In this document: one piece after another, positions 1 through 64,000 of the stretch
How positions within the stretch are numbered: position 1 is the stretch's first letter
How the letters are laid out: every line of letters starts with the position of its first letter
Source: Candidatus Hadarchaeota archaeon
GTDB taxonomy: Archaea > Hadarchaeota > Hadarchaeia > Hadarchaeales > JAWBSP01
Direction: 5' to 3'
DNA: 64,000 bases
Assembly: GCA_964474885.1 (NCBI GenBank)
Contig: CAYYWO010000003.1
Coordinates: 57,337-121,336 of the forward strand
Made by a program: the position numbers and the translations under genes
Notes under the pieces: generated by a model
Database searches by the model: none
Told to the model about the DNA's origin: nothing
Seen by the model: the letters and a program-made list of their open reading frames with translations, nothing else

Positions 1-1
1 C

Positions 2-442
2 TTCGTGGACAACAAAAGATGCGAGGAAAACTTCAAGATAAGGGGAACACCGAGGTACGTTTACCTGATCCAGAAGCTTCCAGCAGGGGTGCACTACTTG
101 CACCTCGAGAACGAGAACAAGCAGTGGAGAGTTAAAGTGACCAGCGCTGGGGCAGTCGGGACCGTACCCATTGAAATAGAGTCCTTCAAAGTCGAACCAG
201 TCGATGTCAAGCTCTGGGAAACTTTCTTTGTTAAGGTAAGAGTCAGAAACAAATCGACTGACACGGGTTGGGCAACTGTCCGCCTGTGGGTGGACAATGA
301 GCCCATCGAGCGCAGGGTTTTGATTGGCGGGGGCAGACTGAAGGACATTTGCTTCCGACTACAGGCTGATAAGCCCATACTGAAGATTCGAGTTGAGAAC
401 TGTCCCCAGCCCGAGGAAAACCTAAGACCCTCACTGTGGTGA
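2..442 (+). CDS. Partial CDS (3' end). C-terminal fragment of a CARDB-like repeat surface protein; the gene starts upstream of the window.
   Basis: The open frame continues to base 2 with no upstream stop in the window. The motif 'VRVRNKSTDTGWATV' resembles the CARDB beta-sandwich repeats of the neighbouring 443..2347 protein. Confidence 0.35.
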   Translation, partial: FVDNKRCEENFKIRGTPRYVYLIQKLPAGVHYLHLENENKQWRVKVTSAGAVGTVPIEIESFKVEPVDVKLWETFFVKVRVRNKSTDTGWATVRLWVDNEPIERRVLIGGGRLKDICFRLQADKPILKIRVENCPQPEENLRPSLW

Positions 443-2347
443 TTACAGCTGGGAGAGGTTGGTGAGACTGTAATCTAGTAGCTCCATGTTGGTTTCGCTT
501 ATGATGGTGAACTGCTGCCCCATGTAAGTCACCTTTGACGTAGTTCGCTCCTCTGACTTGAGGAGTATGCCCACGCGGTTCAGTCGCCTTGTTATCACGG
601 TATCCGATACCACGTCACAAACTTCTCCTCTAAATGTGGCCTGCCCTTCTAGGTGGATTGTTACTACGACGACAAAGGCCTCAACGGGCTGGCCCTTCAC
701 CACGACGGTCTCGGTTCCCACCACTTCGTACTGGCAAGTGCACTGCCCGCTTAGGGTGATGTCTATCGGGTAGTAGTTGTGTACCGTCATGGTTGAGGTG
801 GAAGAGGAAGTGGCACCAACTTCCAGGGGGAAGGAAGCGATCTGGAGCGGGGGATCGTACTCTACCTCGGTGGTTTTGGAGCCTTGGTAGTAGTTGATCA
901 GGGCGAAAAGATAAGCAGCGGTGTCTGTGTCGGGTGAGTAGAAGATTTGATAGCTCTCCTCTCCACCTTCTATTTCAGACACAACTTTCCTGCACTTCTT
1001 TCCTCCTATTTCCACCATGCCCTTGTAACTAACCGTGACGGTTGCCGTCCCAGACTCCGGGAAGTTGTACTCCTGTCCTAGCTCTGGGATTCGGTTGGTG
1101 GATGAGAAACGGTATTTCAGCCAGTCAACATCCTCCAGCATGAGATCTTTGTATCCCAGCACACGGACGCTTTTCTGCTTCCCCCCGATCTCGATGTACA
1201 TGATGCCCTTTTGGGTGGCTTGAACAGTAGCGTCCACAATTTTCTCTTGGCCCGGAGCTACTTCAGCCGTTACGGTCTGGGTGCCTCCTGGGGATGCGAT
1301 CAAGTCCTCGGAGAAGGTCTGAGTAGAGGTACCGTTGTTCCGGATGGTTATTCTGACGGGTACGGAACTCCCAACGATAACAACTTCTGGGACCGAAATG
1401 TCCTTCACGAAAACCTCCGGTTTTTCCGAGACCTGCAGAATGCGACTGTAGTCACCAGCTTTAATGGTGTGGGAGCCTGTTGTTAGCTCGCCGAGGTTGA
1501 ATACGAAGATCTTCTCCTCCCCGGGTGCTATACTCTCGGCCCTCGGATAAGTAATTCTCTCACCGTCTACGAGGATTTCGGGCTTGTACTGACCGGTATC
1601 GTTACCGACGTTTTTCACGACCACCGTGGCCTGAGCTTCACCTACATAGGCGAAGGAGGGCACCATGAGATCCTCGATGCTGAACTCCGGTCTCGACTCC
1701 TCTACAGTTATCTTGACTGGGGACCCAACGTAGTTTTCGATCGTCACATCGAACTTGCCCGCTTCTGTTGGTGTGAACCTGAATGATATCATCCTCGTGG
1801 CTTTCGGGCCGATCGTCACGGGGTATCTCTGATGGATGTCTTGGGCTCCGATGTGTAGAACACCCGAGTATGAACCCTCCATCTCCCCTTCATTGACCAC
1901 CTCTATGCACGCCACTACTTCCTTTCCCACAATCGCCCTAGAGGGGATATCGATCTTGGTCACCTTGAATGATGGGGGTGTGGGTTCGTGTACGCTGAAG
2001 CTGATAGGCGCAACCTCAGGAGCTACAACCTCGAAGGATCCGGCTTGCATTGGGATGTATTCAAAATCCACAAGCAAGACTTGTCCAGCATTCTCAACTT
2101 CTACTGACTTTGTCAGTTCCTCTCCCCCTATACTGATACTCACGTCAATCCAACCTGTTTTAAGGGCTTTGACTTTGGCGGTCACGTAAACCTTAGATCC
2201 CACAGGTGTGTCCTCCGGGTACACTTTTAGCTCCATGACCTCATAACTTGCTTTCTCAGTTACAGGTTGCTCGGGTTTCAGGAAAAGGAAGTACGCTGCC
2301 ACGCCCAGGATCAGGACGACAACAATTGCAGGCACTGCCTTATTCAT
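443..2347 (-). CDS. Secreted or membrane-anchored protein with multiple CARDB-like repeats (adhesin or S-layer-associated-like).
   Basis: The start is at M41 of the track ORF ('MNKAVPAIVVVLILGVAAYFLF', an N-terminal TM or signal). Repeats such as 'VVNEGEMEG', 'VKNVGNDTG' and 'IRNNGTSTQTF' are typical of CARDB domains. Confidence 0.5.
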   Translation of the reverse strand: MNKAVPAIVVVLILGVAAYFLFLKPEQPVTEKASYEVMELKVYPEDTPVGSKVYVTAKVKALKTGWIDVSISIGGEELTKSVEVENAGQVLLVDFEYIPMQAGSFEVVAPEVAPISFSVHEPTPPSFKVTKIDIPSRAIVGKEVVACIEVVNEGEMEGSYSGVLHIGAQDIHQRYPVTIGPKATRMISFRFTPTEAGKFDVTIENYVGSPVKITVEESRPEFSIEDLMVPSFAYVGEAQATVVVKNVGNDTGQYKPEILVDGERITYPRAESIAPGEEKIFVFNLGELTTGSHTIKAGDYSRILQVSEKPEVFVKDISVPEVVIVGSSVPVRITIRNNGTSTQTFSEDLIASPGGTQTVTAEVAPGQEKIVDATVQATQKGIMYIEIGGKQKSVRVLGYKDLMLEDVDWLKYRFSSTNRIPELGQEYNFPESGTATVTVSYKGMVEIGGKKCRKVVSEIEGGEESYQIFYSPDTDTAAYLFALINYYQGSKTTEVEYDPPLQIASFPLEVGATSSSTSTMTVHNYYPIDITLSGQCTCQYEVVGTETVVVKGQPVEAFVVVVTIHLEGQATFRGEVCDVVSDTVITRRLNRVGILLKSEERTTSKVTYMGQQFTIISETNMELLDYSLTNLSQL

Positions 2348-2394
2348 TTGTCTTTTCCCCCAAATACCTTTTAAGCTTTTTAAGGGAAAACAGA

Positions 2395-4854
2395 ATGTCA
2401 AAACGGATCCGTACTCAGAGGGCCTCCTTCCTCCTTGTAGTCTTTGCAGTCCTGGTTTACATAGCACTCTGTGCTATTTTCAATCCAGGGGTCCCAGCCA
2501 CTTCATATCTTCTCCCCGCTTGTGTCTTGGTTCTGGCCACAATTATGTACCTCAATGTGAACAGAGTTTCCGAGTTTGTCAGAGAGCACCCCAAAGAGGT
2601 GGTCATCGCCATCTTAATCGTGACCGCGTGTTTAGCGACGGGTCTTCCCAAACTAACCTTCAATGTCGAGCTCAGGTCATATTTGCCACCCAGCTATGAA
2701 TCGGCTAGGACGACACTGGAGGTGGAAAACATGCTGGGAGGTGTGAGCAGTGAGGTGATCCTGCTTTACTCGGACAATCTCTTAGATCCAGCGTGCGTTG
2801 CGGCCGCCCATAACCTACGTGTCGCTCTGGAGAATGAGCTTGATGGTTATCTCGTTGCAAGACTGTTCTGGTACCTTGAGCCCATCGAGCGGGAACTTGG
2901 GGAGAACTTTCCGACAGGCCCTGAGCTGGAGAACAGACTCCGGCAGTTGCTTTCAGATCCAACCATTTTGGGGGAAGTGGAGCCCCACATAAGGCGAGTT
3001 GAACCCGAGCTCGCTGAAAACTTTCGGATAGTCAGGGGAAAGGAGGGCAAGCAAGTAGCCAGGCTCGTGTACAGGGTGGCCAAAATGCCTAGCTGGGAGG
3101 AAATCTCTTACGCTAAGAAGCTGGAGCGGATCGTGAAATCCTGTGTGGAAGACTCCGGCTATGTATTCGAGGCGACGGTGGGTGGTGACCACTCGACATC
3201 TAAAGACTTGATGAGGACGATCGAGGAGGAGCGGATTTATCTCTTCGGTACAGCAGGAATCCTGGTCTCACTATGTCTCTTCCTCACCTTCAGAAAACCT
3301 AGGGACATTCTCCTCGCACTGTTCACCATCGGTCTAGCCATCGCCTGGGTGGTTTGTCTGATGGGGTGGCTGGGGATAGAGTTCTCACCCGTGGTTGTGG
3401 GGGTCTTCCCACTCCTCATAGGCTTGGGGATAGATTATTCGGTCTACATGAACTACAGGTACTCTGAGGAAAGGTTGAAAGGGAGAGGCCCGGGTCTTGC
3501 CGCTGGCTTGGCAATAGCCACGGTGGGGACGGCCATTTATCTATCATGTATGACTACCATGTTTGGTTATGGATCTTGGTTGACTTCCCCTATGGAGCCC
3601 TTGTTTGACTTCGGCGCACTGAGCATGGCAGGCATAGGATTCGCTTACATGCTTTCCGTAACGTTCTTGCCCTCCTGCAGGATCCTCTTAGACCGGGGTG
3701 TTCGGAAGGGAGAACTGGTAGACAGGTTCTCCGCTAGGGCACTTGAGACGGGCCTCTCCAAACTGGCAGTGGTCGTCGAACGTCATGCCAAATGGTTCTT
3801 GGTTGGAGCGGTGATCGTTACTCTACTGGCGGCCTACAGTGCGATGCATACCAGAACGGCTCTCGAATGGGAGAAGATGACCCCTCAGGGTATGGAGAGC
3901 CTTGAAACCTCGGACTTGTATCTCAAGCTGTGGCCGGAATACAATCCCATGGGTGCCATTCTTGTTATGGTCAAGGGAGACATAGCTTCTCCGGAAACTC
4001 TACGATGCATGGATCAGATACAGACTTATGCTCCTCAAAGGTGCAGGTATGTAACGGATGCGTGGAGCATCGTGGACTTTGTCAAACAGAAGAACGGTGG
4101 GATACTCCCGAGCACTAGAGAAAGGGTAGTTGAGATATTGTCGGAGCTAAGTGAACCGACCTACGCTTCCCTGATATCTCCCACCTACGACCGGACGATC
4201 ATGTTTATTACGACATACACGACTACCGATCAGGAAGTACTTGCTGCCACAGAAAACGTGAGGTACTTGGTGGAGAAGTACGGGCAAGTAGAGAACACGA
4301 AGTTCCTAGTCGGAGGACTGCCAGCCATCGGTGCAGATCTCTTGTCAGAATTGGTCCCCTCACAGCTGAGGACGACTCTTATAGCCCTAATCGGGTGCTT
4401 CCTCATCTTGTGGGCGGTGTTCCGGAACCCAAAGGAGGCCGGGATTTGTATGGTACCCGTCGTGCTCACGGTGGTCTGGGGACTGGGTATGTTCTGGCCT
4501 CTGGATATTCCCATAAATATCGTCACGGTTCTGGTTTCTGCAATCCTGATTGGTATTGGTATAGATTACGCGATCCATGTGCGCCACAGGTACGTGGAAG
4601 AGCTGAGCAAGGGGAGGAGTATAAAGCACGCCATCAGGGAGACCATGGTCAGGATAGGGGGAGCAGTCTTCGGTGCCGCGACGACCTCTCTGTCCGCTAT
4701 GGGCACCCTGATGGCCTCTAGGATGCCCGCGATTGCTGTTTTCGGGAAAATGATCGCCTTGGAGTTTGTAGCTTGTCTATGCGCGGTTTTCTTCGTGCTT
4801 CCGGCTTTGTTGGTCTGGCTGACCAAGAGAGGGAGCATACGTGTAACCACTTGA
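2395..4854 (+). CDS. MMPL/RND-superfamily membrane transporter.
   Basis: The start is trimmed to M50 ('MSKRIRTQRASFLLVVFAVLVYIAL'). There are two hydrophobic TM bundles separated by large soluble loops, and a 'GIDYSVYMNYRY' motif typical of the MMPL/SSD family. Confidence 0.6.
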   Translation: MSKRIRTQRASFLLVVFAVLVYIALCAIFNPGVPATSYLLPACVLVLATIMYLNVNRVSEFVREHPKEVVIAILIVTACLATGLPKLTFNVELRSYLPPSYESARTTLEVENMLGGVSSEVILLYSDNLLDPACVAAAHNLRVALENELDGYLVARLFWYLEPIERELGENFPTGPELENRLRQLLSDPTILGEVEPHIRRVEPELAENFRIVRGKEGKQVARLVYRVAKMPSWEEISYAKKLERIVKSCVEDSGYVFEATVGGDHSTSKDLMRTIEEERIYLFGTAGILVSLCLFLTFRKPRDILLALFTIGLAIAWVVCLMGWLGIEFSPVVVGVFPLLIGLGIDYSVYMNYRYSEERLKGRGPGLAAGLAIATVGTAIYLSCMTTMFGYGSWLTSPMEPLFDFGALSMAGIGFAYMLSVTFLPSCRILLDRGVRKGELVDRFSARALETGLSKLAVVVERHAKWFLVGAVIVTLLAAYSAMHTRTALEWEKMTPQGMESLETSDLYLKLWPEYNPMGAILVMVKGDIASPETLRCMDQIQTYAPQRCRYVTDAWSIVDFVKQKNGGILPSTRERVVEILSELSEPTYASLISPTYDRTIMFITTYTTTDQEVLAATENVRYLVEKYGQVENTKFLVGGLPAIGADLLSELVPSQLRTTLIALIGCFLILWAVFRNPKEAGICMVPVVLTVVWGLGMFWPLDIPINIVTVLVSAILIGIGIDYAIHVRHRYVEELSKGRSIKHAIRETMVRIGGAVFGAATTSLSAMGTLMASRMPAIAVFGKMIALEFVACLCAVFFVLPALLVWLTKRGSIRVTT

Positions 4855-5279
4855 AACACATTTACACACTCGGTTATGGGGGGAGGAAATGGGAGGAGTT
4901 CCTATCGCTGGTTCGCGAGCATGGAGTGAAGATGGTGATCGATGTTCGCGCCTTTCCTAAGTCGAAATACCCCGAATACTCCGCCCAGTCGATGGAAGAG
5001 AACCTGAGGAGAGCGGGCATCGGCTACGCTAGGATCCCTGAGCTTGGGGGCTATAGGAGAGGGGGTTACCAAGCCTACACTAGGACGGAGGAGTTCAAAA
5101 AGGGGGTGAAGATGCTGGAGGAGCTGGCAGGAAAGCAAACCTCGGTTGTGGTCTGTCTGGAGAGGGACCCCAAGGGTTGCCATCGCAGATTTATCGCAGA
5201 TGAGCTCGCGCGCAGGGGATGGAAGATCCTGCACATCCTGAAGAAGGGGGAAGTAATTGAGCATGCCGCTCTCCGCTGA
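4851..5279 (+). CDS. DUF488 family protein.
   Basis: 'IYTLGYGGRKWEEFLSLVREHGVKMVIDVRAFPKS' matches the DUF488 N-terminal signature. No ATG follows the MMPL stop; the start is probably TTG 4851 overlapping the MMPL stop. The track ORF is 4773..5279. Confidence 0.45.
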   Translation: MKHIYTLGYGGRKWEEFLSLVREHGVKMVIDVRAFPKSKYPEYSAQSMEENLRRAGIGYARIPELGGYRRGGYQAYTRTEEFKKGVKMLEELAGKQTSVVVCLERDPKGCHRRFIADELARRGWKILHILKKGEVIEHAALR

Positions 5280-6387
5280 AGAAATGCGTAGGCTGGATGA
5301 GGCAGCTGAGCGGGTAGGGATACCGCGAGTGTTACTGATGGAGAACGCAGGGGCCGCGGTGGCGAGGAGGGTGATCCAGCGGTTCGGGGCGAGGAAAGTT
5401 CTAGTCCTGGCGGGAACGGGAAACAATGGGGGAGATGGCATGGTGGCGGCGCGGCACCTGTCAAATCTCGGGTGTGAAGTCAGCGTTGTCTTGGTGGGCG
5501 AGCCTTCCGCCATAAGGACGCAAGAGGCTAGGTTGAACTGGGAGATCCTGTCGAGGCTTGAGAGAGTGAGGACCTCCGTCTTCAAGAACTTGGATGAAAT
5601 CACTCGTGCAATAGATCAGTCCGAGCTGATCTTGGATGCCATGCTGGGGACGGGTGTTAGAGGGGAGCTCAGAGAGCCATTCCTGTCGATCGTGAGGAAG
5701 GTGAACTCGTCCGGAAAACCAGTGGTAGCTGTGGACAGCCCAACTGGCTTGGATCCCACGTCGGGCCAGGTCTGCGGTGAGGCCATCAGGGCAACGATGA
5801 CCATCACCTTCCATTCGCCGAAGTCAGGACTGCCGCTGGTTAAGGATTACACGGGGGAGCTCTTGGTAGAGGACATCGGGATCCCTCATGAGCTCGAAAG
5901 AAGGGAAATAGGGAGGGAAGTTGAGCATACCAAGCCTGAGGCACCCGTTCTCGTATCGGCCTGCCTTCTAGGGGTGAACTGCAGGTACGACGGGGGGAAC
6001 TGTTACGAGGAGAAAGTTCTGAGGCATGTGCGGGGCAGACTTGTCATCCCAGTTTGCCCGGAGCAGCTTGGTGGGCTCCCCACTCCTAGGAGGCCTAACA
6101 GGCTCTTGGGCCCCGGATCAGAGGTCCTAGCGGGGAGGGCCAGAGTTGTGAACGACTTGGGGAAGGATGTCACGGAGAACTTCGTTCGGGGGGCTCAGGA
6201 GGTCCTCTCTATAGCCAAGCTCTTCAATGTCAGGGAGGCGATCCTGAAGTCGGGAAGCCCCTCCTGTGGGGTCGGGAGGGTGAAGCTCCCCGATGGAAGC
6301 TGGCTACGGGGAGATGGTGTGGCGGCTGCATGCTTGAAAAAGGAGGGCTTGAGGCTCATCACCGAGCATGAGATTTCTGGCTTCTGA
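5257..6387 (+). CDS. Fusion protein: N-terminal YjeF-N domain (NAD(P)H-hydrate epimerase) plus C-terminal DUF523.
   Basis: The N-terminal half has 'LVLAGTGNNGGDGMVAARHL', a YjeF-N Rossmann signature. The C-terminal ~150 aa has 'PVLVSACLLGVNCRYDGGN...SPSCG', typical of DUF523/COG1683. The two halves form a single continuous frame. Confidence 0.55.
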   Translation: MSMPLSAEEMRRLDEAAERVGIPRVLLMENAGAAVARRVIQRFGARKVLVLAGTGNNGGDGMVAARHLSNLGCEVSVVLVGEPSAIRTQEARLNWEILSRLERVRTSVFKNLDEITRAIDQSELILDAMLGTGVRGELREPFLSIVRKVNSSGKPVVAVDSPTGLDPTSGQVCGEAIRATMTITFHSPKSGLPLVKDYTGELLVEDIGIPHELERREIGREVEHTKPEAPVLVSACLLGVNCRYDGGNCYEEKVLRHVRGRLVIPVCPEQLGGLPTPRRPNRLLGPGSEVLAGRARVVNDLGKDVTENFVRGAQEVLSIAKLFNVREAILKSGSPSCGVGRVKLPDGSWLRGDGVAAACLKKEGLRLITEHEISGF

Positions 6388-6907
6388 GCTGAAGCAGATC
6401 CTCTGCTCTATTTTGATTCTAGCCATTGCGGTCTCGGGCCTCAGCCTGCACCGCTTGACAGTCTTTTCCCTTCCTCTTGTGTTGGGCTTCTTCCTGCACG
6501 AGATGTCCCACAAGTGGATGGCCCGCAGGTACGGTTTCTTCTCGGTTTACTCATGGTGGCCTCCCGGCTTGCTATTTGCTTTGTTCTTGGGTCTGGCCTC
6601 TGGGGGAGAGGTGATTTTCGCAGCGCCCGGAGCAGTGGTCATCCTGAGCAGCTTCTTTTCCAAGGATCAAGCGGGGAAGATAGCCCTTGCAGGCCCCTTC
6701 ATGAACGTGTTGCTAGCAGCCATCTTTTACCCCCTTGGCTCCCTGCTGGGGGAGCTGGCTCTCCAGGGTTTCTACATAAACCTGTGGCTGGCCGTCTTCA
6801 ACCTCCTCCCCTTCCCCCCTCTGGACGGCTACAAGGTCTTTCACTGGAGCCCCTTGCTGTGGGCACTCGTCGAAATACCCCTCCTTTCACTACTCTTCCT
6901 CAGCTAG
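6368..6907 (+). CDS. Small M50-family (site-2 protease-like) membrane metalloprotease.
   Basis: The HExxH motif 'FLHEMSHKW' sits in a TM helix. A downstream 'NLLPFPPLDG' motif and a polytopic hydrophobic profile are also present. Confidence 0.5.
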   Translation: MRFLASELKQILCSILILAIAVSGLSLHRLTVFSLPLVLGFFLHEMSHKWMARRYGFFSVYSWWPPGLLFALFLGLASGGEVIFAAPGAVVILSSFFSKDQAGKIALAGPFMNVLLAAIFYPLGSLLGELALQGFYINLWLAVFNLLPFPPLDGYKVFHWSPLLWALVEIPLLSLLFLS

Positions 6908-8530
6908 CTTCCTGATTTGATCCAGAGTGTCGGCTTCTTCCGGTTTTTTATCCTCTCTTATGCTCTTTATCCTCGCGAAGCGGAGGGCCATCCCGCAGGG
7001 GTATTTGGGGCTCCTCTGGACCTGATTGAAGGATACCTCCACCACCACCTCAGGCCGAACCCAGACGGTCCTCCCCTGACTGGAGATCTCCAGTTGCTTC
7101 AGCCTCCGGGTCATGTGCTCCAGCTCCTGGTCGGTTAGCCCTTTGAACGTCTTCCCCACCACCTCGAACTTCCCGGTTTTCGGATCCAGGGCTGCCAGGT
7201 AGTAATCAGAGAGGAACTTGGCCCTCCTTCCATGTCCCCATTCAGCTCCCACCACCACGAGATCCAGCGTGAGGGTCTTCTTGACCTTTAGCCAGCACTT
7301 TTCCCTCCTCCCCGGCACGTAGGGGCTGGAGGGATGTTTGGCCATGACCCCCTCGTGACCAGCATCTAAGGCCTGCTTTAAGAAGTCCTCCGCATCTCCG
7401 AGATCCAGGCACAGACGGTTAACGATTACATGATCCCCTGCGACCTCCTCCAGTTTGGATCTCCTCTCGGAGTAAGGGAGCTCGAGCAGAGACTTTCCCT
7501 CTAAAAACAAGATATCGAAGAACCAGAGCCGGAGGGGTACCTCCTCCCTCAGCTTCCTGATCTCCCTCTCCCTCCTGAACCTGCGGAGCAGGAACTGAAA
7601 GGGCAATGGTTTTCCTTCCCTCAGCGCCACGACCTCTCCCTCCAGGATTCCCTCCTTAAGCTCCAGCTCCCTGCACTGCTCCACAACCTCCGGCATGCTT
7701 TGGGTGACATCCTTCGGCCCCCTGCTGAAGATCCTCACCTGGTCGAGTTTTTTATGGACTTGGACCCTGGCCCCGTCCAGCTTGAACTCTAGGTAGGTCC
7801 GTCCCTGGTGCTCATGCAAGACTTCTTTCAAGTCTTGGGCCTGGTGTGCCAGCATGGGCTGTATGGGTCTGAAGACCTTGAGGTGGAAGCTGGACAGGTC
7901 CCTGCCGCAAGCTAGGGCCTCAGAGACCTCAGCCAGGCTCGTCAAGCTCCACGCCAGGTGCAGCTGCTTTGGATCCACCGAGTAGGCCTTCGCCAGGGCG
8001 GGCAACAGTAGACCCTCACTGAACCCCATCCTCATTTCCCCGATCAGGAGCTTCGTGAGCAGCCTGGACTCCGCGGGGGAGCATCTGAGGAACAGACCCT
8101 CGATTATCTTCCGCTTCCTGCTGACGGAGGACTCACCAGATATTTCCGTGACTTTTTGGATGGAATCCCAAACCTCCAAAATGGCGAGGGGGCGGGTATC
8201 TAGAGACCTGAAGAGAATGCCCTTCTTATCTAGTAGCCTGTAAACGGCCTCCCCAAGGTCTCCAGTTTCTTGGAAGAGGCGGAAAAGCTCCTCCTCCCTC
8301 GCACCTGTCACTTCAAGTACGATGTGCTTGAGGGTGGACCATCCCACGCCGAGCTGCGGAACCTGCCCGGCTAGCATGCAGGCGGCAGGTTTCACCTCCT
8401 TAGGCTCCAAATTCTTGAAGAATTCGGCAACGAGGTTTATCATTTCCTTTCTGCTGTGCATTTTTTCCAAGTTTAAGCAGAGCTCGGCTAGCCTGCTAAA
8501 CTCCATCAAATTTCTGGCGGGAAAAATCAA
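6890..8530 (-). CDS. lig: ATP-dependent DNA ligase.
   Basis: Adenylation motif 'EFKLDGARVQV', 'EGVMAK', 'CWLKVK', and an OB-fold C-terminus. The length is about 540 aa. The start may be M9 instead. Confidence 0.8.
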   Translation of the reverse strand: MIFPARNLMEFSRLAELCLNLEKMHSRKEMINLVAEFFKNLEPKEVKPAACMLAGQVPQLGVGWSTLKHIVLEVTGAREEELFRLFQETGDLGEAVYRLLDKKGILFRSLDTRPLAILEVWDSIQKVTEISGESSVSRKRKIIEGLFLRCSPAESRLLTKLLIGEMRMGFSEGLLLPALAKAYSVDPKQLHLAWSLTSLAEVSEALACGRDLSSFHLKVFRPIQPMLAHQAQDLKEVLHEHQGRTYLEFKLDGARVQVHKKLDQVRIFSRGPKDVTQSMPEVVEQCRELELKEGILEGEVVALREGKPLPFQFLLRRFRREREIRKLREEVPLRLWFFDILFLEGKSLLELPYSERRSKLEEVAGDHVIVNRLCLDLGDAEDFLKQALDAGHEGVMAKHPSSPYVPGRREKCWLKVKKTLTLDLVVVGAEWGHGRRAKFLSDYYLAALDPKTGKFEVVGKTFKGLTDQELEHMTRRLKQLEISSQGRTVWVRPEVVVEVSFNQVQRSPKYPCGMALRFARIKSIREDKKPEEADTLDQIRKLAEEE

Positions 8531-8629
8531 TTACCAAGAGGCTTCAATCTCGGGGACTGTAGAGCCCTTACGATTGTGCGTGCGGATTCACTCAAGCTGA
8601 AACAGAAAAAGAAAAAAGCAACTGCTTAT

Positions 8630-8729
8630 TTGTTGCAAACACTTCACGCCAAAGTGTTTATAACCGGTAAACACTTTGGGGAACTTTTATTTGTTTATCA
8701 ACTTCCTGCAAGCTGTTTATAAACACTTG
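8630..8729. promoter_or_regulatory. AT-rich intergenic region with the palindrome AAACACTT-N7-AAGTGTTT plus GTTTATAAAC/TTTGTTGCAAACAC motifs. Candidate transcription factor operator.
   Basis: Direct reading gives 'ttgttgcaaacacttcacgccaaagtgtttataacc', 'ggtaaacactttgg' and 'ctgtttataaacacttg'. The same half-sites recur at 16850-16985. Confidence 0.4.
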
Positions 8730-8818
8730 TCTGCTGTCATGGTAGCTTGTTAGAGTTGCACAGTCAATCCTCAATTAACTAGGCCTGGGAGCCTCCTTTC
8801 AAGTGGACAAATCCAGAG

Positions 8819-10333
8819 CTAGCTCACTCTGATGCAATTCGCTGTGTGTGGAGGTATTATCAGCACATCCTTCCTCACCTTGACTTTGTTCCTCTCTATC
8901 CCAACGAGATCTGGATTCGATGGAGAGTTGGCCGCCCAGGGGCCCGCCGTACCCACGGTGAACGTCTCCCGCGCTTCCTCTTTCAGTCGAATCGTGACGC
9001 TCTCGCTGTAACTGCGGTTGACGATGAACACGGAGGTTCCTCTCCTATCTTCAACCGCAGCTGCATCGACCACGGGAGCCCGGAGCGACCGCGTCTCTAT
9101 CTCGGGCGAGTTAACGCGAACCTCCAAAACAGTATCCCGCAGGTTCTCCGCATACATCCTAAAAACGACGCCGGGAGGGGCCAGGTACGCCCCAGATTCG
9201 TGGGTCACGATCGAACCCAGAGCGTTGATCATTTGCGCGTAGTTGGCACAAAGCAGATTTTTTATCCGGAGCAGGGAGTTCAACATACAGGCCGTATAGA
9301 GGCCCTCCGCCACCGTGTAGTTGCACCTCCGGTGCGAGGGCAGATCGTATCTGACATTCCACTCATCCAGACAGAGGGGTACCTCCACCTCCTCCTGCAC
9401 TCTGAGGAGCATGCGCTCGGTCTTTATGTTCCCTGTCACCACCCAGTAGAAGTTCTCCTCCGTGGGTTTGGGCCTCCAGTGCCAGAGCCTCATGACATCC
9501 GGAAAGTAATCGTGGATCGAGAGTGCATCGATCTCATGCCCGGCGATCTTCAGAAGCCTCCGATTCCAGTCCTTCCAGTTCAGGGGATTAAAGAGGGGGC
9601 GCAAGGGTTCAAAAAGAGGACGGAGTAGCAAGCAGGGCAGGAGTTGCGCCCAGACACTTTCTCCCCATGGGATGCCAAGCCCGCAGGCTATGAGCTTTAT
9701 GTCCGGGTCGACCCTCCGCATGGCCCTCGCGAATTTCAGGAATTTCTCGCCATATTTCTCAGGGGAGCAGGATCCCTTCTCTAGGGGCATCCACTGTTCG
9801 TTCCCGATGCACCACAGCTTCACACCCCATGGCTCTCTCCTCCCCATGGAAGCCCTGACCCTGCCCCACCTAGTGCTGGGATCCCCATTGCAGAACTCCA
9901 CCCACTCAGCAGCTTCCTCAGGGGTACCGGTTCCAGCGTTCACCGTAAGCATCGGTTCGGCCCCAACAGCTTCACAGAACATGAGGAACTCTTGGGTTCC
10001 GAACTGATAGCTCTCCGGCTTGCCTATCCCGGATCCTGACCACCTCCAGTAGTAATTCGGCTTGACGGGCCTGGACTTCCTGGGACCAATCCCAAACTTC
10101 CAGTGGTAGTAATCGGCGGCACACCCACCCGGGAAGCGGATGACCTGCGGCCTGATGGACTTGACAAGTTCGAGCACGTCCTTCCTGATCCCGCCCAGCC
10201 ACAGGTTTGAGGGGGGCTGGCTTGGGTCCCAAATCCCGCCGTAGATGTTGTCCCCTAGGTTCTCCACGAAGTGTCCCAGTATCATGGGGGTTTTCCACAA
10301 CCTGCCTCCCAGCTGGATCTTAGCCTCGATCAT
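8819..10333 (-). CDS. GH51 alpha-L-arabinofuranosidase-like glycoside hydrolase.
   Basis: 'IRFPGGCAADYYHWKFGIGP', 'WCIGNEQW' and 'LCLDEWNVRY' mirror the conserved GH51 blocks (IRYPGG.., WCLGNE, acid/base and nucleophile Glu regions). The start is trimmed to M46 ('MIEAKIQ'); the track N-terminus is low-complexity and overlaps the LmbE gene. Confidence 0.7.
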   Translation of the reverse strand: MIEAKIQLGGRLWKTPMILGHFVENLGDNIYGGIWDPSQPPSNLWLGGIRKDVLELVKSIRPQVIRFPGGCAADYYHWKFGIGPRKSRPVKPNYYWRWSGSGIGKPESYQFGTQEFLMFCEAVGAEPMLTVNAGTGTPEEAAEWVEFCNGDPSTRWGRVRASMGRREPWGVKLWCIGNEQWMPLEKGSCSPEKYGEKFLKFARAMRRVDPDIKLIACGLGIPWGESVWAQLLPCLLLRPLFEPLRPLFNPLNWKDWNRRLLKIAGHEIDALSIHDYFPDVMRLWHWRPKPTEENFYWVVTGNIKTERMLLRVQEEVEVPLCLDEWNVRYDLPSHRRCNYTVAEGLYTACMLNSLLRIKNLLCANYAQMINALGSIVTHESGAYLAPPGVVFRMYAENLRDTVLEVRVNSPEIETRSLRAPVVDAAAVEDRRGTSVFIVNRSYSESVTIRLKEEARETFTVGTAGPWAANSPSNPDLVGIERNKVKVRKDVLIIPPHTANCIRVS

Positions 10334-10922
10334 GTACTTCCCGGAAACTTTCGAAGGAGGAGAAGATTCTCCACCTCCCCTTGGTTGCGAGCGGGAGGAG
10401 AAAGGACCAGACGTACCATTGGCTCCTGTGGAACATGATTGCGCGCATCTTCTCTTTCCTGAAAGCACGTATGTCCACGCGGAGGTTCGGTCGAAGCGAG
10501 TGGTAGAGCCTGACTGGGCGGAAGCTCAGGGAAAGCTTCCCGACGAACAGGTGGTCCGGATGCAGGTAGTATGGGGTCTCGGGCTCAGGGGCGTAGATGA
10601 GATCGGGGGACTCCCTCCGGACGGACCGAACTATGGGCTGACCATCGTCCCGCTTCAGCTCCCCGTCCATCAACCCCAGAGGCCTTATCTCAATGTTGAG
10701 GAAGCGGGCGGCCGATTCGGCCTCCGCCCTCCTCCTTTTTCCGACATCCTTAAGGGGTTTTCCACCTGAAAGAGAGACTGCAAAATTCTCCGGGCACCCC
10801 TTCTGTCCATCGGTCACCAAGATTTCAACGACCTCATCCCCCCGGGCCAGATGCTTGAGCACCGTGCCCCCGACGAACAGTTCTAAATCGTCTGGATGAG
10901 GGGAGAGGACCACAACTTTCAT
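10320..10922 (-). CDS. LmbE/PIG-L family N-acetylglucosaminyl deacetylase.
   Basis: 'VVVLSPHPDDLELFVGGTVL...VTDG' at the N-terminus is the PIG-L/LmbE signature (HPDDE motif). Confidence 0.65.
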   Translation of the reverse strand: MKVVVLSPHPDDLELFVGGTVLKHLARGDEVVEILVTDGQKGCPENFAVSLSGGKPLKDVGKRRRAEAESAARFLNIEIRPLGLMDGELKRDDGQPIVRSVRRESPDLIYAPEPETPYYLHPDHLFVGKLSLSFRPVRLYHSLRPNLRVDIRAFRKEKMRAIMFHRSQWYVWSFLLPLATKGRWRIFSSFESFREVHDRG

Positions 10923-10941
10923 TCACTAGTCTGACGAAAGT

Positions 10942-11151
10942 TTGATAATGGGAGCAGTGATAGGAGGACAAAATCTCCTGAAAGGGAGGAGGAAAGCCCT
11001 GGCGGAGGCGGCCAGGGATTTGGGCCCGGATCAGCTGAAGAGGGTGGAGGAGCTCCTAAAAAGCTGGAGCGATGAGAACAGAGCGGAGCTGACCAAGCTC
11101 TTGGGGCCGGACCGGGCGAAGCGTCTACTCAGAGACTTGGGGATCGTTTGA
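10942..11151 (+). CDS. Hypothetical small protein (69 aa).
   Basis: An ORF in an otherwise tight gap. It is charged and helical with no recognisable family. Confidence 0.25.
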   Translation: MIMGAVIGGQNLLKGRRKALAEAARDLGPDQLKRVEELLKSWSDENRAELTKLLGPDRAKRLLRDLGIV

Positions 11152-11776
11152 GCAGGCGCATCCTCCTGACGAGTAGGAACTTGACCTCCTCCCAAGGGGA
11201 GAAGAGGCGGGCCGGGCCTATTCTGGTTCTGCCCTTCCTGATGGCCTCGAGGACGCCTTCCATGCTAGATGCCTCAACGAGGGTGTAGGCTCTCCCCAGA
11301 GTCTCTAGGAGGTGGGCATCGGATCCGGCGGTCATGGGTTTCCCCAGCTCTCTGCAGACCTGTAGAGCCCTCGCGTTCCTGGAAAAGATGTGGGGATTGA
11401 GGACCTCGATGGCATCCAAGTCCAGGCGCCTTATAGCGTCCTTCAGACTGGATCTGCCCACTGCATACGGATGAGCGGCCACGGCGATGCCTCCCTTCTC
11501 GTGTATCAGCTCGACGGTTTCCTCCGGGGACAGACCAGCTGGTATGTCCTCCACCACGCCGAGACCTAGGATGTCCCCTTTTGCGGAGCGCACCTCAATC
11601 CCGGGTAGCACGAAGTCCTTGTCGATTTTTCTCCCGACTAAGCTCCCCCGAACGGTATTGTGATCTGTTATGGCTATGCCGTCTAGCCCGATTTTCCTCC
11701 CCCACCTGATGAGTTCCTTGGGAGTGGGGATGGCATCCTCCGAGTAGACTGAGTGGACGTGCAGGTCGATCTTCAT
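11129..11776 (-). CDS. PHP-domain metal-dependent phosphoesterase.
   Basis: 'MKIDLHVHSVYS' is the PHP motif I. There are further His/Asp motifs, and the length is about 215 aa. Confidence 0.65.
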   Translation of the reverse strand: MKIDLHVHSVYSEDAIPTPKELIRWGRKIGLDGIAITDHNTVRGSLVGRKIDKDFVLPGIEVRSAKGDILGLGVVEDIPAGLSPEETVELIHEKGGIAVAAHPYAVGRSSLKDAIRRLDLDAIEVLNPHIFSRNARALQVCRELGKPMTAGSDAHLLETLGRAYTLVEASSMEGVLEAIRKGRTRIGPARLFSPWEEVKFLLVRRMRLLKRSPSL

Positions 11777-11798
11777 ATCAAAAGCCTCGCACTAGCTT

Positions 11799-12410
11799 AT
11801 GATGGCAACCGCTGGTTTTGACGAGGCTGGCAGGGGGCCGATTCTAGGGCCGATGGTCCTCTGCGGGGTCAGCTTTGCACGTGAGGTGCTCCCGGATCTG
11901 AAAAGAGCCGGGGTGAGGGACTCCAAGCAGGTCGGCCCGAAAAAGAGAGAAGACTTAGCCAAACTCATCCAGGGACTTGCCACAGACATCAGAGTGGTGG
12001 AGCTCTGGCCCAGGGAAATCGACGAGCTGAGGACCTGCAAGAACCTGAACGAGATAGAAGCGGAGGTCTTTGCCAGGATGATCGACGAGCTCCAGCCCGA
12101 GGTGGCATTCATAGACTCCCCCGATCCGAGACCGGAGCTCTTCCTCTTCAGAATGGAACGGTATCTGCGCAGTAAGCCTAAATTGGTCGTGGAGAACGGA
12201 GCCGACCGAAAATACGTGGAGGTCTCGGCGGCCTCAATAGTGGCTAAAGTGACCAGGGAGGCAAGGATACAGGAACTCCACCAAAAGTACGGGGATTTTG
12301 GGTCGGGTTACCTGACGGATCCAAAAACCGTCTCCTTCTTGAAAAAATGGTTGAGGGAGAAGGGGATGTATCCGAGTTTTGCTAGGAGGTCTTGGAAATT
12401 CTCTCTGTAA
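11799..12410 (+). CDS. rnhB: Ribonuclease HII.
   Basis: 'AGFDEAGRGPILGPMV' and 'IDSPD' are the RNase HII catalytic motifs. The length is about 203 aa. Confidence 0.8.
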   Translation: MMATAGFDEAGRGPILGPMVLCGVSFAREVLPDLKRAGVRDSKQVGPKKREDLAKLIQGLATDIRVVELWPREIDELRTCKNLNEIEAEVFARMIDELQPEVAFIDSPDPRPELFLFRMERYLRSKPKLVVENGADRKYVEVSAASIVAKVTREARIQELHQKYGDFGSGYLTDPKTVSFLKKWLREKGMYPSFARRSWKFSL

Positions 12411-12499
12411 TAATTAGCGGCCTGCCTCTGTCCCATCCATTGAGGGCGATGATGGAGGGTGTTACGGTGCAAAGTGCCACCAACACATCCATTACACCG

Positions 12500-12960
12500 T
12501 CCACATCGCCGCCTGTTAGGTGAGCCCCCCTTACCAAACTAAGTCCGTGACGCTCCAAGCCGGCAGCCCGGAAATTGAAGCCCCTGTCGCGCGCCGTGGT
12601 TAGCTCCGGGTCACAGCGGGGTGGTCCACCAAGGGCTTCCCGGAGGCCTGGCGGGCGCGCCTTGTGGGGCTCTAAAAATTAACCGACGGATCAAAAAAGG
12701 GCCCCGCTGTCCCCCAGCACACTAACCCCGGGGCTCATAGGTTGCCTTTCCGGCGTCCTCCGCCCGGTAACCCTCGTGGTGGGGCGAGCGGGGCCAACCC
12801 CGCCTGTCACGCGCCAGGGTTGACCCGAGTTCATAGCGAGGTGGTCCACCAATTTGCTCCCCGAGGACCCATTGGCGCGCCTTCACGGCGGGGTGGCTCC
12901 AGTGTCCCCGCGACGATGCACCGGTGATCCCTTGTCACACCAGCTCTCGCTTCCCGCGGG
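12500..12960. ncRNA. Candidate structured non-coding RNA of unknown identity (possibly an RNase P RNA, SRP RNA or 5S-like element). GC-rich, with two ~77 nt repeat units.
   Basis: A ~600 nt gap with no credible ORF and much higher GC than its surroundings. Unit A (12585-12661) and unit B (12818-12893) both run GYCRCGCGCC...GGUGGUCCACCAA...GGCGCGCC, with internal complementarity (GCGCGCC/GGCGCGC and CUCCGGG/CCCGGAG). 'CCCGGAAAUUGAAGCC' resembles the 5S loop C 'CCCGGAAGUUAAGCC'. Strand and ends are unknown. Confidence 0.25.
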
Positions 12961-13030
12961 ATATCCCCATCATCGCCAACTAACTTCTTTCTCTGTCCAA
13001 AAAATGTTATTTTTTCGCTCAAGAGTTGCT

Positions 13031-13435
13031 ATGGAGGAAGACTGGGAACTTCGGCAGATAAGGTTGAAGAAGATGGGAGAGATGCTCACCCGGGAGGAGC
13101 GAGGAGCAGGGCATGAGGCCAAAGTGCACGAAATATCGGACGACGAATTCGACCGAATTGTCCAAGAAAAGGAGTACGTCCTCGTTGACTTCTGGGCACC
13201 TTGGTGCCCCCCATGTCTCATGATAGCACCGATCGTGGAAGAGCTGGCAAGGCAGTACCCGCAGGTCTTCTTTGCGAAGATAAATGTCGATCAGCACCAG
13301 AGGGTAGCCACGAGGTACGGCATCATGAGCATACCCACCCTGCTCCTGTTTAAGAGAGGCAAGCTAGTAGACCAGCAAATCGGAGCGGTCCCCAAGAGTA
13401 GGCTGGAGGAGAAGATCCGGAAGTTGCTGGGATAA
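13031..13435 (+). CDS. Thioredoxin.
   Basis: 'DFWAPWCPPCLMIAP' is the WCPPC active site. The start is trimmed to ATG 13031 ('MEEDWEL'); the track ORF begins at 12854 inside the GC-rich ncRNA-like region. Confidence 0.75.
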   Translation: MEEDWELRQIRLKKMGEMLTREERGAGHEAKVHEISDDEFDRIVQEKEYVLVDFWAPWCPPCLMIAPIVEELARQYPQVFFAKINVDQHQRVATRYGIMSIPTLLLFKRGKLVDQQIGAVPKSRLEEKIRKLLG

Positions 13436-13458
13436 TTTATCTGCTTAGAGTTTCATGG

Positions 13459-14502
13459 ATGAAAATTGCTATCGTCTGCCCTCCCTGGATTAGAGTACCC
13501 CCTGAGGAGTACGGGGGGATAGAGTACGTTGTTTGGTTGCTGGCCGACGGCCTGGTGGATCGGGGGCATGAGGTGACCCTTTTTTCCGTGGCAGGCTCCC
13601 AGACTAAGGGTAAGCTGCGCTGGGTTTTCGAGGGACCCAGACTGGATACTCTGAAGAAAGTCTCACCAATCTTCCTCACGGAGGCGCTGACTCATTCGAT
13701 AGCGGCTTATGACGAGATAAGAAGAGGGGACTTCGATCTCGTCAGCGACCACACGTGGAAGGAGGGCTTGGCTTCTGCCCGCTTCTTGGATATCCCCGTC
13801 GTCCACACCATACACGGGCCAATGGGGGAAGAAAACAAAAGGTTCTACAGCATGTTCAGGGGGGTACCGCATATACATTTCGTCACCATAAGCAACCATC
13901 AGCGGAAGTGCTTGCCGGATTTGAATTATGCAGGGACGGTTTACAACGGCATTCGTGTCAGAGACTTCCCCTTTTACGAGGAGAAAGAAGACTATCTCCT
14001 TTACTTGGGTAGGTTCAACCCGGAAAAGGCACCCCATTTGGCATGCGAGGCGGCAAAGAAGCTGGGGAAAAGGTTGATCTTGGCGGGGAAGGTGCGCGAG
14101 CCCGCTGAGCAGAAGTATTTCGAGGAGTTCGTCAGACCGCGTTTGGGCCCTGAGATGGTTTTCGAGGGGGAGGTTTCAGATGGAAGGAAGAAGGAGCTCC
14201 TGTCCAGAGCCTCTGCTCTCCTCGTCCCAATTCAGTGGGATGAGCCCTTTGGGATAGTCATGATAGAGGCCATGGCTTGCGGGACTCCCGTTGTGGCCTT
14301 TGCGCGGGGGGCAGCTCCGGAACTCGTGAGGGAGGGAGAAACGGGGTACCTGGCTAAGGATTTTAAAGAGTTTGTGGAGAAAATTGGAAAAGTTGATCAG
14401 ATTGAGCCAAAGAGTTGCAGGAAGTGGGTGGAGCGGCAGTTCAATGAGGATGTCATGGTTGCCAAGTACGAAGAAGTCTTCAAGAGAGTCTTGGGAAGAT
14501 AA
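13459..14502 (+). CDS. GT4-family glycosyltransferase.
   Basis: 'MKIAIVCPPW...GGIEYVVWLLADGLVDRGHEVTLF' is a GT-B N-terminus. The C-terminal 'EPFGIVMIEAMACGTPVVA' is the GT4 E-x7-E region. Confidence 0.7.
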   Translation: MKIAIVCPPWIRVPPEEYGGIEYVVWLLADGLVDRGHEVTLFSVAGSQTKGKLRWVFEGPRLDTLKKVSPIFLTEALTHSIAAYDEIRRGDFDLVSDHTWKEGLASARFLDIPVVHTIHGPMGEENKRFYSMFRGVPHIHFVTISNHQRKCLPDLNYAGTVYNGIRVRDFPFYEEKEDYLLYLGRFNPEKAPHLACEAAKKLGKRLILAGKVREPAEQKYFEEFVRPRLGPEMVFEGEVSDGRKKELLSRASALLVPIQWDEPFGIVMIEAMACGTPVVAFARGAAPELVREGETGYLAKDFKEFVEKIGKVDQIEPKSCRKWVERQFNEDVMVAKYEEVFKRVLGR

Positions 14503-16765
14503 CTGGCTCATAAGAGAGGTCGGCTGGGAAGAAGCCAAGCAAAGGTTCTATGAGGCGATTTTTGCCCTGAGCAACGGGTACCTGGGCCTCAGGGGGAGCT
14601 TGGAGGAGATACCCAGGGGCTCTTACCCGGGAACGTACATTGCCGGGGTCTACGATGACTATGGGCTTGAGGTTCCGGAGATCGTGAACCTGCCAAACCC
14701 TCTAATGGTTGAGATCGAGACGGATGCCGGAAGGCTGGGCGTGGGGAAGGGCGAGTTCTTCGATCACGACCGGATTCTCGACATGAGGAATGCTACGCTT
14801 TGGCGCTGGACGACCTTCCGGGATGAGAAAGGCCGCTCGTACCGATACGAGTCCTGCAGGTTCGTCAGCATGGTCGATCCGCACTTGGTCGTCCAACATT
14901 TCTCCATCAGGCCCCTCGATGGACCTTGTGAGATCGAGTTACGGACTGGAGTGGACGCGACCACGAAAAATGAGATGAGGCCCTTTGGGGGCCCGATCGC
15001 GCACTATGAGATAGCCAAAATATGGAAGAAGAGGCCGACCTTACTGGTCCGCACCAAAAGAACGGGACTTTGGATCGCCTATTCTTGGCTCTGCAGGTTC
15101 TCGGGCGGGAGGTTGCTAGAGCGGTGCACAGTCTTCAAGGACAAGAAGCTCCTGGAGTGTTTCAGGGTCAAGATCCCCAAAGACAAAGTCTGCTCGATTG
15201 ACAGATTTTCCTACATTGTTGCAGGCCCCTCCAGAAAGGTTGCCCGGATGGCGAGAAGGGGTGCCCAAACGTCCGCCTCGCGGGGCTTTCGGGAAATCCA
15301 CGATCTCCATTCCAGGAAGTGGAGGGAGAAGTGGGAGGTGGCTAACGTCGAGATAGAGGGAGACAAGCAGTGTGACTTGGCACTCAGGTTTTGCATCTAC
15401 CACCTCTGTTCGGCCCTAAGCGACAGGGACTTCGACGTGAGCATTCCTGCGAAGGCGCTGACAGGGGAGTGGTACGGCGGGCACGTTTTCTGGGATACGG
15501 AGATTTTCATGTTGCCCTTCTACGCGCTGACCTTCCCCCATCTGGCGAAGCACCTCCTGCTATACAGGTACCGCAGGCTGGATGAGGCGAGGAACAAGGC
15601 AAGACGGATGGGCTATGCGGGTGCCCTCTTTCCCTGGGAGTCGGCACAAACCGGCGAAGAGGTCACGCCCAGACGCTGGAGGGATTTTAACGGGAGGGTG
15701 GTAAAGGTCCTGACTGCGGACAGGGAGCAACACATAGCCTCGGATGTGATGTATGCTCTCCGGACGTACCTGCTGGCGACTGGAGACTGGAAGTTCATGA
15801 GGCAGGCGGGTGCGGAGATGCTGTTCGAGACGGCCAGATTCTGGGCCAGCCGGGTCAGGCGTAACCGCAAGACTGGGGAGTACGAGATAAGGGGCGTAAT
15901 AGGCCCAAATGAGTTCCAGGAGTGCGTGGACAACAACGCCTTCACGAACTACTCGGCTCGGTGGTGCCTGCGGTGGGCGGCGGAGATATACAGGGAGCTC
16001 TCACTGAAGTATCCCTCAGATCTGAGGAGGATAAGCAGGAAGATCCGTCTGGATCCCTCAGAGGTAGAGAACTGGGTCAACATAGCGGGCAAAATCAGAT
16101 TCCCGCAAAGGCCCGACGGTCTGATTGAGGAATTCGATGGATACTTCGGCTTGAAAGATGTCCAAGTGAAGTTTGACAGACAGGGGATGCCAACTTGGCC
16201 GGGGGAAGTCCCCCTGCCCGAGGTCCGGCACACGAGGTTGGTAAAGCAGGCGGATGTGGTCTTGTTGCTTGCGCTCTTCAGGGATGAGTTCGATAAGGCA
16301 ACCAAGGCGAAGAACTTGGATTTCTACGAGCGCAGATGCGTGCACAAGTCCTCCCTGAGTCCGGCGGCACACGGCCTCGTGGCGGCCGATATAGGTGACG
16401 CAAACCGTGCCTTAAGATATTTCAAGTTCGCCTCTTGTCTCGACCTTTTTGACCTGCACCAGAACACTGGAAAGGGTATACATGGGGCGGTAATGGGTTC
16501 GGCTTGGCAGCTAGCCATTTTTGGCTTCGGTGGTGTGCGCCTGGGGGAGAAATTGAGCGTGAATCCGCTGCTTCCCCCGGGATGGCATTCCATTCGATTC
16601 AAGCTCAGGTGGAGGGGGAACCTACTAGAGGTTCACGCTACGAGTCGGGAAGTGAGGGTCAAGGGTGTGAAGACGCGGGGCCCCGTGAGCCTTGAGGTTC
16701 TTGGGAAACGAGTAACAGTTACCGAAAACTCCATTGTATCTTCGCGGTATGTAGAGGAACAGTAA
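14444..16765 (+). CDS. GH65 glycoside hydrolase/phosphorylase (maltose-, trehalose- or kojibiose-phosphorylase-like).
   Basis: An N-terminal beta-sandwich ('FALSNGYLGLRG'), an (alpha/alpha)6 catalytic domain and a C-terminal domain; about 770 aa. No ATG follows the GT4 stop (14502). The start is assigned to ATG 14444 or 14450 inside the GT4 3' end. The track ORF starts at 14372. Confidence 0.7.
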   Translation: MRMSWLPSTKKSSRESWEDNWLIREVGWEEAKQRFYEAIFALSNGYLGLRGSLEEIPRGSYPGTYIAGVYDDYGLEVPEIVNLPNPLMVEIETDAGRLGVGKGEFFDHDRILDMRNATLWRWTTFRDEKGRSYRYESCRFVSMVDPHLVVQHFSIRPLDGPCEIELRTGVDATTKNEMRPFGGPIAHYEIAKIWKKRPTLLVRTKRTGLWIAYSWLCRFSGGRLLERCTVFKDKKLLECFRVKIPKDKVCSIDRFSYIVAGPSRKVARMARRGAQTSASRGFREIHDLHSRKWREKWEVANVEIEGDKQCDLALRFCIYHLCSALSDRDFDVSIPAKALTGEWYGGHVFWDTEIFMLPFYALTFPHLAKHLLLYRYRRLDEARNKARRMGYAGALFPWESAQTGEEVTPRRWRDFNGRVVKVLTADREQHIASDVMYALRTYLLATGDWKFMRQAGAEMLFETARFWASRVRRNRKTGEYEIRGVIGPNEFQECVDNNAFTNYSARWCLRWAAEIYRELSLKYPSDLRRISRKIRLDPSEVENWVNIAGKIRFPQRPDGLIEEFDGYFGLKDVQVKFDRQGMPTWPGEVPLPEVRHTRLVKQADVVLLLALFRDEFDKATKAKNLDFYERRCVHKSSLSPAAHGLVAADIGDANRALRYFKFASCLDLFDLHQNTGKGIHGAVMGSAWQLAIFGFGGVRLGEKLSVNPLLPPGWHSIRFKLRWRGNLLEVHATSREVRVKGVKTRGPVSLEVLGKRVTVTENSIVSSRYVEEQ

Positions 16766-16849
16766 GCGGACAGTTATTTCCCGACGACTTGTCAGGAATT
16801 GACACCGATTTCAAGGCGAGCCTGAAGACAAGGGTGATGTAAACTTAAC

Positions 16850-16985
16850 AAATAAACAGTTTATGCGAAGTGTATAACAAAATAAACAGTTGGCTCAAAG
16901 TGTTTATAACAATAAAACACTTGCGAGGCGTGTTTGCAACAAAATAAACAGTTGACATGAACTGTGATAATAGATAACAGTTGTT
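16850..16985. promoter_or_regulatory. AT-rich region upstream of the beta-PGM gene with three copies of AAATAAACAGTT, the palindrome AAGTGTTT-N9-AAACACTT, GTGTTTGCAACAAA and the palindrome AACAGTTGTT. Candidate operator cluster.
   Basis: Read directly from the sequence. It shares the AAACACTT/AAGTGTTT half-sites and the TTTGTTGCAAACAC element (reverse complement) with 8630-8729. Confidence 0.4.
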
Positions 16986-17056
16986 ACCAAGTTTCACCCT
17001 CACTTTACGGTGACAGGAGAGATGTTACAGCCTAATGAGGCGGTGACAAAGTTTGA

Positions 17057-17827
17057 ATGAGAGTCGAGGACAGAGTCGCGTTCATCTGGGACATCGATGG
17101 TGTGGTCGTGGATAGTCCCCATGAGCACGCTTGGAGGCAGACGGCACTAAGATGGGGGGCGAAAGAGCTGACTCCGGAGTTCTACTTCCAGCACGTTGCG
17201 AGCAAACCTAGGTATGTCGGGGGTCACGCGATACTGGAGCTCCTAGGCATATACGAAAAGCACGGTGCAACAGATGAACCCTCCCGCAAAGAACTCTTAG
17301 CCCGCTTCTGCGAGGAAAAGAACCGGATGATTCAGCAGCTGATCAGAGAGGGGAAGTTTGAGGTTTTCAAGGATGCCGTCGGATTGCTCCTTCAAGCGAG
17401 GAAACGTGGAGTAAAGCAAGCTGCAGCCTCAGCTTCGAAAAACGCGAGGCCCATGCTGGAGAGAGTAGACGATGAGAGGTTGAGGCAGTTGGGTTTCGGG
17501 GATCTCATCGGGGACATTAAACGCCTGTATCAGGCATTCGAGGTCGATGTCTGCGGCCTAGATATCGAGGAAAAGGCAGGGATTCAGCGTTTCGCGGCGG
17601 AGCGGTTGAAGGAGAAGTTCCCCTCCCTCGCACACTTTGTGGTCTTTGAGGATGCACCGGCGGGGGTGGGAGCTGCACATCAACTCGGATTTTTTGCAGT
17701 CGGTGTTAGGCGCATAGGGAGTCGGGAGGAGCTGGTCCGAGCGGGAGCGGATGTGGTAGTGGACTCCCTGACGGAACTGACCTTAGATCAGCTGTTACGG
17801 CAGGTATCCAAGAAGTTCAGCCTTTAG
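17057..17827 (+). CDS. HAD-superfamily beta-phosphoglucomutase-like hydrolase.
   Basis: '[20 protein letters not shown]' is HAD motif I (DxDG). It sits next to the GH65 phosphorylase, the classic GH65 plus beta-PGM pairing. Confidence 0.6.
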
Positions 17828-20702
17828 CAACACCTATCGGTACCATCCTGGCGACCCTCTTGGCTATGCCTGCTCTGTCCGAGATCTCCGCAACTTTGTC
17901 CACATCCTTGTAGGCTTCGGGGGCTTCCTCAGCGATGACGGACACCTGAGCAGCCCTTATGTATATCCCCTTGGAGGCCAATCTTCTCCTCACCTCGTCC
18001 CCCCTGTACTGCCTTAGGGCTGCGTGGCGGCTTAAGTGCCTTCCAGCTCCGTGGGCGGTTGATCCGAAGGTTTCCTCCATAGCCCTCTGGGTACCCACCA
18101 GGATGTAGGAGGCAGTCCCCATGTCACCGGGGATGAGAACAGGCTGCCCCACCTCCCGATACAAGGCAGGGATGTCGGGATGCCCGGGACCGAAGGCGCG
18201 TGTTGCTCCCTTGCGGTGGACCACAACCTCTTTCACTTCCCCATCGATCCTGTGCCTTTCCAGCTTGGCGATGTTGTGTGCAACGTCGTAGACGATGTGG
18301 AGCCCCAACGATTCCGCATCCCTTCTGAAGACCTGCTCGAACGATTGTCTCACCCAGTGCACGATCATCTGGCGGTTTGCCCAAGCGTAGTTCGCCGCGC
18401 ACTTCATGGCTGAGAAGTAGTCCTGGCCTTCGGGGGATCGGAATGGAACGTTCACGAGCTCACGATCCAGCAGGCGGATGCCGTACCGCCTGACTGCGTG
18501 CTCCATCCGGCGGAGGTAGTCGGAGCAAACCTGGTGCCCCAGACCGCGGGAGCCCGTGTGGATCATAACCGTGACCTGCCCCTCGTGCGTTATCCCGAAA
18601 GCCTTGGCTACCCGAGGCTCGTAAATTTTATCCACCACTTGGACCTCTAGGAAGTGATTTCCGCTTCCCAAGCTACCAAGCTGGGGGAGCCCACGGTTCT
18701 TCGCCCCCGTACTCACCTTCGACGCCGAAGCTCCCTCCATACATCCCCCCTCTTCCAGCCGCTCGAGGTCCTCCTGCCAGCCGTATCCGTTCTCCACGGC
18801 CCACCTGGCACCGTGCTCGAGCACCTCATCCAGCTGGGGCATGGAAAGGCGTACTTTGCCGCGGCTCCCTAGGCCTGAGGGGACGTTCCGGAAGAGGGTG
18901 TCAACCAGCTCGCGGAGCTTGGGCTCGACATCTTTTTTGTCCAAATTCGTCTTAACTAGGCGCACCCCGCAATTCGAAGTAACGAATCCCTCCGCAACAA
19001 AGTTGTGGTGGGAGTCGGCAACCGTGAAGTCGTACACCCAACCGTCATGGGGTATGCTTTCTATCTGCACCACCTTGTCGAAGACCACTTCTCCGTCCAC
19101 GTGCTCCTTCATGAACCGTTCGAAGGTCGGGAAGTTTTGCGGAACTCGGGCATCACCAGTACCCTCGTAGAGACTGCGTTCAATGAGCCGCCGGTTGACC
19201 ACACCACGGTAGCGCCGCAGGAGCTCTGCGGATCGCCCGTGGCCCTCTTGGATCTCGCATCTGAGGAGCTCTCTCTCACGTTTCACGGCCTCTTTGAATT
19301 TCAGGAAAACGACGGCGGCCAAGGCACGTGCTTTCCTCTCCCGGTTGTACTCGTAACCGATCTTGCTCCACAGTGCTATCAGGTTCTCCGGCCGCTCGTG
19401 AACGCTCAGTCGATAAACGATCCTTCCATTGTCCCTCTCCGCCACTCCGACGGTCGAGGAGACCCCGAATTCGTTCAGGATCCGCTTCAACTCGTTGAGG
19501 AAACGCCGTCCATCCACCTCCTTTCCCTGCTTTCTTGATACTTTCACTTCAGGCATGTAGAAGTTGTAGCCGTTCATCGTCTTGGGGGCGGACATTTCAG
19601 CACCGAAGTAGGCTGCGAGGAAGAGGCGCTTCAACCACAGGGGCAGCCTGGAGATCCAGTGCGGGACTTCCAGCCTGACCTGGGTCTTCTTCCCCCTGGG
19701 ATAGCCCAGAGCCAGCAGGAGCTCAGCCAGGCTGCGAGCGGAGACCTTAAGGGAAGCCTCTGTTCGAACAAACTCACGCCCCTTGAGCCTGTGTCTCCTC
19801 CTGCGCGTGTAGATGGAAGACTTGTATCCTAAACGCTTCAGATCCGCTTGGATGTCCTGCAGGTCCTCCAGCTTGCCGTAGAATATCACGCTTTTCCCGC
19901 AGATGGTCCCGTCACCTAGCAGGTACCCGAGCAACTTCAAGAGGAGGGGCAGCTTGGGATTCCGGGCTGTTAGGGGTAACAGGCCGCGCTTTTTGAGTTC
20001 TTCTCTGATGGCTGACCTGAACGCGGTCTCACGGACTATCTCGAAGTCAGTTGCCTCCTCATACGGAACTCCCTCGAATGGGTGCAACCCTACTTCCGTT
20101 CCCACGGTGAGTCCTCCCGCTTCCCTCATTCCCTCGCGGGTCAAAATCGGGTGGTCGGGGGAAAGTGCCAGCTCGAATCCCGATGCTGTCTTTATTTTCA
20201 TGACAGATTTGTCATTCCTGCGGAGTGTCAGGATTACGGGGGTCGGTTTCGCTCGATTCTGGTTGAGAACCACCACCTCTTGTCCCACCGAGACCCTCTC
20301 TATGGGCAGCCAGAAGCCAAGCGGGGTCAGCACCCGCGTGCCAGCCGGCAGGCAGTTTATATCGTAGCCCACGCCGCCTGGCGAGATGACCCCGGTTTCA
20401 GCATCAGTTGCTGCGACTCCTCCTATCGGGAAGCCGTAGCCCTGATGCCCGTCGGGGAGGACGATAGAATACTTGTAGATGCCGTCGAGGGAGGCGACAT
20501 TCGCCCCCTGCTCCAGCGTTAGATCCTTGCCCATCTCCTGCAACATTTCCCGGTCCGCGTAGATCCTCGCCGGCACGCGCATCCCCGGCTTGTAATCTGG
20601 TGGGATTTCCCACCGCACCTCGTCGATCTGCCTGATCTTCCCCGGCAGCGGCATCATACTATTCGAGGGAGGAGGTATGACTAAAAAGCTAGATGTCCAC
20701 AA
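17817..20702 (-). CDS. rtcB: RNA-splicing ligase RtcB interrupted by a ~461 aa intein.
   Basis: Extein blocks 'GGVGYDIN' | intein | 'CGVRLVKTN...' reconstitute the conserved RtcB 'GYDINCGVRL' metal-binding motif. The C-terminal extein carries the RtcB His-rich motifs ('NHFLEVQ', '[10 protein letters not shown]', 'HNIAK'). The true start is probably M16 or M17. Confidence 0.85.
18972..20354 (-). mobile_element. Intein with a LAGLIDADG homing-endonuclease domain inside rtcB.
   Basis: It begins with Cys ('[11 protein letters not shown]') and ends '...[12 protein letters not shown]' followed by Cys+1. An internal '[13 protein letters not shown]' is the LAGLIDADG motif. Coordinates come from counting residues (N-extein 116 aa, C-extein 384 aa). 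Confidence 0.75.
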
Positions 20703-21114
20703 CCGCCTGCACGCAGCAGGCCCCGGGCTTTTCCTCTACCCGCATCATGTGATAGGTCATGGCCTTCACCGAAGTCTTGGCGGGATGTTTTTCCGGGTTG
20801 AAGGCCTCACCCCAAGCTTTCCCTTCTAGGCAGAGCCCCGACGCGCTCCGCTCGATCTTCACCTCGAACTTGGAGAAGAGCAAATTCTGACTGTCGTGAT
20901 AAGAGATCAGTGAGTCCAGCCAGTCGTAAAGAAGGGCCTCCTTATCCTCCGCCTGCAACTCCAGCTTGACCATCTCTTTCGGTTCTACTTTGCTGGTGTC
21001 CGTCATTATCTCGAAAAGCGCGAGTGCGGCGTTTTCGAAAGCCTCCGCCAAGGTTTTCCCGTAGGCTCTAAAGCCGACATCGGAAGGGTGCTCCACCCAC
21101 TCGAAACGCTTCAT
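20689..21114 (-). CDS. Archease (RtcB activator).
   Basis: '[34 protein letters not shown]' is the archease N-terminal signature. The gene is immediately upstream of rtcB and overlaps it (operon). Confidence 0.8.
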
Positions 21115-21136
21115 TCAGATTTACTCGTCGGACATT

Positions 21137-21943
21137 TTGATGAGGAGGTCGGTTTATTTACCGGGCTCTCTCGTTGCGGATTGTGGCAGTTTGCTCCAAA
21201 AGACGATCAAGATCGGACAGGTCGCCCGGGCTCTGGCGATCTTCAGGATTCAGCACGTGGGCATCTACGATGACTCCCACCCCTCCTGCAAGCAGGACAC
21301 ACCACTCATCGTCAAGCTGCTGAGGTACGCGGAGACCCCGCAGTACCTGAGAAAACTCCTATTCCCGAAGGATGCGGACCTGAGATACGTCGGACTCTTA
21401 CCCCCGCTCCGCACGCCGCACCATCCGCTCAGGGGGGAGAGGGAAGAGGTCGGCGCGGTCAGGGAAGCACTTGTCTTGGAGCAAAAGCGGGAGGGGAGCA
21501 TTCTGGAGCTCGGTCTTCCGAAAAAGGGGCTCTGCAAGGACAGGCTTAGGAGGAACCAGAGGGTAACGGTTAAACTGGTGAAAGGTTCTGGGAGGTTCTA
21601 TGAGGTGGTCCCGTGCCCGCCGGATGACTACTGGGGGTTCAGCATTTCTACCCACGGAAGCTTGCGGCAGGCCCTCCGGGCAGCGAGCGGCCTGCGGGTG
21701 GCTACCTCCAGGTACGGGAGACACATAAGAGCTCAGGATGAGCTGGTAGAGCAGGCCAACCGTCAGGGCTTCTCGCTCTTCTTCGGCGGTCCTTACTGGG
21801 GTATCCTTGAGACAAGCAGGAAACAGGGCGTCCCATCCTCCCTATTTGACGATGTGGTGAACGTCATCCCGAAACAGGGAACAGCGACCGTGAGGACGGA
21901 GGAGGCTCTTTTCTGCGCCCTTGCTCTCTTCCACCTCGGGTGA
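21137..21943 (+). CDS. Conserved archaeal protein, possibly a SPOUT-class RNA methyltransferase (COG2106/DUF171-like).
   Basis: Weak recollection of the family from 'ETPQYLRKLLFPKD'. It sits next to the ribosomal operon. The assignment is tentative. Confidence 0.3.
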   Translation: MMRRSVYLPGSLVADCGSLLQKTIKIGQVARALAIFRIQHVGIYDDSHPSCKQDTPLIVKLLRYAETPQYLRKLLFPKDADLRYVGLLPPLRTPHHPLRGEREEVGAVREALVLEQKREGSILELGLPKKGLCKDRLRRNQRVTVKLVKGSGRFYEVVPCPPDDYWGFSISTHGSLRQALRAASGLRVATSRYGRHIRAQDELVEQANRQGFSLFFGGPYWGILETSRKQGVPSSLFDDVVNVIPKQGTATVRTEEALFCALALFHLG

Positions 21944-21950
21944 TATATTC
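21943..21950 (+). promoter_or_regulatory. Candidate TATA box for the L3 ribosomal operon.
   Basis: 'gatatatt' lies about 22-29 nt upstream of the L3 ATG (21972). The spacing fits a leaderless archaeal mRNA. Confidence 0.3.
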
Positions 21951-21971
21951 CCTTTTAAAACCAATTAATTC

Positions 21972-22976
21972 ATGCCCAAGGAGCACAAGCCCAGGAGGGG
22001 GTCCTTGGCTTACAGCCCTAGGGTTAGAGCGGCTTCTCAGGTCCCGCATGTTAGGTCCTGGGTGCTCTGTCCCGAGCCGAAGCTGTGCGGGATCGCGGGC
22101 TACAAGGCCGGCATGACCCACGTCATGATGATCGACGACAGAAAGACGAGTTTAACCGCTGGGCAGACCATAACAGTCCCAGTGACCGTCATAGAGATAC
22201 CACCCATCTTTGTGTTCGGGATCAGGTTGTACGAGTGTACTTCTAGGGGCCTCAGAGTTGTAGGGGAAGTTTGGACGAAGGACGTCCCAAAGAACTTCGA
22301 GCGCAGGCTCAAGCCCCCCAAGAAGATGGAGGAGCAAAGGCTTGATCAAATGGAAGAGCTCGTCAAGAGCGGCAGGGTATGCGAGGTGAGATTGTTGTGC
22401 TGCACCCAGCCCTGGTTGACCAACTTACCCAAAAAGTCCCCCGACATCTTTGAGGTACCGATAGGCGGTTCCGGCATAAAGGAGAGGTGGGAGAATGCTA
22501 GGAAAATGCTGGGGAAGGAGGTCAAGGTGTCGGAAGTCTTTGATGCCGGGGAGTACATCGATGTGATTGCTGTAACAAAGGGCAAGGGATTCCAAGGGCC
22601 GGTCAAGAGATGGGGCGTGAAAATACTGCCCCGGAAGACTGAAGGTGGGAGAAGGCAGGTTGGCACGCTCGGTCCCTGGCATCCAGCCAAAATCATGTGG
22701 ACGGTCCCCCAGGCGGGGCAGATGGGTTATCATCAGAGAACCGAATATAATAAGCGCATCTTGAAGATAGGCTCCGATGGAGGGGAAGTAACACCTTCCG
22801 GTGGATTCCTCCGGTACGGACCGGTTAAGACCGATTATGTGATGGTGGCAGGTTCTGTCCCTGGTCCAGCAAAACGTCTTGTTATCCTGAGGAAAGCCGT
22901 CAGACCACCCAGGGGACGCCCTATGTCACCCCCCACCATCACCTACGTGAGCTTAGCTTCTAAGCAGGGGAAGTAA
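21972..22976 (+). CDS. rpl3: Ribosomal protein uL3.
   Basis: 'MPKEHKPRRGSLAYSPRVRA' is the archaeal L3 N-terminus. The length is about 334 aa. Confidence 0.9.
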   Translation: MPKEHKPRRGSLAYSPRVRAASQVPHVRSWVLCPEPKLCGIAGYKAGMTHVMMIDDRKTSLTAGQTITVPVTVIEIPPIFVFGIRLYECTSRGLRVVGEVWTKDVPKNFERRLKPPKKMEEQRLDQMEELVKSGRVCEVRLLCCTQPWLTNLPKKSPDIFEVPIGGSGIKERWENARKMLGKEVKVSEVFDAGEYIDVIAVTKGKGFQGPVKRWGVKILPRKTEGGRRQVGTLGPWHPAKIMWTVPQAGQMGYHQRTEYNKRILKIGSDGGEVTPSGGFLRYGPVKTDYVMVAGSVPGPAKRLVILRKAVRPPRGRPMSPPTITYVSLASKQGK

Positions 22977-22977
22977 G

Positions 22978-23748
22978 ATGGTAGCCGTTAGAGCACTGGA
23001 CGGTGGTATCGTCAGGGAGGTGGAGTTACCTGAGGTTTTTAGAGCGGAGCTCAGGCCGGATCTTATCAGGAGGGCTTTCTTGGCTGAAACCTCCCTCAAC
23101 TACCAGCCCAAGGGGACGGATGTCAGGGCGGGGAAGCGTACGACTGCGGAGCCATGGGGTAAAGGGTTTGGTGTCTCCCGAGTTCCCAGAATTAAGGGTA
23201 GTCGGTATCACGCGGCAGGCAAGGGGGCCTTCTCCCCCTCAACTGTCGGTGGTCGTGCAGCTCACCCTCCGAAGGTGGAGAAGCGGCTCGTGCAGAAAGT
23301 GAACAAGAAGGAGTACCGTTTGGCTCTGAAGTCTGCCATTGCTGCCACGGCCAAGAAGGAGCTGGTCGAGGCTAGAGGACATGAGTTTGAGGCTGCAGAT
23401 TTGCCCATAATAGTCGTAGCTGACGCCGAAAAACTGAAGAAAACCAAGGAAGTAATGGAGCTGTTCAAGAGGCTGGGTTTGTGGTCAGATGTAGAGAGGG
23501 CGAAGGAAGGGAAGAAGATCAGGGCAGGGAAGGGAAAGATGAGAGGAAGGAGATACAGAAAGCCGAAGGGCCCCCTAGTAGTGACAGGTAGCCCGGATTG
23601 TGATTTACTAAAAGCCGCCAGGAACCTGCCTGGAGTCGACGTGGCGGATGTGCGTGCACTGAACTTAGAATTGCTGGCACCTGGAGGGGTGCCGGGGAGA
23701 TTGACCGTCTGGACGGAAAGCGCGATCGAGCAGCTCAAGTCCCTATGA
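22978..23748 (+). CDS. rpl4: Ribosomal protein uL4.
   Basis: Position in the operon (after L3, before L23) and sequence character. Confidence 0.9.
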   Translation: MVAVRALDGGIVREVELPEVFRAELRPDLIRRAFLAETSLNYQPKGTDVRAGKRTTAEPWGKGFGVSRVPRIKGSRYHAAGKGAFSPSTVGGRAAHPPKVEKRLVQKVNKKEYRLALKSAIAATAKKELVEARGHEFEAADLPIIVVADAEKLKKTKEVMELFKRLGLWSDVERAKEGKKIRAGKGKMRGRRYRKPKGPLVVTGSPDCDLLKAARNLPGVDVADVRALNLELLAPGGVPGRLTVWTESAIEQLKSL

Positions 23749-24005
23749 AGGATCCGCAAAAAGTGATCCTGTATCCCGTCACGACGGAGAAGGCCGTCAG
23801 ATTGGTCGAGAGGGAAAACACCGTTACCTTCATGGTCTCTGAGGATGCGAACAAGGTGGACATCAAGAGAGCTGTCGAGATCCTCTACGGGGTCAAGGTA
23901 AAAGACGTCAGGACGGTTAAGACCTTTGATGGGAAAAAAGCATATGTCAGGCTCTCCCCCGAGTTCTCGGCGGATGAGCTGGCAGCCAAGCTGGGGGTGA
24001 TATAG
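23745..24005 (+). CDS. rpl23: Ribosomal protein uL23.
   Basis: About 86 aa. 'VILYPVTTEKAVRLVEREN' is typical of L23. Confidence 0.9.
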   Translation: MKDPQKVILYPVTTEKAVRLVERENTVTFMVSEDANKVDIKRAVEILYGVKVKDVRTVKTFDGKKAYVRLSPEFSADELAAKLGVI

Positions 24006-24721
24006 TGGGAAAGAGGATCCGGGCTCAAAGGGTTGGACGCGGTTCCCCTAGGTATAGATCCAATCCTTGGAGGAGGGTAGGCCCCCTCAAAATGCCCCCC
24101 TTGGTGAGTGGTACTCTGACCGGGCAGGTCACGGACATTTTTCACAATCCGGGGATATCTACACCCTGCGCTATGGTGAAGCTTCAGAATGGGGAGACGT
24201 TCTGCGTCCCCGCCTGTGACGGCCTGAGGGTGGGTCAGACCATAAGCGTCGGGCCCGGCGCGCCTGTTCAACCCGGAAACATCGTGCCCTTAGGAAATGT
24301 ACCCGAGGGGAGTAAAGTGTACATGATCGAAGCTCAGCCGGGGGACGGGGGGAAGTTCGTGAGGGCGAGCGGGACCTACGGTATCGTAGTAGGGAGAGAG
24401 GGCAGGGAGACGATAGTCCAGTTGCCCTCCGGCAAAACGCGCAGGTTTCTCTCAGAGTGTAGAGCTATCGTAGGGATCGTTGCTGGAGGGGGTAGGGTGG
24501 ACAAACCTTTCGTTAAGGCTGGAAAGAAGTACCACCATATGCGTGCAAAAGCGAAACCCTATCCCAGGACGAGGGGAGTTGCCATGAATGTGGTTGACCA
24601 TCCCTTCGGTGGGGGAAGGAGACAGCACTGCGGGAGACCCAGATGTGTCAGCAGGAATGCGCCTCCCGGACAGAAGGTGGGCCTAATAGCCGCGAGGAGA
24701 ACAGGGATCAAGAAAGTGTAA
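24005..24721 (+). CDS. rpl2: Ribosomal protein uL2.
   Basis: The '[19 protein letters not shown]' N-terminus and a Gly/Arg-rich C-terminus. Confidence 0.9.
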
Positions 24722-24722
24722 C

Positions 24723-25118
24723 ATGCCGAAGAAATTCACATATCGGGGTTACACGCTGGAGCAACTGCAAGCCATGCCGCTAGAGAAATTTGCCGAACTC
24801 TTACCGGCCCGCCAGCGCCGCTCTCTCCTAAGGGGTCTCACACCGGCTGAGCAGAGGCTGCTCGAGAAAGTGAGGAAATACAAGGACAAGGGAATCCAAA
24901 AACCCATCCGGACGCATTGCAGGGACATGATAATACTCCCTGAAATGGTTGGTATGAAGTTCGCCGTCCACAACGGGAAGGATTTCGTTGTCTTTGAGGT
25001 CCTTCCGGAAATGATAGGCCACAGACTCGGAGAGTTCTCGCAAACGAGGAAGAGAGTTGTCCACGGAGCACCCGGGGTGGGGGCCACTAGGAGCTCGATG
25101 TACGTACCGCTGAAATAA
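24723..25118 (+). CDS. rps19: Ribosomal protein uS19.
   Basis: '[14 protein letters not shown]...[10 protein letters not shown]' is the S19 pattern. Confidence 0.9.
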
Positions 25119-25571
25119 ATGCCACACCACGAGTATTCGGTCCAGCTCTCCGAGCCGTGTGCCAAGGCATATGGAAGGGAGCTGAGGATCTCGAGGAAGC
25201 ATGCGGAGGAAATTTGTAGGGCTATAAAAGGCATGAGGTTAGAGGAATGTAAACGCTTCTTGGAAGGGGTGATAAAAAAGAAGGTACCTGTCCCCTTCCG
25301 CAGGCACAACAAGAAACTCCCTCATAGGAGAGGATGTAGAGGGGCGGGTCGATACCCAGTCAAGGCAGCCAAAGAAATCCTTAAGGTGATCAAGAACGCC
25401 GAGGCAAACGCTTCTTACAAAGGCTTGAAGCCAGAGAAGCTGAGAGTGGTGCATGCGTGTGCCAAGAAAGGCCTCGTGATTCGAAACTTCATGCCCAGGG
25501 CCTTTGCGAGAGCCACACCTTGGAACCAAGAACTCACAAATGTAGAGGTAGTTCTTCAGGAAAAGGACTGA
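25119..25571 (+). CDS. rpl22: Ribosomal protein uL22.
   Basis: Operon position and length (~150 aa). Confidence 0.9.
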   Translation: MPHHEYSVQLSEPCAKAYGRELRISRKHAEEICRAIKGMRLEECKRFLEGVIKKKVPVPFRRHNKKLPHRRGCRGAGRYPVKAAKEILKVIKNAEANASYKGLKPEKLRVVHACAKKGLVIRNFMPRAFARATPWNQELTNVEVVLQEKD

Positions 25572-26197
25572 TGGCGCCCTCGTCAGATATAAAATTCATC
25601 CAGTATGGATGGGACAGAGCCAGCCTCGAGGAGTTTCTCAGCGAAAAGTTAGGACACGCAGGATATGGTGGGATAGACATCCAGAAGATGACTGGGAGCA
25701 CGAAAATCACCCTGTATGTGGAGAGACCGGGAGTTGTCATAGGCAGGGGTGGTGAAAGCATAAAGGAGCTGCAGGAAATTTTGGAAAAACGCTTCAAGCT
25801 GGAGAAGCCCGAGATAGAAGTCCTCGAACTCCAAAATGCTGACCTCTGTGCTCCAATCGTGGCAAAAAGGATAGCATCGGCCTTGGAGCGGGGGATAAGT
25901 TACAGGAGGATTGCTCACGCTTTCTTGAGAAGGGTAATGGCAGCTGGGGCAAAAGGAGTTGAGATCAGGATTTCGGGGAAGATAGCCGGCGAGAGAGCTA
26001 GATCGGAGAGGTTCTTCCAGGGATACCTGAGTAAGACGGGGGAGCCAGCGGAGAAATACGTCAGCAAGGGTCAGGCCACGGCCAAGCTGCCACCTGGCAT
26101 TGTGGGGGTCAAAGTCAGAATAATGTTGCCTTTCCCAGTTGAAGATTTGAAGAAAGGAGCAAAGAAGGAGGGGGAAGGTGCCCAAGCTTCGAGCTGA
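25571..26197 (+). CDS. rps3: Ribosomal protein uS3.
   Basis: The KH domain and '[16 protein letters not shown]'. The start is trimmed to ATG 25571, overlapping the L22 stop (TGATG). The track ORF starts at 25457. Confidence 0.9.
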
Positions 26198-26390
26198 CGA
26201 ATTGAGGGGTATGAGTATAGAAGAATTAAAGGAGAAGTTAAGAGAGTTGAGGGCTGAACTGGCTAAAGAAAGGGCTGTGGCGAGGGCTGGTGGCACGACA
26301 GAGAACCCAATGAGGATCAGGGAGTTACGGAGAGCCATAGCCAGGGTCTTGACGGTGATCCGGGAGGTTCAGCTCAGGGAAGGTCGCTGA
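26178..26390 (+). CDS. rpl29: Ribosomal protein uL29.
   Basis: '[24 protein letters not shown]' is the L29 coiled helix. Confidence 0.85.
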
Positions 26391-26698
26391 TGCAGGAGAT
26401 TTGTAAAATCTGTGGGCTACCTAAGGAACTATGCATATGCGAGGGCATAGCAAAAGAGCAGCAGAGGATAAACATCTACACCCAGGAGAGGAAGTTCGGT
26501 AAGAAGGTTGTGATAATTGAAGGATTGGACTCTAAAGCCCTTAACCTGAAAGACCTGCTTAAGAAACTCAAATCGAAGCTCGCCTGCGGCGGGACAATCA
26601 AGAATAACATAATCGAACTCCAAGGAGGGAACAAGGAGCGAGTGAAGGAGGCATTGGTTGAGTTGGGTTTCCCTGTGGATTCTATTTACGTTAGGTAA
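26390..26698 (+). CDS. Translation initiation factor SUI1 (aSUI1/eIF1).
   Basis: An N-terminal Cys cluster '[15 protein letters not shown]' followed by a SUI1 fold ('KKVVIIEGL...IELQGG'). Confidence 0.85.
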
Positions 26699-26730
26699 GG
26701 AGGGAAAGCATCCCCATAACACCGAGAAAT

Positions 26731-26979
26731 TTGCTCAAACACGAGTGGATCGGACTGACGGTTGAGATAGTGGATAGTCTTGATCCCACGCTGAAGGGGA
26801 GACAAGGGAGGGTGATAGATGAGACGAAAAACACGCTGGTTATCGAAGAAGGCACGCGCAGAATTCGCATCCCCAAAGCAGTAGTCACCTTGAAGTTCAT
26901 CTTGCCTGGAGGGAAAGAAGTGCTTGTGGATGGAAGGAAAATCGTTATGAGACCAGAAGAGAGAGTTAAGAGACTATGA
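26731..26979 (+). CDS. rnp1: RNase P protein component 1 (Rpp29/Pop4).
   Basis: A small Sm-like barrel ('[37 protein letters not shown]') in the conserved position before S17. Confidence 0.75.
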
Positions 26980-27320
26980 GCGAGAATCCTCCGGCTAGAA
27001 ACATAGGGCTTGACGTAAAACCGCCCACCTCTTCATGCTCTGACCCCAGATGCCCCTTTCACGGGAATCTGAAGGTTAGGGGGAGGGTGATGGAGGGAGT
27101 TGTAGTGAGCGACCGTATGCAGAAAACGGTCACAGTGGCAATTGAGAGGTTGCATTATGTTCCCAAGTATGAGAGGTACGAGCGAAGGACTTCGAAAATC
27201 CATGCTCACAATCCCCCGTGTATAAATGCCAAGGTTGGAGACAGGGTGAAAATTGCGGAATGCCGGAGGCTAAGCAAGACGAAGGCTTTCGTTGTGGTTG
27301 AGAAAAGCGAGGTGAAATAA
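26976..27320 (+). CDS. rps17: Ribosomal protein uS17.
   Basis: '[20 protein letters not shown]' and the OB fold. Confidence 0.9.
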
Positions 27321-27746
27321 ATGGGAAAGAAGGGGGCCGGCGAGACGAGGGGAATTTCTCCTGTCACCCCTGTCAGGGCGATCAACGTGGGAGCTAGGCT
27401 TGCATGTATCGACAACACAGGGGTTAAGGAGATCCAAGTTGTTTCCGTAGTGGGGTATAAGGGAGTTAGGCGGCGGATGGGCAGGGCTGGTGTTGGGGAT
27501 CAGGTGGTGGCATCTGTGAAAAAAGGAACGCCGGAGTGGAAGAAGAAGATAGTCAGGGCGGTCATAGTCAGGCAGAAGAAGGAGTACCGGCGCGTTGACG
27601 GCATAAGGGTGAAATTCGAGGACAACGCGGCAGTCATAGTCAATCCGGATGGGACACCCAGAGGTACGCAGATAAAGGGAGCGATTGCGAGGGAAGCTGC
27701 CGAGAGGTGGCCTAAAGTGGCTGGGATAGCCTCTATCGTGGTATGA
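27321..27746 (+). CDS. rpl14: Ribosomal protein uL14.
   Basis: '[20 protein letters not shown]' is the L14 N-terminus. Confidence 0.9.
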
Positions 27747-28078
27747 AGACCGTACAACCGCGGAAGCAGAGGTACCGACTGTATCACGCACCCCTCCACG
27801 CGCGGGGGAAGTTCCTGCACGCCCACCTGAGCGATGAGCTAAGGAAGAAGCTGGGGAGGAGGAGTCTCAGGGTCAGGAAGGGTGACAGGGTGAAGATTCT
27901 GCGGGGTGATTTCAAGGGCTTGGAAGGGGAGGTCGTCCAGGTGTTCACCAAGCAGAGGAGGGTGGCCGTTCAGGGCGCTTCTTTGAGGAAGGCGGATGGA
28001 ACGGAGGTCCCCCTCAAGATACACCCCTCGAATTTGGTGATCACTAGACTGGCGGAGGACAAGAGGAGGCTCAAATGA
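27743..28078 (+). CDS. rpl24: Ribosomal protein uL24 (KOW).
   Basis: '[23 protein letters not shown]' is the KOW motif. Confidence 0.9.
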
Positions 28079-28680
28079 GGAAACTCGGGCTCTCCGCCCT
28101 GGTTCTTGCGGTAGCGACAGGCATATTTTTGCTTTTCGGGAAGTTTGAGAGCGAGATGCCTTCGATCAAAGGTAAGAAAGTGCTGATGGTCATAGCCCCG
28201 GAGAACTTCAGGGACGAGGAACTGTTTGAGACGAGGGCCCAGCTCGAGGCAGCTGGAGCGGAGGTAAAGGTCTGCAGCTCGACCCGCGAACCCGCTGTGG
28301 GCATGCTGGGTGGAAAGGCTGTCCCGGATTTCTCCTTAGATCAAGTCCGGGCCGCCGACTGGGATGCGATAGTTTTTGTTGGTGGCGTGGGAGCCCAGGT
28401 TTATTTCAATGATAACCGGGCTCTAAACCTGGCGAGGGAGGCCTATCGGCTGGGGAAGAAGGTATGTGCCATTTGCATAGCTCCCATGATCTTGGCCAAT
28501 GCGGGAATTCTGAAGGGGAGAAGGGCAACGGTCTGGTCTTCTTTTGCCAACCAGCTCGAAGATGCCGGGGCCGTTTACGTGCAACAGAACGTAGTGGTCG
28601 ATGGAAACATAGTAACAGCTCCCGGGCCTCAGGCCGCGGTCGAATTTGGCAAGGCCATTGCCAGGGAACTAGCCGGGTAA
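28075..28680 (+). CDS. DJ-1/PfpI family protein with an N-terminal signal or TM segment.
   Basis: 'KKVLMVIAPENFRDEE' plus the nucleophile elbow 'KKVCAICIAPMILA'. The N-terminus '[21 protein letters not shown]' is hydrophobic. Confidence 0.65.
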   Translation: MRKLGLSALVLAVATGIFLLFGKFESEMPSIKGKKVLMVIAPENFRDEELFETRAQLEAAGAEVKVCSSTREPAVGMLGGKAVPDFSLDQVRAADWDAIVFVGGVGAQVYFNDNRALNLAREAYRLGKKVCAICIAPMILANAGILKGRRATVWSSFANQLEDAGAVYVQQNVVVDGNIVTAPGPQAAVEFGKAIARELAG

Positions 28681-28681
28681 A

Positions 28682-29968
28682 TTGTCAAGTCTTCTCCTCC
28701 AGGGGGGCTGGTACCTTTCACCCCAGTTCCAGGTGCTGAAGGGAGACGTGCTGATTGAAGATGACAGGATCGTAAAGGTCGGTGAGGTGAGGGGTCCGGC
28801 TGACCACGTGATCGACGCAAGGGGAAAACTCATAGTCCCCGGATTCGTGAACGCCCACACGCACTCCCCCATGAGTCTCATGAGGGGCTATGCGGAGGAT
28901 CTAGGCTTGGAGGAGTGGCTGGCTGGGAAGATCTGGCCAGTCGAGGAGAAGCTAAAACCCCATCATGTGAGGGCAGGGGCACTGTTGAGCTGTCTCGAGA
29001 TGATCAAATCGGGAATAACCTGTTTCTTCGACATGTACTTCTTTATGGAGGAAGTTGCGAGGGCAGTGGAAGCCTCAGGCCTCAGGGCGGTCCTTTCTTA
29101 TGGGATAATCGATCTGGGGGATCCGGATAGAAGGAAGCGGGAACTCGCCAAAGCTCGGGAACTTTTGGTCCTCCGGGGAAGTGCAGAGGGAAGGATTGAG
29201 ATCGCGTTGGGCCCTCACGCCCCTTATACGTGTTCCGAAGAATGCTTGCTCGAGGTTAGGAGGCTGGCTGAGAAGCACCAGACGCGGATACACATGCATC
29301 TCTCGGAGTCCATGGGAGAGGTCCAGAGGTTTTTAGAGCAAAAGGGAAAGAGACCCGTCGAGTACCTGAGAGAGATAGGGTTCTTGGGGCCGAATCTGAC
29401 GGCGGCACACTGTGTGCACTTGGATCAAAGGGAAATCAAAATCTTGGCCCAAGAGGGGGTATCGGTGGTGCACAACCCAACAAGCAATCTAAAGCTCGGG
29501 TGTGGCATAGCACCGGTGATCGAGATGATCGACCAGGGCATTAATTTATCTCTGGGAACGGATGGACCCGCGAGCAACAACACGCTGAATATCTTCCAGG
29601 AGATGAAACTCTGTGCCCTCTTGCAGAAAGGAAAGAGGCGAGATCCTACCCGACCTAGAACCACGGAGGTTTTGGGAATGGCGACCCAAGGGGGCGCGAG
29701 GGCCTTGGGCCTGCAGGACGTGGGCAGGATCGAGCCCTCGGCCAAGGCGGATGTGGTGCTAATCGATTTGAAAGCACCAAATCTCAGACCCGTTCTAGAC
29801 CTCCGTGCAGCCTTGGTTTACTCCGCTAGGCCGGAGAACGTGTCGCACGTTATAGTGGGGGGAAAGCTCCTCATGGAAAATAGGCAGATCCTGAGCTTGG
29901 ATGAAGAAGAAGTGCTTGAGAAGGCTGAGAAAGCCTCTCAGGAGCTCCTTTCAGATGACGAGGATTAA
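28682..29968 (+). CDS. mtaD: Amidohydrolase, 5'-methylthioadenosine/S-adenosylhomocysteine deaminase-like.
   Basis: 'GFVNAHTHSPMSLMRG' is the metal-binding HxH. 'HLSES...E' and 'HCVHL' motifs are also present. It lies adjacent to ahcY. Confidence 0.7.
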   Translation: MSSLLLQGGWYLSPQFQVLKGDVLIEDDRIVKVGEVRGPADHVIDARGKLIVPGFVNAHTHSPMSLMRGYAEDLGLEEWLAGKIWPVEEKLKPHHVRAGALLSCLEMIKSGITCFFDMYFFMEEVARAVEASGLRAVLSYGIIDLGDPDRRKRELAKARELLVLRGSAEGRIEIALGPHAPYTCSEECLLEVRRLAEKHQTRIHMHLSESMGEVQRFLEQKGKRPVEYLREIGFLGPNLTAAHCVHLDQREIKILAQEGVSVVHNPTSNLKLGCGIAPVIEMIDQGINLSLGTDGPASNNTLNIFQEMKLCALLQKGKRRDPTRPRTTEVLGMATQGGARALGLQDVGRIEPSAKADVVLIDLKAPNLRPVLDLRAALVYSARPENVSHVIVGGKLLMENRQILSLDEEEVLEKAEKASQELLSDDED

Positions 29969-31196
29969 GCATCCCGAGCTGGCTGCTTTGGGCCGGTCAA
30001 GGATAGAATGGGCTACCCAGCACATGCCCGTTTTGGCCAGGATAGCCAAGGAGTTGGAGGAGAGAAAGCCCTTGAAAGGCCTGCGTGTGGGGTTAGCGCT
30101 CCACGTAGAGGCAAAGACTGCAGTTCTCGTGAGAACTCTGAGCCGAGCTGGAGCAAAAATCACCATTGCGGGTTGCAACCCCTTGTCTACTAAGGATGAG
30201 TGTGCTGCGGCCCTGGCGGAGGAGGGGCACGAGGTCTTCGCGTGGAGGGGTGAGACGGAAGAGGAGTATTGGGAGAACTTGCGTTCTGTCCTTGAAACGC
30301 GTCCCCAGCTTATCATCGATGATGGCGGGGACCTGACCTCCTTAGCCCACAGGATGGGTGTGAGTGGGATCTTTGGTGCTTGCGAGGAGACTACCACGGG
30401 AGTGAACCGGGCAAAGCAAATGGAGAGGGAGGGCATCCTGAGGTTCCCCATAATAGCGGTTAACGACACGCCGTCAAAACGTCTGTTCGACAACAGATTC
30501 GGAACGGCCGAGTCCACCCTCCAGGCAGTGTTAACGATAACAAATCTGCAGCTATCTGGGAAAAGGGTGGTGGTAGCGGGGTACGGGCATGTTGGGAGGG
30601 GGATAGCCTCTAGGATGAAGGCAATGGGTGCAGTTGTTTACGTGGTTGAGGTGGATCCGATCAGAGCCCTGGAGGCAGCCATGGACGGTTTCATCGTCAC
30701 GGACATGCAGGAAGCCTCTCGCGTGGGGGACATCTTCATTACGTGTACAGGGAGCGTCAACGTGATAAGGAAGGAGCACTTCTCCCAGATGAAGGATGGG
30801 GTCTTGCTGGTGAATGCCGGGCATTTTGATGTCGAGATAGACCTCAGGTCCCTCAGAGACATGGCAAAGGAGCACAGGAAGGGCATCCAGGATGTTGAGG
30901 AGTTCGTGCTGCCGGATGGTAGGAGACTCTACGTCCTGTGTCAGGGGAGGCTGGTAAACCTAGCCGGGGAACACTCAATGGGGCACCCATGTGAGATAAT
31001 GGACATGAGTTTTTCGCTCCAAGCCCTCTCGCTCTGCTATCTAGTGGAGCACAGGGATGAAATGAAACCAAAGGTCTACCCAGTACCGGAGGAAATCGAC
31101 AAGAAAGTAGCCACATTAAAACTCCTCTCCTTGGGAGCAAAGCTGGAGGCTCAAACAGAGGAGCAGATCAGGTACAGATCAAGTTGGTTGCTCTGA
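29955..31196 (+). CDS. ahcY: Adenosylhomocysteinase.
   Basis: 'RIEWATQHMPVL', the NAD-binding 'VVVAGYGHVGRG' and the C-terminal 'HLPKKLDEKVA-like' region. The start is trimmed to ATG 29955 (M19 of the track ORF). Confidence 0.85.
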   Translation: MTRIKHPELAALGRSRIEWATQHMPVLARIAKELEERKPLKGLRVGLALHVEAKTAVLVRTLSRAGAKITIAGCNPLSTKDECAAALAEEGHEVFAWRGETEEEYWENLRSVLETRPQLIIDDGGDLTSLAHRMGVSGIFGACEETTTGVNRAKQMEREGILRFPIIAVNDTPSKRLFDNRFGTAESTLQAVLTITNLQLSGKRVVVAGYGHVGRGIASRMKAMGAVVYVVEVDPIRALEAAMDGFIVTDMQEASRVGDIFITCTGSVNVIRKEHFSQMKDGVLLVNAGHFDVEIDLRSLRDMAKEHRKGIQDVEEFVLPDGRRLYVLCQGRLVNLAGEHSMGHPCEIMDMSFSLQALSLCYLVEHRDEMKPKVYPVPEEIDKKVATLKLLSLGAKLEAQTEEQIRYRSSWLL

Positions 31197-32720
31197 GAAT
31201 GCCCAGGCGAATTTCCTGAGAAGGCTGCGAGTGTAAATCCGCTCAACCTCCACCTCCACTTGTTTCGCCCACCTAGCGTAGATCTCAGGATTTATGTAGC
31301 TCCTCAATGAGGTGGCCAAGTTGTAGCCCTTAGTCTTTTTTACAAGATCGAGCTTGAGTTTTTGCTCTCTCAACCTCTGTCTCAGCTTGCGCAACCTCTC
31401 CCGGTTTCTCTTGGTCATCCTCTTCTTTTTCAACTTCTCTATCCGCTCCTGAATCTGCTTTATCCTCTGTTGCATTCTCTCAACCCTCTCCTTCCACTTT
31501 TTCGGCGGTTTTTTCTTGTGGTTCAGAATTCTAGCTGCTCTGAGGTTCGCCATCTTAGCGACATAGACTTTTTTGTAGGGATGGTCCCTACTGCTTAGCC
31601 TGGCTTCCCTCAAAGCTTTTTCAACCTCCTTGCTCGCATAATAGGTCCTGAAGACCTTTGCGGTGATGCCGGGCACTATTTTTCCAAGGAACTCATTAAC
31701 CTGCTCGCACCTCACGTCCGGGAAAATCCTGGAACTTTTGCTCTTTTCCATACATTCCTTGAGATTCCTGACGACTTGGGGCGGCATTCTGACGATTCGC
31801 CGGAATCTAACGGCCCCCTTGCCCAAGAAGTCGAATTTGACCTTGTCCTCCCCTAGTATTTTCACGTTTGACTTCTTGAGAGTGGTTGCACCAACTGTGT
31901 CGAGCTCGTCGGGATCTTTTTCATCCCCTACCCTTATCTTCAGGAGGTCGATGAGGTAAGCGACCGTGGCTATCTTCCTTACTTGGGGGTCGGGGGACTC
32001 TAAGCCTCTTAAGATGTGTTTCTGCATCTCAGGAAGCTTCTTCTCGAGTTCTTTAGCGAGTTCAAACTTCTTTTTCTCTCTTTCTTGCTTGATCTTGGCT
32101 GTATCCGCAATCCAAATGTACTTCATTTTTCCGGTTAATTTGTCCCTCCACTTCGCAATCCAAAGAGCATTCGGTTCCCATACCCTTCCTCCCCAAGAGC
32201 TTCCATCTGGGGTTGGGGGAGTGGGAGCGTCTGGGGATAGGTTCAGGATTATGTCAGAGTAGTGAACTCGGGGTTTCCACCTGCCCCTGAGAGGATGTTT
32301 TCCTCTTCCCACAAAAATGCAGGGGGGCTCAACTCTGTAATTGACTTCCACTTTCTGGCCATCGATTATAGCATACCCATATTTCTGCTTTCTTTCTTCG
32401 TTTTCCTTCTTCCGTCTTTCCGCCAATTCTTTTTTGTGCTCCTTGGTCAATGCTTGGTTTGTTTCAATCCACTTCCTGATCTCACTAAAATCGAAGTCCT
32501 CCAGTTTTCCGCCGTCCAAGTTCAGTGCCTTGCAGAAGTCCCGTAGGAAGTTGCGGACGAAGACAGGATCTTCCAGACGTTCGGGAGAGCATTTGACGAA
32601 AGCCAAGGCCATCTCTTCTTGTTCCGGGTTCAACTTGATTTCCTTTCCTCGGAAACGAATCTTAAGACCTTTTGGTTCATACGGTGGAATAAATACTCCG
32701 TTGTGAACGAGTTGGAGCAT
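31179..32720 (-). CDS. Eukaryotic-type DNA topoisomerase IB.
   Basis: The core and catalytic regions include 'KYIWIADTAKIKQ', 'RIVRMPPQVVRNL' and the C-terminal 'LATSLRSYINPEIYARW' (equivalent to the active-site Tyr motif 'SKINY'), separated by a Lys/Arg-rich linker. Confidence 0.8.
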   Translation of the reverse strand: MLQLVHNGVFIPPYEPKGLKIRFRGKEIKLNPEQEEMALAFVKCSPERLEDPVFVRNFLRDFCKALNLDGGKLEDFDFSEIRKWIETNQALTKEHKKELAERRKKENEERKQKYGYAIIDGQKVEVNYRVEPPCIFVGRGKHPLRGRWKPRVHYSDIILNLSPDAPTPPTPDGSSWGGRVWEPNALWIAKWRDKLTGKMKYIWIADTAKIKQEREKKKFELAKELEKKLPEMQKHILRGLESPDPQVRKIATVAYLIDLLKIRVGDEKDPDELDTVGATTLKKSNVKILGEDKVKFDFLGKGAVRFRRIVRMPPQVVRNLKECMEKSKSSRIFPDVRCEQVNEFLGKIVPGITAKVFRTYYASKEVEKALREARLSSRDHPYKKVYVAKMANLRAARILNHKKKPPKKWKERVERMQQRIKQIQERIEKLKKKRMTKRNRERLRKLRQRLREQKLKLDLVKKTKGYNLATSLRSYINPEIYARWAKQVEVEVERIYTRSLLRKFAWAFSEQPT

Positions 32721-32738
32721 AACAAATGGACGGAAGAC

Positions 32739-33167
32739 TTATGTTACCCTTATGTAGCGCAGGATTTGATTGGCAGGCTTGTAGACGATCGTTATTACGT
32801 CGCCGAAGGCAAGTGGCTTTGGAGCTTGGACATATAGAACATCTCCTGCACTCAAAGTGATCATGCCTTGAGGATTGTTATCCCCGTTGTACGACACAAT
32901 AGTGGCATTTTGACCATTTACCCGTACAATAAGGTTGTTCCAGCTTTTACCGTTAATGGCATCCTTGATGTTATCCCCACCCATATGGTAGATTGTGAAA
33001 TTTTCGTAGCCGCTTGATGCGTTCTCTAACATGAGGTTTACATTCACTGGAGTGGGAACAGTTCCAACAAGTCCCGTTGCGATCACGGCCACCATCGAAA
33101 CCAACAAGACTGTAACGACAATCAGTAGAACTGTTGCTATTACTGGAGATACTCCGTTCTGTTGCAT
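32739..33167 (-). CDS. Archaeal type IV pilin/archaellin-like protein with a class III signal peptide (DUF361-type).
   Basis: 'MQQNGVSPVIATVLLIVVTVLLV' is a prepilin-peptidase site (G|VSPVIA) followed by a hydrophobic helix, then a beta-rich C-terminus. Confidence 0.65.
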   Translation of the reverse strand: MQQNGVSPVIATVLLIVVTVLLVSMVAVIATGLVGTVPTPVNVNLMLENASSGYENFTIYHMGGDNIKDAINGKSWNNLIVRVNGQNATIVSYNGDNNPQGMITLSAGDVLYVQAPKPLAFGDVITIVYKPANQILRYIRVT

Positions 33168-33182
33168 TATAATTATCTTCCC

Positions 33183-33191
33183 TATAAATAT
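33183..33191 (-). promoter_or_regulatory. Candidate TATA box for the pilin gene.
   Basis: 'ctataaatatt' lies about 17-24 nt upstream of the pilin ATG (33167) on the minus strand. Confidence 0.3.
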
Positions 33192-33193
33192 TA

Positions 33194-33976
33194 GTGGAGG
33201 GAGGGCAGGTGATCCCGACTGGGGTTAAGTCAGTCGACCTATTAGTTGGAGGGGGTGTAAGAGCTGGATCCCTTATCCTTTTATATGGACCACCCAAGGC
33301 ATTCAAGTCGGAATTTCTAGCAAATGTAGCAGTCATTTGGGCGGCAATGAAAGAAGGCAAACTCAAACCACCAAGAAACGTGAAGATCCCTAGGACAACT
33401 TGGTATCTTTGTTTATCAAAATCTCCTACTGAAATAACCAGCTCGGTCAAAAATATGTTCAGCAAGAAGTACTTTGAACTCTTCAAGAGGAATGTCAAGT
33501 TTTTAGACTTGAGCAAGGAGTACTCAGCCCTTGTAGGTTCATTCTGGGAAAAGCAGAAAACACCAGATGTGAGAAAATTCGTCCTCAGCATCGTCAACAA
33601 ACTCAAAAAGATCGGCCCGGAATCCCTACTGTTCATCTACACGCTGACTGACATAGCGAGACTCCTGCATGAGAGACCGGTAGAGTTCTTGTCCTTTATG
33701 GAGGGTCTTCGCACGGCCGCACACTCTTGGAAGGGAGTGGTTTATGGAATCCTGAGGAAAGGGGCCCTTCCAACAGCTATGGAGGAAGATATTTTATCCA
33801 TCTCCGACGGCACATTTTACTTTGATGTTGAGAAGGTTGGTACCAGCGAGAGATACACTTTGACGTTACTGGCCCTCAGTGGAGTCCCCACCTCTGCCTT
33901 AGGTCAAGTTTTCGAAATTTCAGTCACTTCAGATGGATTTCACGCTGAGGCAGTCAAATCCATCCTCGGGGTCTAG
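33194..33976 (+). CDS. ArlH/FlaH-like KaiC/RecA-family protein with a degenerate Walker A (probable pseudo-ATPase).
   Basis: 'IPTGVKSVDLLVGGGVRAGSLILLYGPPKAFKSEFLANVA' aligns to the FlaH N-terminus ('GGGIP.GSL.LIEGD.GTGKS') but has GPPKAFKS in place of GxxGxGKS. It uses a GTG start. Confidence 0.5.
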   Translation: MEGGQVIPTGVKSVDLLVGGGVRAGSLILLYGPPKAFKSEFLANVAVIWAAMKEGKLKPPRNVKIPRTTWYLCLSKSPTEITSSVKNMFSKKYFELFKRNVKFLDLSKEYSALVGSFWEKQKTPDVRKFVLSIVNKLKKIGPESLLFIYTLTDIARLLHERPVEFLSFMEGLRTAAHSWKGVVYGILRKGALPTAMEEDILSISDGTFYFDVEKVGTSERYTLTLLALSGVPTSALGQVFEISVTSDGFHAEAVKSILGV

Positions 33977-34122
33977 TCTATTTTTTCGATCTCCTTGGAG
34001 CAGCAAAAAGGGCAGAGTAGAATCTTGTTTCCACGGTCTAAAAACAGTGCTGGTTCGGAAAATTCGTACGAGCAATTTTTACATCGAAATTTAGCTTTAG
34101 CTTTCTTCTGCTTCTCCTTCAT
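33973..34122 (-). CDS. Small zinc-ribbon protein (49 aa), absent from the supplied ORF track.
   Basis: Hand translation of the minus strand gives MKEKQKKAKAKFRCKNCSYEFSEPALFLDRGNKILLCPFCCSKEIEKID, a CxxC...CxxC pattern with a Lys-rich N-terminus. It fills the gap between the ArlH-like and MinD-like genes. Confidence 0.35.
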   Translation of the reverse strand: MKEKQKKAKAKFRCKNCSYEFSEPALFLDRGNKILLCPFCCSKEIEKID

Positions 34123-34157
34123 CTTCCCTCCGTATCATTATCGGTATAAACGGATTA

Positions 34158-34874
34158 TTGGATTGGAGGATGATATACGCGATAATATCCGGGAAAGGGG
34201 GGGTGGGGAAAACAACCTTGGCCGCGAACCTAGGCCCACTAGCTGCGGAGCTTGGTAAAAAGACGCTTTTGGTTGATACAGATTTAGCCGCTGGAAATCT
34301 TGCTCTTTATCTGGGCTTAACCGAACCGAGTAAGACCCTCCACGACTTGTTGGCAGGGGAGAAAGATATACATTCCTGCATATATTCCCTCCGTGAAGGT
34401 CTCGATGTCCTGCCAGCTGGCCTTTCCCTAAAGGGATTTTTGAAAGCAGACATAGCCGGGCTCCCGCAACTCATGAAGAAAGTAACCAAAGGTTATGAAG
34501 TCGTAATTTTAGACACGCCCCCTGGTATAAGCAGGAATAGCATAGTCCCGTTGAAGTGCGCAGATCTAGCAGTTCTCGTCACCACGGCGGATCCACCCTC
34601 CCTAACCGTTAGCGTAAAGATGAAGGCCATAGCTTCCATTCTCGATAGGAGGATTGCTGGAACGGTCATAAACCGAGTAGAGAAAGGATTTTTAAAGAAG
34701 AACAAGCCAGCGGTCATTGCCAAGCAGCTGGGAACGGAAATCGTGGGCACTATCCCCGAGGACGATAAAGTAAAACAGTCAATTGAGCTCGGGAAGCCCA
34801 TTGTTCTCCACCGACCCAAATCGCAGGCTTCTAAAGCTCTTAGAGCGATCGCGTTAAGTCTTTTTGGCGGATAA
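34158..34874 (+). CDS. MinD/ParA-family P-loop ATPase (TadZ/CpaE-like).
   Basis: The deviant Walker A 'ISGKGGVGKTTLAANLG', 'VLVDTDLAAGNLALYLG' and 'VVILDTPPG'. Confidence 0.7.
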   Translation: MDWRMIYAIISGKGGVGKTTLAANLGPLAAELGKKTLLVDTDLAAGNLALYLGLTEPSKTLHDLLAGEKDIHSCIYSLREGLDVLPAGLSLKGFLKADIAGLPQLMKKVTKGYEVVILDTPPGISRNSIVPLKCADLAVLVTTADPPSLTVSVKMKAIASILDRRIAGTVINRVEKGFLKKNKPAVIAKQLGTEIVGTIPEDDKVKQSIELGKPIVLHRPKSQASKALRAIALSLFGG

Positions 34875-34897
34875 ATCAGTTCTACTTTAGGTAATAG

Positions 34898-36547
34898 ATG
34901 AAAAAATCTAAACTTAAGTCCAAACTCAAATCGGAGCAGCTCAGTTTGCTGAAGATTGAGGAAAGGGATGAAGAACTGGAGCAGCTCAGGAGTTATAGTG
35001 ATAAAATAATGGGTGAGAGCATTCACCTCTCTCCCTCTCCAACCACCTACGATCCGATCAGATTCGGCCCCCTCGTCTCTTTCCGCTTGCCAGAAGGGTA
35101 CACAGAAGTCGAGAGGTATTGGCTGGATCCTCCTTTCGCCTTCGTGGTGGTTCTTGAAGACAAGGGTACAGGCAAAACAACTTATCATATAGTCGAACCA
35201 GAGCTAACACCATTCGAGCGCGCACTCTTGGACAAAATAAAGGATGAATTGTACGATAGATTGCCCTATGAGGGTTCTAGAGAACCGGAAAAAGTGTTTG
35301 AGAGAGCCTACGCGGAAGTTGCTAGAGCTCTAGGAGTGAAGGATTGGCGCATGTACCACAAGCTGTTGTACTTCCTGAAAAGAGAAACACTCGGGTTCGG
35401 CAAGCTGGATCCAATTTTTAAAGACAGGAATGTCGAGGATATTTCATGTGATGCTCCTGGTGTGCCAGTTTTTCTTTACCACAGGAAGTACTACAACATA
35501 GAAACTAATCTCATCTTCGATCGGGAGGAACTAGATACCTATGTGATGAGACTCGTTGAAAGGAGCGGAAAGCATGTTTCACTAGCCAGGCCAGTTGTGG
35601 ATGCTACACTCCCAGGAGGTCATCGTCTTGAGGCAACCTTTGCAACTGAGGTGACGAGCAAGGGAAGTTCTATGTCCATTCGAAAATTCATGGGCGGCAC
35701 TTTTACTCCAGTTGACTTGATAAGATTCGGAACTTTCAGTCCATCTATGCTCGCCTACCTCTGGATAGCAGCGGAGAATAGAAAAAGCATAATGGTTATT
35801 GGGGGCACAGCTGCGGGGAAGACCTCCACCCTGAACGCCCTCGCCTTCTTCATACCACCGGACGCCAAGATAGTGACGATAGAGGATACACGTGAGCTCT
35901 CCTTGTACCAACAGAATTGGATCCCTATGGTGACTAGGGAGGCTCCAGGGGAGGCGATGAAGATAGACATGTATGAGTTGCTCAGGCAGGCTCTCAGGCA
36001 GAGACCAGAGTGTTTGATTGTAGGAGAAGTGAGGGGAAGGGAAGCGATGACAATGTTTCAAGCTCTCTCAACTGGACATACCGCATACTGTACATTGCAT
36101 GCCGGAAACGTTCAGGAGGCAATTTTGAGACTGGAGAGCGATCCGATGAACGTTCCACACACCATGATATCTGCGCTGGATATAATATGTGTTCAAACGA
36201 TTGCCTATTTGGGAAAGAAAAGAGTCAGGAGAAATCAGCTTATCGCAGAAATCGTGGGGGTCACCCCACAAACTAAGGAGGTCAAACTTGTGGAGCTGTT
36301 CAGTTGGGATCCGTCAACTGACTCCTTTAAGGAATTGGCTGAACCCCCAAGTTGGAAGGAGATATGCAAGATGAGAAACATAGACAGGCTGGATCTCGAG
36401 AAGGAATATGAGAGGAGGGCGGAGTTTTTGGCAACAATGGCGGAGAAGGGCGTGACCGATTACGATGATGTATCGAGGCTGATAAACCTTTACTATTTCA
36501 ATCCGGAGAAGGCATTTGCCGAGTTGAGGGCATTTAAGAAACGGTAA
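34898..36547 (+). CDS. ArlI/FlaI-like type IV filament assembly ATPase (TadA/VirB11 superfamily).
   Basis: Walker A 'IMVIGGTAAGKTSTLNAL', the Asp box and Walker B 'IVTIEDTRELS', and the His box 'ALSTGHTAYCTLHA'. Confidence 0.8.
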   Translation: MKKSKLKSKLKSEQLSLLKIEERDEELEQLRSYSDKIMGESIHLSPSPTTYDPIRFGPLVSFRLPEGYTEVERYWLDPPFAFVVVLEDKGTGKTTYHIVEPELTPFERALLDKIKDELYDRLPYEGSREPEKVFERAYAEVARALGVKDWRMYHKLLYFLKRETLGFGKLDPIFKDRNVEDISCDAPGVPVFLYHRKYYNIETNLIFDREELDTYVMRLVERSGKHVSLARPVVDATLPGGHRLEATFATEVTSKGSSMSIRKFMGGTFTPVDLIRFGTFSPSMLAYLWIAAENRKSIMVIGGTAAGKTSTLNALAFFIPPDAKIVTIEDTRELSLYQQNWIPMVTREAPGEAMKIDMYELLRQALRQRPECLIVGEVRGREAMTMFQALSTGHTAYCTLHAGNVQEAILRLESDPMNVPHTMISALDIICVQTIAYLGKKRVRRNQLIAEIVGVTPQTKEVKLVELFSWDPSTDSFKELAEPPSWKEICKMRNIDRLDLEKEYERRAEFLATMAEKGVTDYDDVSRLINLYYFNPEKAFAELRAFKKR

Positions 36548-38307
36548 TGAGGTTGATCAATCCGGAAAAATATTCTGACCTCCGCTTAACACTCAGGAAA
36601 CTGAGGAAACCTCTCTCCCTGAATGAGTATCTGAACCAGAGCTTATTGCTGGCTTTAGTTGTGGGAATAGTTGTGGCAGCTGCTCTCTTTTTGTTCTCCT
36701 TTCTATTACACTTGCCTTCTCTCTTCATGTATCTGCCTTTCTTCTTGGCTCCGCTGAGCTCTTACTTGGTTTGGAGGATCATGCTGTGGTATCCCTGGAG
36801 CGCCGTAAAGGGTAGGGAAGTTAAGATAGATCTCATGCTTCCCTCAGCTGTTTCTTTCATGTATGCTCTCAGCAAGGGGGGGTTAACGGTAGCCGAGATT
36901 TTCCGGATGTTGAGTCAAGAGAGGGAAGACTATGGGGAAGTAGCGGTTGAGGCGGCTAGTTTCGTCCGAGAACTGGATTATCTTGGATATGATCCTGTTA
37001 CCGCCCTAAGGAACCTAGCTTCCACGACTCCCTCTCAGAAATTCAGGAGGCTAATAGAATTCCTCATCCCGGTGGTCCAGACGGGGGCAAATCTAGCAGA
37101 TTATTTTGCCCAGAAATGCAAAGAGCTATACGAGGCTGCCGAGGTCGATCAAAAAAGGTACTTGGACACCTTGGCATTCTATGCAGAATTCTATGTCATC
37201 CTGATGCTCTTTGCCCCATTGGTTCTGATCGTGACCCTGATGGCAGTCATGGCTTTTTATGGAGCCTCTATGATGATACTCTATATCTTGGGATATCTGC
37301 TCATCCCGCTCGGTTCAATCTTCTTTATAGTTCTCCTTAGCATGAAAGGCTTCGGAGTTATAGGTAGTAGGAAAGTTGAGCGCAAGAAATACTTCCGTAA
37401 AGTGCGCCCCCGCAATCAGATTGAGAAGAGCATGCTTAGGAGGCTGCTTCCAGCTGAGACAATGCCGGAAATCTTACTTCACCCAATGAGAGTTTTCAAA
37501 ACACAACCGCACCAGGTTATGTTTTTCAGCGGAGGTGCAGCTTCTCTCTTTTTGTTTTCTTTCTTCCCCCATATCAACTTGACTACACTATTCTATGCGT
37601 TTCTGATCCTCGTGGTACCTTTTATTATTTTCCATGAGATCTGGAGCAGGAAGTTGAGCCAACTGGTGGAATACCTGCCAGAGTTTCTTCATTCTTTTGC
37701 GAGTGCAGCCTCCGCTGGTGTCCCCCCAGCTCATGCCATAAAGCTGGTGCCCGCAAGGGAACTAGGCCCCCTGAGAGAGGATGTACAGAGGATGGTGAAA
37801 TACATTAATTGGGGGGACTCCTCAGTTGAAGCAGTTCACAAAGTGGAGAGAGAGTGCGGAAACAATTATCTCTCAAGGACGATGGCAGTAGTGAGAAGGG
37901 CATGCTTAGCAAAAGGTGAAATCGCTGATGTCCTCCAGGTTCTCGCAACCGACGCCACTCAGCTGAGAGCTTTGAAGAGGGAAAGATGGGCAGCGATGTT
38001 TTCATATGCGCTCATAGTCTACATTTCTTTTGCGGTCTTTCTTTTCTGCATGGTCATGCTGACGCGTTTTCAATCTCTAGGCCAATTAGCTACAACTACT
38101 CCAACCACAACAAAACTCGGCATGACGGCCCCAGTTTACCAGGTCAAAACGACAACCCCATCTGTTGTGTGGCATGCAACAATGCTGCAGGCATTTTTTT
38201 CTGGCTTGATAGCGGGGCAGTTCTCAACTGGTAGATTGTTCTCGGGGTTGAAGCACTCAGTTATAATGATGACGGTAGCATTTGTTGTTTTGAACTTTTT
38301 TGCCTAG
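36547..38307 (+). CDS. ArlJ/FlaJ/TadC-like polytopic membrane platform protein.
   Basis: 586 aa with two repeats of the T2SSF-like helical domain. It directly follows the ATPase, overlapping by one base. Confidence 0.7.
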   Translation: MRLINPEKYSDLRLTLRKLRKPLSLNEYLNQSLLLALVVGIVVAAALFLFSFLLHLPSLFMYLPFFLAPLSSYLVWRIMLWYPWSAVKGREVKIDLMLPSAVSFMYALSKGGLTVAEIFRMLSQEREDYGEVAVEAASFVRELDYLGYDPVTALRNLASTTPSQKFRRLIEFLIPVVQTGANLADYFAQKCKELYEAAEVDQKRYLDTLAFYAEFYVILMLFAPLVLIVTLMAVMAFYGASMMILYILGYLLIPLGSIFFIVLLSMKGFGVIGSRKVERKKYFRKVRPRNQIEKSMLRRLLPAETMPEILLHPMRVFKTQPHQVMFFSGGAASLFLFSFFPHINLTTLFYAFLILVVPFIIFHEIWSRKLSQLVEYLPEFLHSFASAASAGVPPAHAIKLVPARELGPLREDVQRMVKYINWGDSSVEAVHKVERECGNNYLSRTMAVVRRACLAKGEIADVLQVLATDATQLRALKRERWAAMFSYALIVYISFAVFLFCMVMLTRFQSLGQLATTTPTTTKLGMTAPVYQVKTTTPSVVWHATMLQAFFSGLIAGQFSTGRLFSGLKHSVIMMTVAFVVLNFFA

Positions 38308-39534
38308 TCAGGTGGGAATTTCCCCAGGAGCGGCTCTCCTCCGGAGAAGCACTATGAGCACAACGATCACAACGACCAACACGACCGCAACGAGCACCAT
38401 GTTGGTGCCAGCGGGCAGGGCGGTGGGTTGAGAAGGTGTCTTTACTTCCTTCCCGAAGATGTAGACTTTGTGCTCCTTGTCTGACCTAGAGGTGCAGGCT
38501 ATCATATAGTCCCCCCCATCTGACATGTCTATACTTTCCACGTTCCCCTCAATACCAGTGACCAAGGTAGACTTCCATTTCAAACTCTGCCCTTCGAGGT
38601 AGTAAACAGTAGCCATGTCAGCTGCGAAAACTTTAGTACCATCTGAGCTTATGGCTACCGAAGAAGCGGGGGAGGTGCTCTCCATGAGTAAGGTACTCGT
38701 CCCATCCCGCTTGTAAAGAATGAACTTCGCTGTTTCGCTTCCGGCAGCAGCGACCGCGCTGTTACCATCAGGTGTCACATCAACTCCGAATACGCAAACA
38801 CCAGGATTCCACTCTCTTACCACGCTTCCATTATCTGTCAGCATTAGCACCTTTCCATCTCGGGTCCCCGCAACTATCGTACTTCCATCGGCAGAGATAG
38901 CGACGCAGGTAGTGTATCCTTCCTTTACAAAGCGGAGGCCGCTATCATCGAAAATGTATAAACCATTGTCTGTGGCAGCTGCCGAAATCCGACCGTTTCT
39001 CGACAGAGCCACGGCAATTACAATGTATCCATATTTGCCCCTCCATAGGGGGGTTCCATCCTCCGAGAAAAGTGTAACGTGACCATCAGATGAGCCAGCG
39101 ATCACTCTTTTGCCATCACCCGAAATGGCCACAGCTCTAGCGTAAGGAGATATTTTCTCGACCTGATACTCCCACGACAGGGTTGCTTGTCCCGTTTGCT
39201 CCAAGGTGTTTGAGTAGCATCTTACCCACCCATCATTACATCCAGCTACGAAGGCCGAACCATCGGCAGAGATAGCCACGGAATTGACATAGGAGTAGCC
39301 ACTGTATTTGTACTCCCATGCTTTGGAAACTTTATTCCCCATAAGCTTGAACACCCAAATCTTCATCAAATCACCTCCCGCTACGAACCACTTTCCATCG
39401 GCGGACACTGATACCGAGTTTACCCAGTCACCACCTTCGTACTTAAAAATAGGTGAAGATTCGGTTTGGGCTAATGCTGCCAAGATGAGAGCTAGGCATG
39501 CAAGAACGCTGACAGTTCTTGCATCCTTCTTCAT
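38308..39534 (-). CDS. Secreted beta-propeller repeat protein with a C-terminal TM anchor.
   Basis: An N-terminal signal ('MKKDARTVSVLACLALILAALA'), at least 7 repeats of the form 'V.IS.DG...VAG..DG.V', and a C-terminal 'VLVAVVLVVVIVVLIVLLRRR'. The start is trimmed to M5. Confidence 0.5.
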   Translation of the reverse strand: MKKDARTVSVLACLALILAALAQTESSPIFKYEGGDWVNSVSVSADGKWFVAGGDLMKIWVFKLMGNKVSKAWEYKYSGYSYVNSVAISADGSAFVAGCNDGWVRCYSNTLEQTGQATLSWEYQVEKISPYARAVAISGDGKRVIAGSSDGHVTLFSEDGTPLWRGKYGYIVIAVALSRNGRISAAATDNGLYIFDDSGLRFVKEGYTTCVAISADGSTIVAGTRDGKVLMLTDNGSVVREWNPGVCVFGVDVTPDGNSAVAAAGSETAKFILYKRDGTSTLLMESTSPASSVAISSDGTKVFAADMATVYYLEGQSLKWKSTLVTGIEGNVESIDMSDGGDYMIACTSRSDKEHKVYIFGKEVKTPSQPTALPAGTNMVLVAVVLVVVIVVLIVLLRRRAAPGEIPT

Positions 39535-39962
39535 ATTATTCCCCATTTGGGTCTTCCCTTGTAGGTTAGTGAAAGGTAAGCGCCCACTATTAAGAGGAAA
39601 GCTCCAGCGGCATATAACACCAATGCGGCCCCCACTCCGCCGACGGCGCTCAGGATCATCAGTCCACCTCCTCTTTTTGGTTCATCCAGGACTACAACGG
39701 CCCCCACCAAGCCTATTAGTGCGAACGCCGCACCGATTGCTGGGAGGAAAATATTTTTAGGTGTAATCAGTGCGGTATAGGTCGCATATTCTTCGGGGAA
39801 CAAACCAGCTTGGCCGAGGAAGAAGGTTGCATAGCCTGCTAATGATCCAATCAAGCCCATTAGTCCACCCAACAGACCTATGATGCAAGCAGCGATGGCA
39901 CGCCGAGATAGTGAAGGCCTTGGACCTTCCGGAGAGGGTGTGGAGCTTGGCTTTACATCCAT
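39531..39962 (-). CDS. Small polytopic membrane protein.
   Basis: Three or four hydrophobic helices rich in Gly and Ala. It is upstream of and overlapping the beta-propeller gene. Confidence 0.35.
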   Translation of the reverse strand: MDVKPSSTPSPEGPRPSLSRRAIAACIIGLLGGLMGLIGSLAGYATFFLGQAGLFPEEYATYTALITPKNIFLPAIGAAFALIGLVGAVVVLDEPKRGGGLMILSAVGGVGAALVLYAAGAFLLIVGAYLSLTYKGRPKWGII

Positions 39963-39991
39963 CCGTATATCAACAAAGGGTTTAAAAAGCG

Positions 39992-40543
39992 ATGCGGACG
40001 AAAAATCTCTTTTTAACCGGTAGGCCTGGCTCGGGGAAAAGCAGCATAATCCAGAAGATCGTTGATGTGGTCTCCTCTCAGGGTCTAGATATTTGTGGTG
40101 TACTATGTCCAGAGATCCGAATAGGAGGAAAAAGAGTCGGTTTTAAAATAATAGAGCTCCGGACTCGTCAAGAGGACATTTTGGCCCATGTAGAGTTAAC
40201 GAATGGACCTCGCGTTGGGAAGTATAGGGTCAATTTGGTTGGAGTCGAGAAAATCGTGAGGGGGGCAATGAGTCTGATTGATGGCTCGGATATCATCGTT
40301 ATAGATGAGGTGGGTCCAATGGAGGTGACCAGTCAAGCCTTCAGAGCCTTCGTTCTAAAGAGCCTCGATAGTACGAAACCCGTTCTGGGGGCAATCCACA
40401 TGAGGACCCAAAGCGGTTTCATTGGAGGTATAAAAAGAAGATCGGATGTCCTGCTTCTGCATGTACAGCCCGAAAAGAGAGAGGAAATGTTTCAACGAGT
40501 TCTAGACATTGTTAAAGACATGCTAGACATTAAGGTAAGATGA
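39992..40543 (+). CDS. THEP1-family nucleoside triphosphatase.
   Basis: 'LFLTGRPGSGKSSII' (Walker A), 'IIVIDEVGPME' (Walker B), and a length of about 183 aa. Confidence 0.7.
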   Translation: MRTKNLFLTGRPGSGKSSIIQKIVDVVSSQGLDICGVLCPEIRIGGKRVGFKIIELRTRQEDILAHVELTNGPRVGKYRVNLVGVEKIVRGAMSLIDGSDIIVIDEVGPMEVTSQAFRAFVLKSLDSTKPVLGAIHMRTQSGFIGGIKRRSDVLLLHVQPEKREEMFQRVLDIVKDMLDIKVR

Positions 40544-40818
40544 AGATACCTTCAAAAATCAGAACTTACTGTCCCTATTGCGGCGCACACACCGAGCATG
40601 AAGTCTCGGTCCAAAAGAAAAGACCTGCGAGGAGCTTAAGTTGGGGCCAGAGGCAGTTTGCTAGAATAATGAAAGGTTATGGGAGCCAGCCACGTTCGGA
40701 GCAGCGACACTTCGCGAAAATAAGTAAGAAGGTATCACTCGTTCTCAGGTGCACCAAATGTAAGAAGGCTCACCAGAAGGTTGGTTTTAGGGCAAAGAAG
40801 TACGAAATCAAAGGGTAA
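40540..40818 (+). CDS. rpl44e: Ribosomal protein eL42 (L44e).
   Basis: 'YCPYCGAHTEHEV...RCTKCKKAH' is the C4 zinc ribbon typical of L44e. Confidence 0.85.
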   Translation: MKIPSKIRTYCPYCGAHTEHEVSVQKKRPARSLSWGQRQFARIMKGYGSQPRSEQRHFAKISKKVSLVLRCTKCKKAHQKVGFRAKKYEIKG

Positions 40819-40976
40819 TGCCGGGTAGATTCATCGTTGTTAAGTGTGAATGTGGTCACCAACAGGTGGTCTTCAGCCATGCTTCCATTCCCGTGAAGTG
40901 TCTGAAATGTGGGAAGACCATTGCCGTACCCACTGGGGGGAAAGCCCAGATCCTAGGTAAGGTGATAGCGTGGTGA
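40818..40976 (+). CDS. rps27e: Ribosomal protein eS27 (S27e), 52 aa, absent from the supplied ORF track.
   Basis: Hand translation gives MPGRFIVVKCECGHQQVVFSHASIPVKCLKCGKTIAVPTGGKAQILGKVIAW, a C4 zinc finger. The ATG overlaps the L44e stop (TAATG). Confidence 0.8.
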   Translation: MPGRFIVVKCECGHQQVVFSHASIPVKCLKCGKTIAVPTGGKAQILGKVIAW

Positions 40977-41755
40977 GGAAGGAGGCGGAGTACCCATCGG
41001 TGAACGAGCTAGTCGTTTGTACTGTGATTCAGGTTTTTGATGAAGGGGCCTTCGTGAGTTTGGACGAGTACGGTGGGAAAAGGGGGATGATACACTTGAG
41101 AGAAGTCGCCTCAGGTTGGATAAAGAATATCAGGGATCATATAAGGGAAAATCAGAAAGTAGTTTGCAGGGTGATCTCAGTCGACCCTAACAGGCGAATC
41201 ATAGACCTTTCAATTCGTCGAGTGGCAGAAAGCGAAAAGAAGCATAAGTTGAAGGAGTTCGAGATCGAAAATAGGGCGGAGAAATTACTTTTGCTAGCGG
41301 CAAAAAAACTCAGGAAAAACCTAGACAAGGCTTATCGTGAGGCAGGCTTTCCTCTCATGAGAAAGTACGGATCCCTATCTCAAGCTTTTGAACAGATCGC
41401 GCAGAAGGGTGAGGAGGCCTTGAAAGGCTTATCTCTATCAAGAGGGTGGGTTCGCTCATTGCTCTCAGTTTCTAGGGGTTTGGTGAGGCCCTCAGTTTAT
41501 CAAGTGAAAGGATACCTCATCCTAACCTGCGACAAACCGAACGGAGTCGAGGTGCTGAAAAACGCGATGTTGGAGGCAAAGCGAAAGGTTGGAGAAAAAG
41601 TTGAGTTTTATCTTGAAGGCTCACCACGGTACAGGATAGTCGCGAGAGGAGACTCATATAAAGAGGCGGAGGAGATCCTGCAGGAGGCATCAAATGCTGT
41701 TTTAGCTTTTGTCAAATCGGCCGGCGGAGAAGGGGAATTCAGGAGGGAAAAATGA
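40970..41755 (+). CDS. Translation initiation factor aIF2 alpha subunit.
   Basis: An S1 domain ('ELVVCTVIQVFDEGAFVSLDEYGGKRGMIHLREV'), then helical and alpha-beta domains. It uses a GTG start overlapping S27e. Confidence 0.85.
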   Translation: MVRKEAEYPSVNELVVCTVIQVFDEGAFVSLDEYGGKRGMIHLREVASGWIKNIRDHIRENQKVVCRVISVDPNRRIIDLSIRRVAESEKKHKLKEFEIENRAEKLLLLAAKKLRKNLDKAYREAGFPLMRKYGSLSQAFEQIAQKGEEALKGLSLSRGWVRSLLSVSRGLVRPSVYQVKGYLILTCDKPNGVEVLKNAMLEAKRKVGEKVEFYLEGSPRYRIVARGDSYKEAEEILQEASNAVLAFVKSAGGEGEFRREK

Positions 41756-41928
41756 GACTCAAGAGATGTCGAGCATGTGGGAGATACACCATGAGGGAGA
41801 TATGCCCCTCATGTGGTAGCAAGACGGGCTCACCACACCCACCTAAGTTTTCTCCTGAGGACAGATATGGTAAGTATCGTAGGCTTATGAGACTGGAAGC
41901 TCAGAAAAATGATGGATTCAAAAGTTAG
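41752..41928 (+). CDS. nop10: H/ACA RNP protein Nop10 (58 aa).
   Basis: Hand translation gives MRLKRCRACGRYTMREICPSCGSKTGSPHPPKFSPEDRYGKYRRL..., a Zn ribbon plus the conserved 'PPKFSPEDKY' motif. It follows aIF2alpha in the usual conserved order. Confidence 0.8.
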   Translation: MRLKRCRACGRYTMREICPSCGSKTGSPHPPKFSPEDRYGKYRRLMRLEAQKNDGFKS

Positions 41929-42649
41929 GTTCCTGTTCAAACCCCAGCTGAAAAATCCGGTCCTGATAGCTGGTTTGCCAGGTGTGGGTCAGATCGGAAA
42001 ACTTGCTTCTGACTTCCTTATTCAACAGCTATCCGCAAAAAAATTTGCCGAGCAACTGTCGCCATACTTTCCCCACTATGCAACTCTGGATCGTTCAGGT
42101 ATGCTCAGACCCACGTGCCATGAGTTCTTCTATGCCAATCACTCTAGGCGAGATCTCATAATCCTAACCGGTGAATATCCATTGACGAGCTGTGAGGGCC
42201 ACTACAAGGTGGCAATCGAAATCTTGAACGCAATGGAGAAGGTAGGAGTAAGGGAAATTTACACAATAGGCGGTTATATTCCTACTTCGGGGAAAGAAAA
42301 GGGGGAGGTTGTGATCATGCCGAACACCGAAGTCCTTTCTCGGTTGAGTTCAGGAATCGAGGTAGAAGTAGGCCCTGTGATCGGCTTGACGGGATTGCTT
42401 GTTTCTCTAGCTGGGTTAAGAGGGATCAAGGGGGCGATCCTCTTAGCGGAGGCTGGCGACCCGCTTGTAGATAGCCGATCAGCCAAGAAGGTTTTACAGA
42501 CTCTCTGTGGCATTCTCGATCTCAAGCTGAACTTGTCAGATTTGGATCGGCAAGCTGAAGTGCTGAGAGAGTGGGTCGAGAGGTTAAAGAAAGAGATCAG
42601 GAAGAGGGAGGCACCACCGGCGAAGGAAGAAACTTGGTATATATCCTAA
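41909..42649 (+). CDS. PAC2-family (proteasome assembly chaperone-like) protein.
   Basis: 'NPVLIAGLPGVGQIGKLASDFLI' is the PAC2 N-terminal motif. The length is about 246 aa. Confidence 0.55.
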   Translation: MMDSKVRFLFKPQLKNPVLIAGLPGVGQIGKLASDFLIQQLSAKKFAEQLSPYFPHYATLDRSGMLRPTCHEFFYANHSRRDLIILTGEYPLTSCEGHYKVAIEILNAMEKVGVREIYTIGGYIPTSGKEKGEVVIMPNTEVLSRLSSGIEVEVGPVIGLTGLLVSLAGLRGIKGAILLAEAGDPLVDSRSAKKVLQTLCGILDLKLNLSDLDRQAEVLREWVERLKKEIRKREAPPAKEETWYIS

Positions 42650-43959
42650 GGGACGAGCCTGTGCCGATCTCGGGGGAAGAGGACGCACTCCCGGATGTTC
42701 TGTTCCCCCGTGAGAACCATCAAAAACCGATCGAGTCCAAGACCCCATCCCGCATGAGGAGGGATCAGTCCCCACCTGAAGTGCCTCAAATGGGGCTCGA
42801 AGTTCTCGGGATTGAGTCCGTTCTCCTCTAGCCTGCGCTCGAGGAGCTGAGGATCGTGTATTCTGGTGCCCCCCGACGCCAACTCGAGGTCTTTCCACAT
42901 TAGATCGAAGGTTTCCGTGACTCTCTCGTCGTGCTTGCATGGCATGGCGTAGAAGGGCTTCGTTTTCGTGGGCCATTCGGTAATGAAGTAAAACCCCCTA
43001 TCCTCTCCGAGCGCTTTCTCGGCAGGGGTTGGGAGATCTTCCCCCCACTCGATCCGGATTCCTTTCTTCTCCAAGATCTGTAGGACTTCGGTGTATGAGT
43101 ATCGCGGAAACGGAGCTTCAGGAACCTCAAGCTTTCTCCCCAGCACCTCAAGTTCTTTTTCCGCAAGCTCTTTTGTTTTCTTCAAGGTGAAAATGATGAG
43201 TTCTTCTAGGACTCGCATGACGTCATCGCAGTTCGAGAAGGCCATTTCAATATCCACGGATGTGCACTCGTTCAAGTGTTTGTTAGTATTGAACTCCTCA
43301 GCCCTGAAAATGGGTCCTATTTCGTAAACTTTCTCAAAGCATCCCGTCAGTATTTCTTTGAATAGTTGAGGACTCTGGCTGAGAAAAGCTTCTTTTTCGA
43401 AGTAGGCTACGGGAAAGAGTGCAGATCCGCTCTCAGTTGCGGTGGCCACGATTTTTGGTGTTTGGACTTCCAAGAAGCCTCTTGAGTTCAGAAATTCGCG
43501 GATAGCGTTGGTCACAACATGACGGATCTTGAAAATGGCTCTTCTTTTCGGATGCCGCAGATCGAGAATCCTTGCATTCAACCTAGTATCGAGCGACGAC
43601 TTGATTCTCCCAGTGGGATCGAGGGGTAAGGGGACGGAGGCTCTGCTGAAGACTTCGATTTCCTGAGGAATCACCTCCACCCCTCGCGGGGCTTGGGGAG
43701 TCCTCTTGACCCTTCCTCTCACCCAAACTGTGCTCTCAGGGGTTATCTGGTCAATTTTGGTGAAGACTTCAGGAGGAGTCTGGACTCTGGGTGCAGCTAT
43801 CTGAATTTCTCCATCCCTGTCATAGAGAATGAAGAATTTGATGCCCCCTAAGTCTCTGATGACCCTGACATATCCTGCTAAACAGACTTCCTGGCCCTCG
43901 AGTTCCCCATGTATCTCAGAACACGAGTGAGTTTTAACCCGTCTATCCTTTAACCGCAT
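42646..43959 (-). CDS. aspS: Aspartyl-tRNA synthetase (archaeal type).
   Basis: An N-terminal OB fold, class II motif 2 'IGPIFRAEEFNTNKHLNE', motif 3 'GGFGLGLDRFLMVL', and the archaeal AspRS ending 'FPRDRHRLVP'. Confidence 0.85.
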   Translation of the reverse strand: MRLKDRRVKTHSCSEIHGELEGQEVCLAGYVRVIRDLGGIKFFILYDRDGEIQIAAPRVQTPPEVFTKIDQITPESTVWVRGRVKRTPQAPRGVEVIPQEIEVFSRASVPLPLDPTGRIKSSLDTRLNARILDLRHPKRRAIFKIRHVVTNAIREFLNSRGFLEVQTPKIVATATESGSALFPVAYFEKEAFLSQSPQLFKEILTGCFEKVYEIGPIFRAEEFNTNKHLNECTSVDIEMAFSNCDDVMRVLEELIIFTLKKTKELAEKELEVLGRKLEVPEAPFPRYSYTEVLQILEKKGIRIEWGEDLPTPAEKALGEDRGFYFITEWPTKTKPFYAMPCKHDERVTETFDLMWKDLELASGGTRIHDPQLLERRLEENGLNPENFEPHLRHFRWGLIPPHAGWGLGLDRFLMVLTGEQNIRECVLFPRDRHRLVP

Positions 43960-43987
43960 CGATAGCTACGGGTCCAAAAAGTTAGTC

Positions 43988-44284
43988 TTACTCGCCCTTG
44001 GCTAGGGTTATCTCGATGGTGGAGACGTTGACTTTTCTTCCGTCTTCGGTTTGCACAGTCTCCGTCCCTATGGAGATGTTTTTCACGCTGACGTCTGGCA
44101 GGAATCTCTGTCTCACGACTTCGGCCGTATCAACAGCCCTGTTTATTGCCCTACCCCTAGCCTTTATCGAAACCTCCTTGGCACCCTCGTGGAACTGTGT
44201 TATAACCGCCAAGACATAGTTCATCACTGGCTTGGACCCAATAAAGACGGCATTCCCCGCCTGTGTTTTTTGCTCGGCTGCCAT
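43988..44284 (-). CDS. albA: Chromatin/RNA-binding protein Alba.
   Basis: '[46 protein letters not shown]'. The start is trimmed to M14. Confidence 0.8.
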
Positions 44285-44302
44285 TATTACCCTCAAGGGT
44301 TC

Positions 44303-44311
44303 CTTTAAATA
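44303..44311. promoter_or_regulatory. Shared divergent TATA region for Alba and the thermosome gene.
   Basis: 'cctttaaatac' lies about 20 nt upstream of the Alba ATG (minus strand) and about 50 nt upstream of the thermosome ATG. Confidence 0.35.
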
Positions 44312-44361
44312 CCCGTATCCCACCGAAAAAGCTAAAAAAGGGGTTGAGCTCTTTGGACTTG

Positions 44362-46011
44362 ATGGCAGCGGTTGCCCAGCTAGGAGGAAGGCCCATTCTA
44401 GTCCTCCCCGAGGGGACGAGGAGAGTTGTTGGTAGGGATGCTAGGAGAATGAACATCATGGCTGCAAGAGTCGTTGCTGAAGCTGTGCGGAGCACACTCG
44501 GCCCCAAGGGTATGGACAAGATGCTGGTGGACAATTTGGGAGATGTTGTGATAACTAACGACGGTGCAACTATCCTCAAGGAAATGGAGGTCGAACATCC
44601 AGCCGCGAAGTTAATGGTTGAGGTGGCGAAAACACAGGACGATGAAGTCGGCGACGGCACGACAACAGCGGTAGTTTTGGCAGGTTCTCTGTTGGAGCAG
44701 GCGGAAAAACTCCTCGATCAGGGCATCCATCCGGCGGTGATTTCAAAGGGGTTCATGATAGCCAACCAAAAAGCTCAAGAGCTTTTGAAGGAGTTCGCTG
44801 ACAGCGTATCCCCTGAAGACGAGGAAATTCTGAAGAAAGTCGCTATGACAGCAGTCACAGGAAAGAAGGCAGAGGCAGGAAAGGCCTTGCTTGCGGACCT
44901 TGTGGTTCGAGCCGTCAAAAAGATCGCCGATCGCGTGGATGGGCGTTATAAGGTTGACATCGACTACATAGGCGTCGAAAAAAGGCCTGGTGGAAGCATC
45001 CTAGATTCCGAACTTGTAGAGGGAGTGATAATCGATAAAGAAGTTGTCAGACCGGGTATGCCAAAATCCGTGAAGGACGCAAAGATAGCCCTGCTTGACT
45101 GTCCATTGGAAATTAAAAAGACTGAGACGGATGCCGAGATCAGAGTTGCCAGGCCCGAGGAGCTCAGAAGCTTTCTGGAAGAAGAAGAGCGGATACTCAG
45201 GGAGATGGTAGAGAAGATAAAGGCAGCTGGAGCAAATGTAGTTTTCTGCCAGAAGGGGATCGATGACACGGCCCAGTACTATTTGGCCAAGGCAGGGATC
45301 ATGGCTGCCCGGAGGGTAAAGAAGTCTGACATGGAAAGATTGGCAAGAGCTACAGGCGGGAGAATAGTGACATCTCTCGAGGATCTAACCCCGAAAGAGC
45401 TGGGGCACGCTGGGCTAGTGGAGGAGAGGAAGATCGGAGATGAAAAGATGATATTTGTCATGGGATGCAAAGATCCTAGGGCAGTAGGTCTTTTGCTCAG
45501 AGGTGGTTCCGAGCATGTGGTCGATGAGGTGGAGAGGGCAGTTCACGATGCAATCTGCGTGGTTGCTGCGTGCCTCGAAGATGGTAAGATCGTTCCCGGT
45601 GGGGGGGCCATGGAGATCGAGCTGGCGAAGCATCTGCGCAAGTATGCCGAGACAGTAGGTGGAAGAGAGGCACTGGCGGTCAAGGCTTTTGCTGATGCAC
45701 TCGAAGTGATTCCGCAGTCCCTAGCTGAGAATGCTGGCATGGACACGGTCGACACCCTAGTTGAGCTTAGAGCAGCTCATGCTAAACCCGAAGGTAAAAG
45801 CATAGGGGTTAATGTCTTTACCAGGAAGATAGCCAACATGAAGGAACTGGGAGTTCTGGAGCCCCTCCGGATGAAGAGTCAGGTAGTCAAATCTGCGAGT
45901 GAGGCTGCTTTGATGGTGTTGAGGGTAGATGACGTCATAGCAGCAGCTAAGAAAGAAACAAAGGGACCACCTGAGAAGAAGGAAGAAGAAGAGGAGAGCT
46001 CCTCAGAGTAA
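44362..46011 (+). CDS. ths: Thermosome (group II chaperonin) subunit.
   Basis: '[26 protein letters not shown]', '[13 protein letters not shown]' and the C-terminal 'GGAMEIELA'. The start is trimmed to ATG 44362. Confidence 0.9.
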
Positions 46012-46017
46012 ACAAAA

Positions 46018-46023
46018 TTTTTT
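46018..46023 (+). terminator. Oligo-T tract after the thermosome gene.
   Basis: 'aaaattttttag' occurs 7 nt after the stop. Archaeal terminators are T-runs. The tract lies between the convergent thermosome and pdaD genes. Confidence 0.3.
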
Positions 46024-46045
46024 AGCTGGAAATCCCCTGCTTTCT

Positions 46046-46525
46046 TTACGGGAGTAAGACAGCGGCAGCTATTGCAGCTCCATGATGTTTCACTGTGTGG
46101 CCAGCGGAAATCGAAAGAACTTTTTTCGGGGTTAGCCCACGGTTCTCCATCATGTACTTGACCATAGCTTCAGCCGTCTTGGCAGCAGTTCTCTCTGTTA
46201 CTCCGATGTCATGATACTCGGATATCATACCATGGGAATCTTCCCCAATAGCAATTCCTAAAGCTGCAGCAATTCTTTGGCCGGGAGTTGAACTCACTAT
46301 TTCAGACATGACGACTGGGACTATCGTGCCCGGTTCCAGATTGGGCATTTCGTCCAGAATTTCACAGTCTTTTGGCAAAATGCTTGAAACCTTCATCAAG
46401 TTGAGTTCTGCGATTCCCGCCTTCCTCAGGGCATTGTCAAAGGCTACGAGCCTGAAAGGACCATCTGCTGACGCAGCAACTAACACAGCTCGGGTAGGTA
46501 AGCTCCGCAGGACTCCTTCTTCCAC
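46046..46525 (-). CDS. pdaD: Pyruvoyl-dependent arginine decarboxylase.
   Basis: 'AFDNALRKAGIAELNLMKVSSILP' contains the self-cleavage Ser region. The length is about 159 aa. Confidence 0.8.
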   Translation of the reverse strand: MEEGVLRSLPTRAVLVAASADGPFRLVAFDNALRKAGIAELNLMKVSSILPKDCEILDEMPNLEPGTIVPVVMSEIVSSTPGQRIAAALGIAIGEDSHGMISEYHDIGVTERTAAKTAEAMVKYMMENRGLTPKKVLSISAGHTVKHHGAAIAAAVLLP

Positions 46526-46559
46526 ATCTTTCTTTCTGTCATGTTTTTAACTTTTTCTT

Positions 46560-47357
46560 TTAGTAAACCACCACAGAGTAGATTTCTGGCAATTTTCTCA
46601 GCTCAGCCAAGACGCTTTCGGGCAACGGTCGATCAGTTATCAGGGTGAGTTTGGGTTGAGGAATTAGATGAGGGTCATCCGCTACAGCTTGTCTTATGCT
46701 TATGCCGTGTGATGAAATAACATCAATAATCGCTTTAAGCACCCCAGGCTTGCTGGCGTCGTAAGGTGTTATTTCAACGACTCCCCAGCCAGCCTCTCTC
46801 CCCACATCTCTCAGGTATGGTATTGGGGAAAGGTTGCTGAAGAAAGATTTGAGCCACTCGTTTTTTAGAATCTTCTTGATCGCAGCCACTACGGTTCTTC
46901 TGTCAGTCTTTGCAACTCTGCTGATCTGCAGGTAGGGAATTCTCATTTCACCGCACAGGACTTCCCCCTTGTTTCCCACCCTCAACCCATGTTTGAATAA
47001 GACCTTCAGCACCTCGAGTTCCTTTGGATAATCCTTGAATGTTTCTTCAATCTGTCTCCAGAACTTCAGCCCACCGATTCTCATCGTTTCTTCGGAGATG
47101 GCTTGGCCCATCACCATTCTCATCAAGTTATCAGCGAAGTCCGGGTCGAGCCCCTTTTCTCTTGCGAAATTCCTAATTCTTCTGATGACATCCTTTTCTC
47201 TCGCCTCGTCCTTCACTTTCAGTCCCAAGCGCTTTTTCAAGTCGGCAATTTGTTTGGCTACATGCATGCGCTGGGTGAGCACCTCTATCAGGCTCTTATC
47301 GAGCCTGTCAATTTCCCTCCTCAACTTCTCGAGCTCCTCAACTTTCAACTCTCGCAC
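46560..47357 (-). CDS. AroQ-class chorismate mutase fused to a C-terminal putative regulatory (wHTH/ACT-like) domain.
   Basis: The N-terminal ~90 aa ('LRREIDRLDKSLIEVLTQRMHVAKQIADLKK') form the AroQ helical bundle. It lies in an operon with shikimate kinase and aroC. Confidence 0.5.
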   Translation of the reverse strand: MRELKVEELEKLRREIDRLDKSLIEVLTQRMHVAKQIADLKKRLGLKVKDEAREKDVIRRIRNFAREKGLDPDFADNLMRMVMGQAISEETMRIGGLKFWRQIEETFKDYPKELEVLKVLFKHGLRVGNKGEVLCGEMRIPYLQISRVAKTDRRTVVAAIKKILKNEWLKSFFSNLSPIPYLRDVGREAGWGVVEITPYDASKPGVLKAIIDVISSHGISIRQAVADDPHLIPQPKLTLITDRPLPESVLAELRKLPEIYSVVVY

Positions 47358-48195
47358 CCTCCTCGCTTGGTTTTGTCACGATAATTCTCCCTTTTTCCTT
47401 CCTCCAAGCAGCTTTTATGCGATTGACATCCTCTTCTCTTGCTATGGCAGCGACCGCAGGGCCTTTTCCTGTAAGGCCTGCAGCCAGTGCTCCGTTTTTG
47501 AGTGCCTTTAAGATTGGAGAGGTGGGATGCCCTAGGGCACTGGCATAGATGAGTCCGTTGAGTGTCATGGCTCCCAGAATATTCCCCGAGAGGGCCTGCT
47601 TGTATGCAATGCAGGCGAACTCCCGAATGTTGGAGAACACTGACTGATCGACCTGTGAAGTGTAAAACTTTTTGGATGGGACAAGCAAAAGAACTTTGTA
47701 CTCCGAGGGGATGCTGAATCTCCTCAGGATTTTTCTCTTGTAGTTATCCGTGATCACTCCACACCCATAATAGGAAGCGGATGCGTCATCAAATGCTCCT
47801 GTCAAGGTCACGCCCGCTTCGAAAGAGGCACCTATTCCTGTTTGGATGACTTCCCTATCGGAGGGCTCGATGCCCAAAGCGGCGTAAGTCGCGAGAACGG
47901 CAGCGTTGGATGCGGCGCTACTACTTGATAGGCCCACAGCAACGGGAATGTCGGAGTATGTACGGATTCTGGCCCCCTTCCGAATTTTCAGTTTTTCCAG
48001 AACCCTTCTGACGCATATTTCCACGAGTTGTGAGCTCTCTCTCATTCCTACAGTGATCCCCTTGATACCTTGACTTGGAGGAACTAGTTCAACTTCTGCT
48101 CTTATCCTGAGTTCAACACCAAAAGCCGCACCCTTTCCAGTAGCCATTGCGTTCAGAACGGTTACAGAGGCGCATGCCGATGCTGCTCCTCTCAT
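47338..48195 (-). CDS. Archaeal GHMP-kinase-type shikimate kinase.
   Basis: The GHMP motif 'PVAVGLSSSSAASNAAV' and its context between the chorismate mutase and aroC genes. Confidence 0.7.
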   Translation of the reverse strand: MRGAASACASVTVLNAMATGKGAAFGVELRIRAEVELVPPSQGIKGITVGMRESSQLVEICVRRVLEKLKIRKGARIRTYSDIPVAVGLSSSSAASNAAVLATYAALGIEPSDREVIQTGIGASFEAGVTLTGAFDDASASYYGCGVITDNYKRKILRRFSIPSEYKVLLLVPSKKFYTSQVDQSVFSNIREFACIAYKQALSGNILGAMTLNGLIYASALGHPTSPILKALKNGALAAGLTGKGPAVAAIAREEDVNRIKAAWRKEKGRIIVTKPSEEGARVES

Positions 48196-49292
48196 CCGAA
48201 CCGGTTAGGATGGATCTTACCTGAGCGGATCATGTGATCGGCGAGAGTTATAGCGAGCATAGCTTCTGCCACTGGTACTATCCGCGGACATAAATTGGGA
48301 TCGAACCTACCAGACAGTTGAATTGTGGCCTCTTTCATGGTTTCTAGATCAACCGTGCGTTGGGGTAGGGAAATCGAGGGCGTCGGTTTAACAGCGATTC
48401 GCACGACGATAGTCTCCCCGGTGGATATGCCCCCGAGGATGCCTCCACAATAATTCTTTTCCAATCCTATTTTCTCACCCTTCAGCACTATCGGATCGTT
48501 TGCCTGCGAGCCCCTCAGCCTAGCCAAGCGGAACCCCTCCCCGATTTCCACTCCCTTTACGGCCCCTATTGACATCATACCCTTCGCGATGTCAGCGTCG
48601 AGCTTATCAAAAACAGGCTCCCCTAATCCGGGAGGTACGCCGATGGCGAGCACCTCGATCACACCACCTGTGCTGTCACCCTCTCTCCAGGCCCTCAGCA
48701 CTTCCTCCTCCATTAGCTTTGCGGTCTCAGGATCCGCGCACCTCATCGGGTTCTTTTCCACATTCCTTTCTATTTCTTGCAGACTAGGTGCCCGCTTTAT
48801 TTTGACGCCGGCGGCCTCGATAACGTGTCCCAGGACCCGGACCCCATGGTAACCCAGGAGTTTCTTAGCGATGGCGCCGCCAGCTACCCTAGCTACAGTC
48901 TCCCGCCCAGCTGCCCTCCCTCCTCCCCGGTAGTCCACGTGCCCAAATTTTAGCCAGTAGCTGAGATCTGCGTGCCCAGGTCTTGGTTTACTCTTGATGA
49001 CCTCGTAGGGTTCCGACTTGACATCCACATTCTCCACCCATAGACAGATTGGGGTTCCGAGGGTCCTCCCTTGGAAAACACCCGAGAGAATTCTCACACG
49101 GTCCAGCTCCTTTCTAGGTGAGCTTATTGCGGACTGAGCGGGACGTCGCCTATCCAGCTCTTTCTGAACGTCTACATCGCTAAGTGGCATCCCAGCAGGC
49201 ACGCCCTCTACTACCACCCCTATTCCATTGCCGTGGGACTCCCCAAAGGTGGTTACCCTGAAAACCTTACCGAAAGAGTTTCCGCTCATCAA
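48192..49292 (-). CDS. aroC: Chorismate synthase.
   Basis: The 'FRVTTFGESHGNGIGVVVEGVPAG' N-terminus and 'GRSSARETV-like' motifs. Confidence 0.85.
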   Translation of the reverse strand: MMSGNSFGKVFRVTTFGESHGNGIGVVVEGVPAGMPLSDVDVQKELDRRRPAQSAISSPRKELDRVRILSGVFQGRTLGTPICLWVENVDVKSEPYEVIKSKPRPGHADLSYWLKFGHVDYRGGGRAAGRETVARVAGGAIAKKLLGYHGVRVLGHVIEAAGVKIKRAPSLQEIERNVEKNPMRCADPETAKLMEEEVLRAWREGDSTGGVIEVLAIGVPPGLGEPVFDKLDADIAKGMMSIGAVKGVEIGEGFRLARLRGSQANDPIVLKGEKIGLEKNYCGGILGGISTGETIVVRIAVKPTPSISLPQRTVDLETMKEATIQLSGRFDPNLCPRIVPVAEAMLAITLADHMIRSGKIHPNRFG

Positions 49293-49342
49293 ACACTGAA
49301 TGACGGATTAAATGGGCTAAAACGATCCGCACCATATTTGCA

Positions 49343-50656
49343 ATGTATGGTTACAGAGGGAGAACCAAAGAGTTGCTTCAGAAAATAGGTGCAAAACCGG
49401 GGGACAAGTTGCGGATTGAAAAAGAGGAAGAGGCTTACGAGGGTATCTTGATGCCTAGGAGTGAACTCGCAGATGACAAACATTTGGTTCTGAAACTCCC
49501 CAATGGTTATAATATAGGTGTGCGCGTCGATGAAATAACCGCGATTCGTAAATTGGCAGAGGGCGTTTTTCCGCATCCCCCCTCTCCGAAAATCCTCCAA
49601 GACGCTACAAAACCTCTAGTCGTAATAGTAGGTACGGGTGGTACTATAGCCTCGCGGGTCGATTACAGGACTGGAGCGGTTTATCCTGCCTTCACCCCCG
49701 AGGAGATCTGTTTTTCGGTACCGGAACTCAGAGAGCTAGCCAATCTGAAGGTGGTAGAAGTTTGTAACGTGTTCAGCGAACACATGACACCAGAACACTG
49801 GAAGAGAATAGCGGAGGAGGTCGCAAGGCAAATCAACAGTGGTGCTAAGGGGATCGTCATAGCTCATGGCACCGATACCATGGCATACACGGCAGCAGCT
49901 CTCTCTTTCATGCTGCGGGGACTCTCCCGTCCCGTCGTTTTGACAGGTGCTCAGCGCTCTTCAGACAGACCCAGTTCAGATGCAGCTCTGAACCTCATTT
50001 CCTCTGTTGCTGTTGCTACTTCTGACATAGCTGAGGTGTGCGTGGTGATGCATGGATCCCCTTCCGATGACTACTGCCTCATTCACCGAGGTGTGAGGGT
50101 CAGAAAGTGCCACACGAGTAGAAGGGATGCCTTTGTTTCAATTAACGACCAGCCAATTGGCCTGGTGAGAGAGGGCAGGATAGAGCTCCTGACAAGGGAG
50201 TACAGGAAAGCAAGTGAAGGAAAGGTCTTAGTGGATACAAACATAGATCCGCGGGTCGCATTGATCAAAGTGTATCCAGGTATGTCCCCTTCTCTCATCG
50301 AGTCGCTAATCGGAGATCACCACGGGGTGGTTCTTGAAGGAACTGGCCTAGGACACGCGCCCCAGGCGCTCTTCTCCGCAATCAAGCGTGCGATCGATGC
50401 AGGTATGGCAGTGGTCATGACTTCTCAGTGCCTGTGGGGGAGGGTGGATATGAAAGTTTACTCCACAGGAAGAGACTTGCTTCAGCTGGGTGTCATACCC
50501 TGTGAAGATATGCTTCCAGAAGTCGCCTATGTTAAGCTCATGTGGGTCTTGGGGAAGACGAGAGAACTTGGGGAAGTGGCTAGACTTATGAAAACAAACA
50601 TTGCAGGAGAGATATCAAAGCGGAGCAAGCCTGAGGCATTCCCTCACTTTATGTAA
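49343..50656 (+). CDS. gatD: Glu-tRNA(Gln) amidotransferase subunit D.
   Basis: An N-terminal AANH-like domain followed by an asparaginase-like domain ('VVIVGTGGTIASRVDYRTG', 'HGTDTMAYTAAAL'). Confidence 0.8.
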   Translation: MYGYRGRTKELLQKIGAKPGDKLRIEKEEEAYEGILMPRSELADDKHLVLKLPNGYNIGVRVDEITAIRKLAEGVFPHPPSPKILQDATKPLVVIVGTGGTIASRVDYRTGAVYPAFTPEEICFSVPELRELANLKVVEVCNVFSEHMTPEHWKRIAEEVARQINSGAKGIVIAHGTDTMAYTAAALSFMLRGLSRPVVLTGAQRSSDRPSSDAALNLISSVAVATSDIAEVCVVMHGSPSDDYCLIHRGVRVRKCHTSRRDAFVSINDQPIGLVREGRIELLTREYRKASEGKVLVDTNIDPRVALIKVYPGMSPSLIESLIGDHHGVVLEGTGLGHAPQALFSAIKRAIDAGMAVVMTSQCLWGRVDMKVYSTGRDLLQLGVIPCEDMLPEVAYVKLMWVLGKTRELGEVARLMKTNIAGEISKRSKPEAFPHFM

Positions 50657-51408
50657 CTTTCTTCTCCTCTTGTTAGACCAGGAAACTCATATTTCATCAG
50701 GATTGAGGGACGGTACCTTTCCTCCATATCCTCCAAGTCGACCTTTAGATCCAGCATTCGGCACAAAACTTCTAGGATGTTTCTGGCAGCCCTTACATCC
50801 GCCACGCCACCATGAGTAGTTCCTAATACACAGAGCCCCTTCATCCCCCATAGGGGAGAAAGACAGGGAAGCAATCCGTTCATCCCTACAATCACACCTC
50901 CCTGCAGGATTTCAACCCCATATCTTTTCAACAATTCGAGACCCTCCTCGTTCGTAGCAGTCCCAACAACAGGTTTTCTCCGTTCTCGAGGAGATAGGAC
51001 ATAGGCAGCAGCCGTGATCACCGTTTTGACTCCAAGCTGTTTGGCAACCTTTAAAACTTCCTCGGTCAGGCTGTATTGTCCAAAAGAGCTAACAGCTTGA
51101 GCTTCTGATGTCAACAGAATGAGGGGTTCCCCCCTGGCTTGGTAAAACTTTAACTTGATGTTGCTCACCAGTCCATCTTCCTGTTTGATGGTCCATTCCG
51201 GCAGGTACTCTGAGTACAGTTCTAAGAAGAGTTCTCCCTCCAAGGAATTTATCAGATGCTCTACCACGATTTTCCCAATACTCGCTATTCCGGGAAAGCC
51301 CGCGATAAGTATGGATGGTTCTTTGAGTTTAGGCTTCGTGATGTACCTGAGATGAGACACGCTTAAGTTGGTTACGCTTGTATTTATCTTTTTAGATTGG
51401 AGAGACAC
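50644..51408 (-). CDS. Second PAC2-family paralog.
   Basis: 'EPSILIAGFPGIASIGKIVVEHLI' parallels the 41909 gene's 'NPVLIAGLPGVGQIGKLASDFLI'. Confidence 0.5.
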   Translation of the reverse strand: MSLQSKKINTSVTNLSVSHLRYITKPKLKEPSILIAGFPGIASIGKIVVEHLINSLEGELFLELYSEYLPEWTIKQEDGLVSNIKLKFYQARGEPLILLTSEAQAVSSFGQYSLTEEVLKVAKQLGVKTVITAAAYVLSPRERRKPVVGTATNEEGLELLKRYGVEILQGGVIVGMNGLLPCLSPLWGMKGLCVLGTTHGGVADVRAARNILEVLCRMLDLKVDLEDMEERYRPSILMKYEFPGLTRGEESYIK

Positions 51409-52287
51409 GTTTTGCCATTGGCCGCCGAAAGCTTGGGCGTTAGAAGTATGGCTACTTTCATCAGAGCAGGTGATGTAAACATTCTAGTTGATCCAGGATG
51501 CGCTCTTGCAATGAGGTTCTCCTTGCGTCCCCATGAGGAAGAGTACCTGAGCCTGACTGAAGCTAGGGAAAGGATTCTTCAAGCATCCGCGAAGGCTGAT
51601 GTCGTGATAATAAGTCACTATCACTTAGATCATTACACGCCATACTATCGTGACCTTCAGTGGATCCAAAGTTCGCCAGAATATGCGAGGAAACTCTATC
51701 AAGGAAAAGTTTTGCTCGTCAAAGACTTGGAGCATTTACCGCCCGTGCAAAGGAAAAGAGGGTATTTCCTACAGAAACAAAGTAGGGAGGTCTGTAAGGA
51801 GATACAGGTGGCGGACGGCCAGCGGTTTAAGTGGGGAAAAACTGAGATAGAGTTTTCCGAGCCCCTCCCTCATGGTTTTTCCGCCCAGCCTTTGGTGCTC
51901 GGGGTTCGCGTCAAGTCTCCCAGACTTCGGCTGGCCTTCATCCCAGACTTTCAAGGTGCTAGTTCTGATGTGGTCAGACTCATTCTGAGGTGGAAACCGG
52001 ACCTGTTGATAACAGGTGGTCCACCCCTCTACCTCTCAGGTTTCCGGATAGGGAAAGAAGAAATCTCAACTGCAATGGAGAATTTCCTGAAATTGGCAGC
52101 GAGGATCCCGAGGATGGTGATCGATCACCATCTATTCAGATCAGAAGAAGGTCTAGACTTCCTTAACAAGATATCCCGTGAGGCTAAGAAGTTTGGACAT
52201 CGAGTGGAGAGTGTGGCGGGGTTTTTGAAAACTGACCTCAAGTTGCTAGAGGCTCGGAGGAAAGAATTGTATGCATCTAAATTCTAG
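51397..52287 (+). CDS. Metallo-beta-lactamase-fold hydrolase (archaeal COG2248/UPF0282-like).
   Basis: 'ILVDPGCA' and 'VVIISHYHLDHY' are MBL motifs (HxHxDH). Confidence 0.5.
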   Translation: MERHVLPLAAESLGVRSMATFIRAGDVNILVDPGCALAMRFSLRPHEEEYLSLTEARERILQASAKADVVIISHYHLDHYTPYYRDLQWIQSSPEYARKLYQGKVLLVKDLEHLPPVQRKRGYFLQKQSREVCKEIQVADGQRFKWGKTEIEFSEPLPHGFSAQPLVLGVRVKSPRLRLAFIPDFQGASSDVVRLILRWKPDLLITGGPPLYLSGFRIGKEEISTAMENFLKLAARIPRMVIDHHLFRSEEGLDFLNKISREAKKFGHRVESVAGFLKTDLKLLEARRKELYASKF

Positions 52288-54082
52288 GGGGGGCTTCGAT
52301 ACCTAGGAGATTGAGGGCATCCGCCAATACCGTTTTGACGCACGACACGAGCTTGAGTCTTGCAGCCCTCAACCCTCTCTCAGCTTTTAGCACTGGTGCC
52401 TTCTCGTAAAAGGAATTGAAGACAGAGGAGAGGGTGGAACAGTACCGTGTAAGAATGTTGGGTTTTAGTTGGGAGGCAGAAGCTCTCAGAGTTTCAGGGT
52501 ATCTCGCGAGCAACTTTACGAGCTCTTTCTCCTCCTGCAGATGCAATTTTTCCCAGTCGGGTTGCTCGATTTTTTTAGCTTTTCTGAGAATGCTGCAGGC
52601 TCGGGCATGCGAGTATTGAATAGCAGGCCCACTGTTCCGTTCCAAATTCAATGCCTCCTCCCACTTAAAGGTTATTTTCTTTTCGGGAGCAGTAGACAGC
52701 AACGAAAATCTGAGAGCCCCTATTCCGATGATCCTAGAAACCTTTTGTTTGAATCTTTCACTCTCAGAAGGGCTCTTCTGTTCCACGATCTCCCGTGCCC
52801 TATTCACGGCTTCCTTAACGGCATCATCCAGCGTATACCCTATCCAAGTTCCTTTCCTTCCCGAAAACTTCCCTGTGGGCAACTCTACATGCTCATAAGC
52901 TAGATGGAAAGAATTAGCGAATTCCTTTTCAAACCCTAGCAATTTCAGGGTTGCGAAAACTGCTTTTTGCATATCCCTTTGTTCGGATCCGATGACGTTT
53001 ATGACGATATCCGCATTTCCGAACCTTCTGCTCGATCTCCCGTTTTTGTGGGTGGTGAACATGTCAAACCAGGATTTGAATTTAAGCGCTCTTTCTGTCT
53101 TCCCGAATTTCCAGAGTTGATAAGCTATGTCCCGTGTGAGATAAAGGGAGGTCCCGTCTGACCTCACTAGGATTTTGTCTTCCAGGCCCAAGTCTGCGAG
53201 TTTTAGTACCAGCGCGCCTTCCCTTTGCTCGATCCTTCCTATCTTCTTGAGCTTACTTAGGATTTCATCCACGAGTCCCGCCTCTAGTATGTCACTTTCC
53301 CAGACGAGTAAGTCATACTTGATCCCGAGCTTTTTCGTGGTTGCGAAATTCGCCCTGAGGCAGGCTTCGGCTATGGATCTGGCCATTCGCCTAGTTCTCC
53401 TTTTCCCTCTTTCCAGCTCCTTCAGGATCCTCCTGGTCTCCCCCTGCAGGCTTGGCTCTCGCTGTAGCAGTTCTTGAATCTTCACGTACATCAGCCCCAA
53501 TGCATGGTCAAACTTGGTTTTCGGTCTGGGCACTTTTTCCCAAGCAAGCAGAATTTCTGCCATTTGGAGTCCCAGATCGTCGATGTAGTTATGCACCTCC
53601 ACCCTATATCCGAGTTTTCGGTAAATTCTAGCGAGACAATCCCCCAAGACAGCATTTCTTGCATGCCCTATGTGCAAGGGCTTGGTAGGATTTATGCTGG
53701 TATGCTCGATGATCACCTTCTTTTTCCTTTCTTCGCTACCGAATTTGGAGCCCAGCTTGTCGATCAGATCAGAGGTGAGCTGAGCCAAGAGAGGGATTTT
53801 CACCTTGAAATTCAGATAACCCCTGCACGCTTCCACCCCATCCACGAGCCCGGATGGCTCGATCTCATCTCGGATTTTCTGCGCCAAACTGTGGGGATTT
53901 TCCTTCAAGCGCTTGGCAACGGAGAAGCAGACATTGGAGGTGAGATCCCCCAGCTCTGGACTGGGCGGTATGTCAAGGCTGCTTTCCAGTTCCGGTACCT
54001 CAAGCGAGAGACGCTGTAATCCAGTGTTTAGGCATTCTAAAACCTGCTCCTTGAACTTTCCCCAGGGATCGTCTTTCCCCAT
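52277..54082 (-). CDS. argS: Arginyl-tRNA synthetase.
   Basis: Class I 'HTSINPTKPLHIGHARN' (HIGH), the DALR anticodon-binding C-terminus, and a length of about 600 aa. Confidence 0.85.
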   Translation of the reverse strand: MGKDDPWGKFKEQVLECLNTGLQRLSLEVPELESSLDIPPSPELGDLTSNVCFSVAKRLKENPHSLAQKIRDEIEPSGLVDGVEACRGYLNFKVKIPLLAQLTSDLIDKLGSKFGSEERKKKVIIEHTSINPTKPLHIGHARNAVLGDCLARIYRKLGYRVEVHNYIDDLGLQMAEILLAWEKVPRPKTKFDHALGLMYVKIQELLQREPSLQGETRRILKELERGKRRTRRMARSIAEACLRANFATTKKLGIKYDLLVWESDILEAGLVDEILSKLKKIGRIEQREGALVLKLADLGLEDKILVRSDGTSLYLTRDIAYQLWKFGKTERALKFKSWFDMFTTHKNGRSSRRFGNADIVINVIGSEQRDMQKAVFATLKLLGFEKEFANSFHLAYEHVELPTGKFSGRKGTWIGYTLDDAVKEAVNRAREIVEQKSPSESERFKQKVSRIIGIGALRFSLLSTAPEKKITFKWEEALNLERNSGPAIQYSHARACSILRKAKKIEQPDWEKLHLQEEKELVKLLARYPETLRASASQLKPNILTRYCSTLSSVFNSFYEKAPVLKAERGLRAARLKLVSCVKTVLADALNLLGIEAPPRI

Positions 54083-54094
54083 CGATTTATTACT

Positions 54095-54973
54095 CTACTC
54101 GAGACCCAGTCTTTTCCACTCTTGGTCAACGAGCTCCTGGAACTTTTGGATCTCCTCCTGCGTCAGATGTCTGAACCTCCCCTGCAGCTTCAGGTACTCC
54201 GAGACAGGGATCCTCTTGGAGGGTTTGAAAGTGACTCTCATCTGACCGTGTTCTATTTCGTAAAGCACCCAACAGCCGCTCTCCACAGCCTTTCTGGCTA
54301 CCTGTATGGTTTTGCTGGAATCGAATCTCCAGCCCGGGGGGCAGGGGCATTGGATATGAATGTAGCATGGCCCCTTTATGTATTTAGCTTTCTTTATCTT
54401 TTGGTACAAATCTAAAGGGTATCCGACGGAGGCTGTAGCAACGTAAGGAGCGCGGTGGGCAGCTATTATGGCGGGCACATCCTTCTTCCATTGCCTCTTC
54501 CCCCTACCCACTTTTCCAGCAGGAGTTGTGGTTGTCCAGGCGAGAAAGGGGGTAGTTCCGCTTCTTTGTATGCCCGTGTTCATGTAAGCCTCGTTGTCTG
54601 TGCAAATGTAGATGAAGTCGTGTCCCCTTTCGACGGCTCCAGAGAGCGCCTGCAGTCCGATGTCGGCAGTTCCTCCATCCCCCGCGAAGGCAACGACTTT
54701 CACATCCTTTTTACCCAATTTCTTTAGAGCGCATTCAATCCCGGATGCTACCGCGGCAGCGTTTTCGAACGCAACGTGTATGTACGGCACCCTCCAGGCA
54801 GTCTGTGGGTAGGGTGTGCTCACTACTTCTCCACACCCAGTTGCCTGAACAACGATCACGTTCCTGCCTAGAGCCTTCAGGGCAATCCTTATAGCTAGGG
54901 CCTCGCCACAGCCAGGACAGGCCCTATGGCCGGGAGCTAGCAGCTCTTCCTCAATCTCGAGCAGTTCCTTCAT
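54095..54973 (-). CDS. porB: Pyruvate/2-oxoacid:ferredoxin oxidoreductase beta subunit (TPP-binding).
   Basis: '[15 protein letters not shown]' (Cys cluster) and 'GDGGTADIG' (TPP motif). Confidence 0.85.
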
Positions 54974-54974
54974 G

Positions 54975-56147
54975 TCAGAGGACCTCCTTCCTGAGCCCTA
55001 GCCATTTCACAGGGGTCTCTATCTTCCTCCTAGCGACGCACTTTTTGATCGTTTCGATTGTTTCCTCCACATGGTCGAGCTTCACGTCCCTCCCCCCCAA
55101 ACCGCAGATGAAGTCCATCACCAGGGGACGTCGGTCAGAGTTTTGGATGGCAGTTGTTACGTCAGCGTACAGCGCACCAGTTGCGCCCAAGGAGATGTCC
55201 TTCTCCATCACCGCGATTCCTTCAGCACTCTCCAGCGAACCTAGGATCTCTCGGTGGGGGAATGGTCGGTAGCACCTAACCTTAATCATTCCTACTTTGT
55301 CACCCCGCTCTCTTCTTTTGTCTATTACTTCTTTAACGGTCCCGCTGAGCGAGCCCATTGTTATCACCACGACTTCAGCGTCGTCGCACCGATAATTTTC
55401 GATCAATCCATACCCGCGACCGAATCTCCGTTCAAAGTCTCGGTCGACTTCGATGACTTTTTCTTTTGCCTCCCTCACAGCCTCGTGGAGCGCGTATCTG
55501 AACTCCTGATAATACTCCGGTACTCCTACGGGCCCCATGGTCACCGGGTTCTCAGGATCAAGTTTGTAAGGCGGCTGATAGGGCGGAAGGAATTCGTCAA
55601 CCGAGCTCTGGTCTGGGACATCAACCACTTCCGCTGTGTGTGAAAGGATGTATCCATCATAGCAGACCATGACGGGCAGGTGCACGCTTTCGCCAATCTT
55701 ATACGCCTGAATGATGGAATCTAGTATCTCTTGGTTGTTCTCGCAGTAAAGCTGGATCCAGCCGCAATCGCGGACTGAGATGGAATCCTGCTGGTCGCAC
55801 CATATGCTGATGGGGGCAGAGAGGGATCGGTTGACGTTTGCCATCACGATAGGCAGCCGCAGCCCGGCGGCTATGTACAGTATTTCGCTCATGAGCGCCA
55901 AACCTTGGGAAGAAGTGGCAGTAAAGGCCCTAGCCCCTGCGGCAGCCGCACCCACACAGACGCTCAGGGCACTGTGCTCGGACTCCACTTCGACGAATTC
56001 GGCATCCAGCTCACCATTGGCGACAAACTCAGCTAATTTTTCCACCGAGACCGTCTGGGGGGTTATGGGATAAGCAGAAATCACTTGTGCCCTGGCCAGT
56101 TTCGCCCCGAAGGCGGCAGCTTCGTTTCCCGTTAAGACGAGCTTCAT
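54975..56147 (-). CDS. porA: Pyruvate/2-oxoacid:ferredoxin oxidoreductase alpha subunit.
   Basis: '[32 protein letters not shown]' is the POR alpha N-terminus. Confidence 0.85.
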
Positions 56148-56416
56148 TTGGTCTCCTCCATTTCCATTCGTATGGCTTTTCTAGGACACTCAGTGCTGCA
56201 AATACCACAGCCCTTGCAGTAGCGGTAGTCTATCTCGATGGGCTTTCCTTTCTTTATCGCACCATCGGGGCAGTACAACCAGCAGAGACCGCATCCTACG
56301 CATTTCTCCGCATCGACAACGGGTTTGAGGGTTCTCCAGCCCCCAGTCTCATATTCGACGGTGCTCCCAGGCTTTGTGATCACAGCTCCCAGCGTTATTT
56401 TTTCAGCTCCTTTCAT
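56144..56416 (-). CDS. porD: POR delta subunit (2x[4Fe-4S] ferredoxin).
   Basis: Two CxxCxxCxxxCP motifs ('[12 protein letters not shown]', '[12 protein letters not shown]'). Confidence 0.8.
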
Positions 56417-56939
56417 AAGCCTCCCTCACAGCTTGCAGGTTCTTCTGAATCAGCTGCTCTTTTCCCACAAAATGGGAACGTATGGCCTCCATCACTGAAT
56501 CAAGGGTTACAAGTTTGGTCGCCTTGGCAAGCACGCCCAAGATGGCTGTATTGGTGATGGGGGCGCCCAGCCACTTCAGCGCAATCGATGTCACGTCGAA
56601 ATGAACCACTTTACCACACCATTTCAGTTTCGGCATTTTATCTGAATTGATTATTAGCATACCCTCCTTTTTCAGACCAGCAGTAACGTTAACTGTTTCA
56701 AGCAAGGTAGAGTCCAAAACCACCACGTAATCTGGAGTGTATATTTGGGATCTCAACCTGATGGGGGAATCCGAAATCCTGGTGTAGGACGTGACAGGTG
56801 CCCCCCTTCTTTCAGCTCCAAAGAATGGGAATGCTTGACAATACTTTCCTTCCAAATGAGCAGCTTTGGCGAGCAATTGGGCGGCAGTAACAGCTCCTTG
56901 ACCTCCCCTACCATGCCAACGGACTTCAATCATAGGCAA
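56403..56939 (-). CDS. porG: POR gamma subunit.
   Basis: '[25 protein letters not shown]' is the POR gamma N-terminus. Confidence 0.8.
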
Positions 56940-56967
56940 AAAACTTCTACCTCAGCCTTAAATCATT

Positions 56968-59203
<2,236 letters not shown>

Positions 59204-59239
59204 CAGTTTTAGAAGTCTAGGTTAAGAATAAAGATTTGT

Positions 59240-59313
59240 GCGGCCGTAGTCTAGCCAGGTTAGGACTCAGGCTCCCCGGGCCTGATGCGCGGGTTCAAAT
59301 CCCGCCGGCCGCA
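59240..59313 (+). tRNA. tRNA with a non-canonical anticodon loop 'UCCCCGG'. The best reading is Gly(CCC) with C at position 33.
   Basis: A hand-folded cloverleaf: acceptor GCGGCCG/CGGCCGC, D arm, anticodon stem CAGGC/GCCUG, T arm GCGGG-UUCAAAU-CCCGC, discriminator A, followed by T5. Confidence 0.65.
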
Positions 59314-59341
59314 TAGTTTTTGAGAAGTAGAAGATGAGTAG

Positions 59342-60097
59342 ATGGAGCTTAGGACAACGTCCACCATCATCGATCGGGCTCTTTATAGGTTCAGGGAAGG
59401 TTTGGAAGCGGATGTGATTATTGCAGGGGCTGGCCCCTCCGGGATGGTAGCTGCCAGGCAACTAGCGAGGAAGAATCTGAGGGTCGTGATCTTTGAGAGA
59501 AACCTTTACACGGGAGGGGGACTTTGGGGGGGCGGAATGTTCCTCCCTTGTGCGATCGTGGAGAAAGAAGCCAGCTCAATTTTGACCGAGTGTGGGGTCA
59601 GGTTGAAAGAGGCTGAGGAAGAATTTCTCAGCTTCGATCCTGTGGAGGCGGCGTGCAAGCTTACAGCCTCTGCCATCGATGCGGGTGCACGTATCTTTGT
59701 TGGAATAGCTGTAGAGGACCTGATAGTGAAAGATGGCAGAGTACAGGGTGTGGTTGTGAACTGGACGGCTATTGAGAGGGCTGGGATGCATGTCGATCCA
59801 CTTGGCATCCCAGCTAAAGTAGTGGTGGACGCAACCGGACATGATGCAAACCTCGTCAGAATCTTGAAGCATAAGCTCAGGAAAGATTGGGATATCGGAG
59901 AAGGGCCGATGTGGGCGGAGGCAGCCGAGAGGGACATCATCAACAGAACTGGCGAATTTTTCCCAGGGCTTTTTGTCACAGGAATGGCGGTTGCGTCCGC
60001 CTACAGATTGCCCCGCATGGGACCCATCTTCGGTGGTATGCTTTTGTCAGGGGTAAGGGTAGCGGATCAGATAGCTTCTCACTTGAGCAGAAGGTAA
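59342..60097 (+). CDS. thi4: Thiazole synthase Thi4 family.
   Basis: 'DVIIAGAGPSGMVAARQLA' (FAD/NAD Rossmann), 'GGGMFLPCAIV' and 'VDATGHDA'. Confidence 0.85.
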   Translation: MELRTTSTIIDRALYRFREGLEADVIIAGAGPSGMVAARQLARKNLRVVIFERNLYTGGGLWGGGMFLPCAIVEKEASSILTECGVRLKEAEEEFLSFDPVEAACKLTASAIDAGARIFVGIAVEDLIVKDGRVQGVVVNWTAIERAGMHVDPLGIPAKVVVDATGHDANLVRILKHKLRKDWDIGEGPMWAEAAERDIINRTGEFFPGLFVTGMAVASAYRLPRMGPIFGGMLLSGVRVADQIASHLSRR

Positions 60098-60408
60098 CTG
60101 AAAAGGGAGACAGTTATGTAGACAAGGATTCCAAGGAGTATCGAGATCAGTCCGATTCTCTCGGTGGCGTAGTAAACAACGGACAGGTATAGAAGCCAAG
60201 CGGGTAGCACGAAGAAAAGCCCTAAGATGTAATCACGAACAGGCTGTATCCCCCCTTCAATGTAGACGGTGACGAAAGTCATGACGGTCATAGCAGGAAA
60301 CATGGCGACGAAAGCTGCTACCCACCCCCTTCCCTGCGAGCCCAAATAGGTCACCAAGGCTATCACTGTCCCCCCTACCACAAAATAAAGCAGGTATCTT
60401 TCGAGCAT
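60079..60408 (-). CDS. Small membrane protein (3 TM helices).
   Basis: Hydrophobicity pattern only. Confidence 0.3.
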   Translation of the reverse strand: MLERYLLYFVVGGTVIALVTYLGSQGRGWVAAFVAMFPAMTVMTFVTVYIEGGIQPVRDYILGLFFVLPAWLLYLSVVYYATERIGLISILLGILVYITVSLFSYLLLK

Positions 60409-60467
60409 TCTAATCCAATTTCCTCATGCAGCAATTTTTAGCACCATAGTAGCTGTAACTTCATTTT

Positions 60468-61394
60468 TTGATGCCAGCCAACCTCCCGCCTGAGTACCTC
60501 AAGGTTGAGGAGGAGTACAGGCGAGCTAGGACTCTCGAAGAGAAACTGAGGCTGACGGAGGAGTTGATCAGGCTGGCGCCGAAACACAAGGGAACCGAAA
60601 AGCTTCTGAAGATGCTCAAGCAAAGGGTGAAGAAGCTCCGCCAAGAGATGGAAAGTAAAAAATTGAAGAAAACGGGGGCAGCGATATCTTTCGCCATCAG
60701 GAAAGAGGGTGCGGGTCAAGTAGTTTTGCTTGGACTGCCCAATTCGGGAAAATCCACTCTACTGGCCCGTCTCACCTCAGCGAAACCAAAAATAGAGGAG
60801 CACCCCTTTACTACGGTTAGACCCATCCCCGGAATGATGAACTACGAAGATGTACGGATCCAACTGGTCGAGGCTCCTGCGATCATTGAGGGCTCAGCAG
60901 AGGGGAAGGGTTTTGGTTTGGCCCCGTTGAGCCTTGCTAGGACAGCAGATGCCGTGCTATTGGTTGTGGAGGCACCCGATGCTTCAAGGCAGCTTTCGGT
61001 TTTGCTTGGCGAGTTGAAGAAGGCCGGAGTAGATTTGGATCTGGAGCGTACGGCAGTCGTATTAACAAAGTGCGGCAATTTCCCAGCGGAAAGCTCATTC
61101 TCAGATTTCAAAGTGTTTCGGTGGGATGATCCGTCTCTTCCTAAGCACATCTTTCAGCTTCTAAATGTGATCAGGGTTTACACGAAGAAACCGGGGGAGA
61201 GTCCAGTCGATAAGCCTATGATACTCCCAAAGGGCTCAACGGTTTTGGACGCCGCCGAGAGGATACATAGGGAGTTCGCGGAAAAACTCTCATTTGCGAG
61301 AGTTTGGGGATCCTCCCGTTTTCCGGGTCAAAGAGTCTCAAAAGATTACGTGCTGGCGGATGGAGATATCGTAGAGTTCCACTTGAAAGGTTAA
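60468..61394 (+). CDS. Obg/DRG-like GTPase with a C-terminal TGS domain.
   Basis: G1 'GLPNSGKSTLL', G2/G3 'FTTVRP', 'LVEAPAIIEG', and the C-terminal TGS region ('VYTKKPGE...DGDIVEF'). Confidence 0.6.
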   Translation: MMPANLPPEYLKVEEEYRRARTLEEKLRLTEELIRLAPKHKGTEKLLKMLKQRVKKLRQEMESKKLKKTGAAISFAIRKEGAGQVVLLGLPNSGKSTLLARLTSAKPKIEEHPFTTVRPIPGMMNYEDVRIQLVEAPAIIEGSAEGKGFGLAPLSLARTADAVLLVVEAPDASRQLSVLLGELKKAGVDLDLERTAVVLTKCGNFPAESSFSDFKVFRWDDPSLPKHIFQLLNVIRVYTKKPGESPVDKPMILPKGSTVLDAAERIHREFAEKLSFARVWGSSRFPGQRVSKDYVLADGDIVEFHLKG

Positions 61395-61417
61395 TTAGCT
61401 GGTCGAGTTTTATTTTT

Positions 61418-61966
61418 ATGCCGCTTCGACCAGGAAAGTGCTACAGGCACTTCAGCGGTCCCCCCTACACGAGAAAAGAGTTCATCAAGGACTTTCCACC
61501 CATGAGAATCCAGCTATTTGACATGGGAAATCCCTCAGGGGATTTTCCGCTGGAACTCACTTTAAGGGTTCTGGGCACTGGTCAAATCAGACACAACGCT
61601 CTAGAGGCGGGGAGGATGGCAGCCAACAGATACTTGGAAAAAATCGTTGGGAAGAGTAACTATCACTTCAAGATTAGAGTGTACCCACATCACATTCTGA
61701 GAGAACATTTGCTGGCTGTAGGAGCAGGAGCGGATCGGGTTTCCCAAGGTATGAGACAGGCCTTTGGGAGGGCATGTGGAACCGCAGCTAGGGTTGAGAG
61801 TGGTCAGCCCATCGCTACGATTCGAACAAAGGAAGAATTCGCGGAGGCGGCAAAGGAGGCACTAAGAAGAATGGCCCATAAGCTACCTTTCAAGTGCAGA
61901 GTTGAAGTTAAAACTAAAGCAAGTGGGCCAGAATCTGGTAAAGAACCCTCGCAGCAGCAAAACTAG
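61418..61966 (+). CDS. rpl10e: Ribosomal protein uL16 (L10e).
   Basis: 'MPLRPGKCYRHFSGPPYTRKEFIKDFP' is the L10e N-terminus. The start is trimmed to ATG 61418. Confidence 0.85.
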   Translation: MPLRPGKCYRHFSGPPYTRKEFIKDFPPMRIQLFDMGNPSGDFPLELTLRVLGTGQIRHNALEAGRMAANRYLEKIVGKSNYHFKIRVYPHHILREHLLAVGAGADRVSQGMRQAFGRACGTAARVESGQPIATIRTKEEFAEAAKEALRRMAHKLPFKCRVEVKTKASGPESGKEPSQQQN

Positions 61967-62759
61967 CACAGCCGTTGTCGAAAGGGGGACAAACCTCTAC
62001 TAGGTCCACTCCACACAGACTCAGGGGACCTAAATGTCGAATGAGTTCCAAGAGCTGTGAAGTTGAAATCCCTCCGGGTTCGGGGCAACTGACACCGGGC
62101 GCGTATGCTGGATCTAGCACATCCATGTCGATTGTCAGGTAAACCTTTTTCGCCTCGGCAACTCCTTTGATTTTTCCTGCAAGTTCTTTTGGATTCGAAA
62201 AATCGCTCAATATTTCTATCTGTTGGTGCTTGATAAATTCTGCCTCCTCCACAGAATACGAGCGCGTTCCAACGAAGATCACGTGATCCCCCCCCATCTC
62301 CTCCACCAGTTGTCTGGCGACAGTAGCGTGGCAAAGTCTTTGGCCAATCCACTCGGACCTGAGGTCGGCGTGAGCGTCAATGTAGATGATGTTCTCAGGT
62401 TTTAGCGCCTTGCAGGCGAAGTACGTCAGCGTGTGCTCGCCCCCCAAAATTACAGGTGTCTTCCCTTCCCTTGAGACACGATTAACCGCATCTTGGATTA
62501 CCTTTCCAGCCTCTTCAAGCTCACTTGGGAGGAAGAGGTCACCCATGTCGTGTATTTTTAGCGACTCGAAAAGGTCCTTTCCGGCACTTGGGACATAGGT
62601 TTCTAAGTTAAAGGAGGCTTCTCGTATCTTTTGGGGAGCGAATCGACATCCGGTTCGGTAGGTGGAAGTGAGGTCAAGGGGAATACCTAGGATTACAATA
62701 TCTGACGATTGATAGTCGGTCTCAAAACCCCCAAAGGGAGGCTTGATCGGGATCCACAT
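61914..62759 (-). CDS. speB: Agmatinase (arginase family).
   Basis: 'ILGIPLDLTSTYRTGCRFAP', 'IYIDAHADL' and 'LTIDMDVLDPAYAPG' are the Mn-binding motifs. Confidence 0.8.
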   Translation of the reverse strand: MWIPIKPPFGGFETDYQSSDIVILGIPLDLTSTYRTGCRFAPQKIREASFNLETYVPSAGKDLFESLKIHDMGDLFLPSELEEAGKVIQDAVNRVSREGKTPVILGGEHTLTYFACKALKPENIIYIDAHADLRSEWIGQRLCHATVARQLVEEMGGDHVIFVGTRSYSVEEAEFIKHQQIEILSDFSNPKELAGKIKGVAEAKKVYLTIDMDVLDPAYAPGVSCPEPGGISTSQLLELIRHLGPLSLCGVDLVEVCPPFDNGCASFAAARVLYQILAHLL

Positions 62760-62768
62760 CTTCCCTCT

Positions 62769-63278
62769 CTAGGTCAGAACTTTTAGTCCAGTCACCGCAC
62801 CCAAGGTTATCAATCCTGCGGCGTACACTCCGAGTGCGATGGCAGCAGCTGATTTTTTCCTGTCCAGATCCAGCAAATAAGCGATGAGCGTGCCAGTATA
62901 AGCCCCAGTGACGGGCAGAGGTACAGCAATAAAGGCTACTAAGGCAGGAAACGTCCAATTTCTTTTGCTAGCCTTTTGCGAGGCATAGTCCACCAGTTTT
63001 CCGATGAACTCTATCTTCCCTCGCAGAGGAGGGAAGAGCAGATCCATAAAACCATAAACGGCGGGAATCACGAGCAGATTAAGACTCGTGCACAGTAGGT
63101 ATGCCCGAAAAGGGGAGTACCCTCCCAACTCGATCGAGAGGGGTATTGCATACCTTGATTCTATGAAAGGAGCTAGAGAAAGAAGCGGGAGCGCTATTTC
63201 TAAGCCCAACTTGTAGGCAAAGAGAAAAAAGCAACCAGCAATCAGTAGGGCAACCCCTACAAGGTCAGTCTTGTTCAT
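62769..63278 (-). CDS. Polytopic membrane protein of unknown function.
   Basis: Four or five TM helices. The start is trimmed to M33 ('MNKTDLVGVALL'). Confidence 0.35.
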   Translation of the reverse strand: MNKTDLVGVALLIAGCFFLFAYKLGLEIALPLLSLAPFIESRYAIPLSIELGGYSPFRAYLLCTSLNLLVIPAVYGFMDLLFPPLRGKIEFIGKLVDYASQKASKRNWTFPALVAFIAVPLPVTGAYTGTLIAYLLDLDRKKSAAAIALGVYAAGLITLGAVTGLKVLT

Positions 63279-63437
63279 CACAATTTCTGATGGTCTTCTA
63301 AACTGAGCTAAGCAACGAAATGCGGGTAGAGGAATGGGGATAACCGATTCTGGGCTTTTTCGAGAGGTGCCCAAGATTCCGGGAGATACGATTGAATAGA
63401 AATGCCAAATGCCTAAAGGTGGCAGAGCGAAATTTTT

Positions 63438-63512
63438 GGGGCCGTGGGGTAGCCTGGACTAGCCTACCAGCTTGGGGTGCTGGTGACCTGGGTTCGAATC
63501 CCGGCGGCCCCA
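63438..63512 (+). tRNA. tRNA-Pro (anticodon GGG).
   Basis: A hand-folded cloverleaf: acceptor GGGGCCG/CGGCCCC, anticodon stem CCAGC/GCUGG with loop UUGGGGU (U33, G37), T loop UUCGAAU. Confidence 0.8.
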
Positions 63513-63562
63513 CCTCAAAAAGTAAAGAAAAAAATATGGATGGTTTGTTTTGAGATCGGTAG

Positions 63563-64000
63563 GACCGGGGGGATGTGGATTTGGTTCGTTGGCATGTTCA
63601 TACTTTTCTTCCACATTTTTTTGACGCAGTCACGCAAGGAAATCAAGTCTATTGCCCTGGCAGTTCCGCCCTCCTTCCTTTTGGTTTTACCTTTCTACAG
63701 GTTCAACCTTGAAGATTACTTGGCAGATGCACGTTTTTTCGTAGATCTCTGTTTGCAGAATCTGAATTGGGTAGCCCTTGGTGTTTTCCTTCTCTCCATA
63801 GAATTCGCCATCATGTGGATATCCTCCTCAAAGATGGAGAGGGAAGTGTACAGACATTTCGGTCATCTAACTGGCATATTGTTGGTTGCATACTTCCTGG
63901 CAATAAACGAGGATCTGGCTTACATGGTACTGTGCTTTTACATAGCATGCTTCTGTCTAGGCACGTACTTTAGGTATGCCCCCTTCGCTTCCCCCGAGTT
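63563..64000 (+). CDS. Partial CDS (5' end) of a hydrophobic membrane protein that continues beyond the window.
   Basis: An ATG at 63563 opens a 146-codon frame with no stop up to the window edge ('MWIWFVGMFILFFHIF...'). It is absent from the track because it has no stop. Confidence 0.3.

Follow-up and report, generated by a model that had tools for sequence, protein, structure and literature searches.

The locus at 32739-39962 of the window (the whole 64-kb stretch of DNA that was analyzed) is a real yet fairly ordinary archaeal type IV adhesion-pilus cluster of a hot-spring Hadarchaeote. As read from the sequence, a PilB3-class type IV adhesion pilus is its best explanation, and we regard this reading as very probable. 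By bit-score ranking and Pfam PilB3 domains, the class would be the "clade 2" of Makarova and the "Halo pilus" group of Denise; a role in adhesion is suggested solely by the types of ATPase and pilin encoded. An earlier note on this DNA had listed seven ORFs making up a type IV filament locus distinct from the archaellum. All seven are present at their coordinates, with domain support for each except the small membrane protein (Table 1), and the distinction from the archaellum was borne out by domain and cutoff tests. The note had also considered the presence of two additional ATPase-like genes unusual, and had suggested an evolutionary intermediate between archaellum and Tad machineries, for which we find no support. 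The locus is not an archaellum/Tad hybrid, since both extra ATPase-like genes are already catalogued as archaeal pilus accessories: FlaH/KaiC-family and FleN/MinD ATPases have been named the commonest accessories and most abundant regulators associated with archaeal type IV pili (T4P) (Makarova et al., 2016, PMC4858521). Nor does the locus form one compact operon with a continuous plus-strand block, as had been proposed, because a conserved minus-strand zinc-ribbon gene between the KaiC-like and MinD genes interrupts it.

Table 1. Features of the pilus locus, in window positions
Feature	Position	Strand	Domains or remarks
Prepilin with class III signal peptide	32739..33167	-	Pilin_N PF07790
Single-domain KaiC-like RecA-superfamily protein	33194..33976	+	Degenerate Walker A and Walker B
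C4 zinc-ribbon protein, 49 aa	33973..34122	-	ORF between KaiC-like and MinD genes; overlooked in the earlier note
Archaeal MinD/FleN-family ATPase	34158..34874	+	NCBIfam TIGR01969
Predicted PilB3/afGspE-type hexameric type IV pilus assembly ATPase (Makarova clade 2)	34898..36547	+	T2SSE, PilB3_N, PilB3_C
PilC/TadC-type polytopic membrane platform	36547..38307	+	One 586-aa protein, two T2SSF stretches
WD40/PQQ-like beta-propeller, secreted, C-terminal TM anchor	38308..39546	-	WD40 and many beta-propeller Pfam matches
Small 3-TM membrane protein	39531..39962	-	Weak DUF4064

In addition to T2SSE, Pfam searches of the assembly ATPase returned PilB3_N at 39.5 bits and PilB3_C at 28.3 bits, each passing the cutoff of 27. 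Among PDB entries, A. fulgidus GspE (2OAP; 476 bits, E 1e-141) ranked ahead of FlaI (269 bits) and CpaF (141 bits). The Walker A motif (GGTAAGKT) and the catalytic motifs are intact. The pilC gene overlaps pilB by 1 nt (TAATG), and the platform, which contains multiple hydrophobic segments, is translationally coupled to the PilB-type ATPase. The labels ArlI and ArlJ previously given to these two proteins had to be dropped: the NCBIfam FlaI model NF058587 gave 380.7 bits with the ATPase, against a cutoff of 550, ArlJ models gave 77 bits or less with the platform, against cutoffs of 400-570 (77/550 for one of them), and the ATPase is much closer to afGspE/PilB3 than to FlaI.

The minus-strand pilin with a class III signal was confirmed. 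Its 142-aa product matches Pilin_N (E 2.2e-13) and no archaellin family in Pfam, and contains one hydrophobic segment, at the N terminus. The class III signal consists of MQQNG followed by VSPVIATVLLIVV, with the predicted cleavage site between MQQNG and VSPVIATV.... No other ORF in the 64-kb window has such a signal, and the gene probably encodes the major pilin. Pilin identity across the related loci L001-L006 is 38-46%, with two copies in L001 and L002.

The protein encoded at 33194 had been described as an ArlH-like pseudo-ATPase. The single-domain KaiC/RecA fold, as in FlaH, and the degenerate Walker motifs stand; the ArlH label does not, as the protein scored 26.8 bits against a cutoff of 194 in the HMM check with the NCBIfam FlaH model. 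Walker A reads GPPKAFKS (consensus GxxGxGK[ST]) and Walker B reads FIYTLTD, with Tyr in place of Asp. Both motifs are degenerate in the window clade and throughout the KaiC-like family; since they are, the protein is plausibly a pseudo-ATPase, as predicted from its sequence. In a profile-level homologue search it found 94 representative clusters; PF06745 was matched by 45 of 47 aligned relatives, and precomputed DUF7125 matches exist for P0001 and P0005. The family profile scored highest with KaiC (77.8 bits), and SSO2452 (56 bits) and PH0186 also came above FlaH (4YDS, 38.8 bits). The true start of the gene is likely GTG 33209, with GGAGGGAGGG ahead of it, because P0001, which is 100% identical, is 255 aa long. 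Identity with ArlH/FlaH (arCOG04148) was rejected on the FlaH score and the non-canonical Walker A. ArlH/FlaH (4YDS, 4WIA) has a canonical Walker A and binds ATP, whereas here Walker A has lost its glycines and Walker B its Asp; in further contrast to ArlH/FlaH, the KaiC-like gene is divergent from the pilin gene and lies outside the ATPase operon. In description and location, the protein resembles the inactivated KaiC-like/RAD55 ATPases of Archaeoglobales (arCOG01175, arCOG03793; Makarova 2016 supplementary tables), found beside a pilus ATPase/TadC module in a euryarchaeon. "Inactivated" RecA-superfamily ATPases (arCOG01175) adjoin ATPase/TadC pairs in Archaeoglobus (Makarova et al., 2016, PMC4858521). 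The window clade differs in retaining the Walker A Lys-Ser, the Lys being lost in most KaiC-like relatives.

The MinD ATPase already recognized among the locus genes lies directly upstream of the assembly ATPase gene, which starts 23 nt downstream on the same strand, and the MinD gene probably shares a transcript with pilB. The protein scored 205 bits with TIGR01969 (minD_arch; cutoff 201.75) and has an intact deviant Walker A (KGGVGKT, from residue 9). Its best PDB matches are the archaeal MinD structures 1HYQ, 1G3Q, and 1ION, followed by FleN. Since tblastn matches begin at residue 5, the true start is likely ATG 34170.

Among genomes, Ca. Hadarchaeales/Hadarchaeota MAGs come closest, and the seven ORFs are conserved in at least ten related contigs. 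The gene-order survey recommended in the earlier note gave an identical order in L001-L006, L012-L014, and L023. The close (tier-1) loci all share housekeeping flanks as well (e.g., TopoIB and an NTPase), so that their synteny alone proves little. In more distant (tier-2) loci, PilB identity drops to 48-54%, yet the KaiC-like, MinD, PilB, and PilC genes remain side by side, in three arrangements that differ in order and orientation; this speaks for a functional module. Some of these loci, at least, belong to Hadarchaeota, and the KaiC-like cluster matching tier-2a has NCBI members named Hadesarchaea. Linkage of the KaiC-like gene to PilB/PilC holds for every tier-1 locus, for nine of the ten tier-2 loci, and for L031/32, L007, and L009; the tier-2 exception is L020, where the contig breaks off about 670 nt upstream of the MinD gene. 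MinD adjoins PilB, or sits in the same module, in both tiers. Distant members of the KaiC-like family also adjoin PilB3/T2SSF/pilin genes in Methanoperedens and Methanosarcinales. Inspection of the neighborhoods of two haloarchaeal members revealed no T4P genes nearby; hence the family is not exclusively pilus-linked.

These data bear on the possibility that the system consists of pilin, PilB, and PilC only, with MinD and the KaiC-like protein being unrelated neighbors involved in, e.g., cell organization or signal transduction. The shared housekeeping flanks, the two haloarchaeal relatives, and the statement that archaeal MinDs are "more often encoded separately" (PMC4858521) all speak for it. 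We nevertheless consider it unlikely: that four genes stay together in three orders and orientations is the mark of a functional link, MinD and pilB are co-oriented and 23 nt apart, and the Methanoperedens and Methanosarcinales relatives adjoin PilB3 loci.

The beta-propeller protein has hydrophobic segments at its N-terminal (signal) and C-terminal (TM) ends. Its gene is convergent with pilC, the stop codons being 0 nt apart, and occupies the same position in L001-L006, L012-L014, and L023 (45-47% identity). It was not detected in tier-2 loci and stands beside pilC only in the closest clade. The anchored propeller is likely a clade-specific addition and a candidate adhesin or envelope partner. 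One may ask instead whether the product of the locus is a short pseudopilus, or a structure like the bindosome, that displays or secretes the propeller, rather than a long adhesive filament. All tier-1 loci have the propeller gene directly next to pilC, and the ATPase and platform match the bindosome models BasE and BasF at sub-threshold level (197 and 34 bits). However, the cutoffs, 1000 and 1300, are far above these scores; the propeller carries a signal peptide and a C-terminal anchor of its own, without a class III signal, and is absent from tier-2 modules. Such a structure therefore seems very unlikely.

A Tad/Epd-like adhesion pilus with a positioning or regulatory module had also been suggested. 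An adhesion pilus with such a module is indeed the best reading; the Tad/Epd-like part fails, as Tad/Epd systems have a split platform (TadB plus TadC) with one T2SSF domain per gene (PMC6668835), whereas the platform here is a single gene. That the locus encodes a Tad/Epd-like pilus or an archaellum-Tad intermediate, with MinD as the TadZ/CpaE orthologue, is highly improbable, even though the MinD gene immediately precedes that of the ATPase, an arrangement also seen in Tad loci, and TadZ is related to archaeal MinD, TadZ profiles aligning with arCOG00589/arCOG05608 of archaea (Denise et al., 2019, PMC6668835). CpaF ranks far behind afGspE, and the pilin is of the Pilin_N type and not short and Flp-like. 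MinD scored 53 bits with the CpaE-homologue model TIGR03815 (named Ssd; cutoff 154.45) and, at 234-238 aa, has no room for the N-terminal domain of TadZ. With archaeal MinD structures at the top of its PDB matches, the TadZ/CpaE-type identity was rejected and the protein is an ordinary archaeal MinD.

Pfam scanning of the main ORFs of the 64-kb window, outside a ribosomal-protein block at ~24-28 kb and a few small ORFs, revealed no archaellin, ArlF/G, ArlC/D/E/X, che genes, or prepilin peptidase, in agreement with the reported absence of ArlF/G/X/CDE; the remaining genes scanned are housekeeping. A reduced or non-canonical archaellum, in which ArlH-ArlI-ArlJ drive a rotating filament without ArlF/G/X/CDE, is the least probable reading and is already largely refuted: although FlaI ranks second among the structural relatives of the ATPase, the KaiC-like protein and FlaH share a fold, and clade 2 has been reported to be sister to the archaellum clade (PMC4858521, PMC6668835), the FlaI, ArlJ, and FlaH models score far below cutoff and the filament protein is a Pilin_N protein and not an archaellin. 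Moreover, according to Makarova et al. (PMC4858521), seven components are conserved in all archaella.

The PilB3-class pilus resembles known systems in several respects. The PilB3_N plus PilB3_C ATPase, with afGspE as by far its best solved relative, is shared with the Haloferax volcanii PilB3-PilC3 adhesion pilus and A. fulgidus GspE (2OAP). The single-gene platform with two T2SSF domains, the Pilin_N-type pilin, and the KaiC-family and MinD-family accessories within or near the locus are shared with clade 2/Halo pilus systems. It differs in its lineage, Hadarchaeota being absent from those surveys (Makarova 2016, Denise 2019), and in the zinc-ribbon gene and anchored beta-propeller that the window clade adds. 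Pilin genes are lacking from the pilB3 locus of H. volcanii, and MinD has been called "usually stand-alone," whereas here pilin, KaiC-like protein, MinD, ATPase, and platform are encoded within one 5.6-kb locus.

In the mechanism that we propose, the pilin would be cleaved after Gly5 by a prepilin peptidase encoded elsewhere, and a PilB hexamer docked on PilC would use ATP to lift pilins from the membrane and polymerize an adhesive filament. What MinD and the KaiC-like protein would do in this machine is proposed by analogy. MinD may act as an ATP-dependent dimer and a spatial or assembly regulator, like TadZ/CpaE of Tad pili, FlhG/FleN, or H. volcanii MinD4, which are likewise MinD/ParA ATPases encoded with or acting on a filament or motility machine, with a presumed role in its placement or assembly; archaeal MinD positions motility machinery (bioRxiv 10.1101/2020.04.03.021790; PMC11588486). 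TadZ has an N-terminal receiver-like domain and an atypical Walker A, and MinD4 an extended C terminus, whereas the locus MinD has the standard archaeal architecture with neither of the former and, judged by length, without the latter. The KaiC-like pseudo-ATPase could serve PilB, or a signaling input, as a non-catalytic partner or scaffold, comparable with ArlH binding ArlI, though not orthologous to ArlH.

The small membrane protein matches DUF4064 at 21 bits, below cutoff. Its ORF is present downstream, as had been described; it is not a stable neighbor, since in L001-L003 two unrelated genes, PS_pyruv_trans and Fe-ADH, separate it from the locus, and its membership of the pilus system is doubtful. 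The zinc-ribbon gene converges on the KaiC-like gene and diverges from the MinD gene. Its ORF is intact at the same position in 6/6 related loci (60-73% identity), all of which keep the motif CxNCSYxFSEPxLFLxxGxKxLLCPFCxSxEI, and the gene is found in L012-L014 and L023 too. None was detected near the tier-2 modules. Pfam gave generic Zn_ribbon matches, all sub-threshold, and the protein is likely a clade-specific addition acting as a regulator.

By sequence criteria, the locus is genuine, is well conserved and encodes a PilB3-class type IV pilus of Hadarchaeota. All seven ORFs described in the earlier note were recovered with the same boundaries. The note had read the genes from the KaiC-like protein to the platform as a plus-strand block; this reading failed, because the KaiC-like and MinD genes are separated not by a 180-bp "gap" but by an overlooked zinc-ribbon gene on the opposite strand. 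Its orientation therefore implies a minimum of two transcription units: the pilin and KaiC-like genes diverge, the KaiC-like gene converges on the zinc-ribbon gene, and the latter diverges from the MinD-PilB-PilC genes (PilB being the ATPase and PilC the platform), which in turn converge on the propeller gene. Both divergent intergenic regions are ~41-47 bp long and AT-rich, each holds a TATA-like element (TATAAATA and TATAAA), and GGAGG-like motifs lie immediately 5' of the KaiC-like and zinc-ribbon start codons. This suggests that both regions may be compact, shared bidirectional promoters. Sigma-70 and terminator scans gave chance-level results; such models are irrelevant for an archaeon.

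Features of the window: the pilus locus, its divergent intergenic regions and other genes mentioned in the text
Feature	Coordinates	Strand	Evidence
CARDB-domain protein, 674 aa	443-2467	-	Left end of window; probably a surface protein
MMPL/RND-type membrane protein, 868 aa	2248-4854	+	Left end of window
RtcB tRNA-splicing ligase, 961 aa	17817-20702	-	Intein with LAGLIDADG homing-endonuclease domain
Archease	20689-21114		After the RtcB gene
Topoisomerase IB, eukaryote-type	31179-32720	-	Topoisom_I_N, Topoisom_I and Topo_C_assoc domains; directly adjoins pilin gene
Pilin	32739-33167	-	Pilin_N, E 2e-13; class III signal MQQNG/VSPVIATVLLIVV; sole such ORF in the window
Intergenic region, pilin/KaiC-like	33168-33208
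RecA-superfamily protein (KaiC-like)	33194-33976	+	AAA_25, 28.5 bits; NCBIfam FlaH, 26.8 against a cutoff of 194
Zinc-ribbon protein, 49 aa	33973-34122	-	C4
Intergenic region, zinc-ribbon/MinD	34123-34169
Archaeal MinD	34158-34874	+	TIGR01969, 205 bits (cutoff 201.75); KGGVGKT intact
T2SSE ATPase (PilB)	34898-36547	+	PilB3_N and PilB3_C domains; GGTAAGKT intact
Platform (PilC)	36547-38307	+	Two T2SSF stretches; 1-nt overlap with ATPase gene (TAATG)
WD40-type beta-propeller	38308-39546	-	N-terminal signal and C-terminal anchor
3-TM protein	39531-39962	-	Weak DUF4064

The zinc-ribbon ORF was intact at the same position in each of the first six related loci retrieved (60-73% identity), where the motif CxNCSYxFSEPxLFLxxGxKxLLCPFCxSxEI is kept, and four additional metagenome loci carry it too. 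The protein matched no Pfam family above threshold. Its gene was not found near the modules of more distant (tier-2) loci and, among the loci annotated, the zinc-ribbon and propeller genes are restricted to the window's own clade. The small membrane-protein gene is separated from the locus in three relatives (L001-L003). In one Hadarchaeota sub-lineage, polysaccharide pyruvyl transferase and Fe-alcohol dehydrogenase genes lie between it and the propeller gene (L001, 13002-16052; L002, 12731-15781); this sub-lineage also carries a second pilin paralogue, of 162 aa, beside the first.

When compared with solved structures, the ATPase scored 476 bits against Archaeoglobus fulgidus GspE (2OAP), 269 against Sulfolobus acidocaldarius FlaI and 141 against CpaF. 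Placed by this score ranking and by its two PilB3 domains, not by a tree, it probably groups with the PilB3-type "clade 2" ATPases (Makarova et al., 2016, PMC4858521), i.e., the "Halo pilus" group, sister of the archaellum clade (Denise et al., 2019, PMC6668835). An archaellum was rejected because of the NCBIfam cutoffs, the ATPase ranking and the gene content: no archaellin, ArlF/G/C/D/E/X, che or prepilin peptidase gene was present among the main window ORFs scanned with Pfam (those outside the ribosomal-protein block at ~24-28 kb and a few small ORFs), and these ORFs included no archaellum gene within 30 kb on either side. The earlier note had suggested a possible Tad/Epd-like pilus with a TadZ/CpaE-like MinD. 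In Epd-like and Tad systems the platform is encoded by two genes with one T2SSF domain apiece (PMC6668835), whereas the window has a single gene carrying both domains; hence this reading fails, and it is further weakened by the low score against CpaF and by the plain architecture of MinD. The best structure matches of MinD were archaeal MinD proteins (1HYQ, 1G3Q and 1ION), then FleN; the CpaE-homologue model gave 53 bits, where its cutoff is 154, and a length of 234-238 aa leaves no room for the N-terminal domain of TadZ. As to a foreign origin of the locus, its GC content (0.46-0.50), slightly below that of the upstream region and similar to that of the downstream genes, gives no clear signal.

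The nearest genomes are the Ca. Hadarchaeales/Hadarchaeota MAGs JAWBSP010000007.1 (isolate JZ-1) and CAZWBJ010000006.1, with KaiC-like proteins 71-73% identical; the locus search with the narrower alignment (A3) returned two Hadarchaeota MAGs only. Scanning metagenomes with a PilB alignment yielded 80 loci, which were annotated locally by hmmsearch and phmmer. Ten loci of the window's own clade (tier-1: L001-L006, L012-L014 and L023; PilB 75-78% identical) share its gene order, which alone is weak evidence because the housekeeping flanks are common to them as well. Where PilB is only 48-54% identical, the KaiC-like, MinD, PilB and PilC genes are still adjacent, in three arrangements: a minus-strand KaiC-like gene divergent from MinD-PilB-PilC (L015-L019), minus-strand KaiC-like and MinD genes divergent from PilB (L022), and PilB-PilC-MinD-KaiC-like followed by a pilin gene (L024-L026; pilin detected in L024 and L025). 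That the four genes stay together despite rearrangement supports their forming a functional module, in loci of which at least some are from Hadarchaeota; the tier-2a proteins match a KaiC-like cluster in which NCBI members bear the name Hadesarchaea archaeon.

Many more distant PilB relatives (L037-L091; 40-44% identity; e.g., L050, 8963-13483) lie in long ORFs of ~800-1100 aa that extend far upstream of the matched region, probably as an N-terminal extension. Two separate platform genes, encoding ~300 and ~345 aa in a split TadB/TadC-like architecture, follow PilB. Wherever the contig is long enough, MinD occurs ~3.5 kb upstream, in three loci on the same strand and otherwise on the opposite one; none of these loci contains a KaiC-like gene.

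A word-based search with the KaiC-like protein found just seven close homologues; searching 1.84 billion representatives exhaustively with HMMER recovered 94 clusters at E <= 1e-3, mostly of 250-300 aa. Pfam KaiC (PF06745) was matched by 45 of 47 aligned relatives but not by the window protein itself, and many relatives carry precomputed DUF7125 matches and the JGI name "KaiC/GvpD/RAD55 family RecA-like ATPase"; the literature search returned nothing on DUF7125. Since a single-sequence PDB search gave insignificant Rad51/RadB P-loop matches only, a family profile was needed; it scored 77.8 bits with KaiC, 56 with SSO2452, 41 with PH0186, 40.6 with PH0284, ~40 with RadA and 38.8 with FlaH (4YDS). 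The label "ArlH-like" is thus apt for a FlaH-like fold and size but not for orthology with ArlH, given the subthreshold FlaH model score and a profile that ranks KaiC above FlaH.

In the window protein, Walker A reads GPPKAFKS and lacks its second and third glycines, and Walker B has Tyr in place of Asp (FIYTLTD versus the family consensus hhhDSLTD). Each T4P-linked relative lacks one of two residues, the Lys of Walker A or the Asp of Walker B: tier-2a proteins have an intact Walker A and a Walker B Asp-to-His change, and Walker A has no Lys in tier-2b (GSGNV), tier-2c (GSGPQ), tier-3 (GAGDF), Methanoperedens (GAGST) and Methanosarcinales (GSGHY). These losses make "pseudo-ATPase", as the protein had been called, a fair provisional description, and the pilus-linked family has lost Walker A/B residues repeatedly. 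The Methanoperedens and Methanosarcinales members adjoin PilB3, T2SSF and pilin genes; close by, the Methanosarcinales locus also has a ParA/MinD gene and a second KaiC-like gene, which is canonical. No T4P genes were seen near two haloarchaeal family members, and protein P0008, on a 969-bp contig, had no gene context. In L009 (Methanosarcinales, 7001-8484) and L031 (tier-3 metagenome, 8179-9719), the Walker-A-less gene is directly followed by another single-domain KaiC-like gene, whose P-loop is canonical (GTGK[ST]). The two may thus be an inactive/active pair that recalls KaiC with its two domains; a PAS/DUF835 protein is encoded upstream of the pair in L009.

The combination of KaiC-like and MinD proteins had been considered unusual, a premise that fails because their association with archaeal pili in general was published in 2016 and 2019 (PMC4858521, PMC6668835). 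Makarova et al. (2016, PMC4858521) expect the arCOG00589 ATPase in clade 2 systems, and their supplement lists TadC, ATPase and arCOG01175 ("RecA-superfamily ATPase ..., inactivated") in A. profundus, an ATPase followed by arCOG03793 ("Inactivated KaiC-like ATPase") and arCOG01175 in A. sulfaticallidus, and an arCOG01171 gene beside an arCOG00589 gene in N. gargensis. TadZ was already linked to arCOG00589 and arCOG05608 (Denise et al., 2019, PMC6668835), and in H. volcanii the motility machinery is positioned by archaeal MinD proteins (bioRxiv 10.1101/2020.04.03.021790, PMC11588486). We regard the conserved four-gene module, the repeated Walker degeneration and the overlooked zinc-ribbon gene as mildly new.

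In the mechanism that we propose, a prepilin peptidase encoded elsewhere would process the pilin, and a PilB hexamer on PilC would polymerize it into an adhesive pilus. MinD, presumably co-transcribed with PilB and PilC, may control where or whether the machine assembles. By analogy with the ArlH-ArlI partnership of the archaellum, the KaiC-like pseudo-ATPase could serve PilB, or a signaling input, as a non-catalytic partner; the zinc-ribbon protein is probably a clade-specific regulator, and the anchored propeller probably an adhesin or envelope partner. A bolder proposal, which we consider unlikely, is that the KaiC-like and MinD proteins are a conserved cytoplasmic accessory pair of clade 2 pili, the pseudo-ATPase ringing or docking under PilB as ArlH does under ArlI. 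If so, since clade 2 is reportedly sister of the archaellum clade, an ArlH-type partner would be older than the divergence of adhesion pili from archaella, and these loci would keep a pre-archaellum state. Binding of the pseudo-ATPase to PilB would offer a simple model for ArlH-like regulation of type IV filament ATPases. The locus predicts an adhesion pilus in at least these hot-spring lineages. To our knowledge the Hadarchaeota remain uncultured, and no paper on their pili or surface structures was found in the literature searched.

The other main ORFs of the 64-kb window scanned with Pfam are all housekeeping genes, encoding ribosomal proteins L3 and L4, RtcB and archease, DNA ligase, eIF2alpha, eukaryote-type TopoIB, AdoHcy hydrolase, AspRS and ArgRS, and POR and chorismate enzymes. 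Archaeal TopoIB is best known from Thaumarchaeota; the window enzyme is 67-73% identical to its counterparts in all Hadarchaeota relatives (L001, L002 and L004-L006).

What the first reader, a model, noticed from the sequence alone, without database searches (positions are those of the whole stretch)
33194..33976. ArlH-like protein with a degenerate Walker A (GPPKAFKS)
The protein aligns block-for-block to the FlaH/ArlH N-terminus (LVGGGVRAGSLILLYG...). The P-loop, however, reads GPPKAFKS instead of GxxGxGK[ST]: the second conserved Gly is Phe and the Thr/Ser context is altered. This suggests an ATP-binding-deficient scaffold (pseudo-ATPase) rather than a KaiC-like autokinase.
Basis: seen in the sequence. 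Interest (0 to 1): 0.5.

Follow-up and report, generated by a model that had tools for sequence, protein, structure and literature searches.

The report
Inactivated KaiC-like protein beside pilus genes
This gene in a hot-spring Hadarchaeota archaeon encodes a well-conserved KaiC/RecA-fold protein that has lost nearly all the residues needed to use ATP; it sits in a type IV pilus gene cluster, not an archaellum, so it is probably a nucleotide-independent adaptor of a kind already described in archaea.

Summary
ORF 33194..33976(+) (more likely start 33209) encodes a 255-260 aa protein with the P-loop G32-P-P-K-A-F37-K38-S39. The Gly-to-Phe/Tyr/Leu change is present in all 8 orthologues, and the gene is under strong purifying selection (dN/dS about 0.04), so it is not an error or a pseudogene.

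The KaiC catalytic Glu pair is S75-K76, the Walker B Asp is Y149 (it aligns with SaFlaH D122, whose D122N mutant no longer binds ATP), and the K-x-R-G motif is A-L-S-G. K38-S39 are intact, so "Ser/Thr context altered" is wrong.

It is not an ArlH orthologue:
- The NCBIfam FlaH score is 26.8 bits against a cutoff of 194.
- The family profile matches KaiC (E 3e-22) far better than FlaH (E 3e-9).
- The locus is pilin / this gene / zinc-ribbon ORF / MinD / PilB3-like ATPase / TadC-like / beta-propeller, syntenic across Hadarchaeota.

It belongs to a rare archaeal family of about 160 clusters, all with degenerate sites, usually beside PilB3-type pilus genes and sometimes paired with a canonical KaiC-like ATPase. 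Inactivated KaiC domains ("iKaiC") and KaiC-pilus linkage are already published.

Verdict: partly supported, a new member of a known kind, modest interest.

The parts
33209..33976 (+). Inactivated KaiC-like (iKaiC) gene, 255 aa. The mechanical ORF starts at GTG 33194 (260 aa). Residue numbers in this report use the 260-aa numbering.
33287..33310 (+). Degenerate Walker A, G32-P-P-K35-A-F37-K38-S39. The Gly before Lys is Phe, the middle Gly of GxxGxGK[ST] is Lys, and Lys-Ser are kept.
   Evidence: Position 37 is F/Y/L in all 8 close homologues. K38, S39, E40 and F41 are invariant.
33416..33421 (+). S75-K76 at the position of the KaiC catalytic Glu-Glu pair (VTFEES in KaiC).
   Evidence: Profile alignment to KaiC 8zn5 and column extraction. 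Family-wide, the second position is R/K/H in 102 of 113 members.
33638..33640 (+). Y149 at the Walker B aspartate position (LLFIY-TLTD against hhhhD-SLS).
   Evidence: The alignment to KaiC VVIDSIT is. hhalign places Y149 on SaFlaH D122. D122N abolishes ATP binding in SaFlaH (PMC5019145).
33872..33883 (+). A227-L-S-G230 in place of the KaiC-family K-x-R-G motif (KFRG in most of this family).
   Evidence: The motif is lost only in the Hadarchaeal clade (ALSG, ALAG, SLAG, GLSG).
32739..33167 (-). Type IV pilin with a class III signal peptide (MQQNG|VSPVIATVLL...), transcribed divergently from the iKaiC gene.
   Evidence: Pfam Pilin_N E 2.2e-13, with no archaellin domain among the Pfam hits. Syntenic in L001, L004, L006 and L007.
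33973..34122 (-). Unannotated 49-aa zinc-ribbon ORF (CxxC...CxxC), convergent with the iKaiC gene. It overlaps the iKaiC stop codon by 4 nt.
   Evidence: The spacer is conserved with a period-3 pattern. The reverse-strand peptide is conserved in 5 loci. ORF coordinates. Weak Pfam Zn_ribbon_8 hit, E 0.002. tblastn 60-73% identity in 4 loci.
34170..34874 (+). MinD/FleN-type ATPase with the deviant Walker A GKGGVGKT. The mechanical ORF starts at TTG 34158.
   Evidence: NCBIfam minD_arch 205 bits, above its cutoff of 201.75. Pfam ParA, CbiA and AAA_31.
34898..36547 (+). PilB3-like type IV pilus assembly ATPase with a canonical Walker A (GGTAAGKTS).
   Evidence: Pfam T2SSE, PilB3_N and PilB3_C. NCBIfam FlaI 380.7 bits, below its cutoff of 550.
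36547..38307 (+). TadC/PilC-like polytopic membrane platform protein. Its start overlaps the stop of the ATPase gene.
   Evidence: Pfam T2SSF x2. NCBIfam ArlJ 77 bits, far below its cutoff of 550.
38308..39546 (-). WD40 beta-propeller protein with a hydrophobic N-terminal segment and a hydrophobic C-terminal stretch that looks like a membrane anchor. It is a conserved neighbour of the pilus genes.
   Evidence: Pfam WD40 and beta-propeller hits. Syntenic in L001, L002, L003 and L005-L007.

Best explanation
The gene encodes a single-domain KaiC/RecA-fold protein whose ATP site has been dismantled, that is, an inactivated KaiC or 'iKaiC'. It is a conserved component of a PilB3-type type IV pilus locus in Hadarchaeota.

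Shown:
- The fold is KaiC/RecA.
- Four catalytic elements are lost or altered: the Walker A Gly, the catalytic Glu pair, the Walker B Asp and the K-x-R-G motif.
- The gene is under strong purifying selection.
- Synteny with the pilin, MinD, PilB3-like ATPase and TadC-like genes is conserved.
- The protein belongs to a rare archaeal family in which almost every member has a degenerate site.

Inferred:
- It neither hydrolyses ATP nor autophosphorylates, and it most likely does not bind nucleotide.
- It acts as a nucleotide-independent adaptor or scaffold. It would do so by the protein-protein contacts that ArlH makes with ArlI, or that KaiC-family subunits make with each other. Its partner would be the PilB3-like assembly ATPase and/or the neighbouring MinD-type ATPase, which would then carry the nucleotide-dependent regulatory input.
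- The aromatic F37 and Y149 may occupy the former nucleotide pocket. The family-wide E40 and the basic residue at position 76 may form a salt bridge there.
For: Fold:
- The AlphaFold2 model has pLDDT 95.8 and keeps the strand-loop-helix arrangement at the P-loop.

Active-site loss:
- F37, S75-K76, Y149 and A227-L-S-G230.
- In SaFlaH and PfFlaH, single Walker A Lys or Walker B Asp mutations abolish MANT-ATP binding. The PfFlaH mutants also bind FlaI much more weakly, and the SaFlaH mutants give non-motile cells (PMC5019145).
- The position of the last Walker A Gly varies freely among the nearest relatives (G, E, R, K, F, Y, L), as expected if P-loop geometry is no longer constrained.

The gene is functional:
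- dN/dS is about 0.04 and there are no indels.
- The protein is 70-73% identical between loci. That is similar to MinD (64-68%), PilB (76-78%) and PilC (63-64%), and well above the pilin and the propeller (38-47%).

Pilus linkage:
- The gene order is the same in L001-L007, including two named Hadarchaeota genomes.
- Of 9 more distant family contexts, 6 have PilB3/T2SSF/pilin genes within 8 kb, 3 have an adjacent MinD, and 3 have a canonical KaiC-like ATPase immediately downstream.

Prior literature:
- KaiC-family ATPases are reported to be associated with archaeal T4P loci (PMC4858521).
- The iKaiC concept is cited in PMC5847659.
Against: - K38, S39 and E40 are invariant in the clade. The Lys-Ser pair is kept throughout the basal K-retaining subgroup of the family, which could mean that phosphate or nucleotide contact is retained.
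- No biochemical or structural test of binding was possible. Model coordinates could not be inspected, so the 'aromatic plug' and the salt bridge are conjecture.
- No physical interaction with PilB or MinD has been shown, and co-localisation is the only link.
- The iKaiC gene is separated from minD by a convergent small ORF and a T-rich stretch, so it is probably not co-transcribed with the ATPase operon.
- Three of the 9 distant family contexts have no pilus genes nearby.
Confidence: 0.6

Rival explanations
1. The protein is a non-canonical but still functional nucleotide- or phosphate-binding sensor. Its remodelled P-loop (GPPKAFKS) would keep Lys-Ser contacts and bind ATP, ADP or another phospho-ligand without hydrolysing it. 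The protein would then work like ArlH, as a ligand-dependent switch on the pilus ATPase.
For: - K38, S39, E40 and F41 are invariant in 8 orthologues under strong purifying selection.
- The Lys-Ser pair is kept in the whole basal subgroup, and one Hadesarchaea relative (P0015) has a fully canonical GESGAGKS.
- ArlH itself binds ATP but does not hydrolyse it (PMC5019145).
Against: - The Walker B Asp that chelates Mg2+ is Tyr here. It is H, F or Y in every K-retaining relative, including P0015. The much milder D122N change already abolishes ATP binding in SaFlaH.
- A bulky Phe replaces the Gly before Lys. By general knowledge of P-loop structures, that Gly's backbone NH contacts the beta-phosphate.
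- That position is hypervariable among relatives.
- The catalytic Glu pair and the K-x-R-G motif are also gone.
Confidence: 0.2
2. The protein is a true ArlH (FlaH) orthologue, and the locus is a divergent archaellum operon.
For: - JGI's pipeline names some orthologues 'archaellum biogenesis ATPase FlaH'.
- FlaH is the top-scoring NCBIfam model, although weakly.
- The neighbouring ATPase and membrane protein have FlaI and ArlJ as their best NCBIfam hits.
Against: - All three NCBIfam scores are far below the curated cutoffs: 26.8 against 194, 380.7 against 550, and 77 against 550.
- The filament gene is a 142-aa Pilin_N pilin and not an archaellin.
- No ArlF, ArlG, ArlC/D/E or ArlX candidates turned up among the locus genes scanned.
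- The ATPase carries the PilB3_N and PilB3_C domains.
- The family profile matches KaiC 13 orders of magnitude better than FlaH.
- hhalign of the clade against SaFlaH gives E 0.13.
Confidence: 0.03
3. The protein is the inactive subunit of a heteromeric KaiC-like ring. As in the distant family members that sit in tandem with a canonical KaiC-like ATPase, it would pair with an active KaiC-like paralogue encoded elsewhere in the genome. It would act in signal transduction more than directly on the pilus motor.
For: - In three distant loci the family member is followed within 0-9 nt by a KaiC-like gene with an intact GTGKT and Walker B Asp. In one of these a PAS-DUF835 sensor gene lies upstream.
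- KaiC-like proteins are proposed to be archaeal signalling hubs (cited in PMC5847659).
Against: - There is no second KaiC-like ORF anywhere in the 64-kb window.
- No KaiC-family gene is called next to it in the fetched parts of the orthologous loci.
- In Hadarchaeota and in L016 and L018 the constant neighbour is MinD, not a KaiC paralogue.
- The clade has lost the K-x-R-G motif that would contact a neighbouring subunit's nucleotide.
Confidence: 0.15
4. The degenerate motif is an artefact of a sequencing or frame error, or the gene is a decaying pseudogene.
For: None beyond the unusual motif.
Against: - An identical protein occurs in an independent assembly, and 7 further orthologues carry the same class of substitution.
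- dN/dS is about 0.04 and gene length is conserved.
- The AlphaFold2 model is very confident.
Confidence: 0.01

Closest known systems
ArlH / FlaH (archaellum KaiC-like ATP-binding protein; arCOG04148; PDB 4YDS, 4WIA)
   Different: - ArlH has a canonical GxxxxGK[ST] and a conserved Walker B Asp. It needs bound ATP to bind ArlI and it autophosphorylates (PMC5019145, PMC8978795). Here the Gly is Phe and the Asp is Tyr.
- ArlH keeps one Glu (E57-Q58 in 4YDS), whereas this protein has S75-K76.
- Sequence similarity is marginal: 26.8 bits against a cutoff of 194, and hhalign E 0.13.
- The locus encodes a pilus, not an archaellum.
Inactivated KaiC-like domains ('iKaiC') of archaea (Makarova, Galperin and Koonin 2017, as cited in PMC5847659)
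   Same: It is KaiC-superfamily homologous with a disrupted ATPase site. It is archaeal, and family members are encoded next to signalling or regulatory genes (PAS-DUF835, HK/RR, canonical KaiC-like ATPases).
   Different: The iKaiC examples I could read about are domains fused to REC, PAS or HalOD1. This one is a stand-alone protein fixed in a pilus locus with MinD. I could not read the 2017 paper, so I cannot say which arCOG, if any, covers it.
KaiC-family ATPases associated with euryarchaeal (clade 2, PilB3-type) T4P loci (arCOG01171, 01174, 01175; Makarova, Koonin and Albers 2016, PMC4858521)
   Same: KaiC-like genes are encoded in or next to PilB/TadC operons, together with FleN/MinD-family ATPases (arCOG00589).
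   Different: Those families are described as ATPases that typically autophosphorylate. The family here has lost its catalytic residues.
Pfam DUF7125 (PF23442) and KaiC (PF06745)
   Same: Precomputed faint or weak DUF7125 hits exist for the window protein and most family members. In my scan, 60 of 63 family members hit KaiC and 10 of 63 hit DUF7125.
   Different: The window protein itself reaches neither model's threshold (KaiC 13 bits against 26.6, and no DUF7125 hit). Only AAA_25 passes, at 28.5 against 27.
RecA-fold pseudo-ATPase scaffolds (Elp4/5/6, XRCC2 and other Rad51 paralogues, BcsE N-terminal domain)
   Different: They are analogues only. They differ in lineage, partners and cellular process, and no specific sequence relationship was found.

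Membership tests
ArlH/FlaH (archaellum component) | Scores above the curated family model (NCBIfam NF004723 FlaH, cutoff 194 bits) | tested here: not met
   26.8 bits, E 3.2e-6. hhalign of the clade against SaFlaH gives E 0.13. FlaH is absent from the PDB sequence hits of the protein and of its clade profile.
ArlH/FlaH (archaellum component) | Canonical Walker A GxxxxGK[ST], conserved in all FlaH sequences (PMC5019145) | tested here: not met
   The motif is GPPKAFKS, with the Gly before Lys replaced by F37. This position is F/Y/L in all 8 orthologues.
ArlH/FlaH (archaellum component) | Conserved Walker B aspartate (SaFlaH D122), required for ATP binding and, in PfFlaH, for FlaI interaction | tested here: not met
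   Y149 aligns to D122 and to the KaiC Walker B Asp. It is invariant in the clade.
ArlH/FlaH (archaellum component) | Encoded in an arl operon with archaellins, ArlF/G, ArlC/D/E or ArlX, ArlI and ArlJ | tested here: not met
   The filament gene is a Pilin_N pilin. The ATPase carries PilB3_N and PilB3_C and scores below the FlaI cutoff (380.7 against 550). The platform protein scores below the ArlJ cutoff (77 against 550). No other arl-like genes were found among the locus genes scanned.
ArlH/FlaH (archaellum component) | Single-domain KaiC/RecA fold | tested here: met
ArlH/FlaH (archaellum component) | Binds ATP, autophosphorylates and binds the motor ATPase | not testable with these tools
   This needs recombinant protein.
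KaiC superfamily (RecA-like, KaiC/GvpD/RAD55 group) | KaiC-type fold and significant profile similarity to KaiC | tested here: met
KaiC superfamily (RecA-like, KaiC/GvpD/RAD55 group) | Intact catalytic apparatus (Walker A GxxGxGK[ST], catalytic Glu pair, Walker B Asp) | tested here: not met
   K35 and F37 replace two Gly, S75-K76 replace the Glu pair, and Y149 replaces the Asp.
Inactivated KaiC-like proteins (iKaiC) | KaiC homology combined with disruption of the ATPase motifs, conserved across orthologues | tested here: met
   Of 113 family sequences, only 15 keep the Walker A Lys, only 1 has Glu at the second catalytic-Glu position, and 102 have R/K/H there.
Inactivated KaiC-like proteins (iKaiC) | Assignment to one of the iKaiC arCOGs defined by Makarova et al. 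2017 | not tested
   The paper and the arCOG profiles were not available.
Pfam DUF7125 (PF23442) | Score above the Pfam gathering threshold | tested here: inconclusive
   Only 'faint' precomputed hits exist. There was no hit in my scans of the window protein. Ten of 63 family members hit at E below 0.01.
Archaeal PilB3-type type IV pilus locus (context) | Pilin with a class III signal peptide, a T2SSE ATPase with PilB3_N/C domains, and a T2SSF platform protein | tested here: met
   Pilin_N E 2.2e-13, T2SSE E 2.7e-34 with PilB3_N and PilB3_C, and T2SSF E 2.5e-28.

The most novel reading that the evidence does not exclude
This may be a distinct, uncharacterised family of stand-alone KaiC-fold proteins that serves PilB3-type archaeal pili as a nucleotide-free counterpart of ArlH. 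The family appears to have dismantled its ATP site by two complementary routes. A basal group, which includes the Hadarchaeota, keeps the Walker A Lys-Ser but loses the Walker B Asp. A crown group keeps the Asp but loses the Lys. All members carry a conserved Glu after the P-loop and a basic residue at the catalytic-Glu site, which may mimic an occupied site. If this is right, ring or adaptor binding to the pilus ATPase has been uncoupled from nucleotide state, and control has passed to MinD or to a tandem active KaiC paralogue.
Probability: 0.25. Interest if true: 0.5.

Novelty: new member of a known kind. Interest (0 to 1): 0.3.

Why it matters
ArlH is the only KaiC-like partner of an archaeal type IV filament ATPase that has been studied, and its function depends on ATP binding and autophosphorylation. 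A conserved relative that has lost the nucleotide site, yet is still fixed next to a PilB3-type ATPase and a MinD-type ATPase, would be a natural experiment. It could show which ArlH-like functions need nucleotide and which need only the fold. It also warns against automatic 'FlaH' annotation, which could lead Hadarchaeota to be scored as archaellated or motile in metabolic reconstructions when this locus encodes an adhesion-type pilus. Beyond that, the result adds one more family to the already recognised set of inactivated KaiC-like proteins in archaea.

Tried and rejected
- A PDB sequence search with the protein alone and with the 8-sequence clade profile matched only the first 45 or so residues, to Rad51, RadB, RecA and KaiC. 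This did not help in placing the protein, so a broader family profile was needed.
- hhalign of the clade against SaFlaH was too weak (E 0.13) to argue homology beyond the superfamily. I used it only to map Y149 onto D122.
- The fold search against afdb50 was unavailable.
- The key paper on inactivated KaiC domains (Makarova 2017) is not held under its DOI or PMC id. A literature search for DUF7125 found nothing.
- Model coordinates are not exposed, so P-loop geometry, the proposed F37/Y149 pocket filling and the E40-K76 salt bridge could not be inspected.
- I searched the whole window for a second KaiC-like gene (an active partner) using two profiles and found none.
- dS is saturated for most orthologue pairs, so only 4 pairs gave a usable dN/dS.
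- The NJ tree has no support values and is only a rough guide to the two-route picture.
- I first read the conserved iKaiC-minD spacer as a possible regulatory RNA or DNA element, or as a forward-strand small ORF. I rejected the forward-strand ORF because 3 of 5 loci have an in-frame stop. The conservation is explained by a reverse-strand zinc-ribbon ORF.
- Considered and rejected: an archaellum operon, a pseudogene, and a frame error (see the rival explanations).
Full report
**1. Observation**

The P-loop region reads LLYG32-P-P-K35-A-F37-K38-S39-E-F, at nt 33287-33310 for G32-S39. Against the minimal Walker A GxxxxGK[ST], the glycine before the lysine is Phe. Against the KaiC-type GxxGxGK[ST], the middle glycine is also replaced (K35).

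The likely start is GTG 33209 (MIPTGV...), which follows a GGAGGGAGGG stretch. Gene callers chose this start for the identical protein P0001.

The motif is not an error or decay:
- An identical protein occurs in an independent assembly.
- Seven more orthologues (58-73% identity) all have F, Y or L at position 37, with K38, S39, E40 and F41 invariant.
- From IPTG to the stop, the 6 loci compared all have 254 codons.
- dN/dS is about 0.04 wherever dS is not saturated, for example L004 vs L006 with dN 0.016 and dS 0.38.

**2. What the protein is**

On its own the protein barely registers in family libraries:
- Pfam AAA_25: 28.5 bits against a cutoff of 27.
- Pfam KaiC: 13 bits against 26.6.
- NCBIfam FlaH: 26.8 bits against a curated cutoff of 194.
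- NCBIfam RadB: 25.5 bits against a cutoff of 278.

PDB sequence searches with the protein, or with its 8-member profile, match only the first 45 or so residues of Rad51, RadB, RecA and KaiC. FlaH is not among those hits. The "block-for-block" N-terminal similarity is therefore the generic RecA/KaiC-superfamily N-terminus and is not specific to ArlH.

An exhaustive profile search of 1.84 billion cluster representatives found only 160 relatives at E up to 1e-3, and 75 at E up to 1e-10. A 63-member family alignment (A2) gave three results:
- The profile matches KaiC over its full length at E 2.7e-22. It matches SSO2452 at 1.9e-14, PH0186 at 1.1e-10, and FlaH only at 3.4e-9 (4YDS) and 2e-6 (4WIA).
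- An AlphaFold2 model of the window protein has mean pLDDT 95.8 and pTM 0.92, with the strand-loop-helix arrangement kept at the P-loop.

The fold is clearly KaiC/RecA. It does not identify the protein as ArlH.

**3. State of the active site**

I mapped the protein through the family profile onto KaiC and onto SaFlaH. I recalled the 4YDS sequence from memory and verified it as 100% identical to the PDB entry, then aligned it with hhalign. The mapping shows these changes:

| Element | Canonical state | This protein |
|---|---|---|
| Walker A | GxxGxGK[ST] | G32-P-P-K35-A-F37-K38-S39 |
| Catalytic Glu pair | VTFEES in KaiC, TTEQ in SaFlaH | S75-K76 |
| Walker B Asp | SaFlaH D122 | Y149 |
| K-x-R-G motif | KFRG in most of this family | A227-L-S-G230 |

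All of these residues are invariant or conservatively varied in the clade.

In genuine FlaH, the single substitutions K33A or D122N (K53A or D140N in P. furiosus) abolish MANT-ATP binding. The P. furiosus mutants also bind FlaI with strongly reduced affinity, and the S. acidocaldarius mutants give non-motile cells (PMC5019145). A Tyr at the Asp position and a Phe at the glycine position therefore make loss of nucleotide binding likely. ATP hydrolysis or autophosphorylation is very unlikely.

This remains an inference, because the invariant K38-S39-E40 leave some room for residual phosphate or ligand binding.

**4. The family as a whole**

Among 113 family sequences, the key positions are as follows:

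| Position | State across the family |
|---|---|
| Walker A Lys | Present in only 15 (elsewhere N, H, A, V, Q or S) |
| Second catalytic-Glu position | R/K/H in 102 |
| Residue after the P-loop | Glu in 99 of the 107 sequences that have a residue here |
| Next residue | Phe in 101 |
| Walker B Asp | Kept in 86 |

A rough NJ tree without support values places the Hadarchaeal clade in a basal group. That group keeps Lys-Ser but has Y, H or F at the Walker B Asp (P0008, P0012-P0015, P0025). A larger crown group keeps the Asp but has lost the Lys.

Within the basal group, the glycine before Lys is G, E, R, K, F, Y or L. This variability suggests that P-loop geometry is no longer constrained. P0015, from other Hadesarchaea, has a canonical GESGAGKS but His at Walker B.

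**5. Genomic context**

The window locus runs in this order:
- Topo IB (-).
- Pilin with Pilin_N and a class III signal peptide (-, 32739-33167).
- iKaiC (+).
- A 49-aa zinc-ribbon ORF (-, 33973-34122).
- MinD (+, NCBIfam minD_arch 205 bits, above its cutoff).
- T2SSE ATPase with PilB3_N and PilB3_C (+, FlaI model 380.7 against 550).
- T2SSF/TadC-like protein (+, ArlJ model 77 against 550).
- WD40 propeller with a hydrophobic C-terminal stretch (-).

The same order is found in L001-L005 and in two named genomes, Candidatus Hadarchaeales and Hadarchaeota (L006, L007). The iKaiC protein is 70-73% identical across these loci. That is as conserved as MinD, PilB, PilC and Topo IB, and far more conserved than the pilin or the propeller.

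No archaellin and no ArlF, ArlG, ArlC/D/E or ArlX candidates turned up among the locus genes scanned. This is a PilB3-type pilus locus and not an archaellum.

Nine more distant family contexts were examined:
- Six have PilB3/T2SSF/pilin genes within 8 kb.
- Three have an adjacent MinD.
- Three have a canonical KaiC-like ATPase 0-9 nt downstream, with an intact GTGKT and Walker B Asp. One of these also has a PAS-DUF835 sensor gene upstream.
- Three have no pilus genes nearby.

The 64-kb window contains no second KaiC-like ORF.

**6. Most likely mechanism**

The best-supported reading is a nucleotide-independent KaiC-fold adaptor or scaffold of the pilus machinery. It would bind the PilB3-like hexameric ATPase and/or MinD through the protein surfaces that ArlH and KaiC subunits use. 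Nucleotide-dependent control would be supplied by MinD in Hadarchaeota, or by a tandem active KaiC paralogue in other lineages.

The fold, the motif losses, the purifying selection, the synteny and the family-wide linkage to pili are shown. Absence of nucleotide binding, the interaction partners and any ring formation are inferred. I put this at about 0.6.

The rivals are:
- A remodelled but still ligand-binding sensor (0.2).
- The inactive subunit of a heteromeric KaiC ring whose partner is encoded elsewhere (0.15).
- A true ArlH in a divergent archaellum (0.03).
- An artefact or pseudogene (0.01).

**7. Comparison with what is known, and novelty**

KaiC-family genes next to archaeal T4P loci, together with FleN/MinD ATPases, were described in 2016 (PMC4858521). 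Inactivated KaiC-like domains ('iKaiC') were described in 2017, as cited in PMC5847659. I could not read the original paper. Pfam's DUF7125 touches the family weakly. JGI's pipeline labels some orthologues 'FlaH' and others 'KaiC/GvpD/RAD55 family RecA-like ATPase'.

The finding is thus a new, uncharacterised member of a known kind. It has a particular decay pattern (Lys-Ser kept; Gly, Glu-Glu, Asp and K-x-R lost), and its locus is fixed in Hadarchaeota. A specialist would find it a useful contrast to ArlH but not surprising. I score interest at 0.3.

Noticed in passing
window 33973-34122 (-); also L001 about 7267-7398, L004 about 10800-10937, L006 about 8791-8919, L007 about 8786-8908: There is an unannotated, conserved 49-aa zinc-ribbon ORF (MKEKQKKAKAKFRCKNCSYEFSEPALFLDRGNKILLCPFCCSKEIEKID) between the iKaiC gene and minD. 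It is convergent with the iKaiC gene and overlaps its stop codon. Gene callers called no gene here in the 5 metagenome loci whose called genes were listed (L001-L005). It explains the period-3 conservation of the 'spacer'. It has only a weak Pfam Zn_ribbon_8 hit.
   Followed up: partly
window 38308-39546 (-): A 412-aa WD40 beta-propeller protein with a hydrophobic N-terminal segment and a hydrophobic C-terminal stretch followed by RRR is a constant neighbour of the pilus operon in all Hadarchaeal loci. It may be a surface component linked to the pilus.
   Followed up: no
window 31179-32720 (-): A eukaryote-type topoisomerase IB (Topoisom_I_N, Topoisom_I and Topo_C_assoc in the orthologous loci) lies directly next to the pilin gene. 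It is syntenic in all the Hadarchaeota loci fetched.
   Followed up: no
L010 6491-9484, L011, L012 7001-8812, L008 7258-9018: In Methanosarcinales-type, halobacterial and other loci, the family member is followed within 0-9 nt by a canonical KaiC-like ATPase (GTGKTTF and Walker B Asp intact). In L010 and L011 it is preceded by a PAS-DUF835 sensor gene and flanked by two PilB3/T2SSF gene pairs. This looks like a sensor / pseudo-KaiC / KaiC module.
   Followed up: partly
L014 7001-12070: One family member is followed directly by a MASE3-PAS histidine kinase, a receiver protein and a second PAS protein, next to two Pilin_N genes. This suggests a link between two-component signalling and this family.
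   Followed up: no
window 1-32000 against 32000-48000: G+C falls from about 0.52-0.59 in the first half of the window (which includes a ribosomal-protein operon at about 24-28 kb) to about 0.46-0.50 across the pilus locus and beyond. Conserved synteny argues against recent transfer.
   Followed up: no
P0052 (5992 aa), P0080 (1937 aa), P0106, P0117, P0148: Several giant proteins match only the C-terminal beta-rich part of the family profile (positions about 171-250), in 5-19 repeated stretches. I did not determine whether this is real repeat homology or compositional bias.
   Followed up: no
P0011 (597 aa), P0036 (461 aa): Two family members carry the iKaiC domain at the C-terminus of a longer protein, with N-terminal extensions of about 300 and 180 aa. 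These are fused architectures that I did not examine.
   Followed up: no
family alignment, Walker A +1 position against the catalytic-Glu position: In a subgroup with G-A-G-A-R-E-F (Arg at the Ser/Thr position), the otherwise basic residue at the second catalytic-Glu position is often D, A, E or T. This hints that one basic residue is needed in the former active site and can come from either position. I did not quantify it.
   Followed up: no
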